From NCBI GenBank assembly GCA_963814585.1, contig CAWFDF010000014.1, positions 32,001 to 96,000 of the forward strand: a DNA stretch of 64,000 bases, in the 5' to 3' direction. The translations under genes were made by a program, and so were the position numbers. Position 1 is the first letter of the stretch; every line of letters begins with the position of its first letter. Of this stretch, positions 1-64,000 are shown one piece after another. The DNA is from an uncultured delta proteobacterium (GTDB taxonomy: Bacteria > Myxococcota > Myxococcia > Myxococcales > Anaeromyxobacteraceae). Under the pieces are notes generated by a model, which had not been told where the DNA came from, made no database searches, and saw nothing but the letters and a program-made list of their open reading frames with translations.

Positions 1-517
1 CGAGCCCCGGGTCGAGGATGATCCGCTCCTCGGGGATCCCGGCGGCGGCGGCCCGCGCCAGCGCCTGCCTCAGCTCGAGCGCCACCTCGACCAGCAGGTC
101 GGCGTAGGTGGCTCGGCTCGCCATGTCGGCGGGGGTGCCCCGCAGGTGCATCAGCACCACCGGCGCGCCCGCCTCGGCCACCGCGGCCGCCAGCGCCGGA
201 TCGCCGAGCCCGGTCACGTCGTTGACGAGGTCCGCCCCCGCCTCCAGGGCCGCCCTGGCCACCACGCCCTTGCCGGTGTCGACCGAGATGGGGGTGCGGA
301 AGCCGCGGGCCCGGAGCCGCTCGATGACCGGCACCACCCTCCGCCGCTCCTCGTCGGCCCCGACCGGCGCCGCTCCCGGACGCGTCGACTCGCCGCCGAG
401 ATCGACCAGGTCCGCCCCCTCCTCCGCCAGCCGCTCGGCGTGGTCCACCGCGGCGTCGAGCGGCAGGAAGCGGCCGCCGTCGGAGAAGGAGTCCGGCGTG
501 ACGTTGACCACCCCCAT
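1..517 (-). CDS. folP: Dihydropteroate synthase (3' end outside window)
   Basis: Minus-strand translation from ATG at 517 reads [17 protein letters not shown]...[11 protein letters not shown]...ISVDT...VVLMH, the DHPS signatures. It lies downstream of ftsH as usual. The true start may be GTG at 569 with a 1-nt indel near 561-565. Confidence 0.93.
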
Positions 518-585
518 GAGAAAGGGGCCGGGCCCCTCGAAGAGCCTGGCCCCGATCTCGAAGCCTCACCGACGATCCCGCCCCG

Positions 586-2484
<1,899 letters not shown>

Positions 2485-2524
2485 GGTTCGAGAACTCCCG
2501 CGGGCGAGGTGCCGCCTGCCGGTG

Positions 2525-2533
2525 GTTATAGCA
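2525..2533 (-). promoter_or_regulatory. Candidate extended -10 element (TG-C-TATAAC) for ftsH
   Basis: Minus strand TGCTATAAC about 40 nt upstream of the ftsH TTG start. Confidence 0.4.
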
Positions 2534-2589
2534 GTACGAGCCCCCGGGCGCAGCCCAGGTTCAAGGGGTCCAGGTTCTCCGGCCCTGGT

Positions 2590-3928
2590 TCACCGGGCCG
2601 AGGTCATGGTGACGTCGAGCCAGTCCGCCCCCTCGGCGCGCACCCCCAGCTCGGGGATGGCCAGCACCCTTCCGGAGCCATCGACGATCAGCACCAGCTC
2701 GTCGCGGCGGTCCCGCGCCACCTTGCGGTCGATGAGCCAGGCCTTGAGCGTCTTGCCACCGCGCCCGCCGGCTGGCCGGAATCGATCACCGGCCCGCCGC
2801 GTGCGCGCCGTCAGCGGCCAGGCCACGTCGAACCCCGGGGCCACCTCCACCAGGAGCATCCGCCGGGGCCCAGGCAGCCGGCAGCGCCCAGGCCCGGCGA
2901 TGAGGACCGGGGGCATCGGCGCCGCCGGCCGGCCGGGCGCGCCCCGCCTCCCCTGGCTCCGGACCACCTCCAGCTTCCCGCCTCTCCGGCGAGCCACCAG
3001 TCCGGCCCGCAGCTCCACCTGCCGATCGCCTTCCCCGTCCAGCAGCTCCAGCGCCCGCTCCACGTGCGAGGCCTCGGGGACCGCTGCCCGCCCCCCCGCG
3101 TCGAGGGCCAGCCGTCGGACCACGCGACGGCTCACCGCCCGCGGCGCCCGCCGGAGCCTGCCCACCGGGACCTCCTGCGCCCCCTGCAGCAGCGAGCGGG
3201 CCCGCGCCGAGAGCGCCCGCTCGTCGTCGCGGAGCAGGTCGGCGGTCCGCGCCAGCGCCGCCTCCAGGGACGGGTTGAGCTCGAGCAGCCGTGGCCAGAG
3301 ATCGAGGCGCAGGCGGTTGCGGGTGAAGCGTGGGCTGGAGTTGGTCGGGTCGTCGATCGCAGTCCAGCCCTCGGCGCGCCAGCCAGTCGAGCCCCTCCTG
3401 GCGGGTGCAATCGATGAGCGGGCGCACCACGGCTCCCCGCCGCGGAGGGATGGCGGAGAGCCCCCGGGCGCCGGCGCCGCGCAGCAGCCGGAGCAGCACG
3501 GTCTCGGCCTGATCGGTGCGGGTGTGGCCGGTGGCGATCCGCGCCGCGCCGAGTCGGGCCGCCTCCGACCGGAGCGCGCCGTACCGGGCGCGCCGCGCCG
3601 CCGCCTGGAGATTCCCCGGGCCCACCTCGACCCTCACGGAGCGGAGCGGCACCGCCAGGCCCTCGCAGCTGGCGCGCGCCACCTCGGCCTCGACCTCGGC
3701 CCCGGGACGGAGGCCGTGATCGACGAAGAGCGCGAAGACCGGCCCCACCTCGCCGGCGTCTCGCAGCAGGGCCAGCGCGGCCACCAGCGCCGTCGAATCG
3801 GGCCCCGCCGAGAGCGCCACCAGCACCGGGTCGCCGCGGTCGAGCAGGCCGCGACGCCGGATGGTGCCGAGGACGGCGGCTGGATACGGGTCGAGTTCCT
3901 GCCTGGAGGTCCGGCGAGGCCTGGTCAT
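2590..3928 (-). CDS. tilS: tRNA(Ile)-lysidine synthase, split by a 1-nt frameshift near 3358
   Basis: N-terminal frame has VALSAGPDS, VDHGLR, AARRARY, ATGHTRTDQAETVL and VRPL. After the shift the other frame continues IDDPTNSSPRFTRNRLR and ends in a TilS C-terminal domain (RTRRAGDRF...KTLKAWLIDRKV). Position upstream of ftsH is conventional. Confidence 0.93.
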
Positions 3929-4291
3929 GGACTCCCCTTTCCGGGTGATCTGTGCAGGTGCCAGGTCCGATCAATTCCGGCGGAAAACCAATGCAAGTCA
4001 CCACCTTGGACCCGGAGGGCCCGGGCGCTCCGCCCGCGCCGCCGCTCTCCTCGAATTCCCTTGAACGACAAAGGGATCAAGATGGGTTGTCCCGCGACCG
4101 TGGGAGGGGTAGATTCTTCAGCAATGGGCTCTGGGGGTCCCCCCCCTCCCCCTCTGGGCCCTCGGAGAGTCGGCAGCGATGCCGGCTCTCTGTCTTTGTC
4201 CGGTCGAGGCGAGCACGGGCCGCGCCCGCCTCGGGAGATCGCGGACGCCGCTCGCGATGGCGAGCCGATCGCCCCGTCCGCCCCACCAATC

Positions 4292-4320
4292 TTGACCCTG
4301 CGGATACAGCATCGTACAAG
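4292..4320 (+). promoter_or_regulatory. Candidate sigma70 promoter TTGACC-N17-TACAAG
   Basis: -35/-10-like boxes with 17-nt spacing, 37 nt upstream of the ATG at 4358. Confidence 0.45.
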
Positions 4321-4357
4321 TGCCTCGGCTATCCCACATTCCCTGGATGGAGCGACG

Positions 4358-4570
4358 ATGTCCGGCACCGACAAGCGCAAGCAGTCACTCTACTTCCCCG
4401 AGGACATGCTGAACGAGATCCAGATCGAGGCCAACCGGCAGGATCGGTCCCTCTCCTGGATCGTGCAGCAGGCCTGGCGAATCGCCCGGGGCGAGATCAT
4501 GCGGTTCCCCTCGGTCAATGACGTCCTCTCCGGAGTCGCCCGCGAGGATGAGCGGGAGCTGAAGCCGTAG
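4358..4570 (+). CDS. Small myxobacterial protein of TIGR04563 (MXAN_4361/4362) type, ribbon-helix-helix-like
   Basis: MSGTDKRKQSLYFPEDMLNEIQIEANRQDRSLSWIVQQAWRIAR matches the family motif recalled from memory. GGAG RBS upstream. Confidence 0.85.
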   Translation: MSGTDKRKQSLYFPEDMLNEIQIEANRQDRSLSWIVQQAWRIARGEIMRFPSVNDVLSGVAREDERELKP

Positions 4571-4656
4571 CAGGTCGCTCCCCGCCACGCCACCTGACGC
4601 CCGGTCGGACGCCCGGCCGGGCGTCGCCGTTTCTCATGCGGTAGACTGCGCCGACG

Positions 4657-5955
4657 ATGCCCACGAACGACCCGAGCGACCGGGAGTCCCACCCGGCCGA
4701 CCCCGCCGGCTCGCCCGACGACTCCAGCGGGTACGAGCCGCCAGCTGGACTCGACGGGTCACGGCCCGTGCGGGCCCACGCCACCGCCGACGACCTCGCC
4801 GAGGCCGGGGCCGGGTCCCGACCCCCGCCAGGTCCCCGCCGCTCTCCCGCCACCCGGGTCGCGGTCGTCGCCGGCCTCATCCTGGCGGCCGCGGCGGCGC
4901 TGCTCGGCTACCGCCAGGCACATCGCGCCAGGGTGCTCGCCGAGGGGATGGCCATCGCCGAGACGGCGCTCCGGCTCGACACCGCGGCCGGCTACCGCAA
5001 GGCCGCCGACACGCTGGAGCCGCTCGCCCGGCTCGATCCGCGCGACGCCGCGTCGATGCGTGCCTTCGCGCTGGCGATGCTGGCGAGCGACTACCGTGAG
5101 TCCGACCTGGGCGGAGAGGCCGAGGCACTCATCACCGCTCCGGGGCGCGCCGAGAGCGTCCCTACCTACGCCAACCTCGCCGCCGCGGCGCTGTTCCTCG
5201 GCCGCGGCGCCCTCGGCGACGCCGCGACCTATGCCGGCCGCGCCGGCGACACGCCCTGGTCGGGTGCGCTGCTGGCCCGGCTGGCCTTGATGGCCGGAAA
5301 CCCCGAGGCGGCCTTCGATCCGATCCGCCGCTCCCTCGCGGCGGACCCCGGGTTGGCCGCCTCGCTGGCGATGCAGGGCGACCTGGCCCGCCGGGTTCGC
5401 CGGGACGTCCACGCCGCTCGCACCGCCTACGCGGCGGCGCTGGCCACCTCTCGCACCCACCCGCGAGCCACCTACGGCCTCGCCAAGCTGGCCCTGGCCT
5501 CGAAGATCCCGCTCAACGAGGCCATCCCACCGCTCCGGGCCCTTCTCCACGACACCCAGGCGACGCCGCCCAACGAGCGGGCTCGCGCCGCGCTCCACCT
5601 CGCGTCGCTGGAGCTCCGCGCCGGGGAACGGGCCGCTGCCGGGGCCACGCTCGACGCCGTCGAGGGCCTCGACCGGTCCGGTCGCGCCTGGGCCGAGGTG
5701 GCGGTCCAGGTCGCCGCCGCCGACCGGAAGGCCTACCGGGCCGTGAAGGGGCCGCCCCCACTCTTCGTCAGCGCCAGCGATGACGACCCGCTCGAGGCGC
5801 CTGCGATCGACCCGACCCCTCCGCCGCCGCCACCGCCCAGGGCCAAGGCCGCCCCCAAGGCCACCCCGAAGGCCGGTGCCAGGCCGGTCAAGAAGGCGCC
5901 GCCTCCCGTGAAGAAGCCGCCCGAGAAGAAGGCACCCGCCCGGAAGACGCCGTAG
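4657..5955 (+). CDS. Hypothetical single-pass membrane protein with TPR-like helical region and Pro/Lys-rich tail
   Basis: 432-aa ORF, one hydrophobic segment (VAVVAGLILAAAAALLGY), Ala-rich helical repeats, PPPPPP...KKAP tail. Confidence 0.7.
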   Translation: MPTNDPSDRESHPADPAGSPDDSSGYEPPAGLDGSRPVRAHATADDLAEAGAGSRPPPGPRRSPATRVAVVAGLILAAAAALLGYRQAHRARVLAEGMAIAETALRLDTAAGYRKAADTLEPLARLDPRDAASMRAFALAMLASDYRESDLGGEAEALITAPGRAESVPTYANLAAAALFLGRGALGDAATYAGRAGDTPWSGALLARLALMAGNPEAAFDPIRRSLAADPGLAASLAMQGDLARRVRRDVHAARTAYAAALATSRTHPRATYGLAKLALASKIPLNEAIPPLRALLHDTQATPPNERARAALHLASLELRAGERAAAGATLDAVEGLDRSGRAWAEVAVQVAAADRKAYRAVKGPPPLFVSASDDDPLEAPAIDPTPPPPPPPRAKAAPKATPKAGARPVKKAPPPVKKPPEKKAPARKTP

Positions 5956-6202
5956 CGCGGTCTCACCGCGTCCTGCTCGAGAGAGCGGCAGGTCCCGACG
6001 TCGGAGACCGAGTCCCCGCCGCACGCTGCTGGCGACGGCCTCCCGGCCTGCTCCCGTCGAAGCGCGGGCCCGTTCCGGGCTCCGCGGCGGGTCCGCCAGG
6101 CCCCGGCGGCCATGCTCGACGGGCGACCAGCGCGCTGCTCGCGGCGAGCGCACCCGCGCCGCCCAGCCGCCGGAAGCCACGGATTCGCGGCGGTTCCCGG
6201 TC

Positions 6203-6218
6203 CGGCACGCGCGCTGCA
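6203..6218 (+). promoter_or_regulatory. Candidate sigma54 (-24/-12) promoter
   Basis: CGGCACGCGCGCTGCA has GG-N10-GC spacing matching the TGGCAC-N5-TTGC consensus, about 50 nt upstream of the ATG at 6271. Confidence 0.55.
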
Positions 6219-6270
6219 AAGCCTCCCGGTACGCATGCAGCACTCACGCCCTTTCGGGAGGAGCCCCACG

Positions 6271-7044
6271 ATGAAGCAGGCCTTCAAGGCGGCCGTCGCC
6301 GCCGCGGTTCTCGCCACCGCCACCGTCGCCTCGGCCACGCCGTCCACCGTCTACTGGACGCCAGCCACCACCTACACGCAGCCGTTCCTGGTGCCGCACC
6401 TCACCTACGACAGCTACTTCGCCGAGGGTGGCCAGCTCCAGCCCGACTACGGCCTCACCATCGGCATCCTGCCCTTCGAGAAGTTCCAGGCCGAGGTGGG
6501 CGTCGACCTGCTGGTCCCCGGGCCCCACAAGGACAACCTCTACCTGAACGGCAAGGTGACCCTGGTGGAGGGCGCCTTCGCCGAGTGGCAGCCCGGCATC
6601 TCCCTGGGCATCCAGAGCGTCGGCTTCAAGAAGGACTACAGCGACTACAACCACCTGTACCTCACCGTCGGCAAGACCTTCGGCTTCGGAACGGTGGTGG
6701 TGGGCGGCTACCACGGAGGTAACGAGGTCCTCTACACCAGCAGCTCCGGCGAGGTGGAGCAGACCGGCTTCATGGCCTCCTACACCAGCCCGGACATCAA
6801 GGTCGGGCTCACCGGCCTCGACAAGATCGTCCTCGCCGCCGACTTCGCCAGCGGCAACAACTTCTTCGGCGCCTACGGCGTCGGCGCCGCCTTCTACTTC
6901 ACGCCGGCCATCTCGCTGCTCACCGGCCCGGTGATGTTCAACGACAAGGACCTGATGAAGGGGACCTACGGCTCCGACTTCATGTGGACGGTCCAGCTCG
7001 ACGTCGACTTCGACCTGCGGGCGCCGTCGGCGCCCGCCAAGTAG
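6271..7044 (+). CDS. Exported protein, probable outer-membrane beta-barrel or porin-like
   Basis: Signal peptide MKQAFKAAVAAAVLATATVASA, alternating aromatic beta-strand pattern, terminal WTVQLDVDF strand, GGAGGAG RBS. Confidence 0.7.
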   Translation: MKQAFKAAVAAAVLATATVASATPSTVYWTPATTYTQPFLVPHLTYDSYFAEGGQLQPDYGLTIGILPFEKFQAEVGVDLLVPGPHKDNLYLNGKVTLVEGAFAEWQPGISLGIQSVGFKKDYSDYNHLYLTVGKTFGFGTVVVGGYHGGNEVLYTSSSGEVEQTGFMASYTSPDIKVGLTGLDKIVLAADFASGNNFFGAYGVGAAFYFTPAISLLTGPVMFNDKDLMKGTYGSDFMWTVQLDVDFDLRAPSAPAK

Positions 7045-7060
7045 CTGCGCGGGGGCGCTT

Positions 7061-7098
7061 CGCGGGGCGTCCGGGCCAGTGCGGCCGGGCGCCCCGCG
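7061..7098. terminator. GC-rich hairpin between convergent genes, possible terminator
   Basis: cgcggggcgtccgg...ccgggcgccccgcg inverted repeat right after the 7044 stop. No long U tract. Confidence 0.4.
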
Positions 7099-7119
7099 TC
7101 TTGCTGGGGCGGCGGCGGC

Positions 7120-7622
7120 TCAGGTCTCGAACATCGCCAGCACCACGTCGATGATGTAGTGCTCCAGGCGCCTCAGCTCGGGGTCCGGCAGGTCCATGAA
7201 CCGGGCCGCGACGCGCGTCGAGCCGGGCAACGGCTTCACCTCGATGAGCCGGGCCCGGCAGACCAGCGGCTCCCCCCGGGGAGGCGCAGCGTCACGCCCA
7301 CCACCTCTCCCAGCAGCGGAGGCCTGGCCAGCAGCGTGGCGAAGCCGCCCGTCGAGAGATCGAGCGTCACGGTGCGCTGGTGCACGCCCCCGATCTGGAG
7401 ATCGAGCTGCAGCGCCCGCGCCACCCGCAGCGAGCGCCGCGCCGTCTCGCCAGGCTTGAGCGCGAGCTTCTGGGCGGCGAGCATGGCCCTGGCCAGCTCG
7501 TCCCGGGAGGCGTGGTAGGTGGACTCCTCGCCGGGCAGGAGCGATCCGTCCCGGGCTCGCTCGTGCAGGTCCCGGAAGGAGCGCAGCCAGTCGGCCAGGC
7601 CCCCAGGTGGCGCGCCAGCCAC
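7120..7622 (-). CDS. PilZ-domain protein, frameshifted in a G run near 7272-7281
   Basis: RRSLR (RxxxR) and DLSTGG (DxSxxG) PilZ motifs. Adding one G restores ...LPGGEPLVCRARLIEV...VAARFMDL...FET-stop. The GTG start overlaps the HU stop codon. Confidence 0.8.
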
Positions 7623-7894
7623 TACAGGGCCTTCTTCAGCTCGGGCGCCGGCTTGAAGTTGACCGTCCGGGTGGGCGCGATCTGGATCTCCGCCCCGGTG
7701 CGCGGGTTGCGCCCCACCCGCCCCGCCCGCTTCTTCACCGCGAAGGTGCCGAAGCCGGGCATGACGAACCGCTTGTCCTTGCGGATCCCCTTGGCCAGCT
7801 GCTCGAAGACCGCGTCCACCAGCTGGGCCACGTGTCGCTTCGAGAGATCCGGGTGGGCGCCCTGTACCTTCTCGATGAGGCCAGCCTTGGTCAT
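7622..7894 (-). CDS. hup: HU-family histone-like DNA-binding protein
   Basis: 90 aa, MTKAGLI...GFGTF...GRNPRTG...FKPAPELK. Confidence 0.95.
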   Translation of the reverse strand: MTKAGLIEKVQGAHPDLSKRHVAQLVDAVFEQLAKGIRKDKRFVMPGFGTFAVKKRAGRVGRNPRTGAEIQIAPTRTVNFKPAPELKKAL

Positions 7895-7923
7895 GTCGTC
7901 GACATCCTCGGTGTGGGGAAAGG

Positions 7924-7952
7924 ACGCTAGCGATCCGCCTCGGGGCCGTCAA
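7924..7952 (-). promoter_or_regulatory. Candidate sigma70 promoter TTGACG-N17-TAGCGT for HU/PilZ
   Basis: Minus-strand boxes with ideal spacing, 30 nt upstream of the HU ATG. Confidence 0.55.
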
Positions 7953-7985
7953 GCCGCGATCACGAGGCTCCTCGCGCGCGCTGCG

Positions 7986-8807
7986 TCAAGGCTTGATTCC
8001 CAGCAAGACCCGTGTCTCGGCCGGCGTGGCTGGCCGTCGCCCGGCCTCCGCCGCGAGCTCGACCGCCGCGCGCACCAGCTGCTCGTTGCCCGAGGCCAGC
8101 ACGCCCTTCGAGATGAAGAGGTTGTCCTCCAGCCCGACGCGCACGTGGCCGCCGAGCCGGAGGGCCACCACGGCCATGGGGAGCTCGTGGCGGCCGATGC
8201 CGGCCACCGACCAGGGCACCGCCTCGGGCAGGCCCTCGACGAGGAAGCGGAGGTTCCGCTCGCTCCCGGTCATGCCGCCGGGGACGCCCAGCACGAACTG
8301 CACGTGGTAGGGCGGCGCCAGGTGGCCCTCCCCGAGGAGCCAGGCCAGCGTGTCGAGCATGCCGGCGTCGTAGACCTCGCACTCGGGCACGAGGCCGCGC
8401 TGGCGCAGGCGGGCCGCCACCTGGACGATGTCCGGGCGGGTGTTGGTGAAGACGCCGTCGCCGAAGTTCATCGTCCCCATGTTGAGCGTGCCCATCTCGG
8501 CGCCGGGCACCAGCGAGCCGAGGCGCTCCTCGATCCCCATCCCCACCGCGCCACCGGTGGAGCACTGGATCACCACGTCGCACCCGGCCCCGCGGATCCG
8601 GTCGACGATCTCGCGGAAGTGGGCGGCCTCCTGCGACGGGCGTCCATCCGGCCAGCGGGCGTGCAGGTGGACCACGGCCGCGCCCGCGGCGGCCGCGGCC
8701 ACCGCCGCCGCCGCGATCTCGGCCGGCGTGTACGGGACCGCCGGGTTCTGCTCGCGGCGCACCTCGGCTCCCACGACCGCGGCGGCGATGATGACCGGAG
8801 CTGCCAT
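7986..8807 (-). CDS. kce: 3-keto-5-aminohexanoate cleavage enzyme
   Basis: BKACE motifs VHLHAR, QCSTGG, GTMNFG, GGHVRVGLEDN. Adjacent to kal/kamE/kamD. Confidence 0.92.
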   Translation of the reverse strand: MAAPVIIAAAVVGAEVRREQNPAVPYTPAEIAAAAVAAAAAGAAVVHLHARWPDGRPSQEAAHFREIVDRIRGAGCDVVIQCSTGGAVGMGIEERLGSLVPGAEMGTLNMGTMNFGDGVFTNTRPDIVQVAARLRQRGLVPECEVYDAGMLDTLAWLLGEGHLAPPYHVQFVLGVPGGMTGSERNLRFLVEGLPEAVPWSVAGIGRHELPMAVVALRLGGHVRVGLEDNLFISKGVLASGNEQLVRAAVELAAEAGRRPATPAETRVLLGIKP

Positions 8808-8810
8808 GGC

Positions 8811-9206
8811 TCACCCTCCCGCCGGCCGGAGCCGCTGCCTGTCCCTCGGCACCACGCAGGTCCCGCTGGCGCGACAGACCAGCACCGGCGTGGCCAGGAC
8901 CTCGGCGGCGCTGGCGCCCAGGTCGGGGCGGGGCGCGATCACCTTCCAGGCCTCGAACCTCATGCCACGGGAGGTGGCGCCGGAGGAGGCGATCTCGCCC
9001 GAGGCCTCCACGTAGTCGCCGGCGTGGACCGGGGCGAGGAACTCCACCGCGTCGTAGGCGCGGAAAAGCCCCTCGTCGCCGTCGTGGCGGATCAGCAGCT
9101 CGGTGGCCACGTCGCCGAAGAGCGCCAGCATCCTGGCCCCGTCGACGAGGTGGCCCCCGTAGTGGGCGTCGGCCTGCGACATCCTCAACCGGATCGTCAC
9201 CTTCAT
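8811..9206 (-). CDS. kal: 3-aminobutyryl-CoA ammonia-lyase (hotdog fold)
   Basis: [51 protein letters not shown], characteristic Kal sequence. Confidence 0.92.
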
Positions 9207-9973
9207 CCGTGGTGCTCCTTTCCCATCCGCCTCAGCACCTCGCCCACGATGTAGTTGGCCACGGTGGAGGGCCTGGTGCCGGGACCGAAGCCGGCGTCGT
9301 AGCCGAGCTCGAGCGCCAGCTTGTGGTCGATGCGCGGGCCGCCCAGCAGCAGGATCACCCGCTGCCGCCGTCCCAGCCGCTCCAGCTCGTCGACGAGGCG
9401 GCGGGCGTTGTCCCGGTGGACGTCGCGCTGCGTGACCACCTGCGAGACCAGCACGGCGTCGGCGCCGCGCTCCACCGCCAGCCGGGCCAGCTCGGCGTTC
9501 TCCACCTGCGCCCCGAGGTTGATGGCCTCGAAGCACGGGTAGCGCTCCAGCCCGGAGTCGCCGGCGAAGCCCTTCATGTTCATGATGGCGTCGATGCCGA
9601 CGGCATGGGCATCGGAGCCGGTGCAGGCCCCCAGCACCACGACGCGCCGTCCGATCTCGCGCAGGGCCAGCTCGTTCAGCTCGTCGAACCCCTTCGGGCG
9701 CGTCACCACCTCGGCCACCTGCAGCGTGGCGAGATCGACGGCCACGCCGGTCCGGCCATAGACGACGAAGACGGTGAAGCGCTCCGCCGCGGCCTCCATC
9801 GAGGCCACCAGCACCTGGCTCAGCCCCATCTGGCGTGCCACCTCGGCCGCCGCCTCGCGAGCCCGCTCGCCGGCCGGCACCGGCAGGACGAAGGAGAGCT
9901 GGACGACGCCGTCGTCCTGGCGATCCCCGTACGGGCGGACCAGCGTGCCGGCGGCCGGTGGGCGGGCGGTCAC
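9203..9973 (-). CDS. kamE: Lysine 5,6-aminomutase beta subunit (B12-binding)
   Basis: RPYGD..DDG.VQLSF dimerisation domain, DAHAVG cobalamin motif, NMKG PLP lysine, GYDAGFGPG. Confidence 0.95.
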
Positions 9974-10491
9974 GGGGCGCCCCCCAGGCGCGCCGACTGC
10001 ACCACGGCCCGCCAGGTCTCGAGGAGCGGCTGGCTCACCGGCGAGCGCCCGGTGAAGGTCAGCCAGTGCTGCTCCGGCCCGGCGCAGGCCAGGTACGCCC
10101 AGCCGTGACTGCCTCCCTGGTCGGCCTCCTGCTCCACCGCCGGCTTCCCACCGAGCGAGCTCAGGTGGCGCTTGACCCGCTCCAGCCCGGCGTCGCGCTC
10201 CCTCAGCGCCGCCTCCCCGGCGGCGAGGCAGGCCGCGCCGTCCGCGCCGCGCGGCCCGGCGGCCCACGCCTCCAGCCTCGCGCTCCCCTGCGGTGGCACC
10301 AGGGCCAGCCTGCGGGCGTCGCCGCTGGCCTCCCAGGCCGACGGGGCCTCGATGGCGAGCGCGCCCACCTGGTAGCCCCGCCACCCCGGGCGGGCCGAGG
10401 GGCGTGACTCGGGCGGGCCCCGTCCCAGCAGGCCGGCGCAGCCGGTGGCGAGCCACAGCGCGAGCGCGGCGGACCAGCGCGTCGAGGTCAC
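9970..10491 (-). CDS. Hypothetical lipoprotein
   Basis: 173-aa ORF with signal peptide and lipobox-like ATGC, overlapping both neighbours by 4 nt. Confidence 0.65.
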
Positions 10492-12059
10492 GTGGCCTCC
10501 AGCCCGTCGAGGAGCGGGTTGAAGTAGTCGGGGGCGCGCGCCACCACGCCGTCGAGCCCCTTGCCTCCGGTCTCGCGGCGCGCCACGTCGCCGAAGCGGG
10601 CCTTGCCGATGGCGGCGAAGAGGCCGTCGGCGGCCACCTCCTCCAGCAGCTCGCGGGCGCGGTGCAGCGTCGCCGCCGCCCGCGACTCCACCATCCCGCC
10701 GGGCTTCAGCTGCAGCTCGGCCCCCATCGAGCGCCAGGCCCGGTAGACGTAGTCGGCACCCTTGAGCGCGGCGTACCGGTCCATCAGGAGGGGGTTGTGC
10801 ATGGCCTCGGTCATCATGCCGAGCAGCTGGATCCCCTGCCCGGTCACCCAGCCCACCACGTCGGCCATCAGGTCGTAGCCGTGGCTGAAGAAGATGTCGC
10901 CCTGCTTGTGCTTGGTGGGCGGCATGTACTTGATGGGCGCCGCCGGGAAGAGGGTCCGCACCAGCAGCGCCTGCGCCAGCTCGCGGGCGATGGTGTCCTC
11001 GCGCGCCGGGTCGATCTCGAAGCTGTGGCCGAGCCCGAGCAGCCGGTCAGGAAGCCCGGCCCGATGGGCGAAGGACTCGTTGACGAACTGCGAGGCGATG
11101 ACGGTGTGGGCCGCCTCGTCGGCGTCGGCGGTGGTGATGTAGTTGTCCTCGCCGGTGTTGATGAGGATGTCGGCCAGCGCGCAGATGCGGCGCGAGAAGT
11201 GCTGGTCGCAGAGGGTCCGCCGCATGTTGATGTCGCGAAAGAGGATGCCGTACATGGCGTCGTTGAGGAGCATGTCGAGGCGCTCCCACGCCCCGGCGAA
11301 GGCGATCTCCGGCATGCAAAGGCCGGACGAGTAGTTGGTGAGGTGGAGGTAACGACCCAGCCGGCGCGACTCGTCGTCGAGGGCCTCGCGCATGATGCGG
11401 AAGTTCTCCTGGGTGGCGTAGGTGCCGCCGAACCCCTCGGTGGTGGCGCCGTGCGGGACGTAGTCGAGGAGGGACTGGGCCGTGGAGCGGATCACCGCGA
11501 TGACGTCGGCGCCGGCCTGGGCGGCAGCCCGGGCCTGCTCCACGTCGTCCCAGATGTTGCCGGTGGCCACGATCACGTACTTGTGCGGCCGCGGTCCGGC
11601 CCCCAGCTCCGCCTTGAGGGCGTTGCGCGCCGCCACCCGCCCCCTCAGCTCGGCCAGCGCGGCGCGGGCCTCGCCGGCCAGGTCCTGGCGCAGCGCCCGG
11701 TCCTCGGCGGGCGACAGCCCAGCCGGCCGCTCCGGCAGGCTGGCGATGGCCTCGACGATGGCGGCCGGATCGCGCGCCCCCTGGCGCATGACGTACCCGA
11801 GCCACCAGGCGGCGCCCCGCCCGAGCAGGCCTCGCCGGTGCAGCTCGTCCACGACCAGGTTCACCTGGGGCACGCCGCGCGGCCCGGCCCCGTGCAGCCC
11901 GAAGAGCCGCAGCACCGTCCGCTCGATGGCCACGGTGGTGTGGCGATCGACGAGGTCCAGGACCGGCGCCGTCACCTGGTCGGCCAGGGCCCGGCAGCGG
12001 GCGACCTCCTCCCGGTCGAGGTGGAGATCCGGGACGTGGCGGCCATCGGCGAGGAGCAT
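10488..12059 (-). CDS. kamD: Lysine 5,6-aminomutase alpha subunit
   Basis: HTTVAIERT, YVIVATGNI, IRSTAQSLLDYVP, GGTYATQENF, NYSSGLCMPEIA, NTGEDNY, KYMPPTK. Confidence 0.96.
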   Translation of the reverse strand: MLLADGRHVPDLHLDREEVARCRALADQVTAPVLDLVDRHTTVAIERTVLRLFGLHGAGPRGVPQVNLVVDELHRRGLLGRGAAWWLGYVMRQGARDPAAIVEAIASLPERPAGLSPAEDRALRQDLAGEARAALAELRGRVAARNALKAELGAGPRPHKYVIVATGNIWDDVEQARAAAQAGADVIAVIRSTAQSLLDYVPHGATTEGFGGTYATQENFRIMREALDDESRRLGRYLHLTNYSSGLCMPEIAFAGAWERLDMLLNDAMYGILFRDINMRRTLCDQHFSRRICALADILINTGEDNYITTADADEAAHTVIASQFVNESFAHRAGLPDRLLGLGHSFEIDPAREDTIARELAQALLVRTLFPAAPIKYMPPTKHKQGDIFFSHGYDLMADVVGWVTGQGIQLLGMMTEAMHNPLLMDRYAALKGADYVYRAWRSMGAELQLKPGGMVESRAAATLHRARELLEEVAADGLFAAIGKARFGDVARRETGGKGLDGVVARAPDYFNPLLDGLEAT

Positions 12060-12128
12060 GCCGCGAGGTGTAGGCCGCGGGGCCCCGGACGGCAAGGGAT
12101 TCCCGGAGCCTTCCCCGGCCGCGCCCGA

Positions 12129-13442
12129 TCAGCTGGCCCGGGAGGCCCACCAGGCCCGGGCGGCGCCGGAGAGCCCCTCGGCGGTGTTGAGCCCCGGCTC
12201 GTCGAGCACCAGGTCGAGCAGGTGGCGCAGCCCCTCTCCGACGTGCGGACCCGGCGGGCAGCCGAGCCGCGCCATCAGGCCGCGGCCGTCGAGCGCCAGC
12301 GCGCCCGTCTCCAGGGGGGCCCCCGAGTGCAGCTCCCCCTCGGCGCGCGCCCGCAGCCGCCTCGCCGCAGCGCCAGCCTTCGGCCGGCGGGCCGGCGGCA
12401 GCGCCGCCACCTCGGCCTCGCGGAGCGCCAGCAAGGCCTGGACCCGCCCGGGCCCCACCCCCGCCAGCCAGCGGCGAACCACCGGCGGCGAGACCGGATC
12501 GTCCGGCCCGGCCTCGCGCAGGCAGGCGTGGCGGGCCGCCAGGGCCGCCACCTCGGTCGCCACCCGCCCCGGGAACCGCAGGCTCGACAGCAGCCCCTCG
12601 ATCTCCGCGACCGGCGCGGCGTGGAAGAGGGCCGTGAGCCTGAGCGCCAGGTCCGGCGGCTCTCCGCCGATCGCCGCGGCCACCGCGCCGAGGTGGCGCA
12701 GGCGGGCCGGGGGCAGCGCCGCCAGGGGCGGCGCCAGCACCTCCAGCAGCCCGGTGGCGCCGAGCAGGCCGAAGGCCCGGGCCACGTGGCGCGACACCGC
12801 CAGGCGCCCCAGCTCCTCGGCCATCCGCTCCCGCGACACCTGCCGGACCACCGGCACGGCGCCGCGGATGGCCGCGCGCGTGCCGGCGTGGAGGCGGAAG
12901 CCGAGCTGCCCCGCGAAGCGGACCGCCCGCAGGGCCCGCAGGCCGTCCTCGGCGAACCGCTCACGGGCATCCCCCACGGCGCGGAGCACGCCCGCGCCGA
13001 GATCGCGCTGGCCTCCGAACGGGTCGACCAGCTCCAGCGCCAGCGGGTCGAAGGCCATGGCGTTGATGGTGAAGTCGCGCCGGGCCAGGTCGGCCTCGAG
13101 GTCGGTGTGGAAGGTGACCGAGCCGGGGCGGCGGCCATCCGTGTAGGCCCCCTCGCCTCGGAAGGTGGTCACCTCCACCTTGAGCCGGTCGGGCGCGAGG
13201 ATGGTGACGGTGCCGTGGTCGATGCCGGTGGGGATGACCCGCGGGAAGAGCTCCATCACCTGCTGCGGCGTGGCCGGGGTGGCCAGGTCGAAGTCGAGCC
13301 CCTGGCGAGCCCGGCGAAGCAGGAGGTCCCGCACCGCGCCGCCGACCACGTAGGAGCGGTGGCCCTTGGCGGCGAGCCGCGTGAGCACGCCGAGCACGGC
13401 GGGGGGGAAGACGGCGCTGCGCAGCGGCGCGGGGAGCGGCAT
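12129..13442 (-). CDS. cca: tRNA nucleotidyltransferase (CCA/A-adding, class II)
   Basis: VGGAVRD, DFDLAT, EVTTFR, DLARRDFTINAMA, RFAEDGLRALRAVRF, VSRERM. Confidence 0.9.
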   Translation of the reverse strand: MPLPAPLRSAVFPPAVLGVLTRLAAKGHRSYVVGGAVRDLLLRRARQGLDFDLATPATPQQVMELFPRVIPTGIDHGTVTILAPDRLKVEVTTFRGEGAYTDGRRPGSVTFHTDLEADLARRDFTINAMAFDPLALELVDPFGGQRDLGAGVLRAVGDARERFAEDGLRALRAVRFAGQLGFRLHAGTRAAIRGAVPVVRQVSRERMAEELGRLAVSRHVARAFGLLGATGLLEVLAPPLAALPPARLRHLGAVAAAIGGEPPDLALRLTALFHAAPVAEIEGLLSSLRFPGRVATEVAALAARHACLREAGPDDPVSPPVVRRWLAGVGPGRVQALLALREAEVAALPPARRPKAGAAARRLRARAEGELHSGAPLETGALALDGRGLMARLGCPPGPHVGEGLRHLLDLVLDEPGLNTAEGLSGAARAWWASRAS

Positions 13443-13598
13443 GTCACGGAGCGTACCGCGGGAGGCCGCGGGCCGACAGCGGACGACGGAGCCGGGGCCC
13501 GCCACCCGCGGCCACGCGCCAGCGCGGCGGAGGCGGATCGGCGCCGGCCGGCTGGCTGCCCCCATTCCCCACCGGCCCAATCGGGTACCATGCGGGGC

Positions 13599-14171
13599 AT
13601 GTCCGTCGATGGCCGGGTCGCCGCACTGCTCGCCGAGCGCGACTTCAAGAGCGCCGCGGAGGTGGTCATGCGGGAGTACGGACCCGGCGTCCGCGGGCTC
13701 CACCTGACCATCTTCCGCCGGAACCCGGACGCCGCCGAGGAGGCGTTCTCGCTCTTCGCCGAGAACCTGTGGCGCTACATCGGCGGCTTCCGCGGCGAGG
13801 CGTCGGTCCGGACCTGGGTCTACACCATGGCGCGCAACGCGGCCGTCTCGGTCACCCGGGAGGGGTGGCGCAAGCTGGGCCGTCGCCTGGACACCGTCGA
13901 GGCCGACCGGCTCGCCGAGGAGGTGCGCACCCGTTCGGCGCTTCGCCTGGAGCGCCAGTCCACCGCGCTGACGGCGCTGCGCGACGCCCTGGACCTGGAC
14001 GAGCAGACGCTGCTCACGCTGCGCCTCGACGAGCGGCTGCCGTGGGACGAGATCGCCCAGATCATGTCGTCGGAAGGCGAGCCGATCGATGCCGCGACCA
14101 TCCGGAAGCGCTTCGAGCGGCTCAAGGCCAAGCTGGGCGAGCTGGCGAGGCAGCAGGGACTGATCGGGTGA
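13599..14171 (+). CDS. ECF-type RNA polymerase sigma factor
   Basis: Region 2 (AEEAFS...FRGEASVRTWVYTMARN) and region 4 (LLTLR...WDEIAQIM...TIRKRFERLK) only. Stop overlaps the kinase start (GTGA). Confidence 0.88.
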   Translation: MSVDGRVAALLAERDFKSAAEVVMREYGPGVRGLHLTIFRRNPDAAEEAFSLFAENLWRYIGGFRGEASVRTWVYTMARNAAVSVTREGWRKLGRRLDTVEADRLAEEVRTRSALRLERQSTALTALRDALDLDEQTLLTLRLDERLPWDEIAQIMSSEGEPIDAATIRKRFERLKAKLGELARQQGLIG

Positions 14172-17097
14172 CGACGCAGGAGTCCAGGGACCCGGGCTCG
14201 CTCTCCCGCCTCCTCGAGGAGCTGGCGGAGGTCCCCCGCCCCGACGTTCCCGCCGCCTACGCGGCCGGGCTCCGGCCTGGCACCCGGGTCGGCCGCTTCA
14301 TCATCGAGCGCGAGATCGGACGGGGGGCTTCGGCGTGGTCTACGCGGCCCTGGACCCGGAGCTGGGGCGCACCGTGGCGCTGAAGCTGCTCAAGCCCGGC
14401 AGCAGCCCGGCGCGCAAGGGCGGCGAGTGGCTGCGTCGGGAGGCCGAGGCGGTGGCGCGGCTGGGACACGCCAACATCGTCACGCTGCATGACTTCGGCC
14501 GCACGCCCGGCGGCGCCTACCTGGTCTTCGAGCTGCTGCGGGGCGAGACCCTGTCGGCCCGCCTGGGCCGTGGGCCGCTGCCCGTCGAGGAGCTGGTCCA
14601 CGTCGGCCTCTCGGTGGCCAGGGCCCTGGCCCACGCCCACGCCGAGAGCGTCCTTCACCGTGACCTCAAGCCGGCCAACATCTTCCTGTGCTCGAACGGC
14701 ACGGTGAAGGTGCTCGACTTCGGCATCGCCCACCTCTTCGAGAAGGACGGGCCCTCGACGGGCGGGACGCCGGCCTACATGGCGCCGGAGCAGTGGTGGG
14801 AGGAGACGGGAGACGCCCGCAGCGACCTGTTCGCCCTCGGCGTCCTGCTCCACGAGATGCTCACGGGCGCCCTCCCGTTCGGGAAGAGCGGCGTCGGCAA
14901 GTCAGCGCCGAAGCTCGCCGCCACCGTGCCCAGGGATCGGGCCCCCGCCAGGCTCCGGAAGCTCATCGAGGCGCTGACCCAGCTCGACCCGGAGGCGCGT
15001 CCGGCCTCCACCCACCTGGTGGTGCAGGAACTGGAGGCGATCTCGTCGGCGCTGCGGGAGCGACGGCGTCCCTGGCTGCTCGCCGGACTCGCCCTCGCGG
15101 TGCTGGCGGTGGGCGCCATCGGAGTCGTGGCGGGGCTCCGGCGGGAGCCCCCGGCCGGCGAGATGATCACGGCCGCCATCGCCGACGCCGAGAACGCCAC
15201 CGGCGATCCCGATCTCGACCGCCTCGCCGATCTGGTGGCCGTCGCCCTCGGCGAGTCGCGCCGGGTCCGGGTGATCTCGAGGGATCGGCTCCTGGCCGCC
15301 GGCCGCGGCACCAGCGCCGGCGCCGCCCCTCGCGTCGACGTCCGCACCGGCCGGCTCCTCTCCGAGCTGGCCGGGGCGCACGTGCTGCTGGTCCCGGTGG
15401 CGCGTCGGGACGGCGACGCCTTCTCGCTGCAGCTGCGCGGCGAGGCGCCGGATGGTGGGCCCACGCTCTTCACCGCCAGCGCCCGCGCCGGCGGGAAGGA
15501 GGCCATCCCGGCCGCGCTCGATCAGCTCGTCGCCACGGCTCGCCGGGAGCTCCGGGAGCGGACCGACGACCTCAGGCGATCCCCGGCCCAGCTCGCCGCC
15601 ATGACCACCTCCAGCTTGCCGGCCTTCCGGGAGTACGTGGAAGGGGTCGACTGCATGAGCCACCCGGCTCAGGCCGCGGGCCACCTCGGACAGCAGCGCT
15701 GCAAGGACTTCTTCTTGAAGGCCCTGGGTCACGACCCGTCCTTCGCGCTGGCCCACTACCAGCTGGCCTACTTGCTCTCCTCCGGCGGCGCGACGGAGCC
15801 CGAGCTGCGAGCCCACCTGGACGGGGCGCTGCGCTCGCTGCAGCGGCTCTCCCGGCGCGACGCGGCCGTGGTCCGGGCCTGGAAGGCACACCTCGACGGC
15901 CGGGACGACGAGGCGCTGGCCGCGTACGGCGAGGTCCTCTCCGAGCACGCCGACGACCGGCACGTCCTGTTCCTGGCCGGCGATCTCCTCTTCCACCGGA
16001 AGGACTGGGCCGGCGCCACCCCGTACTTCCAGGCGCTGCGCGGGCTCGACCCCGACGCCGAGTGGCCGCTCGACCACCTGGCCACCTGCCTCGCCGTCAC
16101 CGGCCGCACCACGGAGCTTCGCGAGCTGGCGGTGCGCCTGAGCGCTCCGGACGCCACGCCGGGTGGCCGCCGGCTGGCCATCCGGGCGCTGGTCTGGCTC
16201 GGCGATCCGTCCGCCGCCGTGGACCTGGCGCGGCGCCACGTCGACGGCGGGGCCACGGCGGGGGCGCGCCACGACCTGGTCGCCGCCCTCTTCGCCGCGG
16301 GCGACTTCGACGAGGCCGAGCGGGTCACCCGCCAGCTCATCGCCGCCAGCCCGCGCGACCCGGCCAACCGATTGCGGCTCCTCACCATCTACGGCGCCCA
16401 GGGGCGCTTCGCCGAGGCCTGGCTGACGCTTCGGAGCCTGCAGCGGGAGGTCGACGGGCTGCTCCCGGGCGAGCTGGCCCACCTGCGCGCCCTGCTGGCC
16501 GCCGGGGACGGCGAGGTCGAGGTACTCCGGGACGCGGCCATCGCCGCCGTGAAGCTCCAGCCCGATGCGGCGGGCGCTCCGCTGGTCCTGCTGACGCTGC
16601 TGGGAGATCCCGGCCAGGCGCGATCGCTGGCCACCTCGCTCGAGCAGGGCTCGACCGCGGCCCGGGAGGTAGTCGCGCTCGAGGCCTGGCGCCGTGGCGA
16701 GCGCGCCGCGGCGGCGGCCGCGATCGCCCTCCTGGAGCAGCGGGACCCGTGGGCGATGGAGGCGATCTCGCCGGCCTTCCTGCTGGCCGAGGTGACCGCC
16801 GACGGAGGCGAGCCCTCCGAGGTGGTGTCGGCCGTGGCGCGGTTCCACCGGATCTGGCCCGGGGGTCTCTGGCACGGCTGGGCCTGGTCCCGCTCGCTGC
16901 TGCTGGCGGCCCGGGCCGAGGAGCAGCTGGGCCGGGACGTCGAGGCGCGGGCCGCCGCCGATCGCCTGCTCTCCGTCCTGCGGCACGCCGATCCTGGCCT
17001 CCCGCTCCTGGCCGAGGCGCGCGCCCTGCGAAACCGGCTGCGCCGCCGGGAGTCGGGGAACACCACCGTCGCTCCTCCGACGCCGGCGAGGCCGTAG
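14168..17097 (+). CDS. Membrane Ser/Thr protein kinase with extracytoplasmic TPR region, frameshifted in a G run at 14322-14327
   Basis: Adding one G gives IGRGGFGVVY. Then VALK, HRDLKPAN, DFG, GTPAYMAPE, DLFALG, a TM helix and TPR repeats. Confidence 0.9.
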
Positions 17098-17141
17098 TCC
17101 CCCTGATCGGCGCGGCTCCCGGCGCCCACCGCCGTGCCACG

Positions 17142-17167
17142 GGTCACACTCGAGGGGGTGGTTCGTC
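17142..17167 (+). promoter_or_regulatory. Candidate ECF promoter GGTCACA-N13-TTCGTC, copy 1
   Basis: Same bipartite motif with identical spacing recurs at 18927-18952. Lies 70 nt upstream of the small peptide ORF. Confidence 0.6.
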
Positions 17168-17236
17168 CACCTCGCAGCCGGGAGATTCTGACCTCCGGCG
17201 TCAGCCCCTCGAACCGTTCCTGCAAAGGACCACGCC

Positions 17237-17428
17237 ATGGCCACTCGAGACACCCTCCGAATCGCCGACCTCTTCGCCTGGGGGGCCCTGTCGGCCCCGG
17301 GCTGCATCTACCCCGCCACGCAGGAGGCCCCGCACGCCACCCCGGGCAGGTCCGAGCAGGACGACCTCGGCGGCCTCCTCCCCTGGGGCTGCGAGCAGCA
17401 GGAGCAGGAACGGCAGGACCAGGCCTGA
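17237..17428 (+). CDS. Putative RiPP (graspetide) precursor peptide, 63 aa
   Basis: AAGGA RBS. Small ORF directly upstream of an ATP-grasp ligase, with several Thr/Ser and a Glu/Asp/Gln-rich C-terminal half. Confidence 0.6.
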   Translation: MATRDTLRIADLFAWGALSAPGCIYPATQEAPHATPGRSEQDDLGGLLPWGCEQQEQERQDQA

Positions 17429-17501
17429 GCATGGCGACGGCCTCCTCATGGCGGTCTGCGCCGGCCCTGGCCGGACGGCCTCCCAGCGGAGGAGCCCCGC
17501 C

Positions 17502-18515
17502 GTGATCCTCGTCGTCAGCCATCCCGACGACGCCCACGCGGCCCCGGTCATGGGGGCAGTGACGCGAATGGGCATGCGCTGCGTCATGCTCGACCTCGCC
17601 GAGGTGCCACGGCGGGTGCAGCTGGGCTTCTCGGCCGGTCGCGGGGCGACGGGCGCCAGCTTCACGGGGCTGGACGGGGCCCGGATCGACGCCACCCGGT
17701 TCGACGCCGTCTGGTGGCGCCGCCCGCGCCCCTACGTCGTGGACGAGGCCCTCTCGACGTCCTTCGCCGCCTACGCGACCGCGCAGGTCCACACGGCGCT
17801 GTCCGGAATCTGGGGCTCGCTCCGCGCCGCCTGGATGAACGATCCCTGGCTGGACGAGCGGGCCGGGCACAAGCCGGCGCAGCTGGCGGCCGCCGAGGCC
17901 GCCGGGCTGGAGGTGCCGCCCACGCTCGTCAGCTGCGTCCCGGCCGACGCTCGCGCCTTCCTGCAGGAGCAGGGCGAGCAGCGGGTGATCCAGAAGCCGC
18001 TGCGGCCAGATGAGGTGAGCTGGCGGCCCACCCGCTTCGTGACCGAGCGCGACCTGGACCGGCTCGACGACCTGCGGCTCGCCCCCGCCATCCTCCAGGC
18101 CTACGTCCCCGGCACCGACATCCGCGTCACCGCCGCCGGGCACCGGCTCCTCGCGACGGCCATCGACGCCCGGCACACCAGCTCACCGCAGGACTTCCGT
18201 CCCGCCTACGCGCAGGCGCGGGTGTCTCCTTGCGAGTTGCCGGGCGGCGTCGCCGCCGGCGTCCGCGCGCTGCTCCAGGCCCTCGGCCTGCGCTACGCGG
18301 CCCTCGACTTCCGCAGGACCGACGAGGGGCGGTACTACTTCCTGGAGTCCAACCCGGCAGGCCAGTGGCTCTTCCTCGAGGACCGGACCGGCCAGCCCAT
18401 CACGGCCGCGGTCGCCGAGGCGCTGGTCGAGGCGGCGCACGAGGCGCGGAGCGGCGTGGCGGCCAGGCGTCCCGCCTGCCGCGCGGTGGCCGATGTGCGG
18501 AGGCACGCCCGATGA
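17502..18515 (+). CDS. ATP-grasp peptide ligase (MvdC/MvdD/RimK-like)
   Basis: GGAGGAG RBS then GTG. ILVVSHPDDAH, AVWWRRP, WMND...HKPAQLAAA..AGL.VPPTLVS, IQKPL, LQAYVPG.DIRV, LGLRYAALDF, FLESNPAGQWLF. Confidence 0.88.
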   Translation: MILVVSHPDDAHAAPVMGAVTRMGMRCVMLDLAEVPRRVQLGFSAGRGATGASFTGLDGARIDATRFDAVWWRRPRPYVVDEALSTSFAAYATAQVHTALSGIWGSLRAAWMNDPWLDERAGHKPAQLAAAEAAGLEVPPTLVSCVPADARAFLQEQGEQRVIQKPLRPDEVSWRPTRFVTERDLDRLDDLRLAPAILQAYVPGTDIRVTAAGHRLLATAIDARHTSSPQDFRPAYAQARVSPCELPGGVAAGVRALLQALGLRYAALDFRRTDEGRYYFLESNPAGQWLFLEDRTGQPITAAVAEALVEAAHEARSGVAARRPACRAVADVRRHAR

Positions 18516-18844
18516 CGGCGACGCACGCAGCGGAGCCGAGGCGACCTCTCGGCCTGGCGGCGGCCCTGGCCGAGGACGGCGCCGTGATCGTGCTGGTCAT
18601 GGGCTCGGGGCCGGACTCGGACGAGGCCGAGGAGCGCTGCCACCGGCTGGCGCTCGACCCCGGCTTCGAGGCGGTCCGGGTGGTCCGGATTCGCGACCAG
18701 GCCGAGCTGACCGGCCCGCAGCGGGCCTACTGGCTGGCCGGTGATCGTCCCCTGGCGGTCCTCGGGCCGAGGGGACGGGTGGCTCTGCCGCTGGAGCGCC
18801 CCGACGCGGTCGATCTCTTCGTCGCGGTGGCCGCCGTGGCCTGA
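18512..18844 (+). CDS. Hypothetical protein, 110 aa, translationally coupled to the ATP-grasp gene
   Basis: ATGA overlap at 18512-18515 with GGAGG upstream and high-GC3 codon usage. Confidence 0.6.
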   Translation: MTATHAAEPRRPLGLAAALAEDGAVIVLVMGSGPDSDEAEERCHRLALDPGFEAVRVVRIRDQAELTGPQRAYWLAGDRPLAVLGPRGRVALPLERPDAVDLFVAVAAVA

Positions 18845-18926
18845 GAATCAACGTACCGCAAGGACGGCGCTTTCCCCCTTGGGATCGCACCCGGCTGCCC
18901 TGATCGGCGGGGCGCTGCGCCGTCCC

Positions 18927-18952
18927 GGTCACATCCCGTCACGCCATTCGTC
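18927..18952 (+). promoter_or_regulatory. Candidate ECF promoter GGTCACA-N13-TTCGTC, copy 2
   Basis: Matches 17142-17167. Lies 85 nt upstream of the response regulator start. Confidence 0.55.
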
Positions 18953-19036
18953 TGCCTCGGCGACACGGTCTCCACCTGGATTCCGTGAAGGTCGTGTCGT
19001 CTTGCCACCCGGCGCCACCGGCGCCAGAGAGACCGC

Positions 19037-19450
19037 GTGAAGACCATCCTGCTGGTGAACGAGAGCAAGGTGACCCTGGAGCTGATCAAGGTCTACCTCG
19101 TCGGCAAGGACGTGCGGGTGCTGGAGGCCCTCGACGGGATGGAGGCGCTGTCCCTGACCCGCCTGGAGCGGCCAGACCTGATCCTCTGTGACCTGAGGCT
19201 CCCCCGACTCGACGGCCCGGGGCTCTGCCGCGAGCTGAGGGAGGACCCGTCGCTCCGGAGCACGCCGGTCGTCATCCTCTCCAGCGAGAGCGACCAGGAG
19301 ACGCGGCGCACCTGCCGCGAGGCGGGAGCGCGCGGCATCCTCCAGAAGCCCATCGGTCCCCACGAGCTCCACGAGGCCGTCCTGCGCCACGCCGGCATCG
19401 AGGTCGGCCTGACCTACCCCAGGCCGCCCAACCTCGACCGCGCTGGCTGA
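19037..19450 (+). CDS. Single-domain response regulator (CheY-like)
   Basis: Receiver fold: ILLVNES, PDLILCD, PRLDG, VVILSS, LQKP. Confidence 0.88.
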   Translation: MKTILLVNESKVTLELIKVYLVGKDVRVLEALDGMEALSLTRLERPDLILCDLRLPRLDGPGLCRELREDPSLRSTPVVILSSESDQETRRTCREAGARGILQKPIGPHELHEAVLRHAGIEVGLTYPRPPNLDRAG

Positions 19451-19555
19451 GCTGGCGACCGTCGGCGTCGAGGGCTCAGGGCGCTTCCCCTGCACAGGGG
19501 GCGACGCCGCAGCCACCGGCCGAGCCGGTCCACCCGACGATCGCTCACCTGCTAT

Positions 19556-19629
19556 TGGTCCCGGCGGGACTCGAACCCACGGCCTACTGTTTAGGAAACA
19601 GTTGCTCTATCCAGCTGAGCTACGGAACC
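19556..19629 (-). tRNA. tRNA-Arg (anticodon CCT), CCA end not encoded
   Basis: Minus strand GGTTCCGTAGCTCAGCTGGATAGAGCAACTGTTTCCTAAACAGTAGGCCGTGGGTTCGAGTCCCGCCGGGACCA folds as a cloverleaf with ACTGT/ACAGT anticodon stem and TTCGA T-loop. Confidence 0.97.
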
Positions 19630-19857
19630 GGTACGGCCGCCCGCGCCTGCGGGACGGCGGCGGTATACCACCGACATCCAACCACCTCGAAACCTTAGTT
19701 TCGGGTGCTCCCGGTTGACAACTTGCCGCAGCGTTCCGTTAGCATCATCCTGTCCACCTCAGCGCCCGATTCCGCCGTTCACCCTCTTCGCTGCCGGCCC
19801 GGGGTCTCCGATGCAACAACCCACCGCGGAGTGCCCCGGCCTCGGGGGAGGTCGCCG

Positions 19858-21963
19858 ATGAGCCTCCCTCCCATGCTGGGCGAGCTCCACGAGGTTCGCG
19901 GCGCCCTCACGGCAGACCGGCGTGGCCAGGTCCACGCCACCGTCAAGGAATTCCCCGGAGCCGCCGACGAGGCCGCCGCGGTGGCGGTCGCCGTCACCGA
20001 GCTGAGCGCGGCCGGTGCGTCGCTCGGGCTCGACGCGCTGCGAGGACTCGAGGTCAAGGGCCCGAGCCGGACCACGCTCACGGCGGTCCGCGCTGACCTG
20101 TTCCTGCTCGCCGACCTGGATCCGGTCAAGCGGCCCGGCCACGCCCAGGAGACGCTGGAGGCCTGGCAGCGTGGTGAGGTCCTGCCGGCCCCGGGCCCGG
20201 TGCCTGGCCCGTCCGGTCTCACCGGCGTGCTGCCGGCCGCCGAGCCGCCTCCCTTGCCGCCACGCCCCAGCCCCGCCCCGACCGCCTCCGCCACCCGGCT
20301 CATGGCGCTCGATGACCCGTGGGGATCCCTTCGCCGCGCGCTGGTTCGCGGTCACCTCACGCGCGCTGCCGCCTTCCAGCAGGCCATCGTCGACGGCGGG
20401 GCCGGCCCGTCGCCGGCGCCCGGCAGCGAGGCGCTCCCCGCCAAGGCCCTTCAGGAGGCCATGCAGCGCCTGCTCGAGGGCATCGGCAGCATCATGGCCG
20501 GGGACCCCATGGGCGGCGCCCGCTCCCTGTCCGAGCTGGCCAGGGAGACCCAGCCCAACCTCTCCATCCGCTGGCTGGCCCACTACTGGTCGGCCCGGGC
20601 CGCCCTCCAGGGGGGCGGCGCCGAGACCGCCCGGGACCACGTCCGCGAGACCCTGGGCCTCTCGCGCCAGCTCGACGTCGAGGCCCGCGGGGTCAGCCAG
20701 CTGCTGGCGGCCGAGCTGCTGGCTCGCGGCGGCGACCTGACCAAGGCCCTGAGCTGGCTGGCGGAGGCCCGCGGCCGCTTCGAACGGGTGGCCGACCGCT
20801 GGGGGCTCGGCCAGTCCTGGCTGGCCGAGGCGCGCATCCTGGTCGGCCGCGACGAGGCGGCCTGCGTGGCGGCGGCCCAGCGCGCCCGCGACGCCGATCC
20901 GGCATGGGACGAGCCGCAGGTCTTCCTCGCCAGCCGGGCCCTGATGGCCGGGGAACCGGGCAGCGCCAGGGCCGCGCTCGGCGACCTCCGCTCGCCGGCC
21001 GCCGATCGCCTTCGCACGGTGCTGGAGGCGGTGGCGCAGCGGCAGATCTCGCTCCCCGACGCCGGCGAGTTCCTCCGCGTCCACCACGCGCCGCCGTCCG
21101 GCCAGAACCTCCGCTCGCTGGAGCGGATCGCCAACGCCTCCCCGCGCTTCCTCCAGGCGCGCGAGGCCCTGGCCTGGCTGCTGGTCAAGCTGGGCCGCTA
21201 CGCCGCCGCGCGCGAGGTCTTCGTGTGGCTGCTCGAGCAGCCGCTCGAACCCGCCGACCAGGCCATGGTGACGCTCGGGCTGAGCTGCACGGCCACCGCG
21301 CTCCAGGCCGCCGGCACCGCGTCGCCGCCCGGCGCCGCCGCTGGTCCCGGCAAGGGCACCGTCACGGGCCGCCCGCCCGGCACGCCACCAGCCCTGGGCG
21401 ACTCGGCCCTGCTGCCCCAGGGGACCCGCGCCACCGTCTCCGGCCTCGACGCCATGTTCTCGGGGAGGCTCAGCGTCTTCTCGCCCGCCGACCTCGTCGA
21501 GTTCCTCCGCACCGCCGGACGCAGCGGGCTGCTGGTGTGCAGCTCCCAGGGCGGCGTGGGAGCGTTCCGCTTCCGCCAGGGCAGGATCACCGGGGCCGCC
21601 GCACCGTCGACGCCGAGCGTCGGCGAGCTGCTGGTCCGGAGCGGACGGCTCACCGCCCAGGGCCTGGCCTCGGCCGGTCCTGCCCGCGAAGGCTCGCTGA
21701 TCGACGCCGAGCTGGTCTTCCGGCTGGTCCAGCTCCGGCTGGTCGAGGCCGCCGCCGTGCGCGAGGCCAGCCGCCAGCAGATCGAGCAGGCGCTGCGCGA
21801 GCTGATCGACTGGACCGACGGCGAGTTCGCCTTCACGCGGGAAGACGATGAGCCGCAGGCCGGCGAGGCCACCATCGAGCTGGATGCGCAGCAGCTCCTG
21901 CTCGAGATCTTCCGCGAGCGGGACGAGTCCACCCGTGGTCCCGTCCCCAGCTCCCGAACCTGA
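19858..21963 (+). CDS. Multidomain protein: roadblock-like N-terminus, TPR-like middle, C-terminal DUF4388 (PATAN-like) domain
   Basis: C-terminus FSGRLSVFSPADLVEFLRTAGRSGLL...FRQGRITGA...LIDWTDGEFAF...QLLLE is typical of DUF4388. N-terminus has a roadblock-like pattern. GGGGAGG RBS. Confidence 0.78.
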   Translation: MSLPPMLGELHEVRGALTADRRGQVHATVKEFPGAADEAAAVAVAVTELSAAGASLGLDALRGLEVKGPSRTTLTAVRADLFLLADLDPVKRPGHAQETLEAWQRGEVLPAPGPVPGPSGLTGVLPAAEPPPLPPRPSPAPTASATRLMALDDPWGSLRRALVRGHLTRAAAFQQAIVDGGAGPSPAPGSEALPAKALQEAMQRLLEGIGSIMAGDPMGGARSLSELARETQPNLSIRWLAHYWSARAALQGGGAETARDHVRETLGLSRQLDVEARGVSQLLAAELLARGGDLTKALSWLAEARGRFERVADRWGLGQSWLAEARILVGRDEAACVAAAQRARDADPAWDEPQVFLASRALMAGEPGSARAALGDLRSPAADRLRTVLEAVAQRQISLPDAGEFLRVHHAPPSGQNLRSLERIANASPRFLQAREALAWLLVKLGRYAAAREVFVWLLEQPLEPADQAMVTLGLSCTATALQAAGTASPPGAAAGPGKGTVTGRPPGTPPALGDSALLPQGTRATVSGLDAMFSGRLSVFSPADLVEFLRTAGRSGLLVCSSQGGVGAFRFRQGRITGAAAPSTPSVGELLVRSGRLTAQGLASAGPAREGSLIDAELVFRLVQLRLVEAAAVREASRQQIEQALRELIDWTDGEFAFTREDDEPQAGEATIELDAQQLLLEIFRERDESTRGPVPSSRT

Positions 21964-21971
21964 CCGCGACC

Positions 21972-23876
21972 ATGCCCTCCGCGCCAGCCTCGATCGACCC
22001 CAAGGGCCAGGGCCCCGTGGATCTCTCCAGGCTGGCCGGGTTCAAGCTGGGCAACTACCGGCTCGAGCGAATCCTCGGGCGTGGCCGGATGGGCGTGGTC
22101 TACCTGGCGCAGGACGAGGCCCTGCTGCGGCCCACCGCCATCAAGGTGCTGGCCTGGGCGAGCGGCGACGCCAGCGGCCAGGATCCGGTCCAGTGGTTCC
22201 TCGGCGAGGCCCGGCTGGTGGCGCGCATCAACGATCCGCGGGTGGTGCAGATCTACGGCGCGGCCAGGCAGGGGGACTACTGCTACATCGCCATGGAGTA
22301 CGTGGCGGGCCAGTCCACCGAGGCGCTCATCGCCACCGGGGGACGCCTCTCGCCGGAGGCGGCCACCGACATCCTGGTGCAGTCCTCCTCGGCCCTCCAC
22401 GCCGCGCACGTCGCCGGCGTCGTCCATCGCGACGTCAAGCCGGGAAATCTGCTGATCGGACCGGGCGGCATGACCAAGCTGGGCGACTTCGGCATGGCCC
22501 ACGGCTCGGCCGGCGTCCCGGTGGGCAACGCCTCCGTGCGCGCCGGCACGCCGTTCTACACGGCGCCGGAGATCTGGCGCGGCGCCGTGGCCAGCCCGGC
22601 CTCCGACATCTACGCGCTGGGCGCGACCTACTTCCACCTGCTCACCGGGCGGCCACCCTTCCTCGGCGCCGACCTGGACGAGGTCGAGCGCGCCCACCTC
22701 GGGGCGCCGGTCCCCGATCCTCGCGATCTGGTGCCCGGGCTCCCGCCCTCCTGCTCGACGCTGGTGGCGCGGGCGCTGGCCAAGAACCCGGCCGATCGCC
22801 AGCCCTCGGCGCAGGTGCTGATGTGGGAGGGCCGCCGAGCGCTCCAGGAGCTGGCGGCCGCCTCCCCCGCCACGCCCCCGGCCAGGAGCCTCGCGCCCAC
22901 GCCGGCGCGCCCGCCGAGGCCACCTGTCCCCCGACCCGCGCCGCCACCACTGGCCGGACGCTTCCAGTTCATCCGGGCGCCCTTCGACCTCTTCGACCCG
23001 CTCCTCGCCCCCTTCCAGGCCGCGCCGCTCGACGGAGTCCGGCGGCGGCTCCAGGCCCTGGTCGAGGACCCTCCCACGACGCAGGTGGCGCTCACCGGCC
23101 CGCCCGGGAGCGGCCGGACGACGCTGCTCAGGCAGCTGGCCGCCGACGTCGCGATCTCGGGGGCCCGCCTGGTCCTCTCGGTGGACGACGCGAGCCGGGA
23201 CGATGGCCGGTCGGCGCTGCAGCGGCTCTGCCGCGCCGCGGGGGTCCCCGACGAGGGCGTGACACGCCTCGACGGGTTGCTCCACCGGCTCGGCGAGGAG
23301 CGCGGCCGCCCGCTGCCGCTCCTCCTCGTGGACGGGCTCGACGGGAGGTCCGAGCTCGATCCCGACCTGCTGGCCCTGGCCGCGGCGGCGGCCTGGTCGA
23401 GGACCTTCAAGCTGGTGGTGGCGGGGCCGGCGGGGCTGGGCCGACGGCTCGCCTCCGCCACCGACCCGGGCGAGCGGGCCCCGTGGGTCGAGCTCCCGGT
23501 CCCCGCACTCGACGCCGTCCAGGTGGCTCACTACGTCCGCAGCTGGCTCCGCGCCAGCCGGGCCCCGGACGCCGCACCCATCCACCTCTCGGCCGACGCC
23601 CTCCTGCTGGCCGCCCACCGGTCCGGGGGGCGGCCGGGGACCGTCGACGTGATCGGCTGGAACATGCTGGCGCTGGCCGCGGCCGCCGGACGACCCACCC
23701 TCACCTCGTGGCATGCCTGGGCCGCCGCCGCCGGCACCCCGTGGCCCGAGGCCCGCCCACCGCCGGGCCTGGTCGCCATGCCCCCTGGGTGGCCGACCAC
23801 CGAGGCCCGTGCGGTCATCGACGAGTGCCGCCGGGGGGCCGGGCTGCCCCCCTGGCCGGAGGTCGGGAGCACATGA
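21972..23876 (+). CDS. Cytoplasmic Ser/Thr kinase fused to an ExeA/AAA_22-like ATPase domain
   Basis: LGRGRMGVVY, AIK, HRDVKPGN, DFG, GTPFYTAPE. After a Pro-rich linker: GPPGSGRTT, LLLVDG, HRSGGRP. Confidence 0.85.
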   Translation: MPSAPASIDPKGQGPVDLSRLAGFKLGNYRLERILGRGRMGVVYLAQDEALLRPTAIKVLAWASGDASGQDPVQWFLGEARLVARINDPRVVQIYGAARQGDYCYIAMEYVAGQSTEALIATGGRLSPEAATDILVQSSSALHAAHVAGVVHRDVKPGNLLIGPGGMTKLGDFGMAHGSAGVPVGNASVRAGTPFYTAPEIWRGAVASPASDIYALGATYFHLLTGRPPFLGADLDEVERAHLGAPVPDPRDLVPGLPPSCSTLVARALAKNPADRQPSAQVLMWEGRRALQELAAASPATPPARSLAPTPARPPRPPVPRPAPPPLAGRFQFIRAPFDLFDPLLAPFQAAPLDGVRRRLQALVEDPPTTQVALTGPPGSGRTTLLRQLAADVAISGARLVLSVDDASRDDGRSALQRLCRAAGVPDEGVTRLDGLLHRLGEERGRPLPLLLVDGLDGRSELDPDLLALAAAAAWSRTFKLVVAGPAGLGRRLASATDPGERAPWVELPVPALDAVQVAHYVRSWLRASRAPDAAPIHLSADALLLAAHRSGGRPGTVDVIGWNMLALAAAAGRPTLTSWHAWAAAAGTPWPEARPPPGLVAMPPGWPTTEARAVIDECRRGAGLPPWPEVGST

Positions 23877-24196
23877 ACGATCTGGAGACCGTGGCCCGCC
23901 TGCCCGGCGTCAGCGTCGCCGTGCTCGGCGACCTCGAGGGGACCTTCCTGGGGGCGTTCGGCACCGCCGACGGGGAGACCATCGCCGCCGAGATGGGGTT
24001 CGTCGGCAGTGCCATGCGGGGAGCGGGTGAGCTGCTCGGCCTCGGTGCCCTCGCCTCCCTCTCGTTCTCCGGCCGGACCAGCGCCTGCCTGCTGGTGGTT
24101 CGCCCCCGGGCGCTCATCACGGCGCTGGTCGCGCCGCCCCAGTCGCTCGGCCCGGTCGAGCGCGCGGTGGACGCCGCGCTCCAGGGGCCGACCTGA
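23873..24196 (+). CDS. Roadblock/LC7 (MglB-like) domain protein
   Basis: 107 aa, LPGVSVAVLGDLEG...ETIAAE...GELLGLGAL pattern. ATGA overlap with the kinase. Confidence 0.7.
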   Translation: MNDLETVARLPGVSVAVLGDLEGTFLGAFGTADGETIAAEMGFVGSAMRGAGELLGLGALASLSFSGRTSACLLVVRPRALITALVAPPQSLGPVERAVDAALQGPT

Positions 24197-24197
24197 C

Positions 24198-24393
24198 ATG
24201 GACACCATCCTCCTGGGCCGGCTCGACCTGGCGGGCATCCACGCTGCGCTGCGACGGGGCCGGCCGGCTGCTGGGCCACCGGGGGCGATCGGTCCACCTC
24301 CGGGCGTTCGCCCACGAACTGGCGACCAGGGTCGAGGACGGCGATGATCGCCGGGCCTTCCTGGTCGCGCCGGAGCGGACCGGCGGCACGTAG
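24198..24393 (+). pseudogene. Small frameshifted or degenerate ORF with a helical motif seen at the C-terminus of roadblock/DUF4388-associated proteins
   Basis: ATG 1 nt after the roadblock stop. A different frame reads ...LRAFAHELATRVEDGDDRRAFL...GGT-stop at 24393. Confidence 0.35.
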
Positions 24394-24414
24394 TCCCACG
24401 GAGCGGAGATCCAC

Positions 24415-25332
24415 ATGTCCCTGGTCACCACGATCCAAAGCAGGCTCAGTCGCAAGATCTCGCTGAAGCTGGCCGGCCTCCTGTTCGTGCTCACGTCGGG
24501 CGCGGCCGGGACCATCCTCGTCACCCGCACCCAGCAGATGGAGGAGATGACGCTGGAGAAGGCGCGGCTGGCCGCGGCGGCCGGAGCGAGGCAGTTCGGG
24601 GACACCTTCGACAACGCCATCGACTCCAGCCTGCTGACGGTCAACGACGTCTTCGACCGGTCCTACGTCGAGATCAAGGGCTGGGACTGGGGCGACAAGC
24701 CCAAGTTCCACACCCGCTTCGACGCCTTCTGCGACCGCGCCGTGCTGGTCTTCCAGGACAGGTTCCTGGACGGCGGTGACTTCATCTACGCGGTGGGCGT
24801 CGACGTCAACGGCTACCTGCCGACCCACAACACCAGGTTCCAGCAGCCGCTCACCGGCGTCCCGGAGAAGGACCTGGCCGGCAACCGGACCAAGCGCGTC
24901 TTCAACGATCCGGTCGGCCTGGCCGCCGCCAGGAACACCGAGCCGGGCTTCCTCCAGGACTACGCCCGCGACACCGGCGAGCGGATGTGGGACGTCTCCA
25001 GCCCCATCTTCGTGAAGGGGAAGCACTGGGGTGGCTTCCGCGTCGGCGTCTCGATGGAGCGGATCGCCGCCAGGCAGCGGGCGCTGTTCATCACGCTGAC
25101 CGGCATCTTCGCCGCCTTCGCCCTCATCACCATCGTCACCATGTACGTGGTGGTGGAGCGGGCCATGAGGCCGGTGTCGGCCCTGACCGCGGCCGCCGGC
25201 GCCATCAGCATGGGCGAGGGCCTCGACACCCCCATCAAGTCCCAGTCGAGCGACGAGATCGGCCAGCTCACCAAGGCGGTGGAGCGGCTGCGCGTCAGCA
25301 TGAAGGCGGCCATGAGCCGGCTCGGCGGGTAG
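24415..25332 (+). CDS. Membrane receptor: TM, periplasmic Cache-like sensor, TM, HAMP, with no output domain
   Basis: Two TM helices. Sensor motif VDVNGYLPTHN...NRTKRVFND...YARDTGE...PIFVKGKHWG. HAMP RPVSALT...DEIGQLTKAVERL, then stop. Confidence 0.85.
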   Translation: MSLVTTIQSRLSRKISLKLAGLLFVLTSGAAGTILVTRTQQMEEMTLEKARLAAAAGARQFGDTFDNAIDSSLLTVNDVFDRSYVEIKGWDWGDKPKFHTRFDAFCDRAVLVFQDRFLDGGDFIYAVGVDVNGYLPTHNTRFQQPLTGVPEKDLAGNRTKRVFNDPVGLAAARNTEPGFLQDYARDTGERMWDVSSPIFVKGKHWGGFRVGVSMERIAARQRALFITLTGIFAAFALITIVTMYVVVERAMRPVSALTAAAGAISMGEGLDTPIKSQSSDEIGQLTKAVERLRVSMKAAMSRLGG

Positions 25333-25345
25333 AGGAGACACCACC

Positions 25346-25978
25346 ATGACCCGGACCACCACGCTGCTCGCGTCGCTCCTCCTTGCCGCCGCCACCCTCT
25401 CCCCGGCCCTGGGCCGGGCGCAGCCCAGGCCGACCGCCGCCCAGCTGGAGCTGCTCAACACCCAGGAGCGGGAGATGCTCGCGGTCGCCCAGGACTTCGC
25501 TCGCCGGGTCTCCGAGACCATGGAGGCCTGGCTGGCCGCCAAGGAGGTGAGCGAGGAGCGGCTCTTCTCCTTCCTCTACTACCCGGTCGCCAAGACCGAC
25601 CCGCCCAAGTTCACCACCGACTGGGACCGGCTCTCCGATCGGGACGTCCAGGGGATCGAGGAGGCGGCGATGAGCCGCGCCCAGGGACTGGTCTACGCCG
25701 TGCTGGTGGACCGGCACGGCTACCTTCCGACCCACAACCTCCGCTACTCTCAGCCCCTCACCGGGAACCTGGCCAACGATCTCGTCAACAACCGGACCAA
25801 GCGCATCTTCAACGACAGGACCGGCCTGGCGGCGGCCAGGAGCGCGGCCCCATTCCTCGTCCAGCGCTACCAGCGCGACACCGGCGAGACCATGGTGGAC
25901 CTCTCGACGCCGGTCTTCGTGCGCGGGGTGCACTGGGGTGCGGTCCGGCTCGGCTTCCGGGCCATCGACGCGCGCTGA
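25346..25978 (+). CDS. Secreted stand-alone paralog of the same sensor domain
   Basis: Signal peptide, then VDRHGYLPTHN...NRTKRIFND...YQRDTGE...PVFVRGVHWG. AGGAG RBS. Confidence 0.82.
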   Translation: MTRTTTLLASLLLAAATLSPALGRAQPRPTAAQLELLNTQEREMLAVAQDFARRVSETMEAWLAAKEVSEERLFSFLYYPVAKTDPPKFTTDWDRLSDRDVQGIEEAAMSRAQGLVYAVLVDRHGYLPTHNLRYSQPLTGNLANDLVNNRTKRIFNDRTGLAAARSAAPFLVQRYQRDTGETMVDLSTPVFVRGVHWGAVRLGFRAIDAR

Positions 25979-26039
25979 GGGGCCGGCGCGGCCTGGGCGG
26001 GCCCTTCCGCCCGGATCGCGGAGCAGCGCCCCGGGACCC

Positions 26040-27479
26040 CTACCTCGGCTTGCCGATGGCGGGAGGCTTCCAGGAGCCATCCAGGGCCGAGGGGGGCCGC
26101 CCTCTCGGCCCGTGGAGCCGCAGCACCAGGGAATACCGGCCCGCCGGCACCTGCAACCAGTTGGACTCCCGCCCCTTGGGCGGGTCCACCTGCAGCAGCA
26201 GCTCGAGCGAGCCGTCGCGGTGGTACTGGAACCTGCCCCGCGAGCTGAGCGGGTTCCGCCCGCCCTTGCCGAGGAACGGGACCCCGCGCTCGTCGTACAC
26301 GCTGAGCGTCCAGAGCGCCAGGGCCGGTGGGCCCTTGCCCCGGTTGAAGCGCAGGGCGCGGCGGACGCGGCCCTCCAGCGGCTTCCCGCCACCGTCCACC
26401 TCGGCCGTCAGCACCACGCCGTCGAGCGCGCGGTCGGCGCCGGCGGCGACCTCGGCGGCGCGCCCGAGGTAGCCGGGGGCGGGAGCCCCCACGCCCGCGG
26501 CGGCCCACCCGTTGACCGGCGCCGCCGGGCTCGCCGCCGACGTGATCCTCTCGTGCGCCAGCCTGGGCACGCCGGCCATGGCCTTGATGACCGAGGCGTC
26601 CAGGCCGCTGGGGTCGTAGTCCTTCCCGGGCACCAGGCCGATCCTGGCCAGCGTCGGCAGGATGGTGGCGTCGTCGGATGCCGGCGGATTGACCTTGAGC
26701 AGCGTGGCCAGGAGCTTGAAGTAGACCACGGCGTCGAGCGCCTGGAGCTGCTCCCGGATCGGCGTGGTCACGTCCAGCGAGGCGTCGGGGCGCCCCGGCG
26801 GAGCCACGTACTTCTTCGGATTGGCGCCGAGCGGCAGCAGCGTGAGCCGATCGACCCACGCCTGCGCCTCGCCCCGGTCCACGCTCCCGCCCGCCGCCAG
26901 CACTCGCCCGCCGATCCGGACCAGCGCCGTGGGCGACCTCACCTCGCGGACGCCGGCCGGGAGCTTCCCGCTCCAGCCCGGTCCGGTCACGGCGATCCGG
27001 CCGGGCCGCCCCTTCGCCCCCGGGCCGCCGGCCATGTGGAGGAGCTGGTTCCAGGCCGACCGGAAGGTCACGACGTGGTAGCGCCCCCGGGTGTCCGGGA
27101 GCGAGAGCACCCACGGCTCGGCGCCGACGTCCACCCAGGCCTCCAGCGAGAGGGTGTCGAGGGATCCTCGCGGCGCCCGCTCCGCCGGCGTGGGCGGCCC
27201 CCGGGGCCGGGCCAGCTGGTCCATGGGAGCCTGGGCCCCCGCCGGCCTGTCCACGTTGGTGGCCACCCGGCGCGCCAGCTCGGCGCCCACCAGCGGGTAG
27301 CCATAGACGTAGGCCTCGACGGCCGCGTCCAGCGCCTCCCTCTCGCGCTCCGCCTCCCTGGCGACGGCCGCGGGCGGCCGCTGGCCAGCCTGCGGGGGCG
27401 GGGGCGGCGGCTTGCAGGCCGCCAGGGCCAGGGCCACCGCCATGGACAGCCACCTCAGGCCGCGAGTGGATCGACCCAT
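26040..27479 (-). CDS. DUF1254/DUF1214 lipoprotein
   Basis: Lipobox LAAC, AYVYGYPLV, DTLS..AWVD...EPWVLSLPD..GRY, WTLSVYD, DGSLEL, NWLQVP..YSLVLRL. Confidence 0.85.
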   Translation of the reverse strand: MGRSTRGLRWLSMAVALALAACKPPPPPPQAGQRPPAAVAREAEREREALDAAVEAYVYGYPLVGAELARRVATNVDRPAGAQAPMDQLARPRGPPTPAERAPRGSLDTLSLEAWVDVGAEPWVLSLPDTRGRYHVVTFRSAWNQLLHMAGGPGAKGRPGRIAVTGPGWSGKLPAGVREVRSPTALVRIGGRVLAAGGSVDRGEAQAWVDRLTLLPLGANPKKYVAPPGRPDASLDVTTPIREQLQALDAVVYFKLLATLLKVNPPASDDATILPTLARIGLVPGKDYDPSGLDASVIKAMAGVPRLAHERITSAASPAAPVNGWAAAGVGAPAPGYLGRAAEVAAGADRALDGVVLTAEVDGGGKPLEGRVRRALRFNRGKGPPALALWTLSVYDERGVPFLGKGGRNPLSSRGRFQYHRDGSLELLLQVDPPKGRESNWLQVPAGRYSLVLRLHGPRGRPPSALDGSWKPPAIGKPR

Positions 27480-27682
27480 GAGCCCATGACCTCCTCGAGA
27501 CCCGGCGGCCTCCCGGGTCCATGGTCTCGAGCCTCGTGGCCTCGAGCTTCCGGGGCGCGAGCTTACCGGACGCGGCCCGCCGCACCAGTGGATTTCGTGC
27601 TGGGGCGCGCTCCAACGCGCGTCGACAACGTCCGGTCCACGTGGTTAGGTCGAGGCTCCGGCTCCACGGCGAGGTCCTGCGA

Positions 27683-30600
27683 ATGGTCGAGGCCAATCCC
27701 CAGTCCCCGTACGACAGCCTGGCGGCGCGGTGGTCGGCGGCCACCGCGCCCGATCGTCTCCTCGAGGACGCGACCTGCGAGGCCCTGGGATCGATCACCC
27801 CGGGCGATCTGGCCGGGATCGAGCCGGTGGTCGCCGCGCTGGTCCAGCGACTCGACGCCGAGGCCACCCGGAGCGGGGCGCGCCGCGCCCTGTTCGCGCT
27901 CTTCGACGGCGCCCGGCGCCGCGGCTTCACCGAGGCGCTGACCCAGCCGCAGATCGACCCGTGGCTCGGGCTCCTGCTCCCGCTCGTCCGGCGCATCGAC
28001 TTCACGGTCGGCGAGCTGCTCCGCTCGCGCGAGGAGACCGACCCCAGGGTGGTGGCCATCCGCACCCTCGGCCAGGACGCCACGGAGCTGACCGTGGCCG
28101 AGGTGGCGCGCCGCACCCGGTCCATCGCCCGCGGCCTGCTGGCCATCCTCGGCGACGAGCCCGAGACCCGCGTCGCGTTGCTCTCCGAGAACACGCTCGA
28201 GGCCGCGCTCTGCGACCTCGCGTGCCTCACCAACGGCTTCGTCGACTTCCCGCTCCCCGCCAACGCGGTGGCCGAGCAGGTCGTCTACATGCTGAGGCAC
28301 TCCAGGGCCCAGGTGCTGCTGGCCTCCGACGAGGAGCAGGTCGGCAAGGTCCTGCCCTCGCTGGCCGGCCTGCCGGACCTCAAGGCGGTGGTGGTCTTCG
28401 ATCCCACCTGCGCCAGCCGGAACGGGCTGCTGTCGTTCGAGCAGATGGTCGGCCAGGGGGCGGGCTTCGACGAGCCGCTGCGGGCGGCGCGGGCGGCGCG
28501 GGTCAAGGCCACCGACATGGCGACGGCCATGTACACCTCGGGCACCACCGGGAAGCCCAAGGCCATCGTCTTCACGCACGAGAACCTGGTGTCGAAGCGC
28601 CTTTGCCGCGGCTTCGCGCTGCCGGAGGTGGGAGAGGGCGACACCTTCCTCTGTTACCTGCCGCTCTACCACACGTTCGGCCGGTGGCTGGAGCTCATGG
28701 GGACGGTCTGGTGGGGCGCCACCTACACGTTCGCCCGCTCCACGGCGCAGTCCTCGCTGCTGGAGGACTTCCGCAGCGTCAAGCCGACCGTCTTCATCTC
28801 GGTGCCCAAGAAGTGGATCGAGCTGCAGGACGCGGCGGCGTGGGAAGCGGCCGGCGAGGACGAGGAGGAGACCGCCGGCCACCTGCGGGTCATCACCGGA
28901 ACCCGCCTGCGCTACGGCCTCTCGGCCGCCGGCTACCTCGACCCAGGCATCTTCAAGAACTTCCACCAGGCCGGGGTCGAGCTCTGCTCCGGCTATGGCA
29001 TGACCGAGGCCACCGGCGGCATCACCATGACCCCGCCCGGGGGCTACGTCGACGGCTCTATCGGCGTGCCGCTCCCCGGCATCGAGTGCCGCCGCGCCGA
29101 CGACGGTGAGCTGCTGATCCGCGGCATCTACGTCTCTCCCGGGTACCTCGACGGCGGGCCGGAGGAGGCCGGCGCCCACGATGCGGACGGCTGGTTCCAC
29201 ACCGGCGACCTGGTGAGCGTCGACGACGGCCACTTCCGGATCGTCGGGCGCAAGAAGGAGATCTACAAGAACCGCGCCGGGCAGACCATCGCCCCGGCGC
29301 GCGTCGAGAACCTCTTCCGCGACTTCGAGGCCATCGGCCAGGCCTTCCTGGTCGGCGACCACCGCGACTACAACACGCTGCTGGTCTGGCCCAACTACGA
29401 GCAGCAGCCGCAGCTGCGCGAGCTCTCGCCAGACCAGCTCCGGGATCTCATCTCCTCGCTGGTGGCCAGCGCCAACCGGTTCCTGGCCCCCTTCGAGCGC
29501 GTGGTGACGTTCCAGGTGCTCCCCCGGGCCCTCGACGTCGAGCACGGCGAGCTGACCCACAAGCACACCTTCAAGCGCGAGGTGGTCGGGGAGTCCTGGA
29601 AGGACCTGATCGACAAGATGTACGAGCAGAAGCACCTGGCGCTGGCGATCGACGGGTGGTTCCTGCGCATCCCCAACTGGGTGCTGCGCGAGATCGGGGC
29701 CCTCCGGCACGAGGTCTCCCTCCAGGAAGGCGTGCTCCGCGCCGGTGACCGGGCGCTGGCGGTCGGCCCCGACGTGGCGGCCCTCGGCTCCTTCCTGCTC
29801 GGCGATCTCGCCTACGCCTCGGAAGGGACGGTCATCGATCTCGGCGTCGTGCTCTCCCGGCCGGCCCTCTGGCTCGGCAACGAGGCGATGCGCCGCTTCC
29901 TCGGCGACGAGGCCTTCCTGGCCCTGGCCGCCAAGCGTCGCAAGGGAGGAGCCGAGTACCGGATCGACCCCCGGAACTGGCACGGCCCGCCTCCGGAGCG
30001 GCAGCCGGGCCTGCTCGACCAGGTGGACCGGACCGAGGTCAGCCTCCTCTCCATCCACGCCGCCGCCGAGCTGCTCCGCGCCGAGCGGCCGGAGGCGCGG
30101 CGCGCCATCGGCCACCTGCAGCGCGGGCTGACCGCGGCCTCCCCGGAGCAGGCCCGCCTGAGCCGCGCCTTGCTCCGCCGCGCCGCCGACGCCCCCGACG
30201 AGGACGTCCGCCGCCGCGCCTTCCGCGTCCTGCTGCCCAACGAGGACCCGGCCCTGACCCTGGAGACCTTGAGGGCCTTCCTCGACCGGATGGAGGCGAT
30301 GGCGCTGCGCGACGAGGACCTCGCCGACCTCGGTGAGCGCGGCCTCTCCGACGCCCAGGTCCTGCGCCTCCTCGAGCACCTGGCCTCCGACCGGGCCAAC
30401 GGGCCGCTCACCGACGCCTCCGACCAGAAGCTGCTGATCGGCGTGATGCGGCTCCTCACCGCCACCGCCATCGCCCACCCCGGCTACTTCGCCCGGGTGC
30501 GCGTCCCGCTGGCCCGGCTGACCCTCCACGAGGACGCCAGCATCTCCGCCCGCGCCGGCGAGGAGCTGGACCGGCTTCGCCGTGGCTTCTCCAACTGGAT

Positions 30601-32338
30601 CGGCCCCAACCTCCGGCTCGCCATCGACCCGCAGAGCGGCAACGAGTACGGCTGGGGCGACGTGCTGGTCTTCGAGCCCTCGGTCGAGGAGGCCGCCAGC
30701 CGGACCCTGCTGCAGGCCCTCTCCGACACCACGCTGGTGCGCGCCTCGGTCTTCCTGCTGGGGCGAGGCGTCCTCCTCTCCCTGGCCGACATCCCGCCCG
30801 GCGGCGCCATGGTCAGCCTGCTGGGGCGGCAGCACGGCAAGGCGGTCTACCGGCTCTCCATCCACACCCGCTCGCGAGAGGTCTTCGACGTGGCCATCAA
30901 CGTGGCCGAGGAGCTCACCTTCGCGCAGCTGCGCGACGAGGTGAACTGGCTGCTGGCGGCCGGGGCGCCGCCCCCCCTGGTGGAGCAGTTCGGCGGCTAC
31001 TTCGGCGAGTGGGGCATCTTCACCGAGGAGTTCATCCCCGGGAACGACGTGGAGCGGCAGGTCGCCCGCCTGCTCCGCCAGTCGGAGGCGAAGCGGCTGG
31101 AGCTGCTCTGGCCCTTCGTGGCCTGCACGGCGCTGGAGCTGCACGTGCGCTTCTGGGATCGGGCCGGCCGCCGGCTGGCCCTGCGCCTGCCCTCCCCCGC
31201 CGCCTTCATCGTCCCGTCGCACGACTACCAGACCGGCGCCCGGCTGGTCTCGATCGCCGACCGCTCGCCCTGCGCCACGCTCGACGAGATGCTCGACCGC
31301 TTCCAGGCCTCCTTCCTCGACCGGGTGGAGGGATCCCTCCCCGAGCTGCGCGGCAAGCTGACGGAGTCGATGCAGCTGGCCGCGGTGGTGGAGGCCCTCG
31401 GCGTCGAGCGCGCCATCCCGGTGCTGGAGGAGGCCGCCACCGGCCAGCGGGCCATCGCCGTCTCCTCCTTCCTCGATCGACTGCGCGCGGAGGGGCCGAC
31501 GCCGCTCCGGCTCTTCTTCGCCGTCCGGCGCTTCAAGCGCTGGCTGGAGGTCAACCCTCGGGCCACGCCCGAGGCGCAGTCCAAGCACCTCGGCGAGCAG
31601 TGGGGTACCTACCGCCTGGGCGAGCTGGAGGCGCAGTGGCCGGACACGCGCATCCGCTTCTTCCGCCAGACGGTCTTCGCCGACGCCCGGCCCGAGCTGG
31701 CGGCCGCGCTGGACCGGCTCATGCACCGGATCCGGTCGCTGCCGGCCGGGGCGCTCGACCTGGCCGAGCAGGTGGCGGCCCTGCGGGCCGCCGTCAAGCC
31801 CACCGAGGTCGAGGACCACGACCTCGCTCGCATGACCTATCGCTATCTCGGGCCGGGCGAGCAGGTGGCGCTCATCTCCATGCCGCACGGCGATCACTAC
31901 ACCGCCGAGGTGGTGGTGGCCCAGTCCGCCAGCGACGGGAGCCGCTACACGCTGCGTGGCCCGGTCTCGCCGCGCGAGGTGGCGCGGCTGCTCCACCTCT
32001 TCCACGAGTCCAACCTGCAGGTGGCCTTCTCCACGGAGCACGAGTTCCTGCTGGCCCTCGACGCCAAGGGGTCGGTGATCGCCGGCCTCTTCTACCGGCC
32101 GGTGGCGGCGGGGAGGGTCCACATGGAGAAGCTGGTGGTGGCGCGCAAGCAGCGCTCCAGGGGAATCGCCGACGGCCTGATGCGCGACTTCTTCCGCCGG
32201 CTGCGGGCGCGCGGCGTCTTCACGGTCGAGACCGGCTACTTCCAGCCCGACTACCTGAAGCGGTTCGGGTTTCGCACCGATCCCTCCTCCGGTGGCCTGG
32301 TCCGGGACATCGACGCCGACGAATCCTTCGAGTGGTAA
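27683..32338 (+). CDS. Giant fusion: long-chain acyl-CoA synthetase (AMP-binding) domain, large central region, C-terminal GNAT
   Basis: YTSGTTGKPK, LPLYHTF, GYGMTEA, GWFHTGD, GRKKE. C-terminal LVVARKQRSRGIADGLM...YLKRFGF GNAT motif A. Start chosen at ATG 27683 (GAGG RBS); the ORF is open from 27521. Confidence 0.85.
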   Translation: MVEANPQSPYDSLAARWSAATAPDRLLEDATCEALGSITPGDLAGIEPVVAALVQRLDAEATRSGARRALFALFDGARRRGFTEALTQPQIDPWLGLLLPLVRRIDFTVGELLRSREETDPRVVAIRTLGQDATELTVAEVARRTRSIARGLLAILGDEPETRVALLSENTLEAALCDLACLTNGFVDFPLPANAVAEQVVYMLRHSRAQVLLASDEEQVGKVLPSLAGLPDLKAVVVFDPTCASRNGLLSFEQMVGQGAGFDEPLRAARAARVKATDMATAMYTSGTTGKPKAIVFTHENLVSKRLCRGFALPEVGEGDTFLCYLPLYHTFGRWLELMGTVWWGATYTFARSTAQSSLLEDFRSVKPTVFISVPKKWIELQDAAAWEAAGEDEEETAGHLRVITGTRLRYGLSAAGYLDPGIFKNFHQAGVELCSGYGMTEATGGITMTPPGGYVDGSIGVPLPGIECRRADDGELLIRGIYVSPGYLDGGPEEAGAHDADGWFHTGDLVSVDDGHFRIVGRKKEIYKNRAGQTIAPARVENLFRDFEAIGQAFLVGDHRDYNTLLVWPNYEQQPQLRELSPDQLRDLISSLVASANRFLAPFERVVTFQVLPRALDVEHGELTHKHTFKREVVGESWKDLIDKMYEQKHLALAIDGWFLRIPNWVLREIGALRHEVSLQEGVLRAGDRALAVGPDVAALGSFLLGDLAYASEGTVIDLGVVLSRPALWLGNEAMRRFLGDEAFLALAAKRRKGGAEYRIDPRNWHGPPPERQPGLLDQVDRTEVSLLSIHAAAELLRAERPEARRAIGHLQRGLTAASPEQARLSRALLRRAADAPDEDVRRRAFRVLLPNEDPALTLETLRAFLDRMEAMALRDEDLADLGERGLSDAQVLRLLEHLASDRANGPLTDASDQKLLIGVMRLLTATAIAHPGYFARVRVPLARLTLHEDASISARAGEELDRLRRGFSNWIGPNLRLAIDPQSGNEYGWGDVLVFEPSVEEAASRTLLQALSDTTLVRASVFLLGRGVLLSLADIPPGGAMVSLLGRQHGKAVYRLSIHTRSREVFDVAINVAEELTFAQLRDEVNWLLAAGAPPPLVEQFGGYFGEWGIFTEEFIPGNDVERQVARLLRQSEAKRLELLWPFVACTALELHVRFWDRAGRRLALRLPSPAAFIVPSHDYQTGARLVSIADRSPCATLDEMLDRFQASFLDRVEGSLPELRGKLTESMQLAAVVEALGVERAIPVLEEAATGQRAIAVSSFLDRLRAEGPTPLRLFFAVRRFKRWLEVNPRATPEAQSKHLGEQWGTYRLGELEAQWPDTRIRFFRQTVFADARPELAAALDRLMHRIRSLPAGALDLAEQVAALRAAVKPTEVEDHDLARMTYRYLGPGEQVALISMPHGDHYTAEVVVAQSASDGSRYTLRGPVSPREVARLLHLFHESNLQVAFSTEHEFLLALDAKGSVIAGLFYRPVAAGRVHMEKLVVARKQRSRGIADGLMRDFFRRLRARGVFTVETGYFQPDYLKRFGFRTDPSSGGLVRDIDADESFEW

Positions 32339-33484
<1,146 letters not shown>

Positions 33485-33518
33485 GCCCCGCCGCCCCGGC
33501 CGGGGTCGATCGGCACCG

Positions 33519-34367
33519 ATGAAGTACCGCCTCCTCCTCCTGGCCGCCGCGGTCCTCTGGTCCTCGGCCGGCGCGGTCATCAAGCTCTCCGCGCTCGATG
33601 CCTGGCAGCTGGCCGGCGGGCGGGCGCTGGTGGCCGCGGTGTTCCTCGCCGTGGCCGTCCCGAGCGCGCGCCGCAGGCCATCGCTCCGCCTCCTCCTGGT
33701 GGCGATCGCCTACGCCTGCACCACCGTCCTCTTCGTCCTGTCCAACAAGCTCACCACCGCCGCCAACGCCATCTTCCTGCAGGACACGGCGCCGCTCTGG
33801 GTGCTGCTGCTCTCGCCCTGGGTGCTGGGCGAGCGCCCCACCCGCGGCGAGCTCCTCTCCATCCCCGTCTTCGGCGCCGGGATGGCTCTCTTCTTCCTCG
33901 ACCAGCTCTCCCCCGGCCAGCTGGCGGGCAACCTGGTGGCGCTCGCCGCCGGCGTCGCCTTCGCCGCCTCCATCCTCGGGCTCCGCCGTCTCGGTCCCGA
34001 GGGCCCGGCCGCGCTGGTGTGGGGCAACCTGCTGGCCGCCGCCGTCACGTTGCCGCTCTGGCCGCTCGGCCCCGCCGCCGGCGCCGCCGACCTGTGGGCG
34101 GTGGCCTTCCTCGGCGTCTTCCAGCTCGGGCTCTCCTACCTCTGCTTCTCGCTGGGACTGCGCGGCACCCCGGCGGTGGAGGCCTCGCTGCTGGTCCTCC
34201 TCGAGCCGGTGCTCAACCCGATCTGGACCTACCTCTTCGCCGGTGAGCGCCCCGGCGCCTGGGCGCTGGCCGGCGGGGCGGTGGTCCTGCTGGCCACCAC
34301 CTGGCGCACGCTGCAACCCTGGCTCCAGGAGCGGCGCCTCGGCTCGACCGCCGGCGCCGGGACTTGA
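33519..34367 (+). CDS. DMT/EamA family transporter
   Basis: About 10 hydrophobic segments, TTAANAIFLQDTAP and LLEPVLNPIW motifs. Confidence 0.9.
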   Translation: MKYRLLLLAAAVLWSSAGAVIKLSALDAWQLAGGRALVAAVFLAVAVPSARRRPSLRLLLVAIAYACTTVLFVLSNKLTTAANAIFLQDTAPLWVLLLSPWVLGERPTRGELLSIPVFGAGMALFFLDQLSPGQLAGNLVALAAGVAFAASILGLRRLGPEGPAALVWGNLLAAAVTLPLWPLGPAAGAADLWAVAFLGVFQLGLSYLCFSLGLRGTPAVEASLLVLLEPVLNPIWTYLFAGERPGAWALAGGAVVLLATTWRTLQPWLQERRLGSTAGAGT

Positions 34368-34369
34368 TA

Positions 34370-35019
34370 CGACCCGGGCGCGCTCCAGCCACCTCACACC
34401 ACCGGCCCGCGGCCGGCTCCCCCCCGGCCGCTGCCCTCGCTGCGCCTTCCCGGCCGAGGGTGGCTGCCTCTGTCCGGCCATCCCCCGGCTCTCGGTGCCC
34501 TGGCGCGTGGTGGTGGTCCGCCATGCCAGCGAGATCCCCCGGCTCACCAACACCGGCCGCTGGGCGGTGGCCGCCCTGGAGGGCGCCACCACCTTCGACC
34601 ACGCCCTCGACGACACCCGCTCCGACGGCGACCTCGCGGCCCTGCTCGAGGACGGCGCGACCTGGCTCCTCTACCCATCGGCCCACGCCGGCGCGCCCCC
34701 TGGGCCGGCGGCGCGGACGCTGGTCGTCCCCGACGCCACCTGGGCCCAGGCGCGCCGCATGGTGCAGCGGATCGCCCCGCTCCGCGACCTGCCCCGGCTC
34801 GCCCTCCCTCCCCCGCCGCCCGCCACCCGGCTGCGACGACCGCCGCGGGCCGGGGGCATGTCCACGCTCGAGGCCATCGCCGGCGCCCTGGACCTGCTGG
34901 GCGACGGCGCTGCGGCCACCGCCCTGCGGGCCCTGCACCAGGCCGCCGTCGAGAAGACGCTCCGCCTCAAGGGCATGTGGCCCCCGACCCACGATCACCA
35001 CCACCCCGGGACCCGATGA
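34370..35019 (+). CDS. DTW-domain tRNA-uridine aminocarboxypropyltransferase (start codon unresolved)
   Basis: RCPRC...CLC, HASE...TNTG, LLYP, VPDATWAQARRM, STLEA. No in-frame ATG/GTG/TTG found before the Cys cluster. Confidence 0.8.
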
Positions 35020-36011
35020 CCGCCTCGTTCCTCCCCGCTCGCCTCCTGCGCCAGGCCGACGCCCAGACCATCTTCGCCAACCTCTGGAGACCCCGTCCGG
35101 GCCCACCCATGGTCCGGGTCAGGTGGGAGCTGGACGACGGCGACTTCCTCGACCTCGACCGGGCGGACGGCCCCGCGCCCGATGCCCCGGTGGCGGTGAT
35201 CTGCCATGGCCTGGAGGGCTCCTCGACCGCGCCCTACGTGCGCGGCCTGGCCCGCGCCCTGGTGAGGCGCGGGCTGGCGGTGGCGGCGCTCAACTTCCGG
35301 ACCTGCGGGGGGGAGCCCAACCGGCTGCCGCGCTCCTACCACTCGGGGGAGACCACCGACCTCGGCGAGGTGGTCCGGCGGCTGCTCGACGAGCGCCCGG
35401 GGCGCCCGGTGGTGGTGGCCGGGTTCTCGCTGGGGGGCAACGTGGTCACCAAGTGGCTCGGCGAGCACGGCGACATGCTGCCGGCCGGGGTGCGTGGCGG
35501 CGCGGCCATCTCGGTCCCCTTCGACCTCGGAGCCTGCCAGCGGCGGGTCGACGGCCCGGGGCGAGTCATGTGGATCTACCGCGAGCGGTTCATGCGCCGG
35601 CTGAGGCGGAAGGCCTCCCTCAAGGTCCGCCAGTTTCCCGGGCGCTTCGAGGCGGCGGCGCTGGCCCGCGCCACCACCTTCGCCGAGTACGACCAGCTGA
35701 TGACCGCCCCGGCCCATGGCTTCGCCTCGCGCGACGACTACTACGCGCGCTGCTCGGCCGGGCGCTTCGTCGCCGGGATCCGGCGCCCTTACCTGGCGCT
35801 CTCGGCGGCCGACGACCCCCTGGTCCCGGCCGAGTCGCTGCCGGTGGCCGAGGCCGGCGCCAACCCCGCGGTCCGGCTGGTGGTGACGTCCCACGGGGGC
35901 CACACCGGGTTCGTGGACGGCACCCCGCTGCGTCCCGGCTTCTGGGCCGAGCGGACCGTCGCCGACTTCCTGGCCGGCCTGGTGGGGCCGCCTACTTCAA
36001 CCCGCCCTTGA
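35016..36011 (+). CDS. YheT-family alpha/beta hydrolase
   Basis: DGDFLDLD, HGLEGSS...YV, YHSGET.DL, GFSLGGN nucleophile elbow, DDP, GGHTGF. Confidence 0.9.
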   Translation: MTASFLPARLLRQADAQTIFANLWRPRPGPPMVRVRWELDDGDFLDLDRADGPAPDAPVAVICHGLEGSSTAPYVRGLARALVRRGLAVAALNFRTCGGEPNRLPRSYHSGETTDLGEVVRRLLDERPGRPVVVAGFSLGGNVVTKWLGEHGDMLPAGVRGGAAISVPFDLGACQRRVDGPGRVMWIYRERFMRRLRRKASLKVRQFPGRFEAAALARATTFAEYDQLMTAPAHGFASRDDYYARCSAGRFVAGIRRPYLALSAADDPLVPAESLPVAEAGANPAVRLVVTSHGGHTGFVDGTPLRPGFWAERTVADFLAGLVGPPTSTRP

Positions 36012-36282
36012 TGAAGGCCGCGACGTCGTGGATCTCGGCCGGGGTGAGCTTGCCGCCGAACGGCGTCATCTTCCCCCGACCCTTCGTGACGACGGCCTCC
36101 GTCTCCTCGGCGCTCAGCTTGGAGACGGTCAGGTCCTTCACGCCCAGCTTCTTCCCCATGGCGGTCTGGCCCTTGCCGTCGGGGCCGTGGCAGGCGGAGC
36201 ACTTGGAGGCGAAGGTGGACTTCCCGTCGGCGATGGCGGCGCTGGCGGCGAGGAGGGCGACGACGAGGAAGAGTCGCTTCAT
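35992..36282 (-). CDS. Monoheme class I cytochrome c
   Basis: Signal peptide MKRLFLVVALLAASAAIA, CSACH, distal Met in GKMTPF. Confidence 0.9.
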   Translation of the reverse strand: MKRLFLVVALLAASAAIADGKSTFASKCSACHGPDGKGQTAMGKKLGVKDLTVSKLSAEETEAVVTKGRGKMTPFGGKLTPAEIHDVAAFIKGGLK

Positions 36283-36317
36283 GTGGTTCTCCCGTGTTGG
36301 TCGAGGCGAGTGGAAGG

Positions 36318-37544
36318 TCAGTGGCTGGCGGTCGCGGTCCCCGCGGTCTTGAAGGTACCGACGAGGATCGGCACCGAGATCTTCACCAGGATGGTGAAGA
36401 TGAGGAAGCCTACCCCGAAGATGCCGAGGGCGATCGACCACTCCGTCAGGGTCGGCCGGTACTCGTAGATCTCGCCGAGGGTGTCCGGGGTCATCCCGGG
36501 AATCACCAGCCCCAGCCCCTTCTCGATGTAGACGCCCGACCAGATGAGCAGGCAGCCCAGGTTGAGGGTGGCCCAGTTCTGCCGCAGCTTCGGCACCAGG
36601 AAGATGATGAAGGCCGCGATGCTGGCGAAGAGCGAGGTCCAGGCGTAGGGCACCAGCGCCCGGTGCTCCCCGATTCCGAACCAGAGGTACTGGGTGTACA
36701 GGAGCTCCTGGGTCTGCGAGTAGAACTCCTTGAAGAGCTCGGCCCCCAGCAGGAAGAGGTTGATGAACATGGCGTAGGCCATGAGCTCGGCGAGCTTCCA
36801 GATGGCCTCGTCCTTGATGGGGATCCTGGTGGTCTTCCGCAGCACCTGGAAGAGGATGATCATCACCGCCGGCCCGGAGCAGAAGGCCGAGGCCAGGAAG
36901 CGGGGCGCCAGGATCGAGGCGTTCCAGTACGGGCGGGCCGCCATGCCGTTGTAGAGGAAGGCGGTCACGGTGTGCGTGCTGATGGAGACCGGGATGGAGA
37001 TCAGGACCAGGGGGAGCAGGATGGACTTGTTCGGCTCCCGGCCGGCGTAGGCCTGGTACAGGATGTAGACGACCACCACCAGGTTGAGGATGAGGTAGAG
37101 GTTGAGCACCAGCGCGTCCCAGGTCAGCAGCGACTGGGGCCAGTTGGGCGTGCCGAGCAGCGGGAACATGTGGAGCATCCGGTCGGGCCGCCCCATGTCC
37201 ACCAGGATGAAGAGCAGGCACATGGCCAGGGCCGAGATGGCCAGCAGCTCGCCGAGGAGCACCACCTCCTTGAGCGGTCCCCAGTGGTAGACGTAGGCGG
37301 GGATGACCAGCAGCACCGCCGCGGCCGCCACGCCGACCAGGAAGGTGAAGTTGCCGATGTAGAAGGCCCAGCTGACCTGGTCACGGATGTTGGTGGCGAT
37401 CAGGCCGGTGCGGGCCTGGTGGACGTAGCCGAAGACGCCGATGACGATGGCCACCAGCAGCGCCGCGACCCAGGTGTAGTAGGCCTTGTTGCCCGTCCTG
37501 ATCTGGCGGCCACAGCCCTTGAGGAACTCCAGGATGCCTGTCAT
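36318..37544 (-). CDS. NrfD/PsrC/DsrP-family integral membrane quinol-interacting subunit
   Basis: About 10 TM helices, WAFYIGNFTFLVGVAAAA, VDMGRPDR, HTVTAFL, ILAPRFLASAF. Confidence 0.92.
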   Translation of the reverse strand: MTGILEFLKGCGRQIRTGNKAYYTWVAALLVAIVIGVFGYVHQARTGLIATNIRDQVSWAFYIGNFTFLVGVAAAAVLLVIPAYVYHWGPLKEVVLLGELLAISALAMCLLFILVDMGRPDRMLHMFPLLGTPNWPQSLLTWDALVLNLYLILNLVVVVYILYQAYAGREPNKSILLPLVLISIPVSISTHTVTAFLYNGMAARPYWNASILAPRFLASAFCSGPAVMIILFQVLRKTTRIPIKDEAIWKLAELMAYAMFINLFLLGAELFKEFYSQTQELLYTQYLWFGIGEHRALVPYAWTSLFASIAAFIIFLVPKLRQNWATLNLGCLLIWSGVYIEKGLGLVIPGMTPDTLGEIYEYRPTLTEWSIALGIFGVGFLIFTILVKISVPILVGTFKTAGTATASH

Positions 37545-37556
37545 GTGCCGGCCTCG

Positions 37557-38516
37557 TCAGGTGGCGTAGAAGTAGTAGAACTGGGGATGGGTGGCGAGCT
37601 CCTCCTTGAAGACGAAGACCCGCTTGGTCTCCATCACCCGCCGGATCTCGCTCTCCGGGTCGAGGAGGTTGCCGAACTTCCGCGCCCCCACCGGGCAGGC
37701 CTCGACGCAGGCCGTGTAGCGCCCGTTCCGTGCCCGCTGGATGCAGAAGGTGCACTTCTCCACCACGCCCTTGGGGCGCGGCCGGTTGCCGAGGAAGTGC
37801 TGGCTGGGGTTGAGCTCGGCGGCCGGGAGGGTGGGCTCGGCGAGGTTGAAGTGACGGGCACCGTACGGGCAGGCCGACATGCAGCAGCGGCAGCCGATGC
37901 ACCAGTCGTAGTCGATGACCACGATGCCGTCCTTCTCCTTCCAGGTGGCCTGGGTGGGGCACGCCTTCACGCAGGGCGGGTTCCGGCACTGCTGGCACTG
38001 CACCGGGAAGTAGAACTTGCCCGGCTGGGGCACGGTGGCCGGATCGTAGTAGTGCTCGGCGTGGGTGAGGTCGACGCCGTGCTCCTTGTCCAGCTGGAGG
38101 ACGCGGATCCAGTGGATCTGCGGATGCTGGCGCGACTGGTTGTTCTCCTTGACGCAGGCGTAGACGCAGCGGCGGCAGCCGATGCAGCGGGAGAGGTCGA
38201 GGCCGTAGCCGAACTCGACGCCCGCGCGTGGTCCCTCTGCGGTGACGGTGGTGGCGCGCCCGAACTTCTTCTGGTTGCTCGCCTCCACCCTCGCCAGCGT
38301 CCGCTTCAGCTGGTCGGGCGTCAGCTCCCGGAAGTGGCTGCGGAAGAACTCCTCCATGGTGAGCCCGCCACAGCCCGCCAGCGAGGCCAGGGCGGCGCCG
38401 GCGGCCGCGGTGCGCAGGAAGGCGCGGCGCTCGGGATCGACGCCCTGCTCGCGCAGGTCGGGGGCGAGGTCGACCGGGGAGGCCGGCAGGACGGGGAGCG
38501 GCTGACGGGGGCTCAC
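37557..38516 (-). CDS. NrfC/DsrO-like 4Fe-4S dicluster protein with Tat signal
   Basis: ERRAFL twin-arginine motif, CIGCRRC...C, CQQCRNPPCVKACP, CIGCRCCMSACP, KCTFC...CVEACP. Confidence 0.93.
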   Translation of the reverse strand: MSPRQPLPVLPASPVDLAPDLREQGVDPERRAFLRTAAAGAALASLAGCGGLTMEEFFRSHFRELTPDQLKRTLARVEASNQKKFGRATTVTAEGPRAGVEFGYGLDLSRCIGCRRCVYACVKENNQSRQHPQIHWIRVLQLDKEHGVDLTHAEHYYDPATVPQPGKFYFPVQCQQCRNPPCVKACPTQATWKEKDGIVVIDYDWCIGCRCCMSACPYGARHFNLAEPTLPAAELNPSQHFLGNRPRPKGVVEKCTFCIQRARNGRYTACVEACPVGARKFGNLLDPESEIRRVMETKRVFVFKEELATHPQFYYFYAT

Positions 38517-39151
38517 GGGCGCACCTCTTCTGGCCGGCGGGGCCGGGGCTCGGGCTTGATCTTCTCCAGCGTCGGCATGACCACCTTCTTGCCGTCCACC
38601 ACCACCTCCTTCTCCCCCTTGAAGAGCGGTGCATGCGGGTTGTGGCAGTTCACGCAGAGGAAATAGGTCTTGAGGCCGTCCCAGTTCCCGATCCGCTTCC
38701 CGTGCACCCCGGCGCGCCAGTCGCGGAGCTTGTCGCCGTGGCACTGGCCGCAGAGCCGGTAGGACTCGGTGAACGGGACCAGCGCGCCGTTGGTGAGGTG
38801 GAGCTGGTCGCGCTTCTGGGCGTCGTGGCAGTCGAGGCACCAGCGGTGCTCGGCGTCATGGGCGAAGACCGACTGCTGCTCCTCGTGGAAGCCGAGCTCG
38901 CGGCGCGTCGTGTTCACCTTCTCCTTCCCGTCGTGGCAGCCACTGCACGGGAAGATTCCCTCGGTGAACGGGGGGCTCAGGGCCTGGACCTCCTGGGAGC
39001 TGGGCGCCGGGCTCTTCTCCGGCCTGGCGTCGGCCTTGGCAGCAGGCTTCGGCTCGCTGGCGCCGGCCCAGCCACCGGCCGCCAGGGCCAGCGCGAGCAG
39101 CATCGCCGGCCAGGCGCGGGTCAGTCTCCGGGTCAACCAGTCGGGGCGCAT
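38513..39151 (-). CDS. Periplasmic tetraheme cytochrome c
   Basis: Signal peptide and four CxxCH motifs (CSGCH, CLDCH, CGQCH, CVNCH). Confidence 0.9.
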   Translation of the reverse strand: MRPDWLTRRLTRAWPAMLLALALAAGGWAGASEPKPAAKADARPEKSPAPSSQEVQALSPPFTEGIFPCSGCHDGKEKVNTTRRELGFHEEQQSVFAHDAEHRWCLDCHDAQKRDQLHLTNGALVPFTESYRLCGQCHGDKLRDWRAGVHGKRIGNWDGLKTYFLCVNCHNPHAPLFKGEKEVVVDGKKVVMPTLEKIKPEPRPRRPEEVRP

Positions 39152-39287
39152 GCATCCTCCAGTCGGAGAGGGAGGCTACCTCTCCGGAGGGGGATGCCTT
39201 CTTGATCTGGCTCAAGGGGGGCGGTCAATTTCGGTTTCGATCGGGTGGTTGGAGCCGCCCCCGACCCGAGGCCGAACCGCCCCTCCC

Positions 39288-39476
39288 CTACTTGGCCTTC
39301 AGCTTGTCGAGCTCGGCGTTCTGCGACGCGACCAGCTTCTCGAGCCGGCGGATGTCCTCGCGACGGGTGGCGAGCTCGGCCTCGAGCTGGACCTTCTCGT
39401 CCCTCAGCTTCAGGTACCCGTTCATCAACCCCTGAACCTGGGCCACCAGCCCGGTCAGGTCCTTGAGTTCCGTCAT
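39288..39476 (-). CDS. Small coiled-coil protein (ZapB-like appearance)
   Basis: 62-aa heptad-rich ORF with GAGGA RBS. Confidence 0.6.
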   Translation of the reverse strand: MTELKDLTGLVAQVQGLMNGYLKLRDEKVQLEAELATRREDIRRLEKLVASQNAELDKLKAK

Positions 39477-39667
39477 GGCGTGATCCTCTTCGGCAAGGAC
39501 GGCGTCCTCCCTGGAGGACGCCGTCGGAGTGGAGGCCCCCGGGACGCTTGGCCGGGGCGCGCGGGCGCGGAGACTCTCACGGCCGGGCCGCCCGAGGCAA
39601 GCGTTGCGCCTCCATCCACTCCATGCCACCTTCCGGCTGGTCCAGACACCGAACGAGGGCGCTCGAC

Positions 39668-40759
39668 ATGGGCAACAGGTTCCGTATCGCCATCAACACC
39701 GGAGGCGGCGACGCTCCCGGGCTCAACGCCGTCATCTACGCGGTCACCATGGCGGCCCACGGGCGCGGCTGGGAGGTCCACGGGATCCTGCAGGGGTACG
39801 CCGGGCTCTTCGACACCAGCAAGATCGTGCACCTCACGCCCGAGAAGGTGGCGGGGATCATGGACCACGGCGGGACCATCCTCGGCACCACCAACCGGGG
39901 CGATCCCTTCCGCCGTCCGCACGAGCGCCCCGACGGCACCGTCGAGTTCCGCGACGAGTCGGACAAGCTCCTCGAGAACTTCCGGCGGCTCGGCTTCGAC
40001 GTGCTGGTGGCGGTGGGCGGCGACGGCTCCCTCCACCTGGCGCACCGCCTCTCGCAGAAGGGGCTGAGCGTGGTCTGCGTGCCCAAGACCATCGACAACG
40101 ACCTGCCGCTGACGCAGCAGACCTTCGGCTTCGACACCGCGGTCAGCACCGCCACCGACGCCATCGACAAGCTCCACTCGACCGCGGAGGCCCACGAGCG
40201 GGTCATGGTGGTCGAGGTGATGGGGCGGTACGCGGGCTGGATCGCCCTCCACAGCGGCCTCTCGGGGGACGCCGACGTCATCCTCATCCCCGAGATCCCG
40301 TTCGACGTCGACAAGGTGTGCGACCGGATCATGGAGAACGAGGTCCGGGGCAAGCGCCACGGCATCGTCGTGGTGGCCGAGGGGGCCAAGGTGGGTGGCC
40401 AGCTGGTCACCAAGGAGAAGACCGACGAGCACCGCGAGGAGGTGGTGCTGGGCGGCGTGGCCGAGTGGGTGGCGAGGGAGATCAAGCGGCGCACCGGCAA
40501 GGAGACCCGCTCGCTGGTGCTGGGCCACCTGCAGCGCGGTGGTTCCCCGACCACCTGGGACCGCCTCCTGTCCCTCCGCTTCGGCGCGGCGGCGGTGCGC
40601 TTCATCGCCGAGGGGCAGCGCAACGTCATGGTGGCGTGGCAGCCGCCGGTCATGAAGGCGGTCCCGCTCGGCGACGTGATCGGCAGGACCAAGCTGGTCC
40701 CGATCGACTCCGACACCGTCCAGACCTGCCGCGACCTCGGCATCTCGCTGGGCGACTGA
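39668..40759 (+). CDS. pfkA: 6-phosphofructokinase, probably ATP-dependent
   Basis: TGGGDAPGLN, GGTILGT, GGDGS (Gly type), PKTIDND, EVMGR, LGHLQRGG. Confidence 0.95.
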   Translation: MGNRFRIAINTGGGDAPGLNAVIYAVTMAAHGRGWEVHGILQGYAGLFDTSKIVHLTPEKVAGIMDHGGTILGTTNRGDPFRRPHERPDGTVEFRDESDKLLENFRRLGFDVLVAVGGDGSLHLAHRLSQKGLSVVCVPKTIDNDLPLTQQTFGFDTAVSTATDAIDKLHSTAEAHERVMVVEVMGRYAGWIALHSGLSGDADVILIPEIPFDVDKVCDRIMENEVRGKRHGIVVVAEGAKVGGQLVTKEKTDEHREEVVLGGVAEWVAREIKRRTGKETRSLVLGHLQRGGSPTTWDRLLSLRFGAAAVRFIAEGQRNVMVAWQPPVMKAVPLGDVIGRTKLVPIDSDTVQTCRDLGISLGD

Positions 40760-40815
40760 CCGCACGCCGGCGCGGGCGACTGGTGCGGCGCCGTCCAGGC
40801 GCCTAACATCGACGC

Positions 40816-42321
40816 ATGCGGATCGCGAACGGCACCGTGGCCGCCATCCTGGCCGCGATCATGGGGTGCGCCACCAGCGTGGCCTTCGTCTGCCCGGCCC
40901 GGGGCGGCCCGGCCTGGCGCGACATCGGCAGCGATCACTTCGTCCTCCGCACCGACCTCGAGCTGGAGGAGGCCACTCGGCTCCTGGCGCGGCTCGAGCG
41001 GCTCCGCACCGCCGTGGTGTCCGCGCTGTTCGACGAGGTCCCGCCGTCGAGGAGCGGCGTCGAGGTGGTGGCCTTCCGGAGCGAGGCGACATACCGCGCC
41101 TTCGCGCCGCCGGGCGTCGACGCCTACTACCTCCGCTCCGCGGGGGGGCCGCCGCGGATCGTCCTGGCCGGAAGGCTCGACAGCCGCCAGCGGGCCATGC
41201 TGGCCCACGAGCTGACCCACCACTACCTCTCCAGCGTCTTCGTCCGGCAGCCGCGCTGGTTCTCCGAGGGGCTGTCGACCCTGATGGAGCCGGTGGGCGA
41301 TCAAGGGGACGGCCCGCTGATCACGGTCGGCCAGCCGCCAGCGGCCCGGCTGACGCGGCTGCGGAACCCCACCAGCCGCGTCACCACTCGCGAGCTGCTG
41401 GAGTGGGAGGGCGGGCCCACCCCCAAGCACCCGGCGCTCGACTACTACGGCGCCAGCTGGCTGCTGGTCCACTACCTCGCCTCCCGCTCGCCGGATCGCT
41501 TCGCCGACCTGCAGCGACGGCTGTCCCGAGGCGAGTCCCCGGACGCCGCGTGGCGAGGGGCCTTCCCGGACTGGGACCCCGCCAGGCCGCGCGCCCTGGA
41601 GGGGCTCGACCAGGCCCTCGAGGCCTACCTCTACGCCGAGGCCCAGACCCGCACCCGGCAGGTGCCGGAGACCTGGGACCAGGAGCCGCTGGTGCGCCTC
41701 ATCCCACCCGCCGAGGTCCACGCCATCCGCCTGGCCCTCTGGAACCTGGGACCGGACAAGGGGATCCCGGCGCTCCGGACCGAGGTCACCGAGGCCCTCA
41801 GCGAGGATCCCGACCACCCGCTCGCGCTGCAGCGGCAGGCGGCGCTGACGGGCGAGCCGCCCCTCCCGCTGGCCCGCCGGGCCGTGAGCAGCCATCCGGA
41901 CGACCCCCGCGCCTGGACCTTCCTGGCCGGCGCCCTGACCGGCGACGAGAACGCCGCCGAGCGGCTGCAGGCCTACCAGGCGGCGGCCCGGCTCGCCGAG
42001 GGCAACGCCGCCGCGCTGCACAACCTCTCGATCGAGCTTCTCTCGCAGGGTCGAAGCGGCCAGGCCCTGCCGGTGGCCCGGGAGGCGGTCCGGCTGGCGC
42101 CCTGGAGCCCCCCCCTGCTCGACGGCTACGCCGCGGTGCTGGCGGATCTCGGGCTCTGCGCGCAGGCCGTCGACGCCCAGCTGCGAGCGCTGGAGGTGCT
42201 TCCGGAGCGCTCCGGCGAGACGGTCGGCCAGGCGCTCAAGGACCGGCTCCAGCAGATCCGCGTCCAGTGCCGGATGGTGCCGTCCTCGCCGCCGTCCGGC
42301 GCGCCGCCTTCCGCAGGATGA
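40816..42321 (+). CDS. Exported gluzincin-like (DUF1570-like) metallopeptidase domain with TPR repeats
   Basis: Signal or lipoprotein N-terminus, HELTH...PRWFSEGL, YYGASWLLVHYL, C-terminal TPRs. Confidence 0.72.
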   Translation: MRIANGTVAAILAAIMGCATSVAFVCPARGGPAWRDIGSDHFVLRTDLELEEATRLLARLERLRTAVVSALFDEVPPSRSGVEVVAFRSEATYRAFAPPGVDAYYLRSAGGPPRIVLAGRLDSRQRAMLAHELTHHYLSSVFVRQPRWFSEGLSTLMEPVGDQGDGPLITVGQPPAARLTRLRNPTSRVTTRELLEWEGGPTPKHPALDYYGASWLLVHYLASRSPDRFADLQRRLSRGESPDAAWRGAFPDWDPARPRALEGLDQALEAYLYAEAQTRTRQVPETWDQEPLVRLIPPAEVHAIRLALWNLGPDKGIPALRTEVTEALSEDPDHPLALQRQAALTGEPPLPLARRAVSSHPDDPRAWTFLAGALTGDENAAERLQAYQAAARLAEGNAAALHNLSIELLSQGRSGQALPVAREAVRLAPWSPPLLDGYAAVLADLGLCAQAVDAQLRALEVLPERSGETVGQALKDRLQQIRVQCRMVPSSPPSGAPPSAG

Positions 42322-43261
42322 CCAGCCCCGACTTCAGGTCGCCGGGGAGCGGCGCCTCGAATCGCAGCGGCCTCCCGGTGCGCGGGTGGTCGAAGGCGAT
42401 CCGCCAGGCATGGAGGGCCTGCCGGCCGACGGCCGCGGCCGCCAGCCGGACGGGAGCGTCCGGGTCCAGCCTGGCCTCCCGCCGCCGCCCTCCGTAGGCC
42501 GCATCGGCCAGCAGGGGGTGGCCGGCCTCGGCGAGGTGGACGCGGATCTGGTGCGTCCGGCCGGTCTCCAGCGCCACCTCCAGGAGCGCCGCCGTCTCGC
42601 CGAACCGCTCCCGGACCTGCCAGCCGGTGATGGCCCGCCGGCCGCTGGCGACCCGGCCGGTGTAGCGGGTCCGGTCGCGGGGGTGACGGCCGTACGGGGT
42701 GTCGAGCCGGCCGGTGTCGGCCGGAGCGCCGTGGACCAGGGCGAGGTAGGTCTTCTCGACGGCGCGCGCCTTGAAGGCGGCCTGCAGCGCCACCAGCGAC
42801 GTCTCCCGCTTCGCCACCAGGAGGCACCCGGAGGTGTCCTTGTCGAGCCGGTGGACCAGCCCGAGCCGCCCGCCCCCCGGAGCTCCCTCACCGAGCCGGT
42901 GCAGCAGGGCGTTGACCACCGTGCCCGCCGGCGAGCCACGCGCCGGGTGGACCACCATGCCGGCCGCCTTGTCGAGGACCAGCAGGTCGTCGTCCTCGAA
43001 GAGCACGGCGAGCGGGAGGTCCTGCGCCACCAGACCGGACCGCTCGGGCGGGGGCAGCGACATCGCCACGGCCTCGCCACCGCGAACGCGGGCCGAGGAC
43101 CTCGCCTCCCGCCCTGCCAGGACCACCTGGCCGCCGGAGATGAGCCGCTGGGCCCGGGCCCGGGTGAGCTCGGGCCAGAGCCGGACCAGCGCGAGGTCGA
43201 GCCGGATCCCGTCCCACGCCGCGGGGATCACGCGCTCGCGCCGCTCGGGCACGGAGGGCAC
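42236..43261 (-). CDS. rluD: RluA/RluD-family pseudouridine synthase
   Basis: S4 domain (RLDLAL), KAAGMVVHP, VHRLDKDTSG, TGRTHQIRVH, RQALHA. Confidence 0.93.
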   Translation of the reverse strand: MPSVPERRERVIPAAWDGIRLDLALVRLWPELTRARAQRLISGGQVVLAGREARSSARVRGGEAVAMSLPPPERSGLVAQDLPLAVLFEDDDLLVLDKAAGMVVHPARGSPAGTVVNALLHRLGEGAPGGGRLGLVHRLDKDTSGCLLVAKRETSLVALQAAFKARAVEKTYLALVHGAPADTGRLDTPYGRHPRDRTRYTGRVASGRRAITGWQVRERFGETAALLEVALETGRTHQIRVHLAEAGHPLLADAAYGGRRREARLDPDAPVRLAAAAVGRQALHAWRIAFDHPRTGRPLRFEAPLPGDLKSGLVILRKAARRTAARTAPSGTGRGSAGAGP

Positions 43262-43265
43262 CCCG

Positions 43266-43532
43266 TCACCAGATCTTCGACCGGATGCGCCCCTTGGGCT
43301 TCAGGATCACGTCGACGACGGCGCGGTCGAAGAAGTTGGTGCGGGCGAGGACGTCGGCGGCGACGCGTGACTTGAACAGGTCGCGCCCCTCGGCCAGCTC
43401 GTCCTTGAGGACGTCGAAGAAGTTGTCCTGCTGGATCCCGCGGACGATCTTCTCCTCGTTGTAGAGGGAGATGTCCGAGCAGATGGCCCGGGCCAGCCGC
43501 ATCGCCTGCTCCGGAGCCTCGATGAGCGCCAT
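43266..43532 (-). CDS. Conserved small hypothetical protein
   Basis: 88 aa, AMRLARAICSDISLYNEEKI motif, strong codon bias. Confidence 0.8.
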   Translation of the reverse strand: MALIEAPEQAMRLARAICSDISLYNEEKIVRGIQQDNFFDVLKDELAEGRDLFKSRVAADVLARTNFFDRAVVDVILKPKGRIRSKIW

Positions 43533-43585
43533 GTGGGGGATGGTACGAGAGCTCGCCGGCCCGGTCAACGAACTCACCCGGATGG

Positions 43586-44476
43586 TCAGCTCGGGCGTCG
43601 AGGCTCGACCTCGGCCCGCGAGCCGGTCCGTTCCATGTAGGAGCGAGCCACCTTCTGGCCGTCGAGGCGCAGCTCGCGGGCCAGGCTCATGATGATGCCG
43701 CGCAGGTAGACGGCCGCCGGCAGGGCGTCGAGCTTCTCCCGCTCGATGTTCTCCAGGTGGTGGCGGGTGACCCGGGTGCGCTCGGCCAGCTGCTGCACGG
43801 TGAGCCCGCGCGACTCGCGAACCCGCCGCAGCATCTCTCCGGTCCAGGCGCCGCCCTCCGGCATCACCGGCTCGCTCGGGGCGGCCACCTCTCGCTCGAG
43901 GAGGATGGGGGCGACCGGCCTGACCAGGGCGATCGGGGGGGCCGGGGCGGCGGGCGGGCCGGATGGGATCGAGGCGGGCGGGGACGGCGGGGGTGCCTCG
44001 GGGCTGACACCCAGGGGCGCCGACCGCGGCGACGGCTGCGGCGCCGAGGGGGCCGGGGCGATCCCGGGCGGCGGTGCGAACGCCGCCGGGAGGCCGGGCG
44101 AGACGTGGCGGAGGTCCGGCGTGGCCGGCTCCGGCCCGGGAGGTGGCCAGGGCGCGGGCGTCCCCTGGGGGAGCGGGATCGCCTCCGACGGCGACCGGCG
44201 GGCGGGCTCCGGCTGGAGCGGCGGAATCGCGGGACGAACGCCAATCCTCTCGTCGTAGCGGGCGCGGGCACCCGGGTCGAGCAGGACGGCCCTGGCCTCC
44301 TCGATCCGGCTGGAGAGCAGCGCCGTCTCCTCCGGGGCCGCGAGCGTGTAGGTGGCCAGGGACCCCGGGCCGTAGGCCGCCGAGGCCCGGAGGCAGGCCC
44401 GCTCGATCTCCTCGGGCGGGGCGTCCACCGAGACCTCGATGATCTCGTAGAGGGTCTGGTCCGAGAGCCGCTTCAC
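43586..44476 (-). CDS. Degenerate J-domain, Pro-rich linker and RodZ-type HTH protein
   Basis: LYEIIEVS.DA..EEI...VLLDP..RARYD J-like region without HPD. C-terminal GEMLRRVRESRGLT...LENIE...YLRG HTH. Confidence 0.8.
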   Translation of the reverse strand: MKRLSDQTLYEIIEVSVDAPPEEIERACLRASAAYGPGSLATYTLAAPEETALLSSRIEEARAVLLDPGARARYDERIGVRPAIPPLQPEPARRSPSEAIPLPQGTPAPWPPPGPEPATPDLRHVSPGLPAAFAPPPGIAPAPSAPQPSPRSAPLGVSPEAPPPSPPASIPSGPPAAPAPPIALVRPVAPILLEREVAAPSEPVMPEGGAWTGEMLRRVRESRGLTVQQLAERTRVTRHHLENIEREKLDALPAAVYLRGIIMSLARELRLDGQKVARSYMERTGSRAEVEPRRPS

Positions 44477-45495
44477 GCCCGATCCGCCGCCTGCCCGCTG
44501 GCGTCCGCCGCCAGCAGCCGATCCGCGATCCGCTCGAAGGACTGGCTGGCCGCCACCTCCGGCCGATCGACCAGCAGGGGCCGCCGGTGCCTGACCGCGC
44601 GCCACATGTCGTCGTCGTAGTCGATGGCCCCGAGGTAGTCCATCTCCAGCCCGAAGTACTTGCGCCAGGCGGCGACCACGGCGTGGCCCATCTCGGCGTC
44701 CTGCCGGGAACGGACCTGGTTGACCACCAGCCGTGGACGGAAGGCGGCCAGCTGGCTGGCCAGGTTGGCGCCCGCCTCCGGATCCCGCTCCACCACCGAG
44801 GCCACCAGCTCGACCGGGCTGCGGAAGGTGGCGCCGTCCATGACGCCCCGCAGGAGCTCCTCGTAGCCGAAGACCTGCGCCACGTTCCTCAGCCTCCGCC
44901 AGAAGGCGGCCTTGACGAAGCGGTAGGCGTTCTCCACCGCGGTCGGCTCGGGGACCAGCACCAGGATGCCGTGATCCGAGACCAGGAAGAGATCGAGGAC
45001 GTTGGTGTGCGTGCCGGCGCCGAGGTCGAGGATGGCGTAGTCGACGTCGAGCGCCTGCACGTGGCGCAGCAAGCGCATCTTCTGGGCGTGCCTGGGGGTG
45101 GCGGCCTCGAGGCTGTCGAGCGCGCCGGAGACCAGTCCGAGGTTCTCGATCCCGGTCGGCGAGACCACCTCCTCCAGCCGCTCGACCTTGCGGTCGATGA
45201 AGTCGGAGAGGGTGCGCTGCGGCAGGTCGAGGCCGAGCGTGGTGTGGAGGTTGGCGCCGCCCAGGTCGGCGTCCACCAGGACCACCCGCCGGCCGCGGCG
45301 GGCCAGCGCGATGGCCAGGTTGGCGGAGATGAGGCTCTTGCCGATGCCCCCCTTGCCGCCGCCGACCGAGAGGATGCGCCGGGCGCGCGGGCCGGCGCGC
45401 CTCCCCTTGGCCGGCCCGCGTGGGGACGGAGCCGGGAGGGACTCCGCCGGCAGCTCGGCGGGCATGACCAGCTTGAGGATTGGCCCTTCACCCAT
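44473..45495 (-). CDS. MinD/FlhG/ParA-family P-loop ATPase
   Basis: GGKGGIGKS deviant Walker A, VDADLGGANL, DLGAG, PEPTAVENAY. Confidence 0.9.
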   Translation of the reverse strand: MGEGPILKLVMPAELPAESLPAPSPRGPAKGRRAGPRARRILSVGGGKGGIGKSLISANLAIALARRGRRVVLVDADLGGANLHTTLGLDLPQRTLSDFIDRKVERLEEVVSPTGIENLGLVSGALDSLEAATPRHAQKMRLLRHVQALDVDYAILDLGAGTHTNVLDLFLVSDHGILVLVPEPTAVENAYRFVKAAFWRRLRNVAQVFGYEELLRGVMDGATFRSPVELVASVVERDPEAGANLASQLAAFRPRLVVNQVRSRQDAEMGHAVVAAWRKYFGLEMDYLGAIDYDDDMWRAVRHRRPLLVDRPEVAASQSFERIADRLLAADASGQAADRA

Positions 45496-45573
45496 GACGC
45501 AGGAGTCTACGCCCAAGCCACGGGGGGTCCAAGATCCTGCCCCCCGCCCGCCCCGCGGGCGTCGCACCACCCC

Positions 45574-47808
45574 CTACCTCTGGACGCCCACCAGCGGGAG
45601 CACGGCGGCGGGCTCCTCCCACCCCGAGAGGAGCCGGTAGGAGGCGTCGGAGCGGAGGACCCGCTTCACGTACCCACGCGTCTCCTCGTACGGGATCTCC
45701 TCGATCCACTCGTCGAGCGCGGCATCGCGCCCGCCGGCGCGCCAGCGTCCCACCGACCCCTCTCCGGCGTTGTAGGCCGCCAGGGCCTGCGCCGGGGCTC
45801 CCCCGTACTGCCTGAGGAGCTGGCCGAGGTAGGCCGCGCCGATCCGGATCGAGGTCTCGGGATTGGTGAGGGCGGCCCGGTCGGGCGTGGCCAGGCCGAG
45901 ACGGCGCGCCACCTGCTGCGCCGTGGGCAGCATGAGCTGGGTCAGGCCGACGGCCCCCGCCGTCGAGACCGCCCCGGGGTCGAGGGCGCTCTCCTCGCGA
46001 ATCAGCGCCTGCAGCAGGGCCGGCGGGACCCCCGACGCCGCGGCATATTGGTTCACGTGACGCGCATAGGCCGGAGGATAGGCCAGCGCCCAGATGGCCC
46101 GTCCTGGACCCTCGGGTGAGCGGCGCAGCGCCGCCCTCGCCTCCACCCGCAGCAGCTGGTGGGCCTGGCGGTAGTCGCCGGCCCGCGACAGCAGCACGGC
46201 CAGCAGCAGCACCTGCGGCGAGGGCTCGCCTCGACCGAGCCCGAGCCGGTTCCGGTCGATGGCCAGCAGCTCCTCCCCGGCGTCGCGGTCCAGGCCGAGC
46301 CGGAGGAGCAGCAGGGCGGCACGGAAGTGCGGGTCGTCGCGGAGCGGTCCCGGATCGAGCGGCCACGGCGCCTCGGGCGCGGCCGGAAGCGGGCCTGGGA
46401 AGGCCAGGCCCCGCTTCCCCTCCAGCCGGGCTCGCGAGAGGAGCGCGTAGTAGTCGGCCGGCGCCGCCGCGGTGAGCCCTCGCCAGATGGACTCGGCGGC
46501 GGCTCGCCCCTCGGCGCCTCCGGTGGCGAGGAGCACGGCGCGCCAGTAGGCGGCCCGGGCGTGCTCGTAGGGATCGACCTCGCGCCGGCTCTCCTCGATG
46601 GCCAGCAGGGCCGAGATGGCCGCGGCGGTGTCGCCGTCACGGCGCGCCTGCCAGGCGAGCCGGAACCGGGCCTCGTCGACCTTGTCGCCGTCGGGGTGGC
46701 CCCGGACGACCTGCTGGAGCGCCTGCCTCGACTCCGCGTGGCGACCGGCCCCGGCCATCGAGTCGGCGGCGGCCACCAGCGCGTCGTCGGCCAGCGGGCT
46801 GGCCGGGTACTCCCTCGCGAAGCGCAGGTGGAGGGCGATGGCCTCGTCGCGCGAGCCCTGGGCCGCGACCGCGGTGGCGAGGACGTAGAGGGCCCGGGTC
46901 CGGATCGATGGCTCGGCGCATCGCCCGGCGACCGGCCGCAGCACCTCGGCCGAGCGGGCGTTCTGGCGATCCCGCCTCAGCGCCCGCCCGAGCGCCGCGT
47001 GGGCCCGGCAGGCCAGCGGCTGGTCGGGGGCCGGCGCCGGTCCGGCCCGGGCGATCGGATCCAGCAGGGCGATGACCTCGCCGTTCCGGCTCCGCTCCAC
47101 CAGCCCCTCGGCGCGGCGCACGGTCACGTCGAGGCCCGGATCGGCGCCGGCCTCCCCCGGGAGCCTCCTGACCTCCGCGATGCAGGCGGACGCCTCGGGC
47201 GCGATGGGGTGGTCGGCCCAGCAGCGCAGCAGCGCGGCGCGGGCGCCATCCGCATCCGGAGGCGCCGACGCGGCACGCAGCTGGCCGGCGAGCAGCAGCG
47301 CGGCGGCGGTCGGATCGGGGCGAGCCGGGTCGGCGGGCGGCGGCCGATCGAGCAGCGGCCCGAGCGCCGCGAGCGCCTCGGGGACCCGTCCCGCGGCGGC
47401 CAGGGCGCGGGCGCGGCCGACCCGGGCGTCGGCGTGCACCACCGAGGTGGGCGGGACGGCGCCGAAGGCGGCCGCCGCCTCGCCATGCCGGCCGAGCGCG
47501 GCGAGGCAGCGCCCCCGGGCGGCGTCGATCCGACCAGCGATCTCGGGGAGCCTCGCCGAGAGTCCGTCCAGGCTCCGGAGCGCGTCGGCGAAAGCTCCGG
47601 TCGCCTCCTCGGCGAGGGCCCGGAGCCACCTCGCCTCCGGCCGGGTGGCGCCTTCGAGCGCCGAGAGCCCCTCGGCCCCCCGCCCCTTCGAGAGCAGCCG
47701 GCCGGACTCGGCGGCGGCCCCCTGCAGCAGCGGCTCGAGATCCCGCTCGACGAGCAGGCCGGGCGAGGCAGCCAGCGCGAGCGGGAGGATGAGCGTGCCG
47801 AGGGACAT
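45574..47808 (-). CDS. slt: Soluble lytic transglycosylase with TPR repeats
   Basis: ALIREES, GAVGLTQLM, AAYNAG, IPYEETRGYVKRV. Signal peptide. Confidence 0.92.
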   Translation of the reverse strand: MSLGTLILPLALAASPGLLVERDLEPLLQGAAAESGRLLSKGRGAEGLSALEGATRPEARWLRALAEEATGAFADALRSLDGLSARLPEIAGRIDAARGRCLAALGRHGEAAAAFGAVPPTSVVHADARVGRARALAAAGRVPEALAALGPLLDRPPPADPARPDPTAAALLLAGQLRAASAPPDADGARAALLRCWADHPIAPEASACIAEVRRLPGEAGADPGLDVTVRRAEGLVERSRNGEVIALLDPIARAGPAPAPDQPLACRAHAALGRALRRDRQNARSAEVLRPVAGRCAEPSIRTRALYVLATAVAAQGSRDEAIALHLRFAREYPASPLADDALVAAADSMAGAGRHAESRQALQQVVRGHPDGDKVDEARFRLAWQARRDGDTAAAISALLAIEESRREVDPYEHARAAYWRAVLLATGGAEGRAAAESIWRGLTAAAPADYYALLSRARLEGKRGLAFPGPLPAAPEAPWPLDPGPLRDDPHFRAALLLLRLGLDRDAGEELLAIDRNRLGLGRGEPSPQVLLLAVLLSRAGDYRQAHQLLRVEARAALRRSPEGPGRAIWALAYPPAYARHVNQYAAASGVPPALLQALIREESALDPGAVSTAGAVGLTQLMLPTAQQVARRLGLATPDRAALTNPETSIRIGAAYLGQLLRQYGGAPAQALAAYNAGEGSVGRWRAGGRDAALDEWIEEIPYEETRGYVKRVLRSDASYRLLSGWEEPAAVLPLVGVQR

Positions 47809-47891
47809 GGGGCCAGGTGATCGTGCGACGGGTCGCCGGGCGGGTCAAGGTGGCGAGTGGCAGATGCCGGGAGGGAGTAAACTGCCGGCGC

Positions 47892-50132
47892 GTGGACATC
47901 CGGACCCAGGCCGCCCTGCTCGCCGCCATCGTGACGCTGGCGCTCGCCGTGGCGGCGCTGCTTCGCGACAACCGGTCGCGGGTCTTCACGCTCTTCGCCA
48001 TCCTCGCCATCGATCTCTCGCTCTACTCGCTGGCCGTCTGCTTCCTTCGCTGGCCCGAGTTCGGCTTCGCCGAGACCTGGTGGAACCGGCTCGCGGTCGC
48101 CTCCGGCGCGCTCATCCCCTCGGCGGCGCTCGCCTTCTACCTGGAGTTCCTCGGCGTCGGCCGCCGCCCGGCCCGGCGTGCCCGCAACGCCATGCTGGCC
48201 GGCTCGGTCGGCGGCCTGGTGGTGGCGGCCTCGCCGCTGGTCCACGCCAGGCTGGCCCTCTATGCCGTGGCCGCCTACGTGGTCTTCGGGCTGGCGGTGG
48301 TGGCCTCGGTGCTGCTCAACAGGCTCCGCTCCGCCGCCACGCGAGTCGAGCGGGCCCGGCTGAGCTACCTCTTCATCGGCGCCATGGTGGCGATGGTCTC
48401 CTCCAGCGCCGAGATGCTGCTGGCGCCCAGCGTCCACAACCCGGTGGACGGGCTCGGCTCCATCAGCCTCACCATCTACATGTTCTTCCTGTCGCAGACG
48501 CTGCAGCGCCACCGGCTCCTCGACCTCCACGAGTTCCTCGGGAAGATCGTGGTGGTCACCGCGCTCGGTCTGGTGCTGGTGCTGGTCTACGGCGGCCTGG
48601 TCTCCTGGGTGGGAGACCGGCGCGAGCTCTTCTACTTCAACACCGTGGTCGCCTCGTTCGTGATCCTCTCCCTCTTCGAGCCGCTGCGCCACCGGGTCGA
48701 GGAGTGGGTCGTGACCACGCTCTTCCACGAGCGGTACGAGCTGGTCCGGAGGCTGGAGCGGATCCGGGACAGGGCCGCCACCGTCATCGATCCGGCCGAG
48801 CTCGCGGTGACGGTGCTCGACGGCCTGGTCGAGACCCGGCGCGTCACCCACGCCTCCCTGTGGCTCCTCTCCGAGGACCGGCCCGGCTTCCGCCCGCTCG
48901 ACTCGCGCGGCCCGCCTCCGGTCCCCTTCCTCGAGCCGGCAGCGGCCCGGGCGCTCATGGCGGCGGTCGCGGCCGGGCAGCGGGCGGTGCTGCTGGAGAA
49001 CCTCGACCGGCGCATGGCCGAGCTGCAGCGCCTGCTCCCGGCCGGCCCGGCCGAGGCCGTGGCCCGCTCGGGCCGGCTGGCGCTGGCCGCCGTGGAGGCC
49101 GAGCTGAAGCGGCTCGGAGACGCGCGCGCCGTGATGGTCTCGATGAAGGCCGGCATCTGCATGCCGCTGGCCGCCGGCGACCGCCCGGTCGGGTTCTTCG
49201 CCTGCGGTGACGAGCGGGTCCCGGAAGCCTTCGCCTCGGACGAGATCGCGGCGCTGCTCGAGGTGGCCGATCGCTGCGCGCTGGTGATCGAGAACTCCAA
49301 GCTCTACCAGGAGATGAAGGAGCGCGACCGGCTCGCCGCCATCGGCGAGATGTCGGCCGGCCTCGCCCACGAGATCCGCAACCCGCTGGCCGCCATCAAG
49401 GGGGCCATCCAGTACCTCGACCCGTCCAGGCTGCCCGGCGAGGACCGCGAGTTCCTCGAGATCGTGGTGGACGAGGTGAACCGCCTCAACGGGGTGGTGA
49501 GCCAGTTCCTCGACTACTCGCGCCCGCTGAAGTCCGCGCTGTCCCCCACCGACATCAACGAGGTGGTCTCGCGCACCCTGAAGCTCCTCCAGAGCGCGGT
49601 GCCGCCCGGCATCGAGCTGGTGGCCGACCTGACCAGCGAGCTGCCGCTGGTCCTCTGCGACGCCGAGCAGCTGAGGCAGGTCTTCATCAACCTCGCCCAG
49701 AACGGGTTCCAGGCCATGCCCGACGGCGGCCGGCTCACCGTGACCACCACCGTGGTCCGCGACGAGCTGGCCTTCTGGCGCGAGGGAGCGCGCCGCCCCG
49801 ACCAGGTGGAGATCCGGTTCCGCGACTCCGGGCCGGGCATCCCGGAGGACGTGCGCGAGCGGATCTTCGTCCCCTTCTACACGACCAAGGAGAAGGGGAC
49901 CGGCCTGGGGCTGGCCATCTGCCTGCGGCTGGTGAGGGCCCACCACGGGACGCTGGTGATCAGGTCCCCGACCGGCGGCGGCGCCGAGTTCATCGTGTCC
50001 CTCCCGGCCTACCGTGACGAGCGGCCCGAGCACCAGCACGCCGCCAGCCCGGACGACCAGCAGGCCCGGCAGCGCCGCCGGGAGCGGGCCGAGACCCGGC
50101 TCCGCAAGCGCAAGCGCCGCCGGAGGTCCTAG
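47892..50132 (+). CDS. Membrane sensor histidine kinase (multi-TM, GAF, HisKA, HATPase)
   Basis: About 8 TM helices, GAF-like region, AHEIRNPL H-box, QVFINL..N, DSGPGI, GTGLGL. Confidence 0.93.
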
Positions 50133-50183
50133 TGCCGCGCCGCGGCCTGCCTTCGAGCGGCGATCCGTGCTACCACCTTCGGC

Positions 50184-51601
<1,418 letters not shown>

Positions 51602-51635
51602 CTCGGCCAGGCGCGCCGCCCCGGCCGCCTTCGCC

Positions 51636-51665
51636 TTGACCCGGCTCGGGCGCCGCTGCTAGCGT
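51636..51665 (+). promoter_or_regulatory. Candidate sigma70 promoter TTGACC-N18-TAGCGT with extended TG
   Basis: Boxes 25 nt upstream of ATG 51691. Confidence 0.5.
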
Positions 51666-51690
51666 CGATTCACGCCACCGGAGGAGCTTC

Positions 51691-53015
51691 ATGGGCCGGC
51701 TTTCCGCCGTCATCGCCGCAGCTTCCCTGCTCGCCCTGGGCGCCCCCACCCGGGCCGCCGAGATCACCCATGTCGCCACCGCGGCCGAGCCCGACAGCGC
51801 CTTCAACCTCGACCTCTCCCTGCGGTGGGAGCGGACCCAGAAGAAGGCCACCATCACCCGGGAGCAGGCCACCGCCCCGACCGCCGCCGAGCCCTTCGGG
51901 CGCGTCGACGACGTGCCCGAGCTGGCCTACGGCGAGATCACCAACGTGGTCGTCCCGCGCCTGGCGGCCGGCCTCTACCAGGACCTCGAGCTCCACCTCG
52001 AGTTCCCGTACTTCCTCGGGAAGGACGTCTCCTGGAAGTACGCCAGCGGCATCGCCGTGGCCGCGGACAGCGCCATCTCCAGCAACACCGTCGACGCCAA
52101 CGGCGACCCCTGCCCGGTTGCCCCGTGCCCGCTCTTCTCCGCCGGCCCCAAGGACACCACCGCCTTTCACGGCGGCGTGGCCGGCGACCTGAAGGTCGGG
52201 CTGGCGTGGGGCATCTTCTCCGACGTCAAGGACGACACCAAGCCGTTCTGGCTGGTGGGCTTCGACGTCACCTTCCCCACCTCGACCCTCTACGACCCGT
52301 GGGTCGGGCGGGAGGCCCCGGCAACTACAACTCGCCCCACCTCCTGCCCTCCAAGCTCGGGCCGGTCGGCCAGAAGATCTGGAAGTTCGACTTCCAGACC
52401 GCCCTCTCCAAGCGGATGGGGCCCATCGACCCGTACTTCAAGGTGCACGTGACGCTGCCGCGCCGCTTCTCCTCCACCTACTCCAACTGCGACCACGTCA
52501 ACGATCCGGCGCCTGGCACGCCGCCGGGCACCGACGTCGCCGCCACCAACTGCGGCCTGCCCCAGTGGAAGGACGAGGCCGGCGCCAAGCTGCCGTGGAA
52601 CGGCGGCCTGACCTTCGGGATCGAGCTCATCCCGCTCGAGAACAAGGTCGAGGGGCAGCGGGTGGTCATCGACCTGCGCCTGAACGGCGAGTACACCTCG
52701 AAGGGGCGCTGGTACAACGAGCTGACCGACGCCACCGGCAAGCTGCTCTACACCGAGAGCCACATGCAGCTCGGCGGGCTGCTCTCCTTCCTGTACCGCG
52801 CCTCCAGGTACGTGGCCGTGCAGGGCCAGGCCGGCTACACCTGGGAGACCTCGCACCTGCTGACCGGCGAGCCGCTCGGCGTCGCCGATGGGACCAACAC
52901 CTCGCCCGACCAGAACCCCAACTTCGACTGGCGCTGGGACGCCCCCGGCCGCCGCTTCCGCATCACCAGCGTCGGCGTCTTCACGCTCCAGCTGGCCGGC
53001 ATCCTCAACTTCTAG
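51691..53015 (+). CDS. Exported, probable outer-membrane beta-barrel protein, frameshift near 52310-52322
   Basis: Signal peptide and GGAGGAG RBS. The coding-like frame switches near GRE/GGPGNYN. C-terminal LQLAGILNF ends in Phe. Confidence 0.7.
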
Positions 53016-53874
53016 TCCCGCGCTTCAGCCGCTCCAGCGCGTCGTACACCTCGCCACGCTTCAGCCCGCGGGCCCGGGCCACCTCGCGGGCGGTCAGGCC
53101 CGGCGCCTCCCCGGCCGCCAGCCGGCGCCGAAGCTCGACGTCGAGCGGCTCCTCGTCCAGCGGCGCCGGCGTCTCGTCGGCCCCGGCCACCACCACGGTC
53201 ACCTCCCCCTTCACCTCCCCGGCGAAGCGCGTGGCCAGCTGGGAGAGCCGCCCGCGGGCCAGCTCCTCGTGGAGCTTGGTCAGCTCGCGCCCGACCACCG
53301 CCAGCCGATCGCCCAGCGCCCCGGCCAGGTCGGAGAGCGTCGCGCCGGTCCGGTTGCCGGCCTCGTAGAGCACCAGGGTCACCGGCAGGGCGCGCAGGAA
53401 GGCCAGGCGCTCCGCCCGCCCGCCTCCCTTGCGGGGCAGGAATCCGGCGAAGAAGAACTGGTCGGCGGGCAGGCCGGAGGCCATCAGCGCCGCCAGGGCG
53501 GCCGAGGGACCCGGGACGGGCACGACCCGCGCCCCGGCCTCCCAGGCAGCCGCCACCAGCGCCACGCCGGGGTCGGAGACCCCCGGGGTGCCGGCGTCGG
53601 TGCAGAGCGCCACGTCCTGGCCGGCCCGCAGCCGCGCCACGATGGGCTCCAGCCGGCCGCGCTCGTCGAAGGCCGGCAGCGAGAGGAGCGTCGGCGCGTC
53701 GGCCCCGAGGTGGGCGAAGAGCCTCGAGGTGCGCCGCGTGTCCTCGGCGGCCACCGCGCCCGCCGCCCGGAGCACCGCAGCGGCGCGGGGCGTCAGGTCG
53801 CCGAGGTTGCCGATGGGGGTGGCCAGCACGTAGAGCGTCCCCATCCCCGCTCCCGCGCCGCGCTCGCTGCTCAC
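53005..53874 (-). CDS. rsmI: 16S rRNA (cytidine1402-2'-O)-methyltransferase
   Basis: LYVLATPIGNLGD, AEDTR, DAGTPGVSDPG, RELTKLHEE, KGE. Start may be ATG 53844. Confidence 0.95.
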   Translation of the reverse strand: MSSERGAGAGMGTLYVLATPIGNLGDLTPRAAAVLRAAGAVAAEDTRRTSRLFAHLGADAPTLLSLPAFDERGRLEPIVARLRAGQDVALCTDAGTPGVSDPGVALVAAAWEAGARVVPVPGPSAALAALMASGLPADQFFFAGFLPRKGGGRAERLAFLRALPVTLVLYEAGNRTGATLSDLAGALGDRLAVVGRELTKLHEELARGRLSQLATRFAGEVKGEVTVVVAGADETPAPLDEEPLDVELRRRLAAGEAPGLTAREVARARGLKRGEVYDALERLKRGTRS

Positions 53875-54263
53875 GGGCAGGCCCGCCCCGAGGCGTCGAA
53901 GGCGCCCCGCACCAGCTCGAAGCGCGGCGCCTCGCCGTCCAGCAGGACGCCGACCACGTCGAAGCGCAGGGGCCGCTCCAGCGCCCCGTTCCGCATGGCC
54001 CAGTCGGTCGCCGCCGCCACCACCCGCCGCGCCTTGGCGGCGCCCACCGTCTCGAGTGGCGAGCCATGCGCGGCGCTGGCGCGGCTGCGCACCTCGACGA
54101 AGCAGATGACGCCACCGTCGAGGCAGATCAGGTCCACCTCGCCCCGCCTGGTGGCGTGGTTGCGCGCCAGCGTCCGGTACCCGAGCCCGGACAGGAAGCG
54201 CTCGGCCAGCGCCTCGGCCTCGCGGCCACGATCCCGGCGCGGCGCGCCCCCGGTCGAGTTCAC
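53871..54263 (-). CDS. yraN: YraN/UPF0102 family nuclease-like protein
   Basis: G..AE..A, RN....GEVDLI, FVEVRSR, RFDVV. Confidence 0.92.
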   Translation of the reverse strand: MNSTGGAPRRDRGREAEALAERFLSGLGYRTLARNHATRRGEVDLICLDGGVICFVEVRSRASAAHGSPLETVGAAKARRVVAAATDWAMRNGALERPLRFDVVGVLLDGEAPRFELVRGAFDASGRACP

Positions 54264-54270
54264 CTGGACC

Positions 54271-56148
54271 TCACGCCTGGTGGTCCGCCGCCTCGCGGAA
54301 GGCGGGATCGGCGGTGGCGTGGATCACCTGGCCGGGCCGGGCCAGCGCCTTGAGCATCCGGCCGGCGGTGCGCCGCACGCTGTCGGAGAGGCCGGCGAAG
54401 GCGTCCTCCAGGATGGCCACCGTCCGGCCGCCGGCCACCGCCTGGTCGAGGAGCGCCAGCTTGATGGCCAGGAAGACCAGGTCGCGCTCGGATGGCGGCA
54501 AGGTCATGGCCGGGATGGCTCGCCCTCCGCTCACCACCTGCACGTTGCCGCGGTCGTCGGCGCCCACGCCGGTCAGCCGGTTGAGGGTGAAGCCGGCGAC
54601 CGCCTGCGAGGCCTTGGCCGCCAGCCCTCTCGCCACCGAGGCCGGGCTCCCGCCCAGCAGCAGCGCCGCCCGTTCCAGCAGGCCGCGAAGCGGCTCGCCG
54701 CCCGCCACCGCCGCAACGGGGAGCGCCGGCGTCGGGGCAGCCACCGGGGCCTGGGGCGCCGACGCCTCGGCCTCGACGCGGGCCAGCTCGGCCTGGACCG
54801 ACTGGGCGTCGCGCACGAAGCCGCCGACCTGCTGCGAGAGCCTGGTCTCCACCTGGCGCAGCTCCTCCTCGACCTGCCGCCGCGCGGCGAGGGCGTCGGT
54901 GGTCTGGGCGTCGGCCTCCCAGTCCGCCAGACGCTGCCGGGCCTCGGCCACCCCTTGCTCGGCGACCGCCAGGCGCTCCAGGGCGTCCTTCAGCTCGCTG
55001 GCCCTGGTGAACCCCAGCGACTTGAGCGCGTCGTGAACCAGCCCGGCGTCGCGGGCGAACTGGGCCTGGACCCGGGAGGACCACTCGTCGATGACCTGGC
55101 CGCGCCTCCCGATCCGCCCCCAGGCCTCGTGCGCGTCGATCCAGCGGAGCGCGAGCCACGCCGACCAGCCGAAGGCCGGGATGTCGAGCAGCGCCAGGTA
55201 GCGCAGGCCGGAGTCGCCGGCCGCGAGGCCGGCCGTGAGGAACGCCAGCCCGCCCAGCACGCCGGCCAGGAACGGCGGCGCCGTCCAGACCGGCGGCGGC
55301 GCCCCACGGGCCCGCGCCTCGTCGATGGCCTCGCGCTCGCCCGCGATCCTGGCCTCGGCGTCGGCCCGCCTGGCCGCCGACCTCTCGAACGCCACCAGCC
55401 TGGCCGGCGGGTCGCCCAGCGCGGCGGCCACCCGGGCCACCGGCTCCAGCGCTGCCCGCTCGGCCTCCGCGGCGGCCAGCCCCTCGTTCACCCGCTCCCC
55501 GCTCTTGAGGGCCTCCTCCAGCTTGAAGAGGCGCGACTGGGCGTGGTCGAGCTGCTGCTGCAGCTTCTCCGCGACCCGGGACCGCTCCAGCTCCCCGCGC
55601 AGCTCCTCGATCCGCTTGCGCGCCTGCTCGCCGCTGAGGGTGGCACGGGCCACGGCCGGGGAGGCCGGACCGGACCCGAGCCCGCCTGCCGCCCTGCTGG
55701 GGAGCTCGGAGGTGGCGATGGAGAGGAGCGCCGACAACCGCTCCTGGGAGGGGACGCCGACCGGACCTCCCAGGTAGCTCGCGATCTCGGCCAGGTCCTG
55801 CGACACCGGGGCGAAGGCGCGCTTCTCGGGATCGAAGCGATGGAGCTGGCAGCCTGCTCCGAAGTCACGCACCAGCCGGTAGGTGATCCGGTCGTCGCCG
55901 ACCAGCGTCAGTCCGGCCCGCACCGGGCCGCCACCGGGCGCGCCCTGGGCTCGCGCCAGGGCCTCGACGTCGCCGGGCTGGGGGTGGAGGAGCGCCTCGA
56001 GCAGCCGGCGCAGGGCGGCGCCATCGGCCGCCACCACGTTGTAGCCGGGGCGCAGCGTGGCGCGGCCGCCGGCAGGCGCCACGCCACGGACACCCTGGGC
56101 TGCGAACTCGAGGAGGAGCACGTCGGGCGATGCTAACGCCGCCGCCAT
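54271..56148 (-). CDS. SMC/Rad50-like coiled-coil protein with degenerate ABC-ATPase motifs and two central TM segments
   Basis: Split head architecture. LRPGYNVVAADG replaces Walker A, LPPSE replaces the LSGGE signature, ILEDAF is Walker-B-like, and QVIHAT follows. Confidence 0.7.
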   Translation of the reverse strand: MAAALASPDVLLLEFAAQGVRGVAPAGGRATLRPGYNVVAADGAALRRLLEALLHPQPGDVEALARAQGAPGGGPVRAGLTLVGDDRITYRLVRDFGAGCQLHRFDPEKRAFAPVSQDLAEIASYLGGPVGVPSQERLSALLSIATSELPSRAAGGLGSGPASPAVARATLSGEQARKRIEELRGELERSRVAEKLQQQLDHAQSRLFKLEEALKSGERVNEGLAAAEAERAALEPVARVAAALGDPPARLVAFERSAARRADAEARIAGEREAIDEARARGAPPPVWTAPPFLAGVLGGLAFLTAGLAAGDSGLRYLALLDIPAFGWSAWLALRWIDAHEAWGRIGRRGQVIDEWSSRVQAQFARDAGLVHDALKSLGFTRASELKDALERLAVAEQGVAEARQRLADWEADAQTTDALAARRQVEEELRQVETRLSQQVGGFVRDAQSVQAELARVEAEASAPQAPVAAPTPALPVAAVAGGEPLRGLLERAALLLGGSPASVARGLAAKASQAVAGFTLNRLTGVGADDRGNVQVVSGGRAIPAMTLPPSERDLVFLAIKLALLDQAVAGGRTVAILEDAFAGLSDSVRRTAGRMLKALARPGQVIHATADPAFREAADHQA

Positions 56149-56187
56149 CCAACTGGAAGGACGGCGTGGCCCGGCCGGGCCGGGAGG

Positions 56188-56571
56188 CTACGCCGGCCCG
56201 GCCACCGGGGCCACCACCCCGGCGCCCTCGTCGTGGGTGAGGCGGGCGGCCTTGCCCTTGAGGTCTCGCAGGTAGAACAGGCGTGAGCGCCGGACGTCAC
56301 CGTGGTTCACCACCTCGATCTTGTCGATGCGAGGGCTGTGGGTCGGGAAGATGCGCTCCACGCCGACGCCGTAGCTCACCTTGCGGACCGTGAAGGTGCC
56401 GCGGGGGCCCCCTTCCCGCTTGGCGATGATCACGCCCTCGAAGATCTGGATGCGCTCCTTGTCGCCTTCCTTGATCTTGGTGTGGACCTTCACCTGGTCT
56501 CCGGCGCGGAGCGCGGGGACGTTCGACTTCAGGTACTTCGCCTCGACGGCGGCAATCGCGTCACGCAGCAT
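56188..56571 (-). CDS. rplS: 50S ribosomal protein L19
   Basis: [39 protein letters not shown]. Confidence 0.98.
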
Positions 56572-56600
56572 GGCCTGTCCTTCTCCTTGGAACCGCTCTT

Positions 56601-57347
56601 CTACAACTCGTCGTCGCCGGCGTCGAGGAGGAGTCGATCCTCCTCCGTCAACCGGCCCCCCTCGAGGAGGTCCGGCCGCCGATCCCGGGTGGCCCGCAGC
56701 GCCTCGCGCCGCCTCCACCGCTCGATCCGCCGGTGATCCCCCGAGAGGAGGACCTCCGGCACCTGGTTCCCCCGGAACACCGGGGGGCGGGTGTAGTGGG
56801 GGTGCTCGAGCACCCCGTCCTGCCCCGCGAAGCTCTCATCTCCCGCCGAGGCCTCGTTGCCGAGCACCCCGGGTATCAGCCGCGCGGCCGCATCCACCAC
56901 GCACAGCGCCGCCAGCTCCCCGCCGGTCAGGACGAAATCCCCGACCGACACCTCCAGGTCGATCGAGCCCGACACCCGCTCGTCGACGCCTTCGTACCTC
57001 CCGCAGACCAGGATGAGCTTGCCGTGCCCGGCCAGCGTCCTCGCCCGCGCCTGATCGAACCTGGCGCCTCGCGGGCTCATCAGCACCGCCAGCGCGCCCG
57101 GCAGCCGCGCCCGGGCCGCCTCGATGGCGGCCGTGAGCGGCTCTGGCTTCATCACCATGCCCGCCCCGCCGCCGTACGGCGCGTCGTCGGCGACCCGGTG
57201 CTTGCCTTCGGCGTGGTCGCGGATGTCCACCACCCGCACCGTCAGGAGCCCGCTCTCCTGCGCCTTCCCGAGGATGCTCTCCCCGAGATATCCCGAGCAC
57301 ATGCGCGGGAACAGCGTCAGGATCTCGACCTCCAGCTTGCCAGCCAC
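56601..57347 (-). CDS. trmD: tRNA (guanine37-N1)-methyltransferase
   Basis: [44 protein letters not shown]. Confidence 0.98.
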
Positions 57348-57362
57348 GCCCTCACCTCGTCT

Positions 57363-57875
57363 TCAGGGTCCTTCCGTCCCTCCCGGCCCGTCGAGCAGTC
57401 CCGCCGGCGGGTCCACCACGATCCGCTTCGCTTGAAGGTCCACCTCGGCATACGGTGCGAGCGGTATCAGCACCTCACCGCGCTCGCCGGTCACCACCAG
57501 CACGTCCACCCCTCCGGTCTCGTACAGCCCGGTCACCGTGCCCAGCCTCTCGCCCTGCACCGTCACCACCGGCAGCCCCTCGAGGTCGGCCCAGTAGTGG
57601 CTCCCCTCCCCGGCCTCGCCCAGCTCGTCCCGCTCGGCCAGCACCGTGGATCCGACCAGGCCCTCCGCGGCCGCCCGGTCCGGGATCCCCTCCAGCCGCA
57701 CCGCCCAGACCTTCCCCTGGGGCCTCGCCTCCAGGACCGCCAGCCGCCGCTGCTGGCCACCCCGCTCCAGCACCACCTGGCCGAGCCGGGCCAGGCCACC
57801 GTCCGTGCCACCGATCCCGACGAAGCCCTTGAGCCCCACCGCCCGCGTCACCCGGCCGATGGAGACCAGCGCCAT
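57363..57875 (-). CDS. rimM: Ribosome maturation factor RimM
   Basis: IGRV..AVGLKG, YWADLEG, ETGGVDVL, LIP. Operon position. Confidence 0.93.
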   Translation of the reverse strand: MALVSIGRVTRAVGLKGFVGIGGTDGGLARLGQVVLERGGQQRRLAVLEARPQGKVWAVRLEGIPDRAAAEGLVGSTVLAERDELGEAGEGSHYWADLEGLPVVTVQGERLGTVTGLYETGGVDVLVVTGERGEVLIPLAPYAEVDLQAKRIVVDPPAGLLDGPGGTEGP

Positions 57876-57878
57876 GGC

Positions 57879-58109
57879 TCAGTCGAGGATGTCGAGCACG
57901 GCGCGCCGGCCCTGCTGGCGCGCCGCGGCGTCGAGCACGGTCCGGAAGGCCTTGGCGGTCCGCCCGCCGCGGCCGATGACGCGCCCGAGGTCGTCGCGGG
58001 CCACCGTCAGCTCGAAGACGGTCGAGCGATCACGCTCGATGGCCTCCACGGTCACGGCGCCCCGGTCTTCGACGAGCTCGCGGGCGAGCCAGAGGACGAG
58101 GTCTCGCAC
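57879..58109 (-). CDS. khpA: KH-domain RNA-binding protein
   Basis: DLGRVIGRGGRTAKAFR, located between rpsP and rimM. Confidence 0.92.
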   Translation of the reverse strand: MRDLVLWLARELVEDRGAVTVEAIERDRSTVFELTVARDDLGRVIGRGGRTAKAFRTVLDAAARQQGRRAVLDILD

Positions 58110-58122
58110 CTGCGCCTCGGAC

Positions 58123-58383
58123 CTACTTGGCCGCCGCCGGCTTGGCCAGCTTGGACCGCTTGAGCAGCATCGCCACGGTCTGGCTGGGACGCGCCCCGGC
58201 GGCCAGCCAGTGCTGGACCCGCTCGGCCTTGAACTGGATCAACGCGGGCTTCCTCGTCGGGTCGTACATCCCGACGTCCTCGAGGTACTTGCCGTCGCGC
58301 GGCTTGCGCGAGTCGGTCGCCACCACGTGATAGAAGGGCGCCTTGTGCGTCCCCGCACGCGACAGCCGCAGAACAACCGCCAT
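58123..58383 (-). CDS. rpsP: 30S ribosomal protein S16
   Basis: MAVVLRLSRAG...PFYHVVATDSRKPRDG...GARPSQTV. Confidence 0.98.
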   Translation of the reverse strand: MAVVLRLSRAGTHKAPFYHVVATDSRKPRDGKYLEDVGMYDPTRKPALIQFKAERVQHWLAAGARPSQTVAMLLKRSKLAKPAAAK

Positions 58384-58433
58384 GTGAACCTCACTCCTCG
58401 GCCCCACCGCTGGTGGGCGCCGGATCACGACCG

Positions 58434-58871
58434 CTACTCCGCGGTCTTCTTGGTCTTGGCCTTCGTGGCCTTGGACGTGGTGGCCTTGGTCTCGCCCTCG
58501 GGCTCGGCCGCCGGGGTCTTCTCGACCAGCTCGATCACCGCCATCTCGGCGTTGTCGCCGGCGCGGCGCCCCACCCGGATGATGCGGGTGTAGCCGCCCG
58601 GCCGGGACTTGAAGCGCGCGGCCACCGGGCCGAACAGCTTCACCAGCACCTCGACGTCGCGGATGTCGCGGTGGAGGAGCCGGCGCGCGTGCGGGGTGCC
58701 GCGCTTGGCCATGGTGATCGCCTTGTCGGCGATCCGCTTCAGCTCCTTGGCCTTCGGCGTGGTGGTGACGATCTTCTCGTGACGGATCAGCGAGGTCACC
58801 ATGTTCTTGAACATGGCCGTACGGTGCTCGGTGGTGCGATCGAGCCTGCGGCCGACAATCCGATGCTTCAT
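58434..58871 (-). CDS. rplQ: 50S ribosomal protein L17
   Basis: MKHR...[27 protein letters not shown]. Confidence 0.98.
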
Positions 58872-58898
58872 CTGGTTCTTCCTTTCGGCGCCGCGGCG

Positions 58899-59918
58899 CT
58901 AGACCTTCGGCACGACCGGGGCGATCTTCGGCGGCCAGCTCTCGAGCTTCATCCCGAGCGAAAGACCCATCTCGGCCAGGATCTCCTTGATCTCCTTCAG
59001 CGACTTGCGGCCGAAGTTCTTGGTCTTCAGCATCTCGGCCTCGGTCTTCTGCACCAGGTCGCCGATGGTCTTGATGTTGGCGTTCTGGAGGCAGTTGGCG
59101 CTGCGGACCGAGAGCTCCAGCTCGTCCACCGAGCGGAAGAGGTTCTCGTTGAGCTTGTGCTCCTCCACCGGCTTCACGTCCTCGACGGGCTCTTCGGTCT
59201 CGTCGAAGTTGATGAAGATGGAGAGCTGCTCCTTGATGATCTTGGCGGCGAAGGCCACCGCGTCGGCCGGGGTCACCGAGCCGTCGGTCCAGACCTCCAG
59301 CGTCAGCTTGTCGTAGTCGGTCTGCTGGCCGACGCGGGCGTTGGTGACCTGGTAGTTGACCTTGCGGACCGGGCTGAAGAGCGCGTCGATGGGGATGGTC
59401 CCGAGCGGCGCGCCGGGGACCTTGTTCTTGTCGGCCGAGACGTAGCTGCGGCCGCGGCGGGCGGTCATCTCCATCCGCACCCGTCCACCCTCGCTGATGG
59501 TGAGGATGTGGTGGCCGGGGTTGAGCACCTCGACCTGGCCGTCGGCGATGATGTCGCCCGCCTTGATCTCCCGCGGGCCATCGGCCTCGATCCGGACGGT
59601 CTTCACCTCGTTGGTGTGGATCTGGAGGAGGACCTCCTTGAGGTTGAGGATGATGTCGGTGACGTCCTCGGCGACCTCGGGGATGGTCATGAACTCGTGC
59701 TCGACGCCCTCGACCTTGATCGAGGTGATGGCGGCGCCCTGCAGGCTGGAGAGGAGCACGCGGCGCAGCGCGTTGCCGAGCGTGATCCCGAAGCCGCGCT
59801 CCAGCGGCTCGGCCACGAACTTGCCGTAGGTGTTGGAGAGGGACTCCTGGTCGATGGTCAGGCCGCGAGGCTTGATGAGATCTCGCCAGTTCTTGGTGGT
59901 GATCGCGTCGGACGCCAT
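58899..59918 (-). CDS. rpoA: RNA polymerase subunit alpha
   Basis: [39 protein letters not shown]. Confidence 0.99.
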
Positions 59919-60052
59919 GGGCTGTCTCCTTGCGCCGCCGCCCCCGCCCCGTCGCCGCCCAGCCAGGCGGATCGGGGCACCGTGGGACGCGCGGCCGTTG
60001 ACGTCGCGGGCCCGGCCTCGGCCGGGCCTGCGTCGTGTTGGAACGGCTGCAG

Positions 60053-60679
60053 CTACTTCGAGTACAGCTCGACGATGAGCTGCTCCTGGATGGGCATGGT
60101 GATGTCCTCGCGCGCCGGCGAGGTCTTCACGGTGCCCTTCTGGGCGGCCTTGTCCAGCTCCAGCCACGCCGGCACGCCGCGGCGGTCCACCGCCTCGAGC
60201 GCCTCGACGATGCGGGCGACCTTCCTGGACCGCTCCTTGAGCTCGACCACGTCGCCGACCCGGCACACGTAGCTGGCGATGTTGACCTTGCGGCCGTTCA
60301 CCCTGAAGTGGCCGTGGCGGACCAGCTGCCGGGCCTCGTTGCGGGTGTCGGCGAAGCCCATGCGGAAGACCACGTTGTCGAGCCGGAGCTCGAGGGCCTG
60401 CAGCAGGTTCTCGCCGGTCTTGCCCTTGGAGGCGGCGGCGTTGGCGTAGGCGTGGCGGAAGCCGGCCTCGAGGAGGCCGTACATGCGCTTCACCTTCTGC
60501 TTCTCGCGGAGCTGGACGCCGTACTCCGAGAACTTCACGCGACCCTGGCCGTGCTGGCCAGGCGGGTACGGGCGGCGCTCGATGGCGCACTTGTCCGTGT
60601 AGCAGCGGTCGCCCTTGAGGTACATCTTGAGGTTTTCCCGGCGGCAGAGCCGGCAGACGCTTTCGCAGTAACGAGCCAA
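60053..60679 (-). CDS. rpsD: 30S ribosomal protein S4
   Basis: [44 protein letters not shown]. Confidence 0.99.
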
Positions 60680-60692
60680 GGTGTTCTCCTGA

Positions 60693-61205
60693 TCAGACGC
60701 GGCGGCGCTTGGGCGGCCGGCAGCCGTTGTGCGGGATCGGGGTGACGTCCCGGATGAGCGAGATCTTGAGGCCGGCGGCGGCCAGCGCGCGGAGCGCCGA
60801 CTCCCGTCCCGCGCCCGGACCGGTCACCACCACCGAGACGCTCTTCAGGCCGTGCTCCATGGCCTTGGCAGCGGCGTCCCCGGCGGCGACCTGCGCGGCG
60901 AAGGGGGTCGACTTGCGCGAGCCCTTGAAGCCACGGGCGCCGGCGCTCGACCAGGAGATGACGTTCCCGGTGACGTCGGTGATGGTGATCATCGTGTTGT
61001 TGAAGCTCGCGGCGATGTGCACGATGCCGCTGGCGATGTTCTTCTTGACCCGCTTCTTCCCCTTCTTCGGGGTGACGGGCGAAGCGGTGATGGGCTCGAT
61101 GCCGCCCAGGTTGGGCACGGAGGGGGTGCTCTCCTCGGCCTTGGGCGCCACGGCCACTTCAGGCTTCCTGGCGGGCTTCTCGGTCGTCTGCTTCTCGTCG
61201 GCCAC
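60693..61205 (-). CDS. rpsK: 30S ribosomal protein S11 with N-terminal extension
   Basis: [38 protein letters not shown]. Confidence 0.98.
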
Positions 61206-61235
61206 TCGTCGTTCTCCGATGATGGAAGGGCGCCG

Positions 61236-61625
61236 CTACTTCGGCGCCGGTGCCGCGGTGGGGGCCTTGCGGACCAGCCCCTTCTTCGGGCCCTTGCGCG
61301 TGCGGGCGTTGGTGTGGGTGCGCTGGCCGCGGACCGGCAGCCCCTTGCGGTGACGAAGGCCACGATAGCAGCCGAGGTCCATCAGCCGCTTGATGTTCAT
61401 CGAGATCTCGCGGCGGAGGTCGCCCTCCACCTTGAGCGACTGCTCGATGGCCTCGCGGATGCGGCGGACCTCGTCGTCGGTCAGGTCCTTGGTGCGGGTG
61501 GTCACGTCGACCTTGGCGCGATCGCACAGCGCCGCCGCGGTGGTCCGGCCGATTCCGTAGATGTACTGCAGGCTGACCTCGATCCGCTTCTCGCGGGGAA
61601 GGTCGACGCCAGCGATGCGAGCCAT
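61236..61625 (-). CDS. rpsM: 30S ribosomal protein S13
   Basis: [38 protein letters not shown]. Confidence 0.99.
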
Positions 61626-61652
61626 TCGTCTACTCTCCAGTCTCGCGCCGGG

Positions 61653-61769
61653 CTAGCCCTGGCGCTGCTTGTGACGGGGGTTGGCCGGGCAGATGATCCG
61701 CACGGTGCCCTTGCGCTTGATGACCTTGCACTTGTCGCAAATCTTCTTGACCGACGCGCGGACCTTCAT
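61653..61769 (-). CDS. rpmJ: 50S ribosomal protein L36
   Basis: [21 protein letters not shown]...[13 protein letters not shown] with GGAGG RBS. Confidence 0.98.
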
Positions 61770-62036
61770 GACCGACGCCTCCCTGAGCTGCGCCATCCAA
61801 AGACGAGAAGCCCCGCCGCGGCTTCCGGCGGGACCGGCGGTGAGAGCCTCCGCGCTCTCGACACCAAACCGCCCGATATTCTCCGGGATTTCCCGGCTGG
61901 GCCGCGTCCTGCACGCGGCTTTGCGGAGGCGGCTCTTTAACACAGGGCTTTTTCAGGTGCAAGCGACCGCGCTGAACCCGGAATCAACCCTTCACCCTCA
62001 CCACCTGTCGACGGGTGCCCCAGAAGCGGCACCCAG

Positions 62037-62804
62037 TCATAACGTCAGGACTTCTGGCCCTTTTTCGGTAACCAGCACGGTGTGCTCGAAATGGGCGGAG
62101 AGCCGGCCGTCCACCGTGTAGGCGGTCCAGCCGTCGGCGCGGGTGTCGACCTCGCAGCGGCCCGCGTTGACCATCGGCTCGATGGCCAGGGCCATCCCGG
62201 GCCGGAGCCGGGGCCCCGTCCCGGGGGTGCCGAAGTTGGGGATCTGCGGCGGCTCGTGGAGGCGGCGGCCGATCCCGTGGCCGACGAAGTCCCGGACCAC
62301 CGAGAACCCGGCCGGCTCGACGCAGCGCTGGACGGCGGCGCCCAGATCGCCGACCCGGGCATCCGGACGGACCTCGGCCACCGCCGCGTCCAGCGCCGCG
62401 CTGGTGACCTCCAGCAGCCGGCGCGCCTCGTCGCTCACCGCGCCGACCGCGACGGTGATGGCGGCGTCGCCGTAGAACCCGTCGAGCACCACGCCGAAGT
62501 CGAGGCCCACGACGTCCCCCGCCCGCAGCAGCCGCGACGCCGAGGGGATGCCGTGCACCACCTCCTCGTTGACCGAGGCGCACAGCGTGGCCGGGTAGCC
62601 GTGGTAGCCCTTGAAGGCCGGCTCGGCGCCGCGCCGGCGCGCGCCTTCCTCGGCGAGCCGATCGAGATCGAGCGTGCTGATCCCGGGTGCGACCGCGGCG
62701 CGCAGCTCGGCGAGGACCTCGGCCACCACGCGGCAGGCGGCTCGCAGGCGCACGATCTCCTCGGGGGACTTGACGACGATCCGTTCGCCCGAGCGCGCGT
62801 CCAT
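62037..62804 (-). CDS. map: Methionine aminopeptidase type I
   Basis: [44 protein letters not shown]. Confidence 0.98.
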
Positions 62805-62822
62805 GGATCCTCGGTGGTGCGG

Positions 62823-63467
62823 CTACCGGCCGAGCCGGCGGCGCGTCTCGGAGAGGATGGCGTCGGGGGCGCCCAGGCCGTCGAGCTCGACCACCAGCCC
62901 GCGCCTGGCGTAGTAGGCCTTGAGCGGCGCCGTCTTGCTGGCGTACTCCTGCATGCGGCGCCGGACGTTCTCGGGGCGGTCGTCCTCGCGCTGCACCAGC
63001 GCGGCGCCATCCCGGTCGCAGACCCCCACCCGCCTGGGCGGGTTCTGCACCAGGTGGTAGACGGCGCCGCAGCCGGGACAGGACCGCCGGCCGCCGATGC
63101 GCTCGACCAGGGCGTCCTCCGACACCTCGTAGGAGACGGCCTTGCCCACGGACTGGCCCAGCTTCGCCAGCAACCGGTCGAGGTGCTCGGCCTGCCCCAC
63201 GGTGCGCGGGTAGCCATCGAGGATGCAGCCCGGCAGCACGTCGGCACGGGCCAGCCGCTCGTCGACCATGGCGTTGGTGACGTCGTCGGTGACCAGGCCG
63301 CCCGAGTCCATGATGGCCTGGACCTTCCTGCCGATCTCGGTCCCGCGCGCCTTGTGGTCGCGGAACATGTCACCGGTGGAGATGTGTGGGATGGAGAGGG
63401 CCGAGGCCAGCAGCTTGGCCTGCGTGCCCTTCCCGGCGCCGGGCGGTCCGAGCAGGATCAGGATCAC
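62823..63467 (-). CDS. adk: Adenylate kinase
   Basis: [27 protein letters not shown], zinc-type LID (CPGC...CDRD), QREDD. Confidence 0.98.
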
Positions 63468-63518
63468 GTGTTCCCCCTCGCGTTCTGCCGGCGCCCGGGA
63501 AGCCGGGGGCCGGGGAGA

Positions 63519-64000
63519 TCATGCGCTGGCGGGCTGGCCGGCCCCGAGGCGGCGGCCGCGGATGCGCGGGCCGCGAGGACCGGTGAACCCCTCGTAGTGC
63601 CGGGTGATCAGGTGCCCCTCGATCTGCTGCACGGTGTCGAGGGCCACGCCGACCACGATGAGCAGCGAGGTGCCGCCGAAGTAGAAGGTGACGCCGAACT
63701 CGCTGGTGATGATGGTCGGCAGCACGCAGATGGCCGCCAGGTACATCGCCCCGCCGAAGGTGATGCGGGAGAGCACGTGGTCGATGTAGGTGGCGGTGTT
63801 CTTGCCCGGCCGGATGCCCGGGATGTAGCCGCCGTTCTTCTTGAGGTTGTCGGCCACGTCGACCGGGTTGAAGGTCACCGCCGTGTAGAAGTAGGCGAAG
63901 AAGACGATCAGCCCGACGTAGATGACGTTGTAGATCCAGGTGCCGGGAGAGAGCGCCTCCTGCAGCGCGCCCAGGAACGGGAACCAGCCGGCCAGCGTGG
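63519..64000 (-). CDS. secY: Preprotein translocase SecY (5' part outside window)
   Basis: [35 protein letters not shown]. Confidence 0.98.

Follow-up and report, generated by a model that had tools for sequence, protein, structure and literature searches.

The genes at positions 13599 to 19450 of the window, which is the whole analysed stretch of 64,000 nucleotides from an uncultured delta proteobacterium, form an operon that encodes a small peptide and its predicted ring-stapling enzyme, both of which are probably turned on by the membrane sensor kinase and the sigma factor encoded beside them. The favoured reading, to which the comparison of sequences gives a somewhat better than even chance, is a signal-to-peptide module, in which a kinase-activated ECF sigma factor would drive a core-first precursor that is cyclised between T6 and D11. 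The six co-oriented genes of the preliminary description (ECF sigma factor, kinase, 63-aa ORF, ligase, 110-aa ORF and receiver) were all confirmed at their places, as was the absence of anti-sigma, transporter and protease genes from the block. The two translational couplings claimed there were also found: the GTG start of the kinase (14168) overlaps the stop of the ECF gene (end at 14171), and the start of the 110-aa ORF (18512) overlaps the ligase stop (18515). The 63-aa ORF is indeed preceded by a ribosome binding site (AAGGA). Two conserved promoter-like sites (17143-17167 and 18928-18952) were not part of that description. The features are:

13581..13592, +, conserved TCGGGTACCATG ahead of the ECF gene (aligned upstream of 4/5 orthologous ECF genes, in one case with one change)
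13599..14171, +, ECF sigma factor, 190 aa (TIGR02937 54.5 bits, cut-off 42.9; no anti-sigma neighbour)
14168..17097, +, Hanks-type Ser/Thr kinase (Pkinase 140 bits; TPR families; motifs and hydropathy)
17143..17167, +, ECF-type promoter motif GTCACA-N14-TCGTC (17/17 orthologous regions with enough DNA)
17237..17428, +, 63-aa candidate precursor (16 orthologs aligned; AAGGA upstream; GC3 0.92)
17252..17269, +, predicted core T6-x4-D11 (S/T 16/16, D 16/16), with a putative omega-ester ring
17381..17389, +, P49-W50-G51, proposed ligase-recognition motif after the core (P 15/16, G 16/16)
17502..18515, +, graspetide-synthetase-type ATP-grasp ligase, 337 aa (PF21068 41.6 bits, cut-off 27)
18512..18844, +, 110-aa thioredoxin-fold protein, coupled to the ligase, genus-restricted (model pLDDT 74)
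18928..18952, +, promoter motif, second copy, ahead of the receiver gene (15/16 orthologous regions)
19037..19450, +, stand-alone response-regulator receiver, 137 aa (PF00072 87 bits)

The part of the block from the kinase to the 110-aa ORF recurs across the genus, and the ligase and the 110-aa ORF were each found in 9 of 12 other genomes. Judged from this recurrence and from the preserved length of the peptide ORF, the conservation of the block exceeds chance. Among the 66 ligase matches in the family loci, 53 are located directly behind a TPR kinase, while 8 are truncated and 5 lack a kinase. An ECF gene is adjacent in 27 of the 53 kinase-linked loci (13 upstream, 14 downstream), and 12 of the 53, all with full flanks, have no ECF nearby, which counts against the favoured reading. 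The constant partner of the ligase across the family is the kinase, not the ECF. The preliminary description had proposed to examine homologous loci for conservation of peptide, ECF and kinase; peptide and kinase are conserved with the ligase, the ECF only in part. The distances of ligase and kinase were correlated in 34 loci (Spearman 0.74 for the TPR part and 0.83 for the kinase part) and also in 19 dereplicated loci (0.67 and 0.74; 0/999 permutations), a correlation that shared ancestry would yield as well and that to this extent counts against the favoured reading. The pairing of kinase and ligase with highly varied peptides in one myxobacterial family hints at a cyclic-peptide signalling system.

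It is very unlikely that the ECF-kinase pairs are a generic multi-copy cassette, with the ligase operon merely located behind one of them and not under its control. Eight ECFs of the same type occur in the genome, six of them near a kinase and only one with a ligase, and this view would also account for the loci without an ECF and for the missing promoter in the paralogs. However, the kinase-ligase adjacency is kept at ligase identities between 33% and 100% and in a wide variety of chromosomal settings, the ECF shifts around the pair yet remains with it, and two ECF-type motifs unique in the genome lie inside the block.

These motifs consist of fixed boxes with a variable spacer in the orthologous promoter regions. 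The first base of the upstream copy lies 94 nt ahead of the peptide start, and the strict form GTCACA-N14-TCGTC occurs twice in the 4.34 Mb genome, both times in this block. We infer that the co-encoded ECF reads both promoters, which we consider very likely; it would thereby transcribe the genes of the peptide, the ligase and the thioredoxin-fold protein from the first and the receiver gene from the second. Against this, seven further close ECF paralogs are encoded in the genome, so that any of them might read the promoter, and in paralogous loci the motif was found in 2/46 cases in a loose form and in 0/26 with a narrower pattern. When 46 paralogous loci were searched de novo for a promoter in common, nothing credible emerged, and the kinase coding sequence confounds this search. 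The signal-switched peptide-modification operon suggested previously thus gains support from the ECF-type promoter ahead of the peptide and ligase genes and from the joint occurrence of kinase and ligase; the layout is refined in that the precursor seems to be core-first and the receiver gene has its own promoter copy.

The activation of the ECF by the kinase is fairly likely, by analogy to described pairs. The ECF43/Hanks-kinase pairs EcfK-PknS (PMC13147305) and EcfP-PknT (PMC8999054), as presented in the available parts of these articles, share with this locus an ECF without anti-sigma factor beside a single-pass kinase with extracytoplasmic TPRs; their outputs are a T6SS or polymyxin resistance, in contrast to the peptide-modification operon here. 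The single-pass kinase would sense something through its extracytoplasmic TPR domain and would phosphorylate the ECF, by analogy to ECF43/PknS probably at a Thr/Ser of the linker or at S51. Candidate sites are S51 in sigma2.2 and T99, T111 and S113 in the linker, whose columns hold S/T in 15, 15, 15 and 17 of 17 aligned homologs, respectively; the conserved linker Thr/Ser resemble T104-S110 of EcfK in the available part of PMC13147305. Membership in ECF43 itself was rejected despite the co-encoded Hanks kinase without anti-sigma factor: this group is defined, in the same parts of PMC13147305 and PMC8999054, by replacement of the sigma2.2 DAED motif by an uncharged STTA/QTTA, whereas the acidic motif (D-A-x-D/E) is kept here, with D44 and E48 columns acidic in 15/17 and 17/17 rows. 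The ECF was not placed in any other group either. Since the acidic motif is kept, the ECF need not be phosphorylated, which counts against the favoured reading. Autoregulation of the ECF through the GTCACA motif was rejected (loose match in 1/5 ECF upstream regions); TACCAT within 13581..13592 could be a housekeeping -10 element.

The kinase consists of a kinase domain, a single TM helix (~15076-15132) and an alpha/beta domain with a TPR superhelix (15148-17094), the model of which (pLDDT 88) gave TPR fold matches; these were generic TPR superhelices, with no specific receptor family among the matches listed. A Cys pair in the C-terminal domain is invariant in 13/13 rows. While the gene, the hydrophobic helix and the TPRs were found as expected, the frame is not intact: as assembled, the gene is frameshifted by one base in a G-run at ~14321-14327 (glycine-rich loop), which counts against the favoured reading. 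The orthologs L031, L034 and L035 read through at this position, and contigs from 4/4 sequencing runs of related strains, none being the source strain, carry one extra G behind 14321. An assembly error is likely, though not proven. From the TM helix to the TPRs (~440 residues) the kinase matches TIGR04510, 'putative peptide modification system cyclase', with 97.5 bits, far below the cut-off of 400; the sensor domains are related, with a cyclase output there and a kinase here. We take the name of that family to reflect its peptide-modification gene context. No peptide-like ORF follows any of the other 17 kinase matches of the genome, and a genome-wide pattern scan for a second peptide, as a substrate in trans, gave nothing convincing.

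The ligase is the only copy found in the genome. A RimK-type ligase was rejected, because TIGR00768 (RimK) gave 22.4 bits in comparison to 236.6 bits for TIGR04187 and because all 6 PDB matches were of graspetide type, with no RimK at E ≤ 1; the clustering with RimK that the preliminary description had named as a possible refutation was therefore not observed. All curated cut-offs were missed (TIGR04185 152/425, TIGR04184 126/475, TIGR04187 237/350 bits), and the earlier MvdC/D-type assignment holds for the graspetide type, not for MvdC/D proper. In 40 rows, K124, K165, R208, D269 and N284 are invariant and E282 occurs in at least 90%; presumably these are the ATP- or metal-binding and catalytic residues. 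The characterised graspetide synthetases (microviridin MdnB/MdnC, AMdnB, CdnC; 9BOU, 7M4S, 5IG8, 5IG9, 7MGV, 7DRM) share the pre-ATP-grasp domain (E 1e-32 to 3e-15) and the catalytic residues, but in contrast to their systems the precursor here has no N-terminal PFFARFL-type leader, a transporter is missing and signalling genes are attached.

By sequence, the ligase appears to be a relative of the ligases of branch 7 / group 30, of which no member has been characterised. The branch 7 list (Makarova et al. 2022, PMC8939145) includes four Anaeromyxobacter ligases and a 330-aa ligase of S. lydicus with a YscW-like neighbour on the contig of L138, to which the ligase here is 42% identical. A precursor in the available part of the group 30 list (Carter et al. 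2026, PMC13097080) matches the peptide of L094, an ortholog of the locus studied here. In the available parts of PMC8939145 and PMC13097080 the ligases are described as peptidase-associated, no precursor is predicted for branch 7, most of the group 30 rows examined give YscW-like proteins as 'precursors', and the main text does not mention Ser/Thr kinases or sigma factors. Instead of a peptidase and a YscW-like protein, the neighbours here are a kinase, a small ORF and a thioredoxin-fold gene.

The peptide ORF comprises 62-65 codons in 16/16 aligned orthologs at 22-71% identity, so that the small ORF, whose lack of conservation would have spoken against the earlier proposal, is conserved among orthologs. 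Besides T6 and D11, conserved donors are S19 (15/16) and T28 (14/16), and the acids E53 (16/16), E56 (15/16) and D61 (15/16) follow PWG; an adjacent ORF with conserved Ser/Thr donors and Asp/Glu acceptors, as is typical of graspetides, is thus present. The peptide belongs to no Pfam or NCBIfam family, NCBIfam precursor families were absent from the 16 members, and a protein search gave a single match with 97% identity. Values of dN/dS (0.48-1.38) were uninformative, with GC3 above 0.9. A Phhx(1,2)h or PFFARFL-type leader motif is absent from the first 30 residues of the 16 orthologs; according to the available part of Makarova et al. (PMC8939145) it is found in only ~50% of precursors, and its absence therefore does not exclude a graspetide.

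Under the same regulation the peptide might be a conventional leader-first graspetide, in which residues 1-18 (R-D-T..D-L-F) are the leader and S19/T28 are linked to E53/E56/D61 in a hairpin with PWG in the loop. The order of donor and acceptor columns agrees with this, and in characterised graspetides, according to the available parts of PMC12291112 and PMC8939145, the leader is N-terminal and donors on the N-terminal side are linked to acceptors on the C-terminal side. We nevertheless regard this as unlikely: the Pro-aromatic motif is at residue 49 and not within the first 30 residues, as is usual in the available part of PMC8939145, it comes after the repeats in related systems (45/53), and in paralogous ORFs the acidic tail is swapped for a helix or a Lys/Ala run, although [TS]-x4-D and P(W/F)G are retained.

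In the favoured core-first reading, the ligase would dock on P(W/F)G, placed after the core instead of in an N-terminal leader, and would join T6 to D11 by an ATP-dependent omega-ester; further rings to E53, E56 or D61 may form. A T6-D11 ring is slightly favoured. In the first 25 residues, [TS]-x4-D occurs in 13 of 27 clusters of the small ORFs of the family (shuffle mean 5.7; 0/1000 shuffles), a spacing first spotted by eye, after which nine spacings were tested; it is missing from 14 clusters, mostly where the ligase is less than 43% identical, which counts against this reading. A 433-aa ORF in which the small ORF seems fused to the ligase (P0087, L102/L166) was set aside, as it resembles a frameshift in comparison to L100/L204.

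Outside the family, ligases of this kind follow unrelated enzymes, among them proteases and tyrosinases, whose C-terminal tail is composed of T-x-K..D repeats, then PFxL and finally a helix (45/53). PFxL was found in 49/53 of these tails and at least two repeats before it in 45/53, with none after it (control 6/225 and 0/225); the commonest repeat has acids at +5,+6 (118 repeats). The T6-D11 spacing is enriched in these repeats, as it is in the family's unrelated small ORFs. The small ORFs look like stand-alone versions of these tails, with [TS]-x4-D followed by P(W/F)G, and the peptide would accordingly be a free 'repeats-PFxL-helix' tail. Paralogous ORFs with the tail helix have P(W/F/L)G at the corresponding position. 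A search of 8272 six-frame segments with a model of the longer tails placed ORFs 8-94 nt ahead of a ligase within the top 11 rows; the single E-values were weak (best 0.008 and 0.033), which counts against the favoured reading, and the 63-aa peptides themselves were not matched. A quick-mode ligase tree of 126 rows, from which 31 duplicate or near-duplicate loci were omitted and in which truncated contigs bear the label 'other' and no characterised synthetase is included, did not resolve the join between kinase-linked and enzyme-tail ligases. The kinase-linked ligases do not fall together on one side of any branch, so that we claim neither a single origin nor a direction of descent.

Modification of the peptide by the ligase is likely. 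Binding is weakly supported by a model of the ligase dimer with the peptide, which scored 0.55 where the best control scored 0.00; its runs shared 63% or more of their contacts, and the pLDDT of the partner was 44 or higher. The mark that it passed was attained by 116/157 pairs with a solved structure and by 2/215 mismatched ones; similar complexes are already solved, so that the predictor may have memorised them. Quite improbably, the small ORF is a mere activator or docking partner, and what the ligase cross-links or tags is a larger protein, which could be the kinase, the ECF, the receiver or one encoded elsewhere. Ligase relatives do seem to act on enzyme tails, PFxL and helix form a separate coreless ORF in four paralogous loci (L041, L043, L044, L187), many paralogous ORFs are Lys/Ala-rich and acid-poor, no protease or exporter is present, and branch 7 has no predicted precursor in the available part of PMC8939145. 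This is opposed by the invariant T6 and D11 of the peptide, by the [TS]-x4-D signal and by the lack of a repeat-plus-PFxL tail on the kinase, ECF or receiver here.

In the fold search, the model of the 110-aa protein gave thioredoxin-like rows throughout (best Z 9.0, rmsd 3.1, 99 aligned); an atlas search gave leads only (best 0.90). Redox-active thioredoxins carry a CxxC where the first core helix begins; the 110-aa protein lacks this motif, and its single invariant Cys (C43) is in mid-helix. In most orthologous loci the receiver gene comes after the 110-aa ORF.

A function in signalling or feedback is the most likely one for the product, and an antibiotic less so, since every locus comes with a sensor but without genes for immunity or export. 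The lack of an exporter, a protease and a signal peptide counts against the favoured reading, and no exporter or peptidase recurred among the 70 of 96 neighbours scanned. The staphylococcal agr system combines a variable small cyclic (thio)lactone peptide, a cognate membrane kinase and a regulator that transcribes the peptide gene, with a dedicated processing and export protein. Only its logic is alike; no part is homologous, and the processing and export protein is missing here. A more speculative, rather doubtful extension would be an autoinducing, positive loop, in which a locus-specific N-terminal six-residue lactone is released as ligand of the co-encoded TPR kinase, which acts through the ECF on precursor and ligase. 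Release might occur on lysis or via a shared exporter.

Among the papers listed, literature searches found none that links a graspetide or RiPP to a kinase and an ECF sigma factor, none on graspetides in Anaeromyxobacter and, for follower peptide and quorum sensing, none on this combination; the peptide of the ortholog is already known from one dataset (PMC13097080), and for the kinase/ECF link no paper was found. Two published surveys flag this ligase group without a credible precursor, and the locus offers a 63-residue candidate substrate. The specific prediction of a T6-D11 ester that depends on the downstream PWG makes the substrate question testable. If true, the placement of the recognition motif behind the core would be the opposite of the common graspetide arrangement and might provide a tool for cyclisation of N-termini. 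Kinase-linked ECF signalling would be extended to a myxobacterial ECF with a kept acidic sigma2.2 and a predicted two-promoter regulon. If the autoinducing loop exists, it would unite parts never seen together and give the precursor-less branch 7 / group 30 a substrate rule, namely [TS]-x4-D cores that are recognised through a docking motif further downstream; feedback of the peptide on the TPR kinase would mean a signalling role for graspetides.

The locus encodes a module that is real and conserved, and its gene content, linkage, motifs and folds were shown. The preliminary description had proposed a graspetide locus of six genes, and all six were confirmed at their positions in the window:

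13599-14171, forward strand: ECF sigma factor
14168-17097, forward strand: Ser/Thr kinase with TPRs
17237-17428, forward strand: 63-aa peptide
17502-18515, forward strand: ATP-grasp ligase
18512-18844, forward strand: 110-aa ORF
19037-19450, forward strand: receiver protein

The surroundings are as follows:

7986-13442, reverse strand: divergent CCA/poly(A) polymerase family gene, then lysine-fermentation-like genes
19556-19629, reverse strand: tRNA-Arg(CCT), immediately behind the receiver gene
19858-25978, forward strand: cluster of a TPR/DUF4388 protein, a kinase-AAA fusion, small unassigned ORFs and a membrane protein

In several orthologous loci, the block is likewise followed by the last cluster, and the counterpart of the 7986-13442 region in the orthologous locus L031 contains lysine 5,6-aminomutase alpha according to Pfam. 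No genomic island around the block was indicated by the GC content of the window.

The start of the kinase gene overlaps the stop of the ECF gene (GTGA, 14168-14171). In the window assembly its reading frame is broken at a G-run at about 14321. Since the frame is intact at this site in three orthologs (L031, L034 and L035) and one extra G occurs there in the contigs of 4/4 related sequencing runs, the break is probably a homopolymer error. The kinase possesses intact catalytic motifs, a single hydrophobic helix preceded by basic residues, and a C-terminal alpha/beta plus TPR domain (predicted structure, pLDDT 88) with an invariant Cys pair, which is probably located outside the cytoplasm.

Close homologs carry the source labels Anaeromyxobacter or Anaeromyxobacteraceae, and the host probably belongs to this family. 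A ligase match (E<=1e-40) was present in 48 of 92 Anaeromyxobacteraceae genomes. Among the 66 matches classed from 65 family loci, 53 had a TPR kinase directly upstream; in eight the upstream DNA was too short to judge, and five had no such kinase by the cut-off used (three ligases 27-32% identical, one fragment, and L204, a locus with a kinase C-terminal remnant). Of the 53 kinase-linked loci, 13 had an ECF of the same type upstream and 14 had one downstream; none was seen in 12 loci with complete flanks or in the remaining 14, which are truncated. The distances of ligase and kinase correlate across loci, which fits joint inheritance; kinship alone would also give this correlation. Genes flanking the kinase-ligase block differ widely between loci, and no recurring exporter or peptidase was detected among the flanking neighbours scanned (70/96; E<=1e-12).

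The ligase scored 236.6 bits on TIGR04187 (below cut-off) versus 22.4 on RimK, its catalytic residues are conserved, and its PDB relatives are graspetide synthetases. An ortholog was placed in predicted group 30 by Carter et al. (PMC13097080), whose entry lists its peptide; this matches the peptide of L094, an ortholog of the present locus. Thus, the peptide has already been picked once by an algorithm, without description; among the rows considered, group 30 otherwise contains mostly YscW-like proteins. L138, one of the wider relatives, is a listed member of the ATP-grasp branch 7 of Makarova et al. (PMC8939145), for which those authors could not predict a precursor. More distant ligases (L064-L085), each located after a truncated ATP-grasp-like gene, resemble their branch 8 in this respect. 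The ligase of L198 (29% identical) has its own short upstream ORFs with Cys/Asp-rich ends and represents a different candidate peptide system.

Within a set of 80 genome loci, ligases from outside the family come directly after a large protein. A scan of 46 of these yielded 22 astacins, 10 trypsin-like proteins, 5 subtilases, 3 tyrosinases, 2 M43 proteins, 1 weak other match and 3 without match. PF[VILAT][LM] occurred within the last 110 residues of 49/53 upstream proteins (controls 6/225), and close variants were present in the other four. At least two [TS]-x-K..D repeats lay ahead of PFxL in 45/53 (controls 0/225), with none after it; some of the 53 are near-duplicates. These proteases and tyrosinases (L097-L165) are unrelated and come from many phyla. 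Their tails consist of 2-15 T-x-K-(E/F)..D repeats followed by PFxL and then a helix, and the proteins are probably whole-protein substrates of branch 7/group 30 ligases. Examples of tail-bearing genes directly upstream of the ligase are:

L114, 4407-5927
L145, 2608-4134
L109, 3994-5976

When a model of 12 longer tails was searched against 8272 six-frame segments, ORFs just before family ligases ranked in the top 11 rows (9 distinct), although each individual score was weak; this model did not match the 63-aa peptides, in which the helix is missing. Across 61 loci, 53 small ORFs that follow the kinase were called, and they formed 27 sequence clusters. [TS]-x4-D was found within the first 25 residues in 13 clusters versus a shuffle mean of 5.7 (0 of 1000) and was absent from 14; spacing 6 occurred in 10 (P 0.014), and the remaining spacings were at chance. 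The commonest enzyme-tail repeat shares the [TS]-x4-D spacing. Across its orthologs, the window peptide always shows the same kind of residue at T6 and D11, and likewise G51 and an acid at position 53.

Several of the small ORFs differ in composition. Histone-like Lys/Ala-rich peptides of 48-109 aa follow the kinase in eight loci (L046, L168, L174, L178, L179, L181, L186 and L191), several starting with [TS]-x4-D, and Cys-rich ORFs lie between kinase and ligase in six (L038, L167, L170, L176, L166 and L204). In L041, L043, L044 and L187, PFxL and helix form a separate core-less ORF at this position; in L041 and L044 the ORF ahead of it carries [TS]-x4-D as well as a Lys/Ala-rich run, and the two may represent a split precursor.

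A model of the ligase dimer with the peptide scored 0.55 versus 0.00 for the best control (contact agreement of 63% or more, partner pLDDT of 44 or more) and lends weak support to binding; it gives no interface and so is silent on which part binds, and like complexes have already been solved. The ligase would dock on P49-W50-G51 (PWG) and close a ring between T6 and D11 of a core-first precursor. A conventional leader-first hairpin graspetide, with which the conserved acids after PWG would agree, is unlikely, and it is very unlikely that the small ORF is an activator only, as the core-less ORFs of the four paralogous loci might suggest.

The 110-aa ORF was present in 9/12 other genomes of the genus and in 1/79 other genomes, and has a predicted thioredoxin-like fold without CxxC. 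Because partner-dependent synthetases exist (PMC13097080), this protein may be a ligase partner. A distant homolog (L202, 6394-6777), from a genome that yielded no ligase match, is coupled to an unknown gene of 577 aa.

The sequence GTCAC-N15-CGTC, in which the spacer is variable, precedes the peptide in 17/17 orthologous regions with enough DNA (including two near-duplicate pairs) and the receiver in 15/16; ECF-upstream regions showed a loose match in 1/5. The strict form GTCACA-N14-TCGTC, which we take to be an ECF-like promoter, occurs twice in the 4.34 Mb genome, both times inside this block, and other spacings of the GTCACA/TCGTC boxes yielded counts of 0-1. The motif was not found in the paralogous loci, and support for ECF control is therefore confined to this clade.

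The ECF retains acidic residues in sigma2.2, which places it outside ECF43; other kinase-linked groups retain DAED (PMC8999054). Comparison with the groups considered from PMC7826278 led to no group assignment. Its residues S51, T99, T111 and S/T113 are conserved, and in EcfK residues of both sigma2 and the linker are targets of a phosphorylating TM-TPR kinase (PMC13147305). The host genome encodes eight ECFs of this type and one ligase. Of the seven further ECFs, five lie close to a Ser/Thr kinase and none has a ligase beside it; they apparently form an unclassified kinase-linked ECF family:

C3, 149083-151189
C10, 110647-113694
C11, 133807-135113
C13, 23634-26464
C9, 27977-28522
C3, 323027

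The agr system is the model for a loop in which a cyclic peptide feeds its own sensor kinase. An agr-like loop, with the ring as ligand of the co-encoded kinase, is improbable here because nothing in the locus encodes export or cleavage, and because the peptide has no signal sequence while the kinase probably carries its TPR domain on the far side of the membrane from the cytoplasm.

Every single part of the module is of a known kind; neither the combination nor a stand-alone core-first precursor was found described in the open literature searched. The kinase would phosphorylate the ECF, which would read two promoters, before the peptide and before the receiver, and the receiver may be the intracellular output of this putative pathway.

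Follow-up and report, generated by a model that had tools for sequence, protein, structure and literature searches.

The window, the whole stretch of 64,000 nucleotides of DNA that was analysed, carries a signalling cassette of Anaeromyxobacter-type bacteria that is both real and conserved. In relatives, the cassette is composed of six genes in a fixed order: a roadblock-TPR-DUF4388 gene (A), a Ser/Thr kinase-AAA gene (B), a roadblock gene (C), a roadblock-STAC gene (X), a HAMP-ended receptor gene (D), and a secreted sensor twin gene (E). A membrane sensor without an enzyme part of its own probably relays its signal to a protein kinase by way of a small docking protein. The fuller reading, in which the Af1503/STAC module underlies a transmembrane signalling cassette with kinase phosphorylation as its output, is evenly balanced in our judgement. 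The anatomy, the conserved order, the effector-less receptor, the intact kinase motifs, the dead ATPase motifs, and the loss of X in this genome are established directly.

Af1503 serves as a standard model of how HAMP domains signal, although no effector can be recognised in it. Papers of 2017 and 2026, in their accessible portions, still call the role of STAC unknown or unclear. The cassette provides a defined partner pair in bacteria that are in culture: its conserved surface motifs can be mutated, and its kinase gives an output that can be measured. Orphan roadblock proteins also gain a context from it, as does an uncharacterised, highly conserved sensor family.

Gene order and integrity of the cassette

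Table 1. Features of the cassette, in positions of the window.
Gene	Coordinates	Strand	Length	Features
A	19858..21963	+	701 aa	Roadblock (about 1-105), Pro-rich linker, TPR-like region, DUF4388/PATAN (535-691)
B	21972..23876	+	634 aa	Hanks-type Ser/Thr kinase (intact) followed by a fused pseudo-ATPase, a degenerate AAA domain of ExeA/GspA type
C	23873..24196	+	107 aa	Stand-alone roadblock/LC7 protein
X	24198..24395	+	198 nt	Pseudogene remnant; ORF intact at the same position in relatives
D	24415..25332	+	305 aa	TM1 (about 17-37), periplasmic PDC/sCache-like sensor, TM2 (about 222-251), terminal HAMP, no effector
E	25346..25978	+	210 aa	Secreted soluble paralogue of the sensor domain of D

The initial annotation had described five or six tightly packed, co-oriented genes and had taken their co-occurrence elsewhere as a check. 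The neighbourhood check agreed on co-occurrence, since 28 of 44 non-redundant loci show the A-B-C-X-D-E order (contig ends cut 9 of the remaining 16), and this recurrence means that the order is not due to chance. A long match to A was found in 12 relatives, all within the 14 that have D. The genes flanking the cassette vary between genera. The cassette is carried by the cultured Anaeromyxobacter soli SG29, A. terrae SG22, and A. oryzae Red232. The five intact genes stood as listed, but the sixth, X, had been missed, and the packing is tight only if its remnant is counted as a gene: the spacing is then 8, -4, 1, 19, and 13 nt, whereas intact C and intact D are 218 nt apart. As the annotation had also stated, histidine kinase, MCP signalling, cyclase, and DNA-binding domains are absent from the Pfam matches of the five intact genes. 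No MglA-like GTPase was found in any fetched Myxococcota cassette locus by motif scan or by tblastn with the MglA of this genome. A scan of 19400-26200 for promoters and terminators found none, as chance would likewise give.

X is the gene that sets this genome apart. In relatives it encodes about 250 aa, composed of a roadblock-like domain, a Ser/Gly-rich linker, and a C-terminal STAC domain. It lies intact directly upstream of D in all 37 loci that hold both C and D, and its ORF is intact at the position of the remnant in 12 of 12 relatives examined. Compared with three congeners, the remnant lacks 5 nt after 24248 and 546-573 nt after 24296. A 49-aa ORF at 24198-24347 was considered as a separate gene; it has no family match and is the frameshifted start of the remnant. 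One contig from run X4 spans the deletion junction (151 nt, depth 2.1, 9 differences, no gap), and no other piece among those listed does so; given this contig, an assembly artefact is less likely as the source of the deletion. The gene deleted in this genome is the likely receptor-docking one. An intact X paralogue of 470 aa is encoded elsewhere in the genome (C4:445861-447273, minus strand) and may compensate for the loss. As a natural adaptor deletion, this genome is a useful comparison and a poor model of the intact system.

The roadblock-like domain of X has weak Pfam matches in 9 of 12 members (best E 0.0055), and the profile match between X and C is 43%. Searching the full X profile against the PDB gave nothing useful. 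C itself matches Robl_LC7 at E 0.0027, under the Pfam cut-off, and its profile finds roadblock structures at E 7e-4, with LAMTOR3 also matched. The N-terminal profile of A matches gene C with 99.1% probability and the roadblock structures 7f8f/7f8m at E 0.009-0.02; for both A and C, the best PDB matches of the roadblocks are not labelled MglB. The remainder of A is recognised by Pfam as DUF4388 (E 5.5e-21) and weak TPR.

B matches Pkinase at E 1.8e-42 and AAA_22 at E 6.9e-7, the latter above the Pfam cut-off. The VAIK lysine, helix C glutamate, HRD, DFG, and APE motifs are present in 26 of 27 long orthologue rows, the single exception being a split ORF. The second domain is ExeA-like: in a relative it matches TIGR03015 over 247 aa (E 1e-6), and elsewhere in this genome its profile best matches ExeA-like ATPases (E 7e-20). 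The Walker A lysine is found in 0 of 27 aligned sequences, with the loop often eroded further, and the Walker B glutamate is absent after the aspartate position, leaving no DE pair. The AAA domain is partly deleted in two orthologues and absent in a third (G020), where the kinase continues in frame into roadblock C. By these motifs the "ATPase" of B looks catalytically dead.

A HAMP-ended receptor and its probable STAC partner

D has a Pfam HAMP match (E 2e-7) and two transmembrane segments by hydropathy. In a search confined to 162-538 aa, 118 of 119 homologues were 304-307 aa long, and all 14 aligned sequences have the C-terminus seen in D. A six-frame genome search found no longer D-type orthologue. 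A truncated MCP or histidine kinase is therefore rejected, because the orthologues also end after HAMP, and the output-less, HAMP-only receptor of the initial annotation is upheld. D-type sensors also occur in true MCPs (L058, L015, L016), which are placed outside the D group in the tree. The D model has a pLDDT of 79, and its sensor resembles PDC folds of the WalK/TlpB/CitA type (Z up to 12.1). No significant Pfam family was found for the D/E sensor, and ESM Atlas returned unnamed clusters and MCP-like PDC leads.

E is 41% identical to the sensor of D over 174 aa. Its orthologues have N-termini that, judged by eye, are signal-peptide-like; a lipobox-like Cys match occurs in 1 of 51 rows. The E sensors separate from the D sensors in the tree, which is a quick version where L016 is a long branch and the rows L031, L043, and L052, labelled 'other', are actually E genes. 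A 529-aa protein (P0006) was considered as a natural D-E fusion; it looks like a frameshifted join of the two.

Against PDB sequences, the HAMP of D retrieves Af1503 constructs as its first 12 rows (best E 1e-7), a relative ranking, as the PDB holds few HAMPs. With 4cq4 it shares 34% identity, at an rmsd of 1.6 over 65 residues. The C-terminal domain of X is modelled as four helices with a pLDDT of 91, and Pfam has no model that covers it. Af1502 is its top natural match in sequence searches (E 0.041 and 0.016) and its top Foldseek match (prob 0.89, TM 0.60/0.66, E 0.98). By VIA, Af1502 ranks second (Z 6.5, rmsd 2.9, 68 of 68 aligned), where a Z below 8 can reflect a common helical arrangement. 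The G and P of an LGPx(x)A motif are invariant at the helix 1-2 turn in all 46 rows, and the GP motif of X aligns with the same motif of Af1502. These scores are individually modest, and the best matches identify the C-terminus of X as a putative STAC domain. Since the HAMP best matches Af1503 and the C-terminus of X best matches Af1502/STAC, the cassette appears to be a bacterial form of the effector-less receptor module known from Af1503 and STAC.

The genomic context of STAC is consistent with this identity. In the accessible part of PMC4834066, Af1503-like receptors are described as often coupled to STAC proteins. Of the nine HAMP matches in this genome, two are HAMP-ended receptors, and both adjoin a STAC gene or remnant. 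Among 20 Desulfobacterota STAC loci, found by sequence alone, 16 have a HAMP-ended receptor beside the STAC gene and 4 do not, one of these lying at a contig end. The STAC proteins beside HAMP-ended receptors include fusions to a kinase (L083, L084), a cyclase-like domain (L071, L085), and DUF4388.

A complex of the HAMP dimer and STAC, predicted from the G001 sequences, scored an ipSAE of 0.35, compared with 0.02 for the best of three controls; contacts agreed to at least 91%, and the partner pLDDT was at least 75. The ipSAE mark is reached by 116 of 157 solved pairs versus 2 of 215 mismatched pairs. Only 18 of the 157 solved pairs reach it with a score of 0.60 or under, but both mismatches do. 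The HAMP-STAC score was graded weak, in a range more often wrong than right unless the pairing is likely beforehand, and thus gives weak predicted support for binding of the HAMP of D to the STAC of X.

Proposed signalling route and alternatives

In the proposed mechanism, the PDC-type sensor of a dimeric D would bind a small ligand, with the secreted twin E serving as a co-receptor or ligand buffer. The change would travel via TM2 to the terminal HAMP, which, by its conserved R-x-R-x-S end helix, would bind or release the STAC of X. The roadblock-like domain of X would pair with the roadblocks of C and A, moving the TPR/PATAN scaffold. The scaffold would then position or switch the kinase B, whose phosphorylation would be the enzymatic output, while the ExeA-like domain of B may be a structural or oligomerisation module. 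In this genome, the HAMP-STAC step would be lost or rerouted via the 470-aa paralogue. Several observations count against this explanation. In CbrA, STAC docks on the SLC5 transporter and is packed under it in cryo-EM, as reported in the accessible part of PMC13488458, and growth did not differ obviously when STAC was deleted from CbrA or CrbS, according to the part available of PMC5715377. One locus (L047) has D-E with no partner within 8 kb and no STAC match in its genome, another (L055) has no STAC gene beside D-E, and the receptor-less STAC loci and the open frames that persist despite the loss of X count likewise.

The real output could instead be an MglA-type GTPase encoded elsewhere, with the three roadblocks and PATAN regulating MglA in trans (polarity or type IV pili) and the kinase as a modulator. 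MglA homologues are present in 7 of the 20 Desulfobacterota STAC loci, where three adjoin pilM-like genes (one Pfam-confirmed), and two MglA-like genes lie elsewhere in this genome. The available text of PMC4316618 reports that MglB and PATAN genes co-occur with MglA and that 328 of 749 MglB homologues are orphans, and that of 10.1101/2021.06.11.447907 links PATAN proteins to pilus motors. We consider this output unlikely: an MglA homologue is absent from every fetched Myxococcota cassette locus, the GTPase-bearing loci mostly have a DUF4388-containing STAC protein and other Cache sensors rather than X and D/E, and the closest roadblock structures do not carry the MglB label. Another possibility follows the CbrA structure, with STAC docking on a membrane transporter and not on HAMP, the receptor acting on that transporter or another membrane partner, and the genes being only co-regulated. 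The available text of PMC4834066 describes neighbourhoods of Af1503-like receptors rich in transport genes, and at one locus (L081) a roadblock-STAC gene lies next to an ammonium transporter, as does a kinase whose AAA-like match is weak; no HAMP-ended receptor was found there. This arrangement is quite improbable for a six-gene cassette that has no transporter gene inside it and flanks that differ between genera; STAC abuts the receptor gene in most loci, and the predicted HAMP-STAC complex passed the mark, if weakly.

The cassette may also be decaying here after two deletions destroyed X and no longer signal, a possibility that fits whichever mechanism the intact form uses. In A and C, the roadblock domains have 16 amino-acid versus 8 silent lineage-specific changes, against 7 versus 13 in two congeners (Fisher p 0.07). 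Decay is nonetheless somewhat unlikely, as the remaining five frames are open and full length, there is no overall excess of amino-acid changes (A+B+C p 0.23; D+E p 0.82), and the X paralogue is intact; relaxed selection on the remaining genes was tested and was not significant. The initial annotation had favoured a kinase/P-loop switch with roadblock partners, taken here as an NTP-driven switch in B under roadblock control. Roadblocks are known NTPase regulators, according to the accessible part of PMC4316618, and the AAA_22 match lies above the Pfam cut-off. The idea did not survive the alignment: because the Walker A lysine is missing in 27 of 27 sequences, B has no P-loop switch, and with the Walker B glutamate gone and the domain partly or wholly lost in some lineages, such regulation is very improbable. 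Signalling through protein contacts, which the annotation had also proposed, is still the best reading of the cassette.

Relation to known signalling systems

The resemblance to actinobacterial conservons (CvnA-D) drawn by the initial annotation holds as an analogy only. Both combine a membrane input with a roadblock protein and no response regulator, as conservons are described in the accessible literature, but three of the four defining conservon proteins are missing. CvnB has counterparts in C and the N-terminus of A. CvnA, a membrane histidine kinase with a dimerisation and ATPase module, has none, D having HAMP only; no CvnC Pfam family was found on any cassette protein at E 0.1; and the small Ras-like GTPase CvnD was not found in the cassette loci by motif scan and tblastn. 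The cassette instead has three roadblock domains, PATAN, and a Hanks kinase. Roadblock and PATAN (DUF4388) domains are shared with the MglA/MglB(/MglC) polarity module and its PATAN regulators, and related Desulfobacterota STAC loci include MglA-like GTPases; the cassette differs in having no GTPase near its roadblocks and in having a dedicated receptor and kinase. The second domain of B is homologous to ExeA/GspA-type AAA ATPases (TIGR03015-like) along the P-loop and lid regions, but it has lost the Walker A lysine and Walker B glutamate, is fused to a kinase, and is dispensable in some lineages.

In the SLC5/STAC histidine kinases CbrA and CrbS, STAC is likewise a membrane-proximal coupling module, as far as the available texts describe it, whereas the cassette has no SLC5 domain or histidine kinase and carries STAC on a separate soluble protein. 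The closer kind is the Af1503/Af1502 (STAC) pair of Archaeoglobus fulgidus (PDB 2L7H, 4CQ4, 5A1Q). In both systems HAMP is the only cytoplasmic part of the receptor, the Af1503 HAMP is the best PDB match of D, and an adjacent gene encodes a four-helix STAC domain with a GPxA motif. In contrast to that pair, the cassette is bacterial, its STAC is fused to a roadblock-like domain and does not stand alone, its receptor has a PDC-type sensor and a secreted twin, and it couples to roadblock, TPR, PATAN, and a Ser/Thr kinase with no transporter inside. A broader and tentative proposal, which we hold at a little under even confidence, is that STAC is a general cytoplasmic docking partner of Af1503-type HAMP-only receptors. 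Together they would form a two-part, modular system whose sensors (PDC, Cache, Tll0287-like) and outputs (Ser/Thr kinase, cyclase-like, roadblock/PATAN/MglA) can be exchanged; this cassette would be the version with a kinase output, and it would have a pseudo-ATPase scaffold and a periplasmic co-receptor. If true, STAC would be the missing effector of Af1503, the model receptor behind much HAMP work.

A recurrent cassette and its setting

The window's genes A (roadblock-TPR-DUF4388), B (Ser/Thr kinase-AAA), C (roadblock), D (HAMP-ended receptor) and E (secreted sensor twin of D) belong, with a sixth gene X, to a cassette that is real and conserved; the initial annotation had read them as a cluster. 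A scan of GTDB genomes gave 51 loci. The non-redundant set holds 44 loci (39 from that scan and 5 from other searches: 1, 3 and 1), and DUF4388, kinase, C, intact X, D and E occur together in 28 of them. The other 16 comprise 9 cut at contig ends, 1 without a kinase match, 1 with D and E only, and 5 of a Desulfobacterota type, where E lies ahead of D and a STAC gene is found upstream in 4 of 5, on a roadblock-like or helix-turn-helix-like protein. Because kin are not independent, these figures are counts without tests. Among 40 relatives, full-length D is present in 13, all within the window's family (13/24), and a 14th has a piece of D at a contig edge; outside the family (16 genomes), D matches are at domain level only. 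Long A matches occur in at least 12 of the 40, every one among the 14 with D, a floor because the A search had a stricter first look.

The closest named relatives of the window are Anaeromyxobacteraceae and Myxococcales assemblies (87-88% identity). Within the family, cassette presence is patchy (14/24). The tRNA-Arg(CCT) gene also flanks the cassette in four relatives (G001, G012, G005, G009), and tRNA-Ser genes do so in a fifth (G023); these flanks and the patchy presence hint that the cassette may insert at tRNA sites. GC content is not unusual. The flanking genes are syntenic in some congeners only.

Features of the cassette region and of related loci (window coordinates unless a locus is named)
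Feature	Position	Strand	Content
Gene A	19858-21963	+	intact; Pfam: DUF4388, weak TPR
Gene B	21972-23876	+	intact; Pfam: kinase, AAA_22
Gene C	23873-24196	+	intact; Pfam: weak Roadblock/LC7
Gene D	24415-25332	+	intact; Pfam: HAMP
Gene E	25346-25978	+	intact; no significant Pfam match
tRNA-Arg(CCT)	19556-19629	-	directly upstream of gene A, opposite strand
Flank	14335-19450	+	Ser/Thr kinase with TPR repeats; single-domain response regulator (19037-19450)
Flank	26040-27479	-	DUF1254/DUF1214 protein
1605-aa protein	27521-32338	+	AMP-binding (acyl-CoA synthetase-like) domain, long middle without assignment, C-terminal GNAT-like domain; 87-89% identity in four congeners
Lone X paralogue	L070:7862-9274 (window genome, contig C4)	-	470 aa: roadblock-like domain, STAC, ~215 aa
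Second effector-less receptor unit	L071:6310-10090 (window genome, contig C8)	-	Ser/Thr kinase; HAMP-ended receptor with Tll0287-like sensor; cyclase-like protein carrying two STAC domains
Candidate third unit	L072:5194-7707 (window genome, contig C3)	-	DUF4388-roadblock, roadblock-like protein, 395-aa dCache_3 membrane protein
Kinase-roadblock fusion	L012:7566-8897 (relative G020)	+	AAA domain absent; kinase runs in frame into roadblock C
Transporter locus	L081:8204-14116		roadblock-STAC, ammonium transporter, DUF4388-roadblock, kinase with weak AAA-like match

Components of the cassette

Each of the 12 relatives examined has C and D ~770-900 nt apart, enclosing X, an ORF of ~240-270 aa, which is intact in 37/37 loci holding C and D. 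In the window, both ends of X can be recognised by alignment in the intervening DNA; compared with three congeners, this remnant has lost 5 nt after 24248 and 546-573 nt after 24296. The tight packing first described for the window arises because the remnant is counted in, giving gaps of 8, -4, 1, 19 and 13 nt; between the intact C and D it fails (218 nt). One low-depth contig from sequencing run X4 reads through the junction gap-free, differing at 9 of 142 nt, and therefore the deletion is probably biological, a conclusion drawn from that single contig. A full-length X paralogue stands alone elsewhere in the genome, and its 215-aa extension has no Pfam or NCBIfam match. The same extended form occurs in 2 of 20 relatives searched (G001 and G007), both of which retain cassette X as well. 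Apart from any question of mechanism, it is somewhat doubtful that the window genome's cassette copy is decaying. Lineage-specific changes in the roadblocks give a non-significant hint only (p 0.07).

The C-terminal domain of X has an invariant GP at the turn between helices 1 and 2. Its best natural sequence match is Af1502, the STAC protein of Archaeoglobus fulgidus (E 0.041; top match of a deeper profile, 0.016), which is also the top Foldseek match (probability 0.89, TM 0.60/0.66, E 0.98) and comes second in VIA (Z 6.5, rmsd 2.9, 68/68), level with dynein and MoxR lid domains. The individual scores are modest; motif, fold and gene position concur on STAC. The sequence of the Ser/Gly-rich linker in X varies, yet an invariant G-x-x-W motif precedes STAC (alignment A2), possibly a kinase target or docking motif. 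The N-terminus of A is homologous to C (99.1%), and both weakly match roadblock structures; that of X appears roadblock-like, a weaker call.

D has two hydrophobic segments (~17-37 and ~222-251), and E is 41% identical to its sensor over 174 aa. A single PDC/sCache-like fold makes up the sensor, WalK being its best match (Z 12.1, rmsd 2.9, 144 aligned); 31 of its positions are conserved in 90% or more of 53 domains. D ends at the same position in 14/14 aligned family members, and 118 of the 119 best other homologues, within a search range of 162-538 aa, are 304-307 aa long and carry R-L-R-x-S close to their C-terminus. The receptor is not a fragment, and the truncated MCP or kinase that the initial annotation had allowed for is not what relatives encode. 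True chemoreceptors also carry the D-type sensor. In a quick tree, D sensors from Myxococcota, an Acidobacteriota assembly and Desulfobacterota form one side (SH-aLRT 95), and E sensors, with three MCP domains, another (SH-aLRT 97) of similar branching, so that D and E look like an old retained pair. The ~250-aa proteins encoded at Spirochaetota loci L059-L069 have a D-type sensor flanked by two hydrophobic segments and lack HAMP and any other cytoplasmic domain.

Kinase motifs of B are retained in 26 of 27 long rows of its alignment. The AAA domain of B is a descendant of ExeA-like ATPases; the ExeA/GspA name for the ATPases on contigs C8 and C4 is our own motif reading, supported by a TIGR03015 match.

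STAC-receptor units beyond the cassette

STAC matches occur in 19/121 Myxococcota genomes and 24/151 Desulfobacterota genomes, from a profile that favours the receptor-linked subfamily because it was built from receptor-adjacent domains. Among 20 loci fetched from those 24 genomes, a HAMP-ended receptor in the same orientation accompanies STAC in 16, mostly as the next gene, with an end helix usually reading R-M-Q-x-S, not R-L-R-x-S. There, STAC mostly sits on a DUF4388 protein, and Cache domains of other types act as sensors. MglA-like GTPases were seen in L114-L116, L118, L123, L124 and L131, several with roadblock and DUF4388 genes and three beside pilM-like genes. Myxococcota also have STAC in fusions with kinases and with cyclase-like domains, beside Tll0287-type HAMP-ended receptors.

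The window genome has two HAMP-ended receptors among nine HAMP matches; both adjoin STAC, and the second pair lies on C8. The genes of L072, whose dCache_3 protein has no output domain found, are possibly a third, more diverged unit. Against a general STAC-receptor pairing stand six STAC loci without a terminal HAMP under the pairing rule: in two of them (L082, L083) the rule overlooked a receptor, and none was seen in the other four, the lone X paralogue among them.

Mechanism and relation to known systems

In the favoured reading, to which we give about an even chance and of which the anatomy is the observed part, ligand would bind at D, with E aiding or buffering; the HAMP of D would control docking of X's STAC; X would pair through its roadblock with C and A; and kinase B would be controlled as the outcome. 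A HAMP-STAC complex predicted from G001 sequences and our own alignments scored ipSAE 0.35 (best control 0.02; contacts agreeing in at least 91%, partner pLDDT at least 75). This is rated weak: the mark is reached by 116/157 solved and 2/215 mismatched pairs, with 18 of the 157 solved pairs and both mismatches at or below 0.60.

The P-loop switch initially proposed for B is very improbable, since the Walker A lysine is present in 0/27 B sequences aligned there (4 of 31 rows have no aligned Walker A), no Walker B DE pair appears in the alignment, and two orthologues lack part of the domain and G020 all of it. Regulation of an MglA in trans is unlikely: a homologue is present in 7 of the 20 related Desulfobacterota STAC loci, but in no Myxococcota cassette locus. 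Docking of STAC on a transporter, as in CbrA, has its parallel in L081, which has no HAMP-ended receptor and possibly joins the cassette's cytoplasmic components to a transporter as input; for the cassette itself, we consider such docking distinctly unlikely.

The literature searched (including PMC4834066, PMC10731501, PMC4316618, PMC5715377, 10.1101/2021.06.11.447907, PMC13488458 and PMC11109136) gave no account of this cassette or of HAMP and STAC in a complex; bacterial neighbourhoods may be covered by Korycinski et al. 2015 and its supplement, outside that search. The present analysis adds that B carries a pseudo-ATPase, that X is naturally deleted here while a paralogue lies at another site, that kinase and roadblock are fused in G020, and that a complex prediction passes weakly. 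According to PMC4834066, Af1503-like receptors have HAMP as their sole cytosolic part and frequently go together with short STAC proteins that bear an LGPx(x)A motif; HAMP conformations are the topic of PMC10731501. All best PDB matches of the D profile are Af1503 HAMP constructs (E 1e-7). The resemblance to actinobacterial conservons noted at first gives way to this pairing, D's HAMP with Af1503 and X's C-terminal domain with Af1502: the cassette is a variant of the Af1503/STAC kind, neither a conservon nor a new class.
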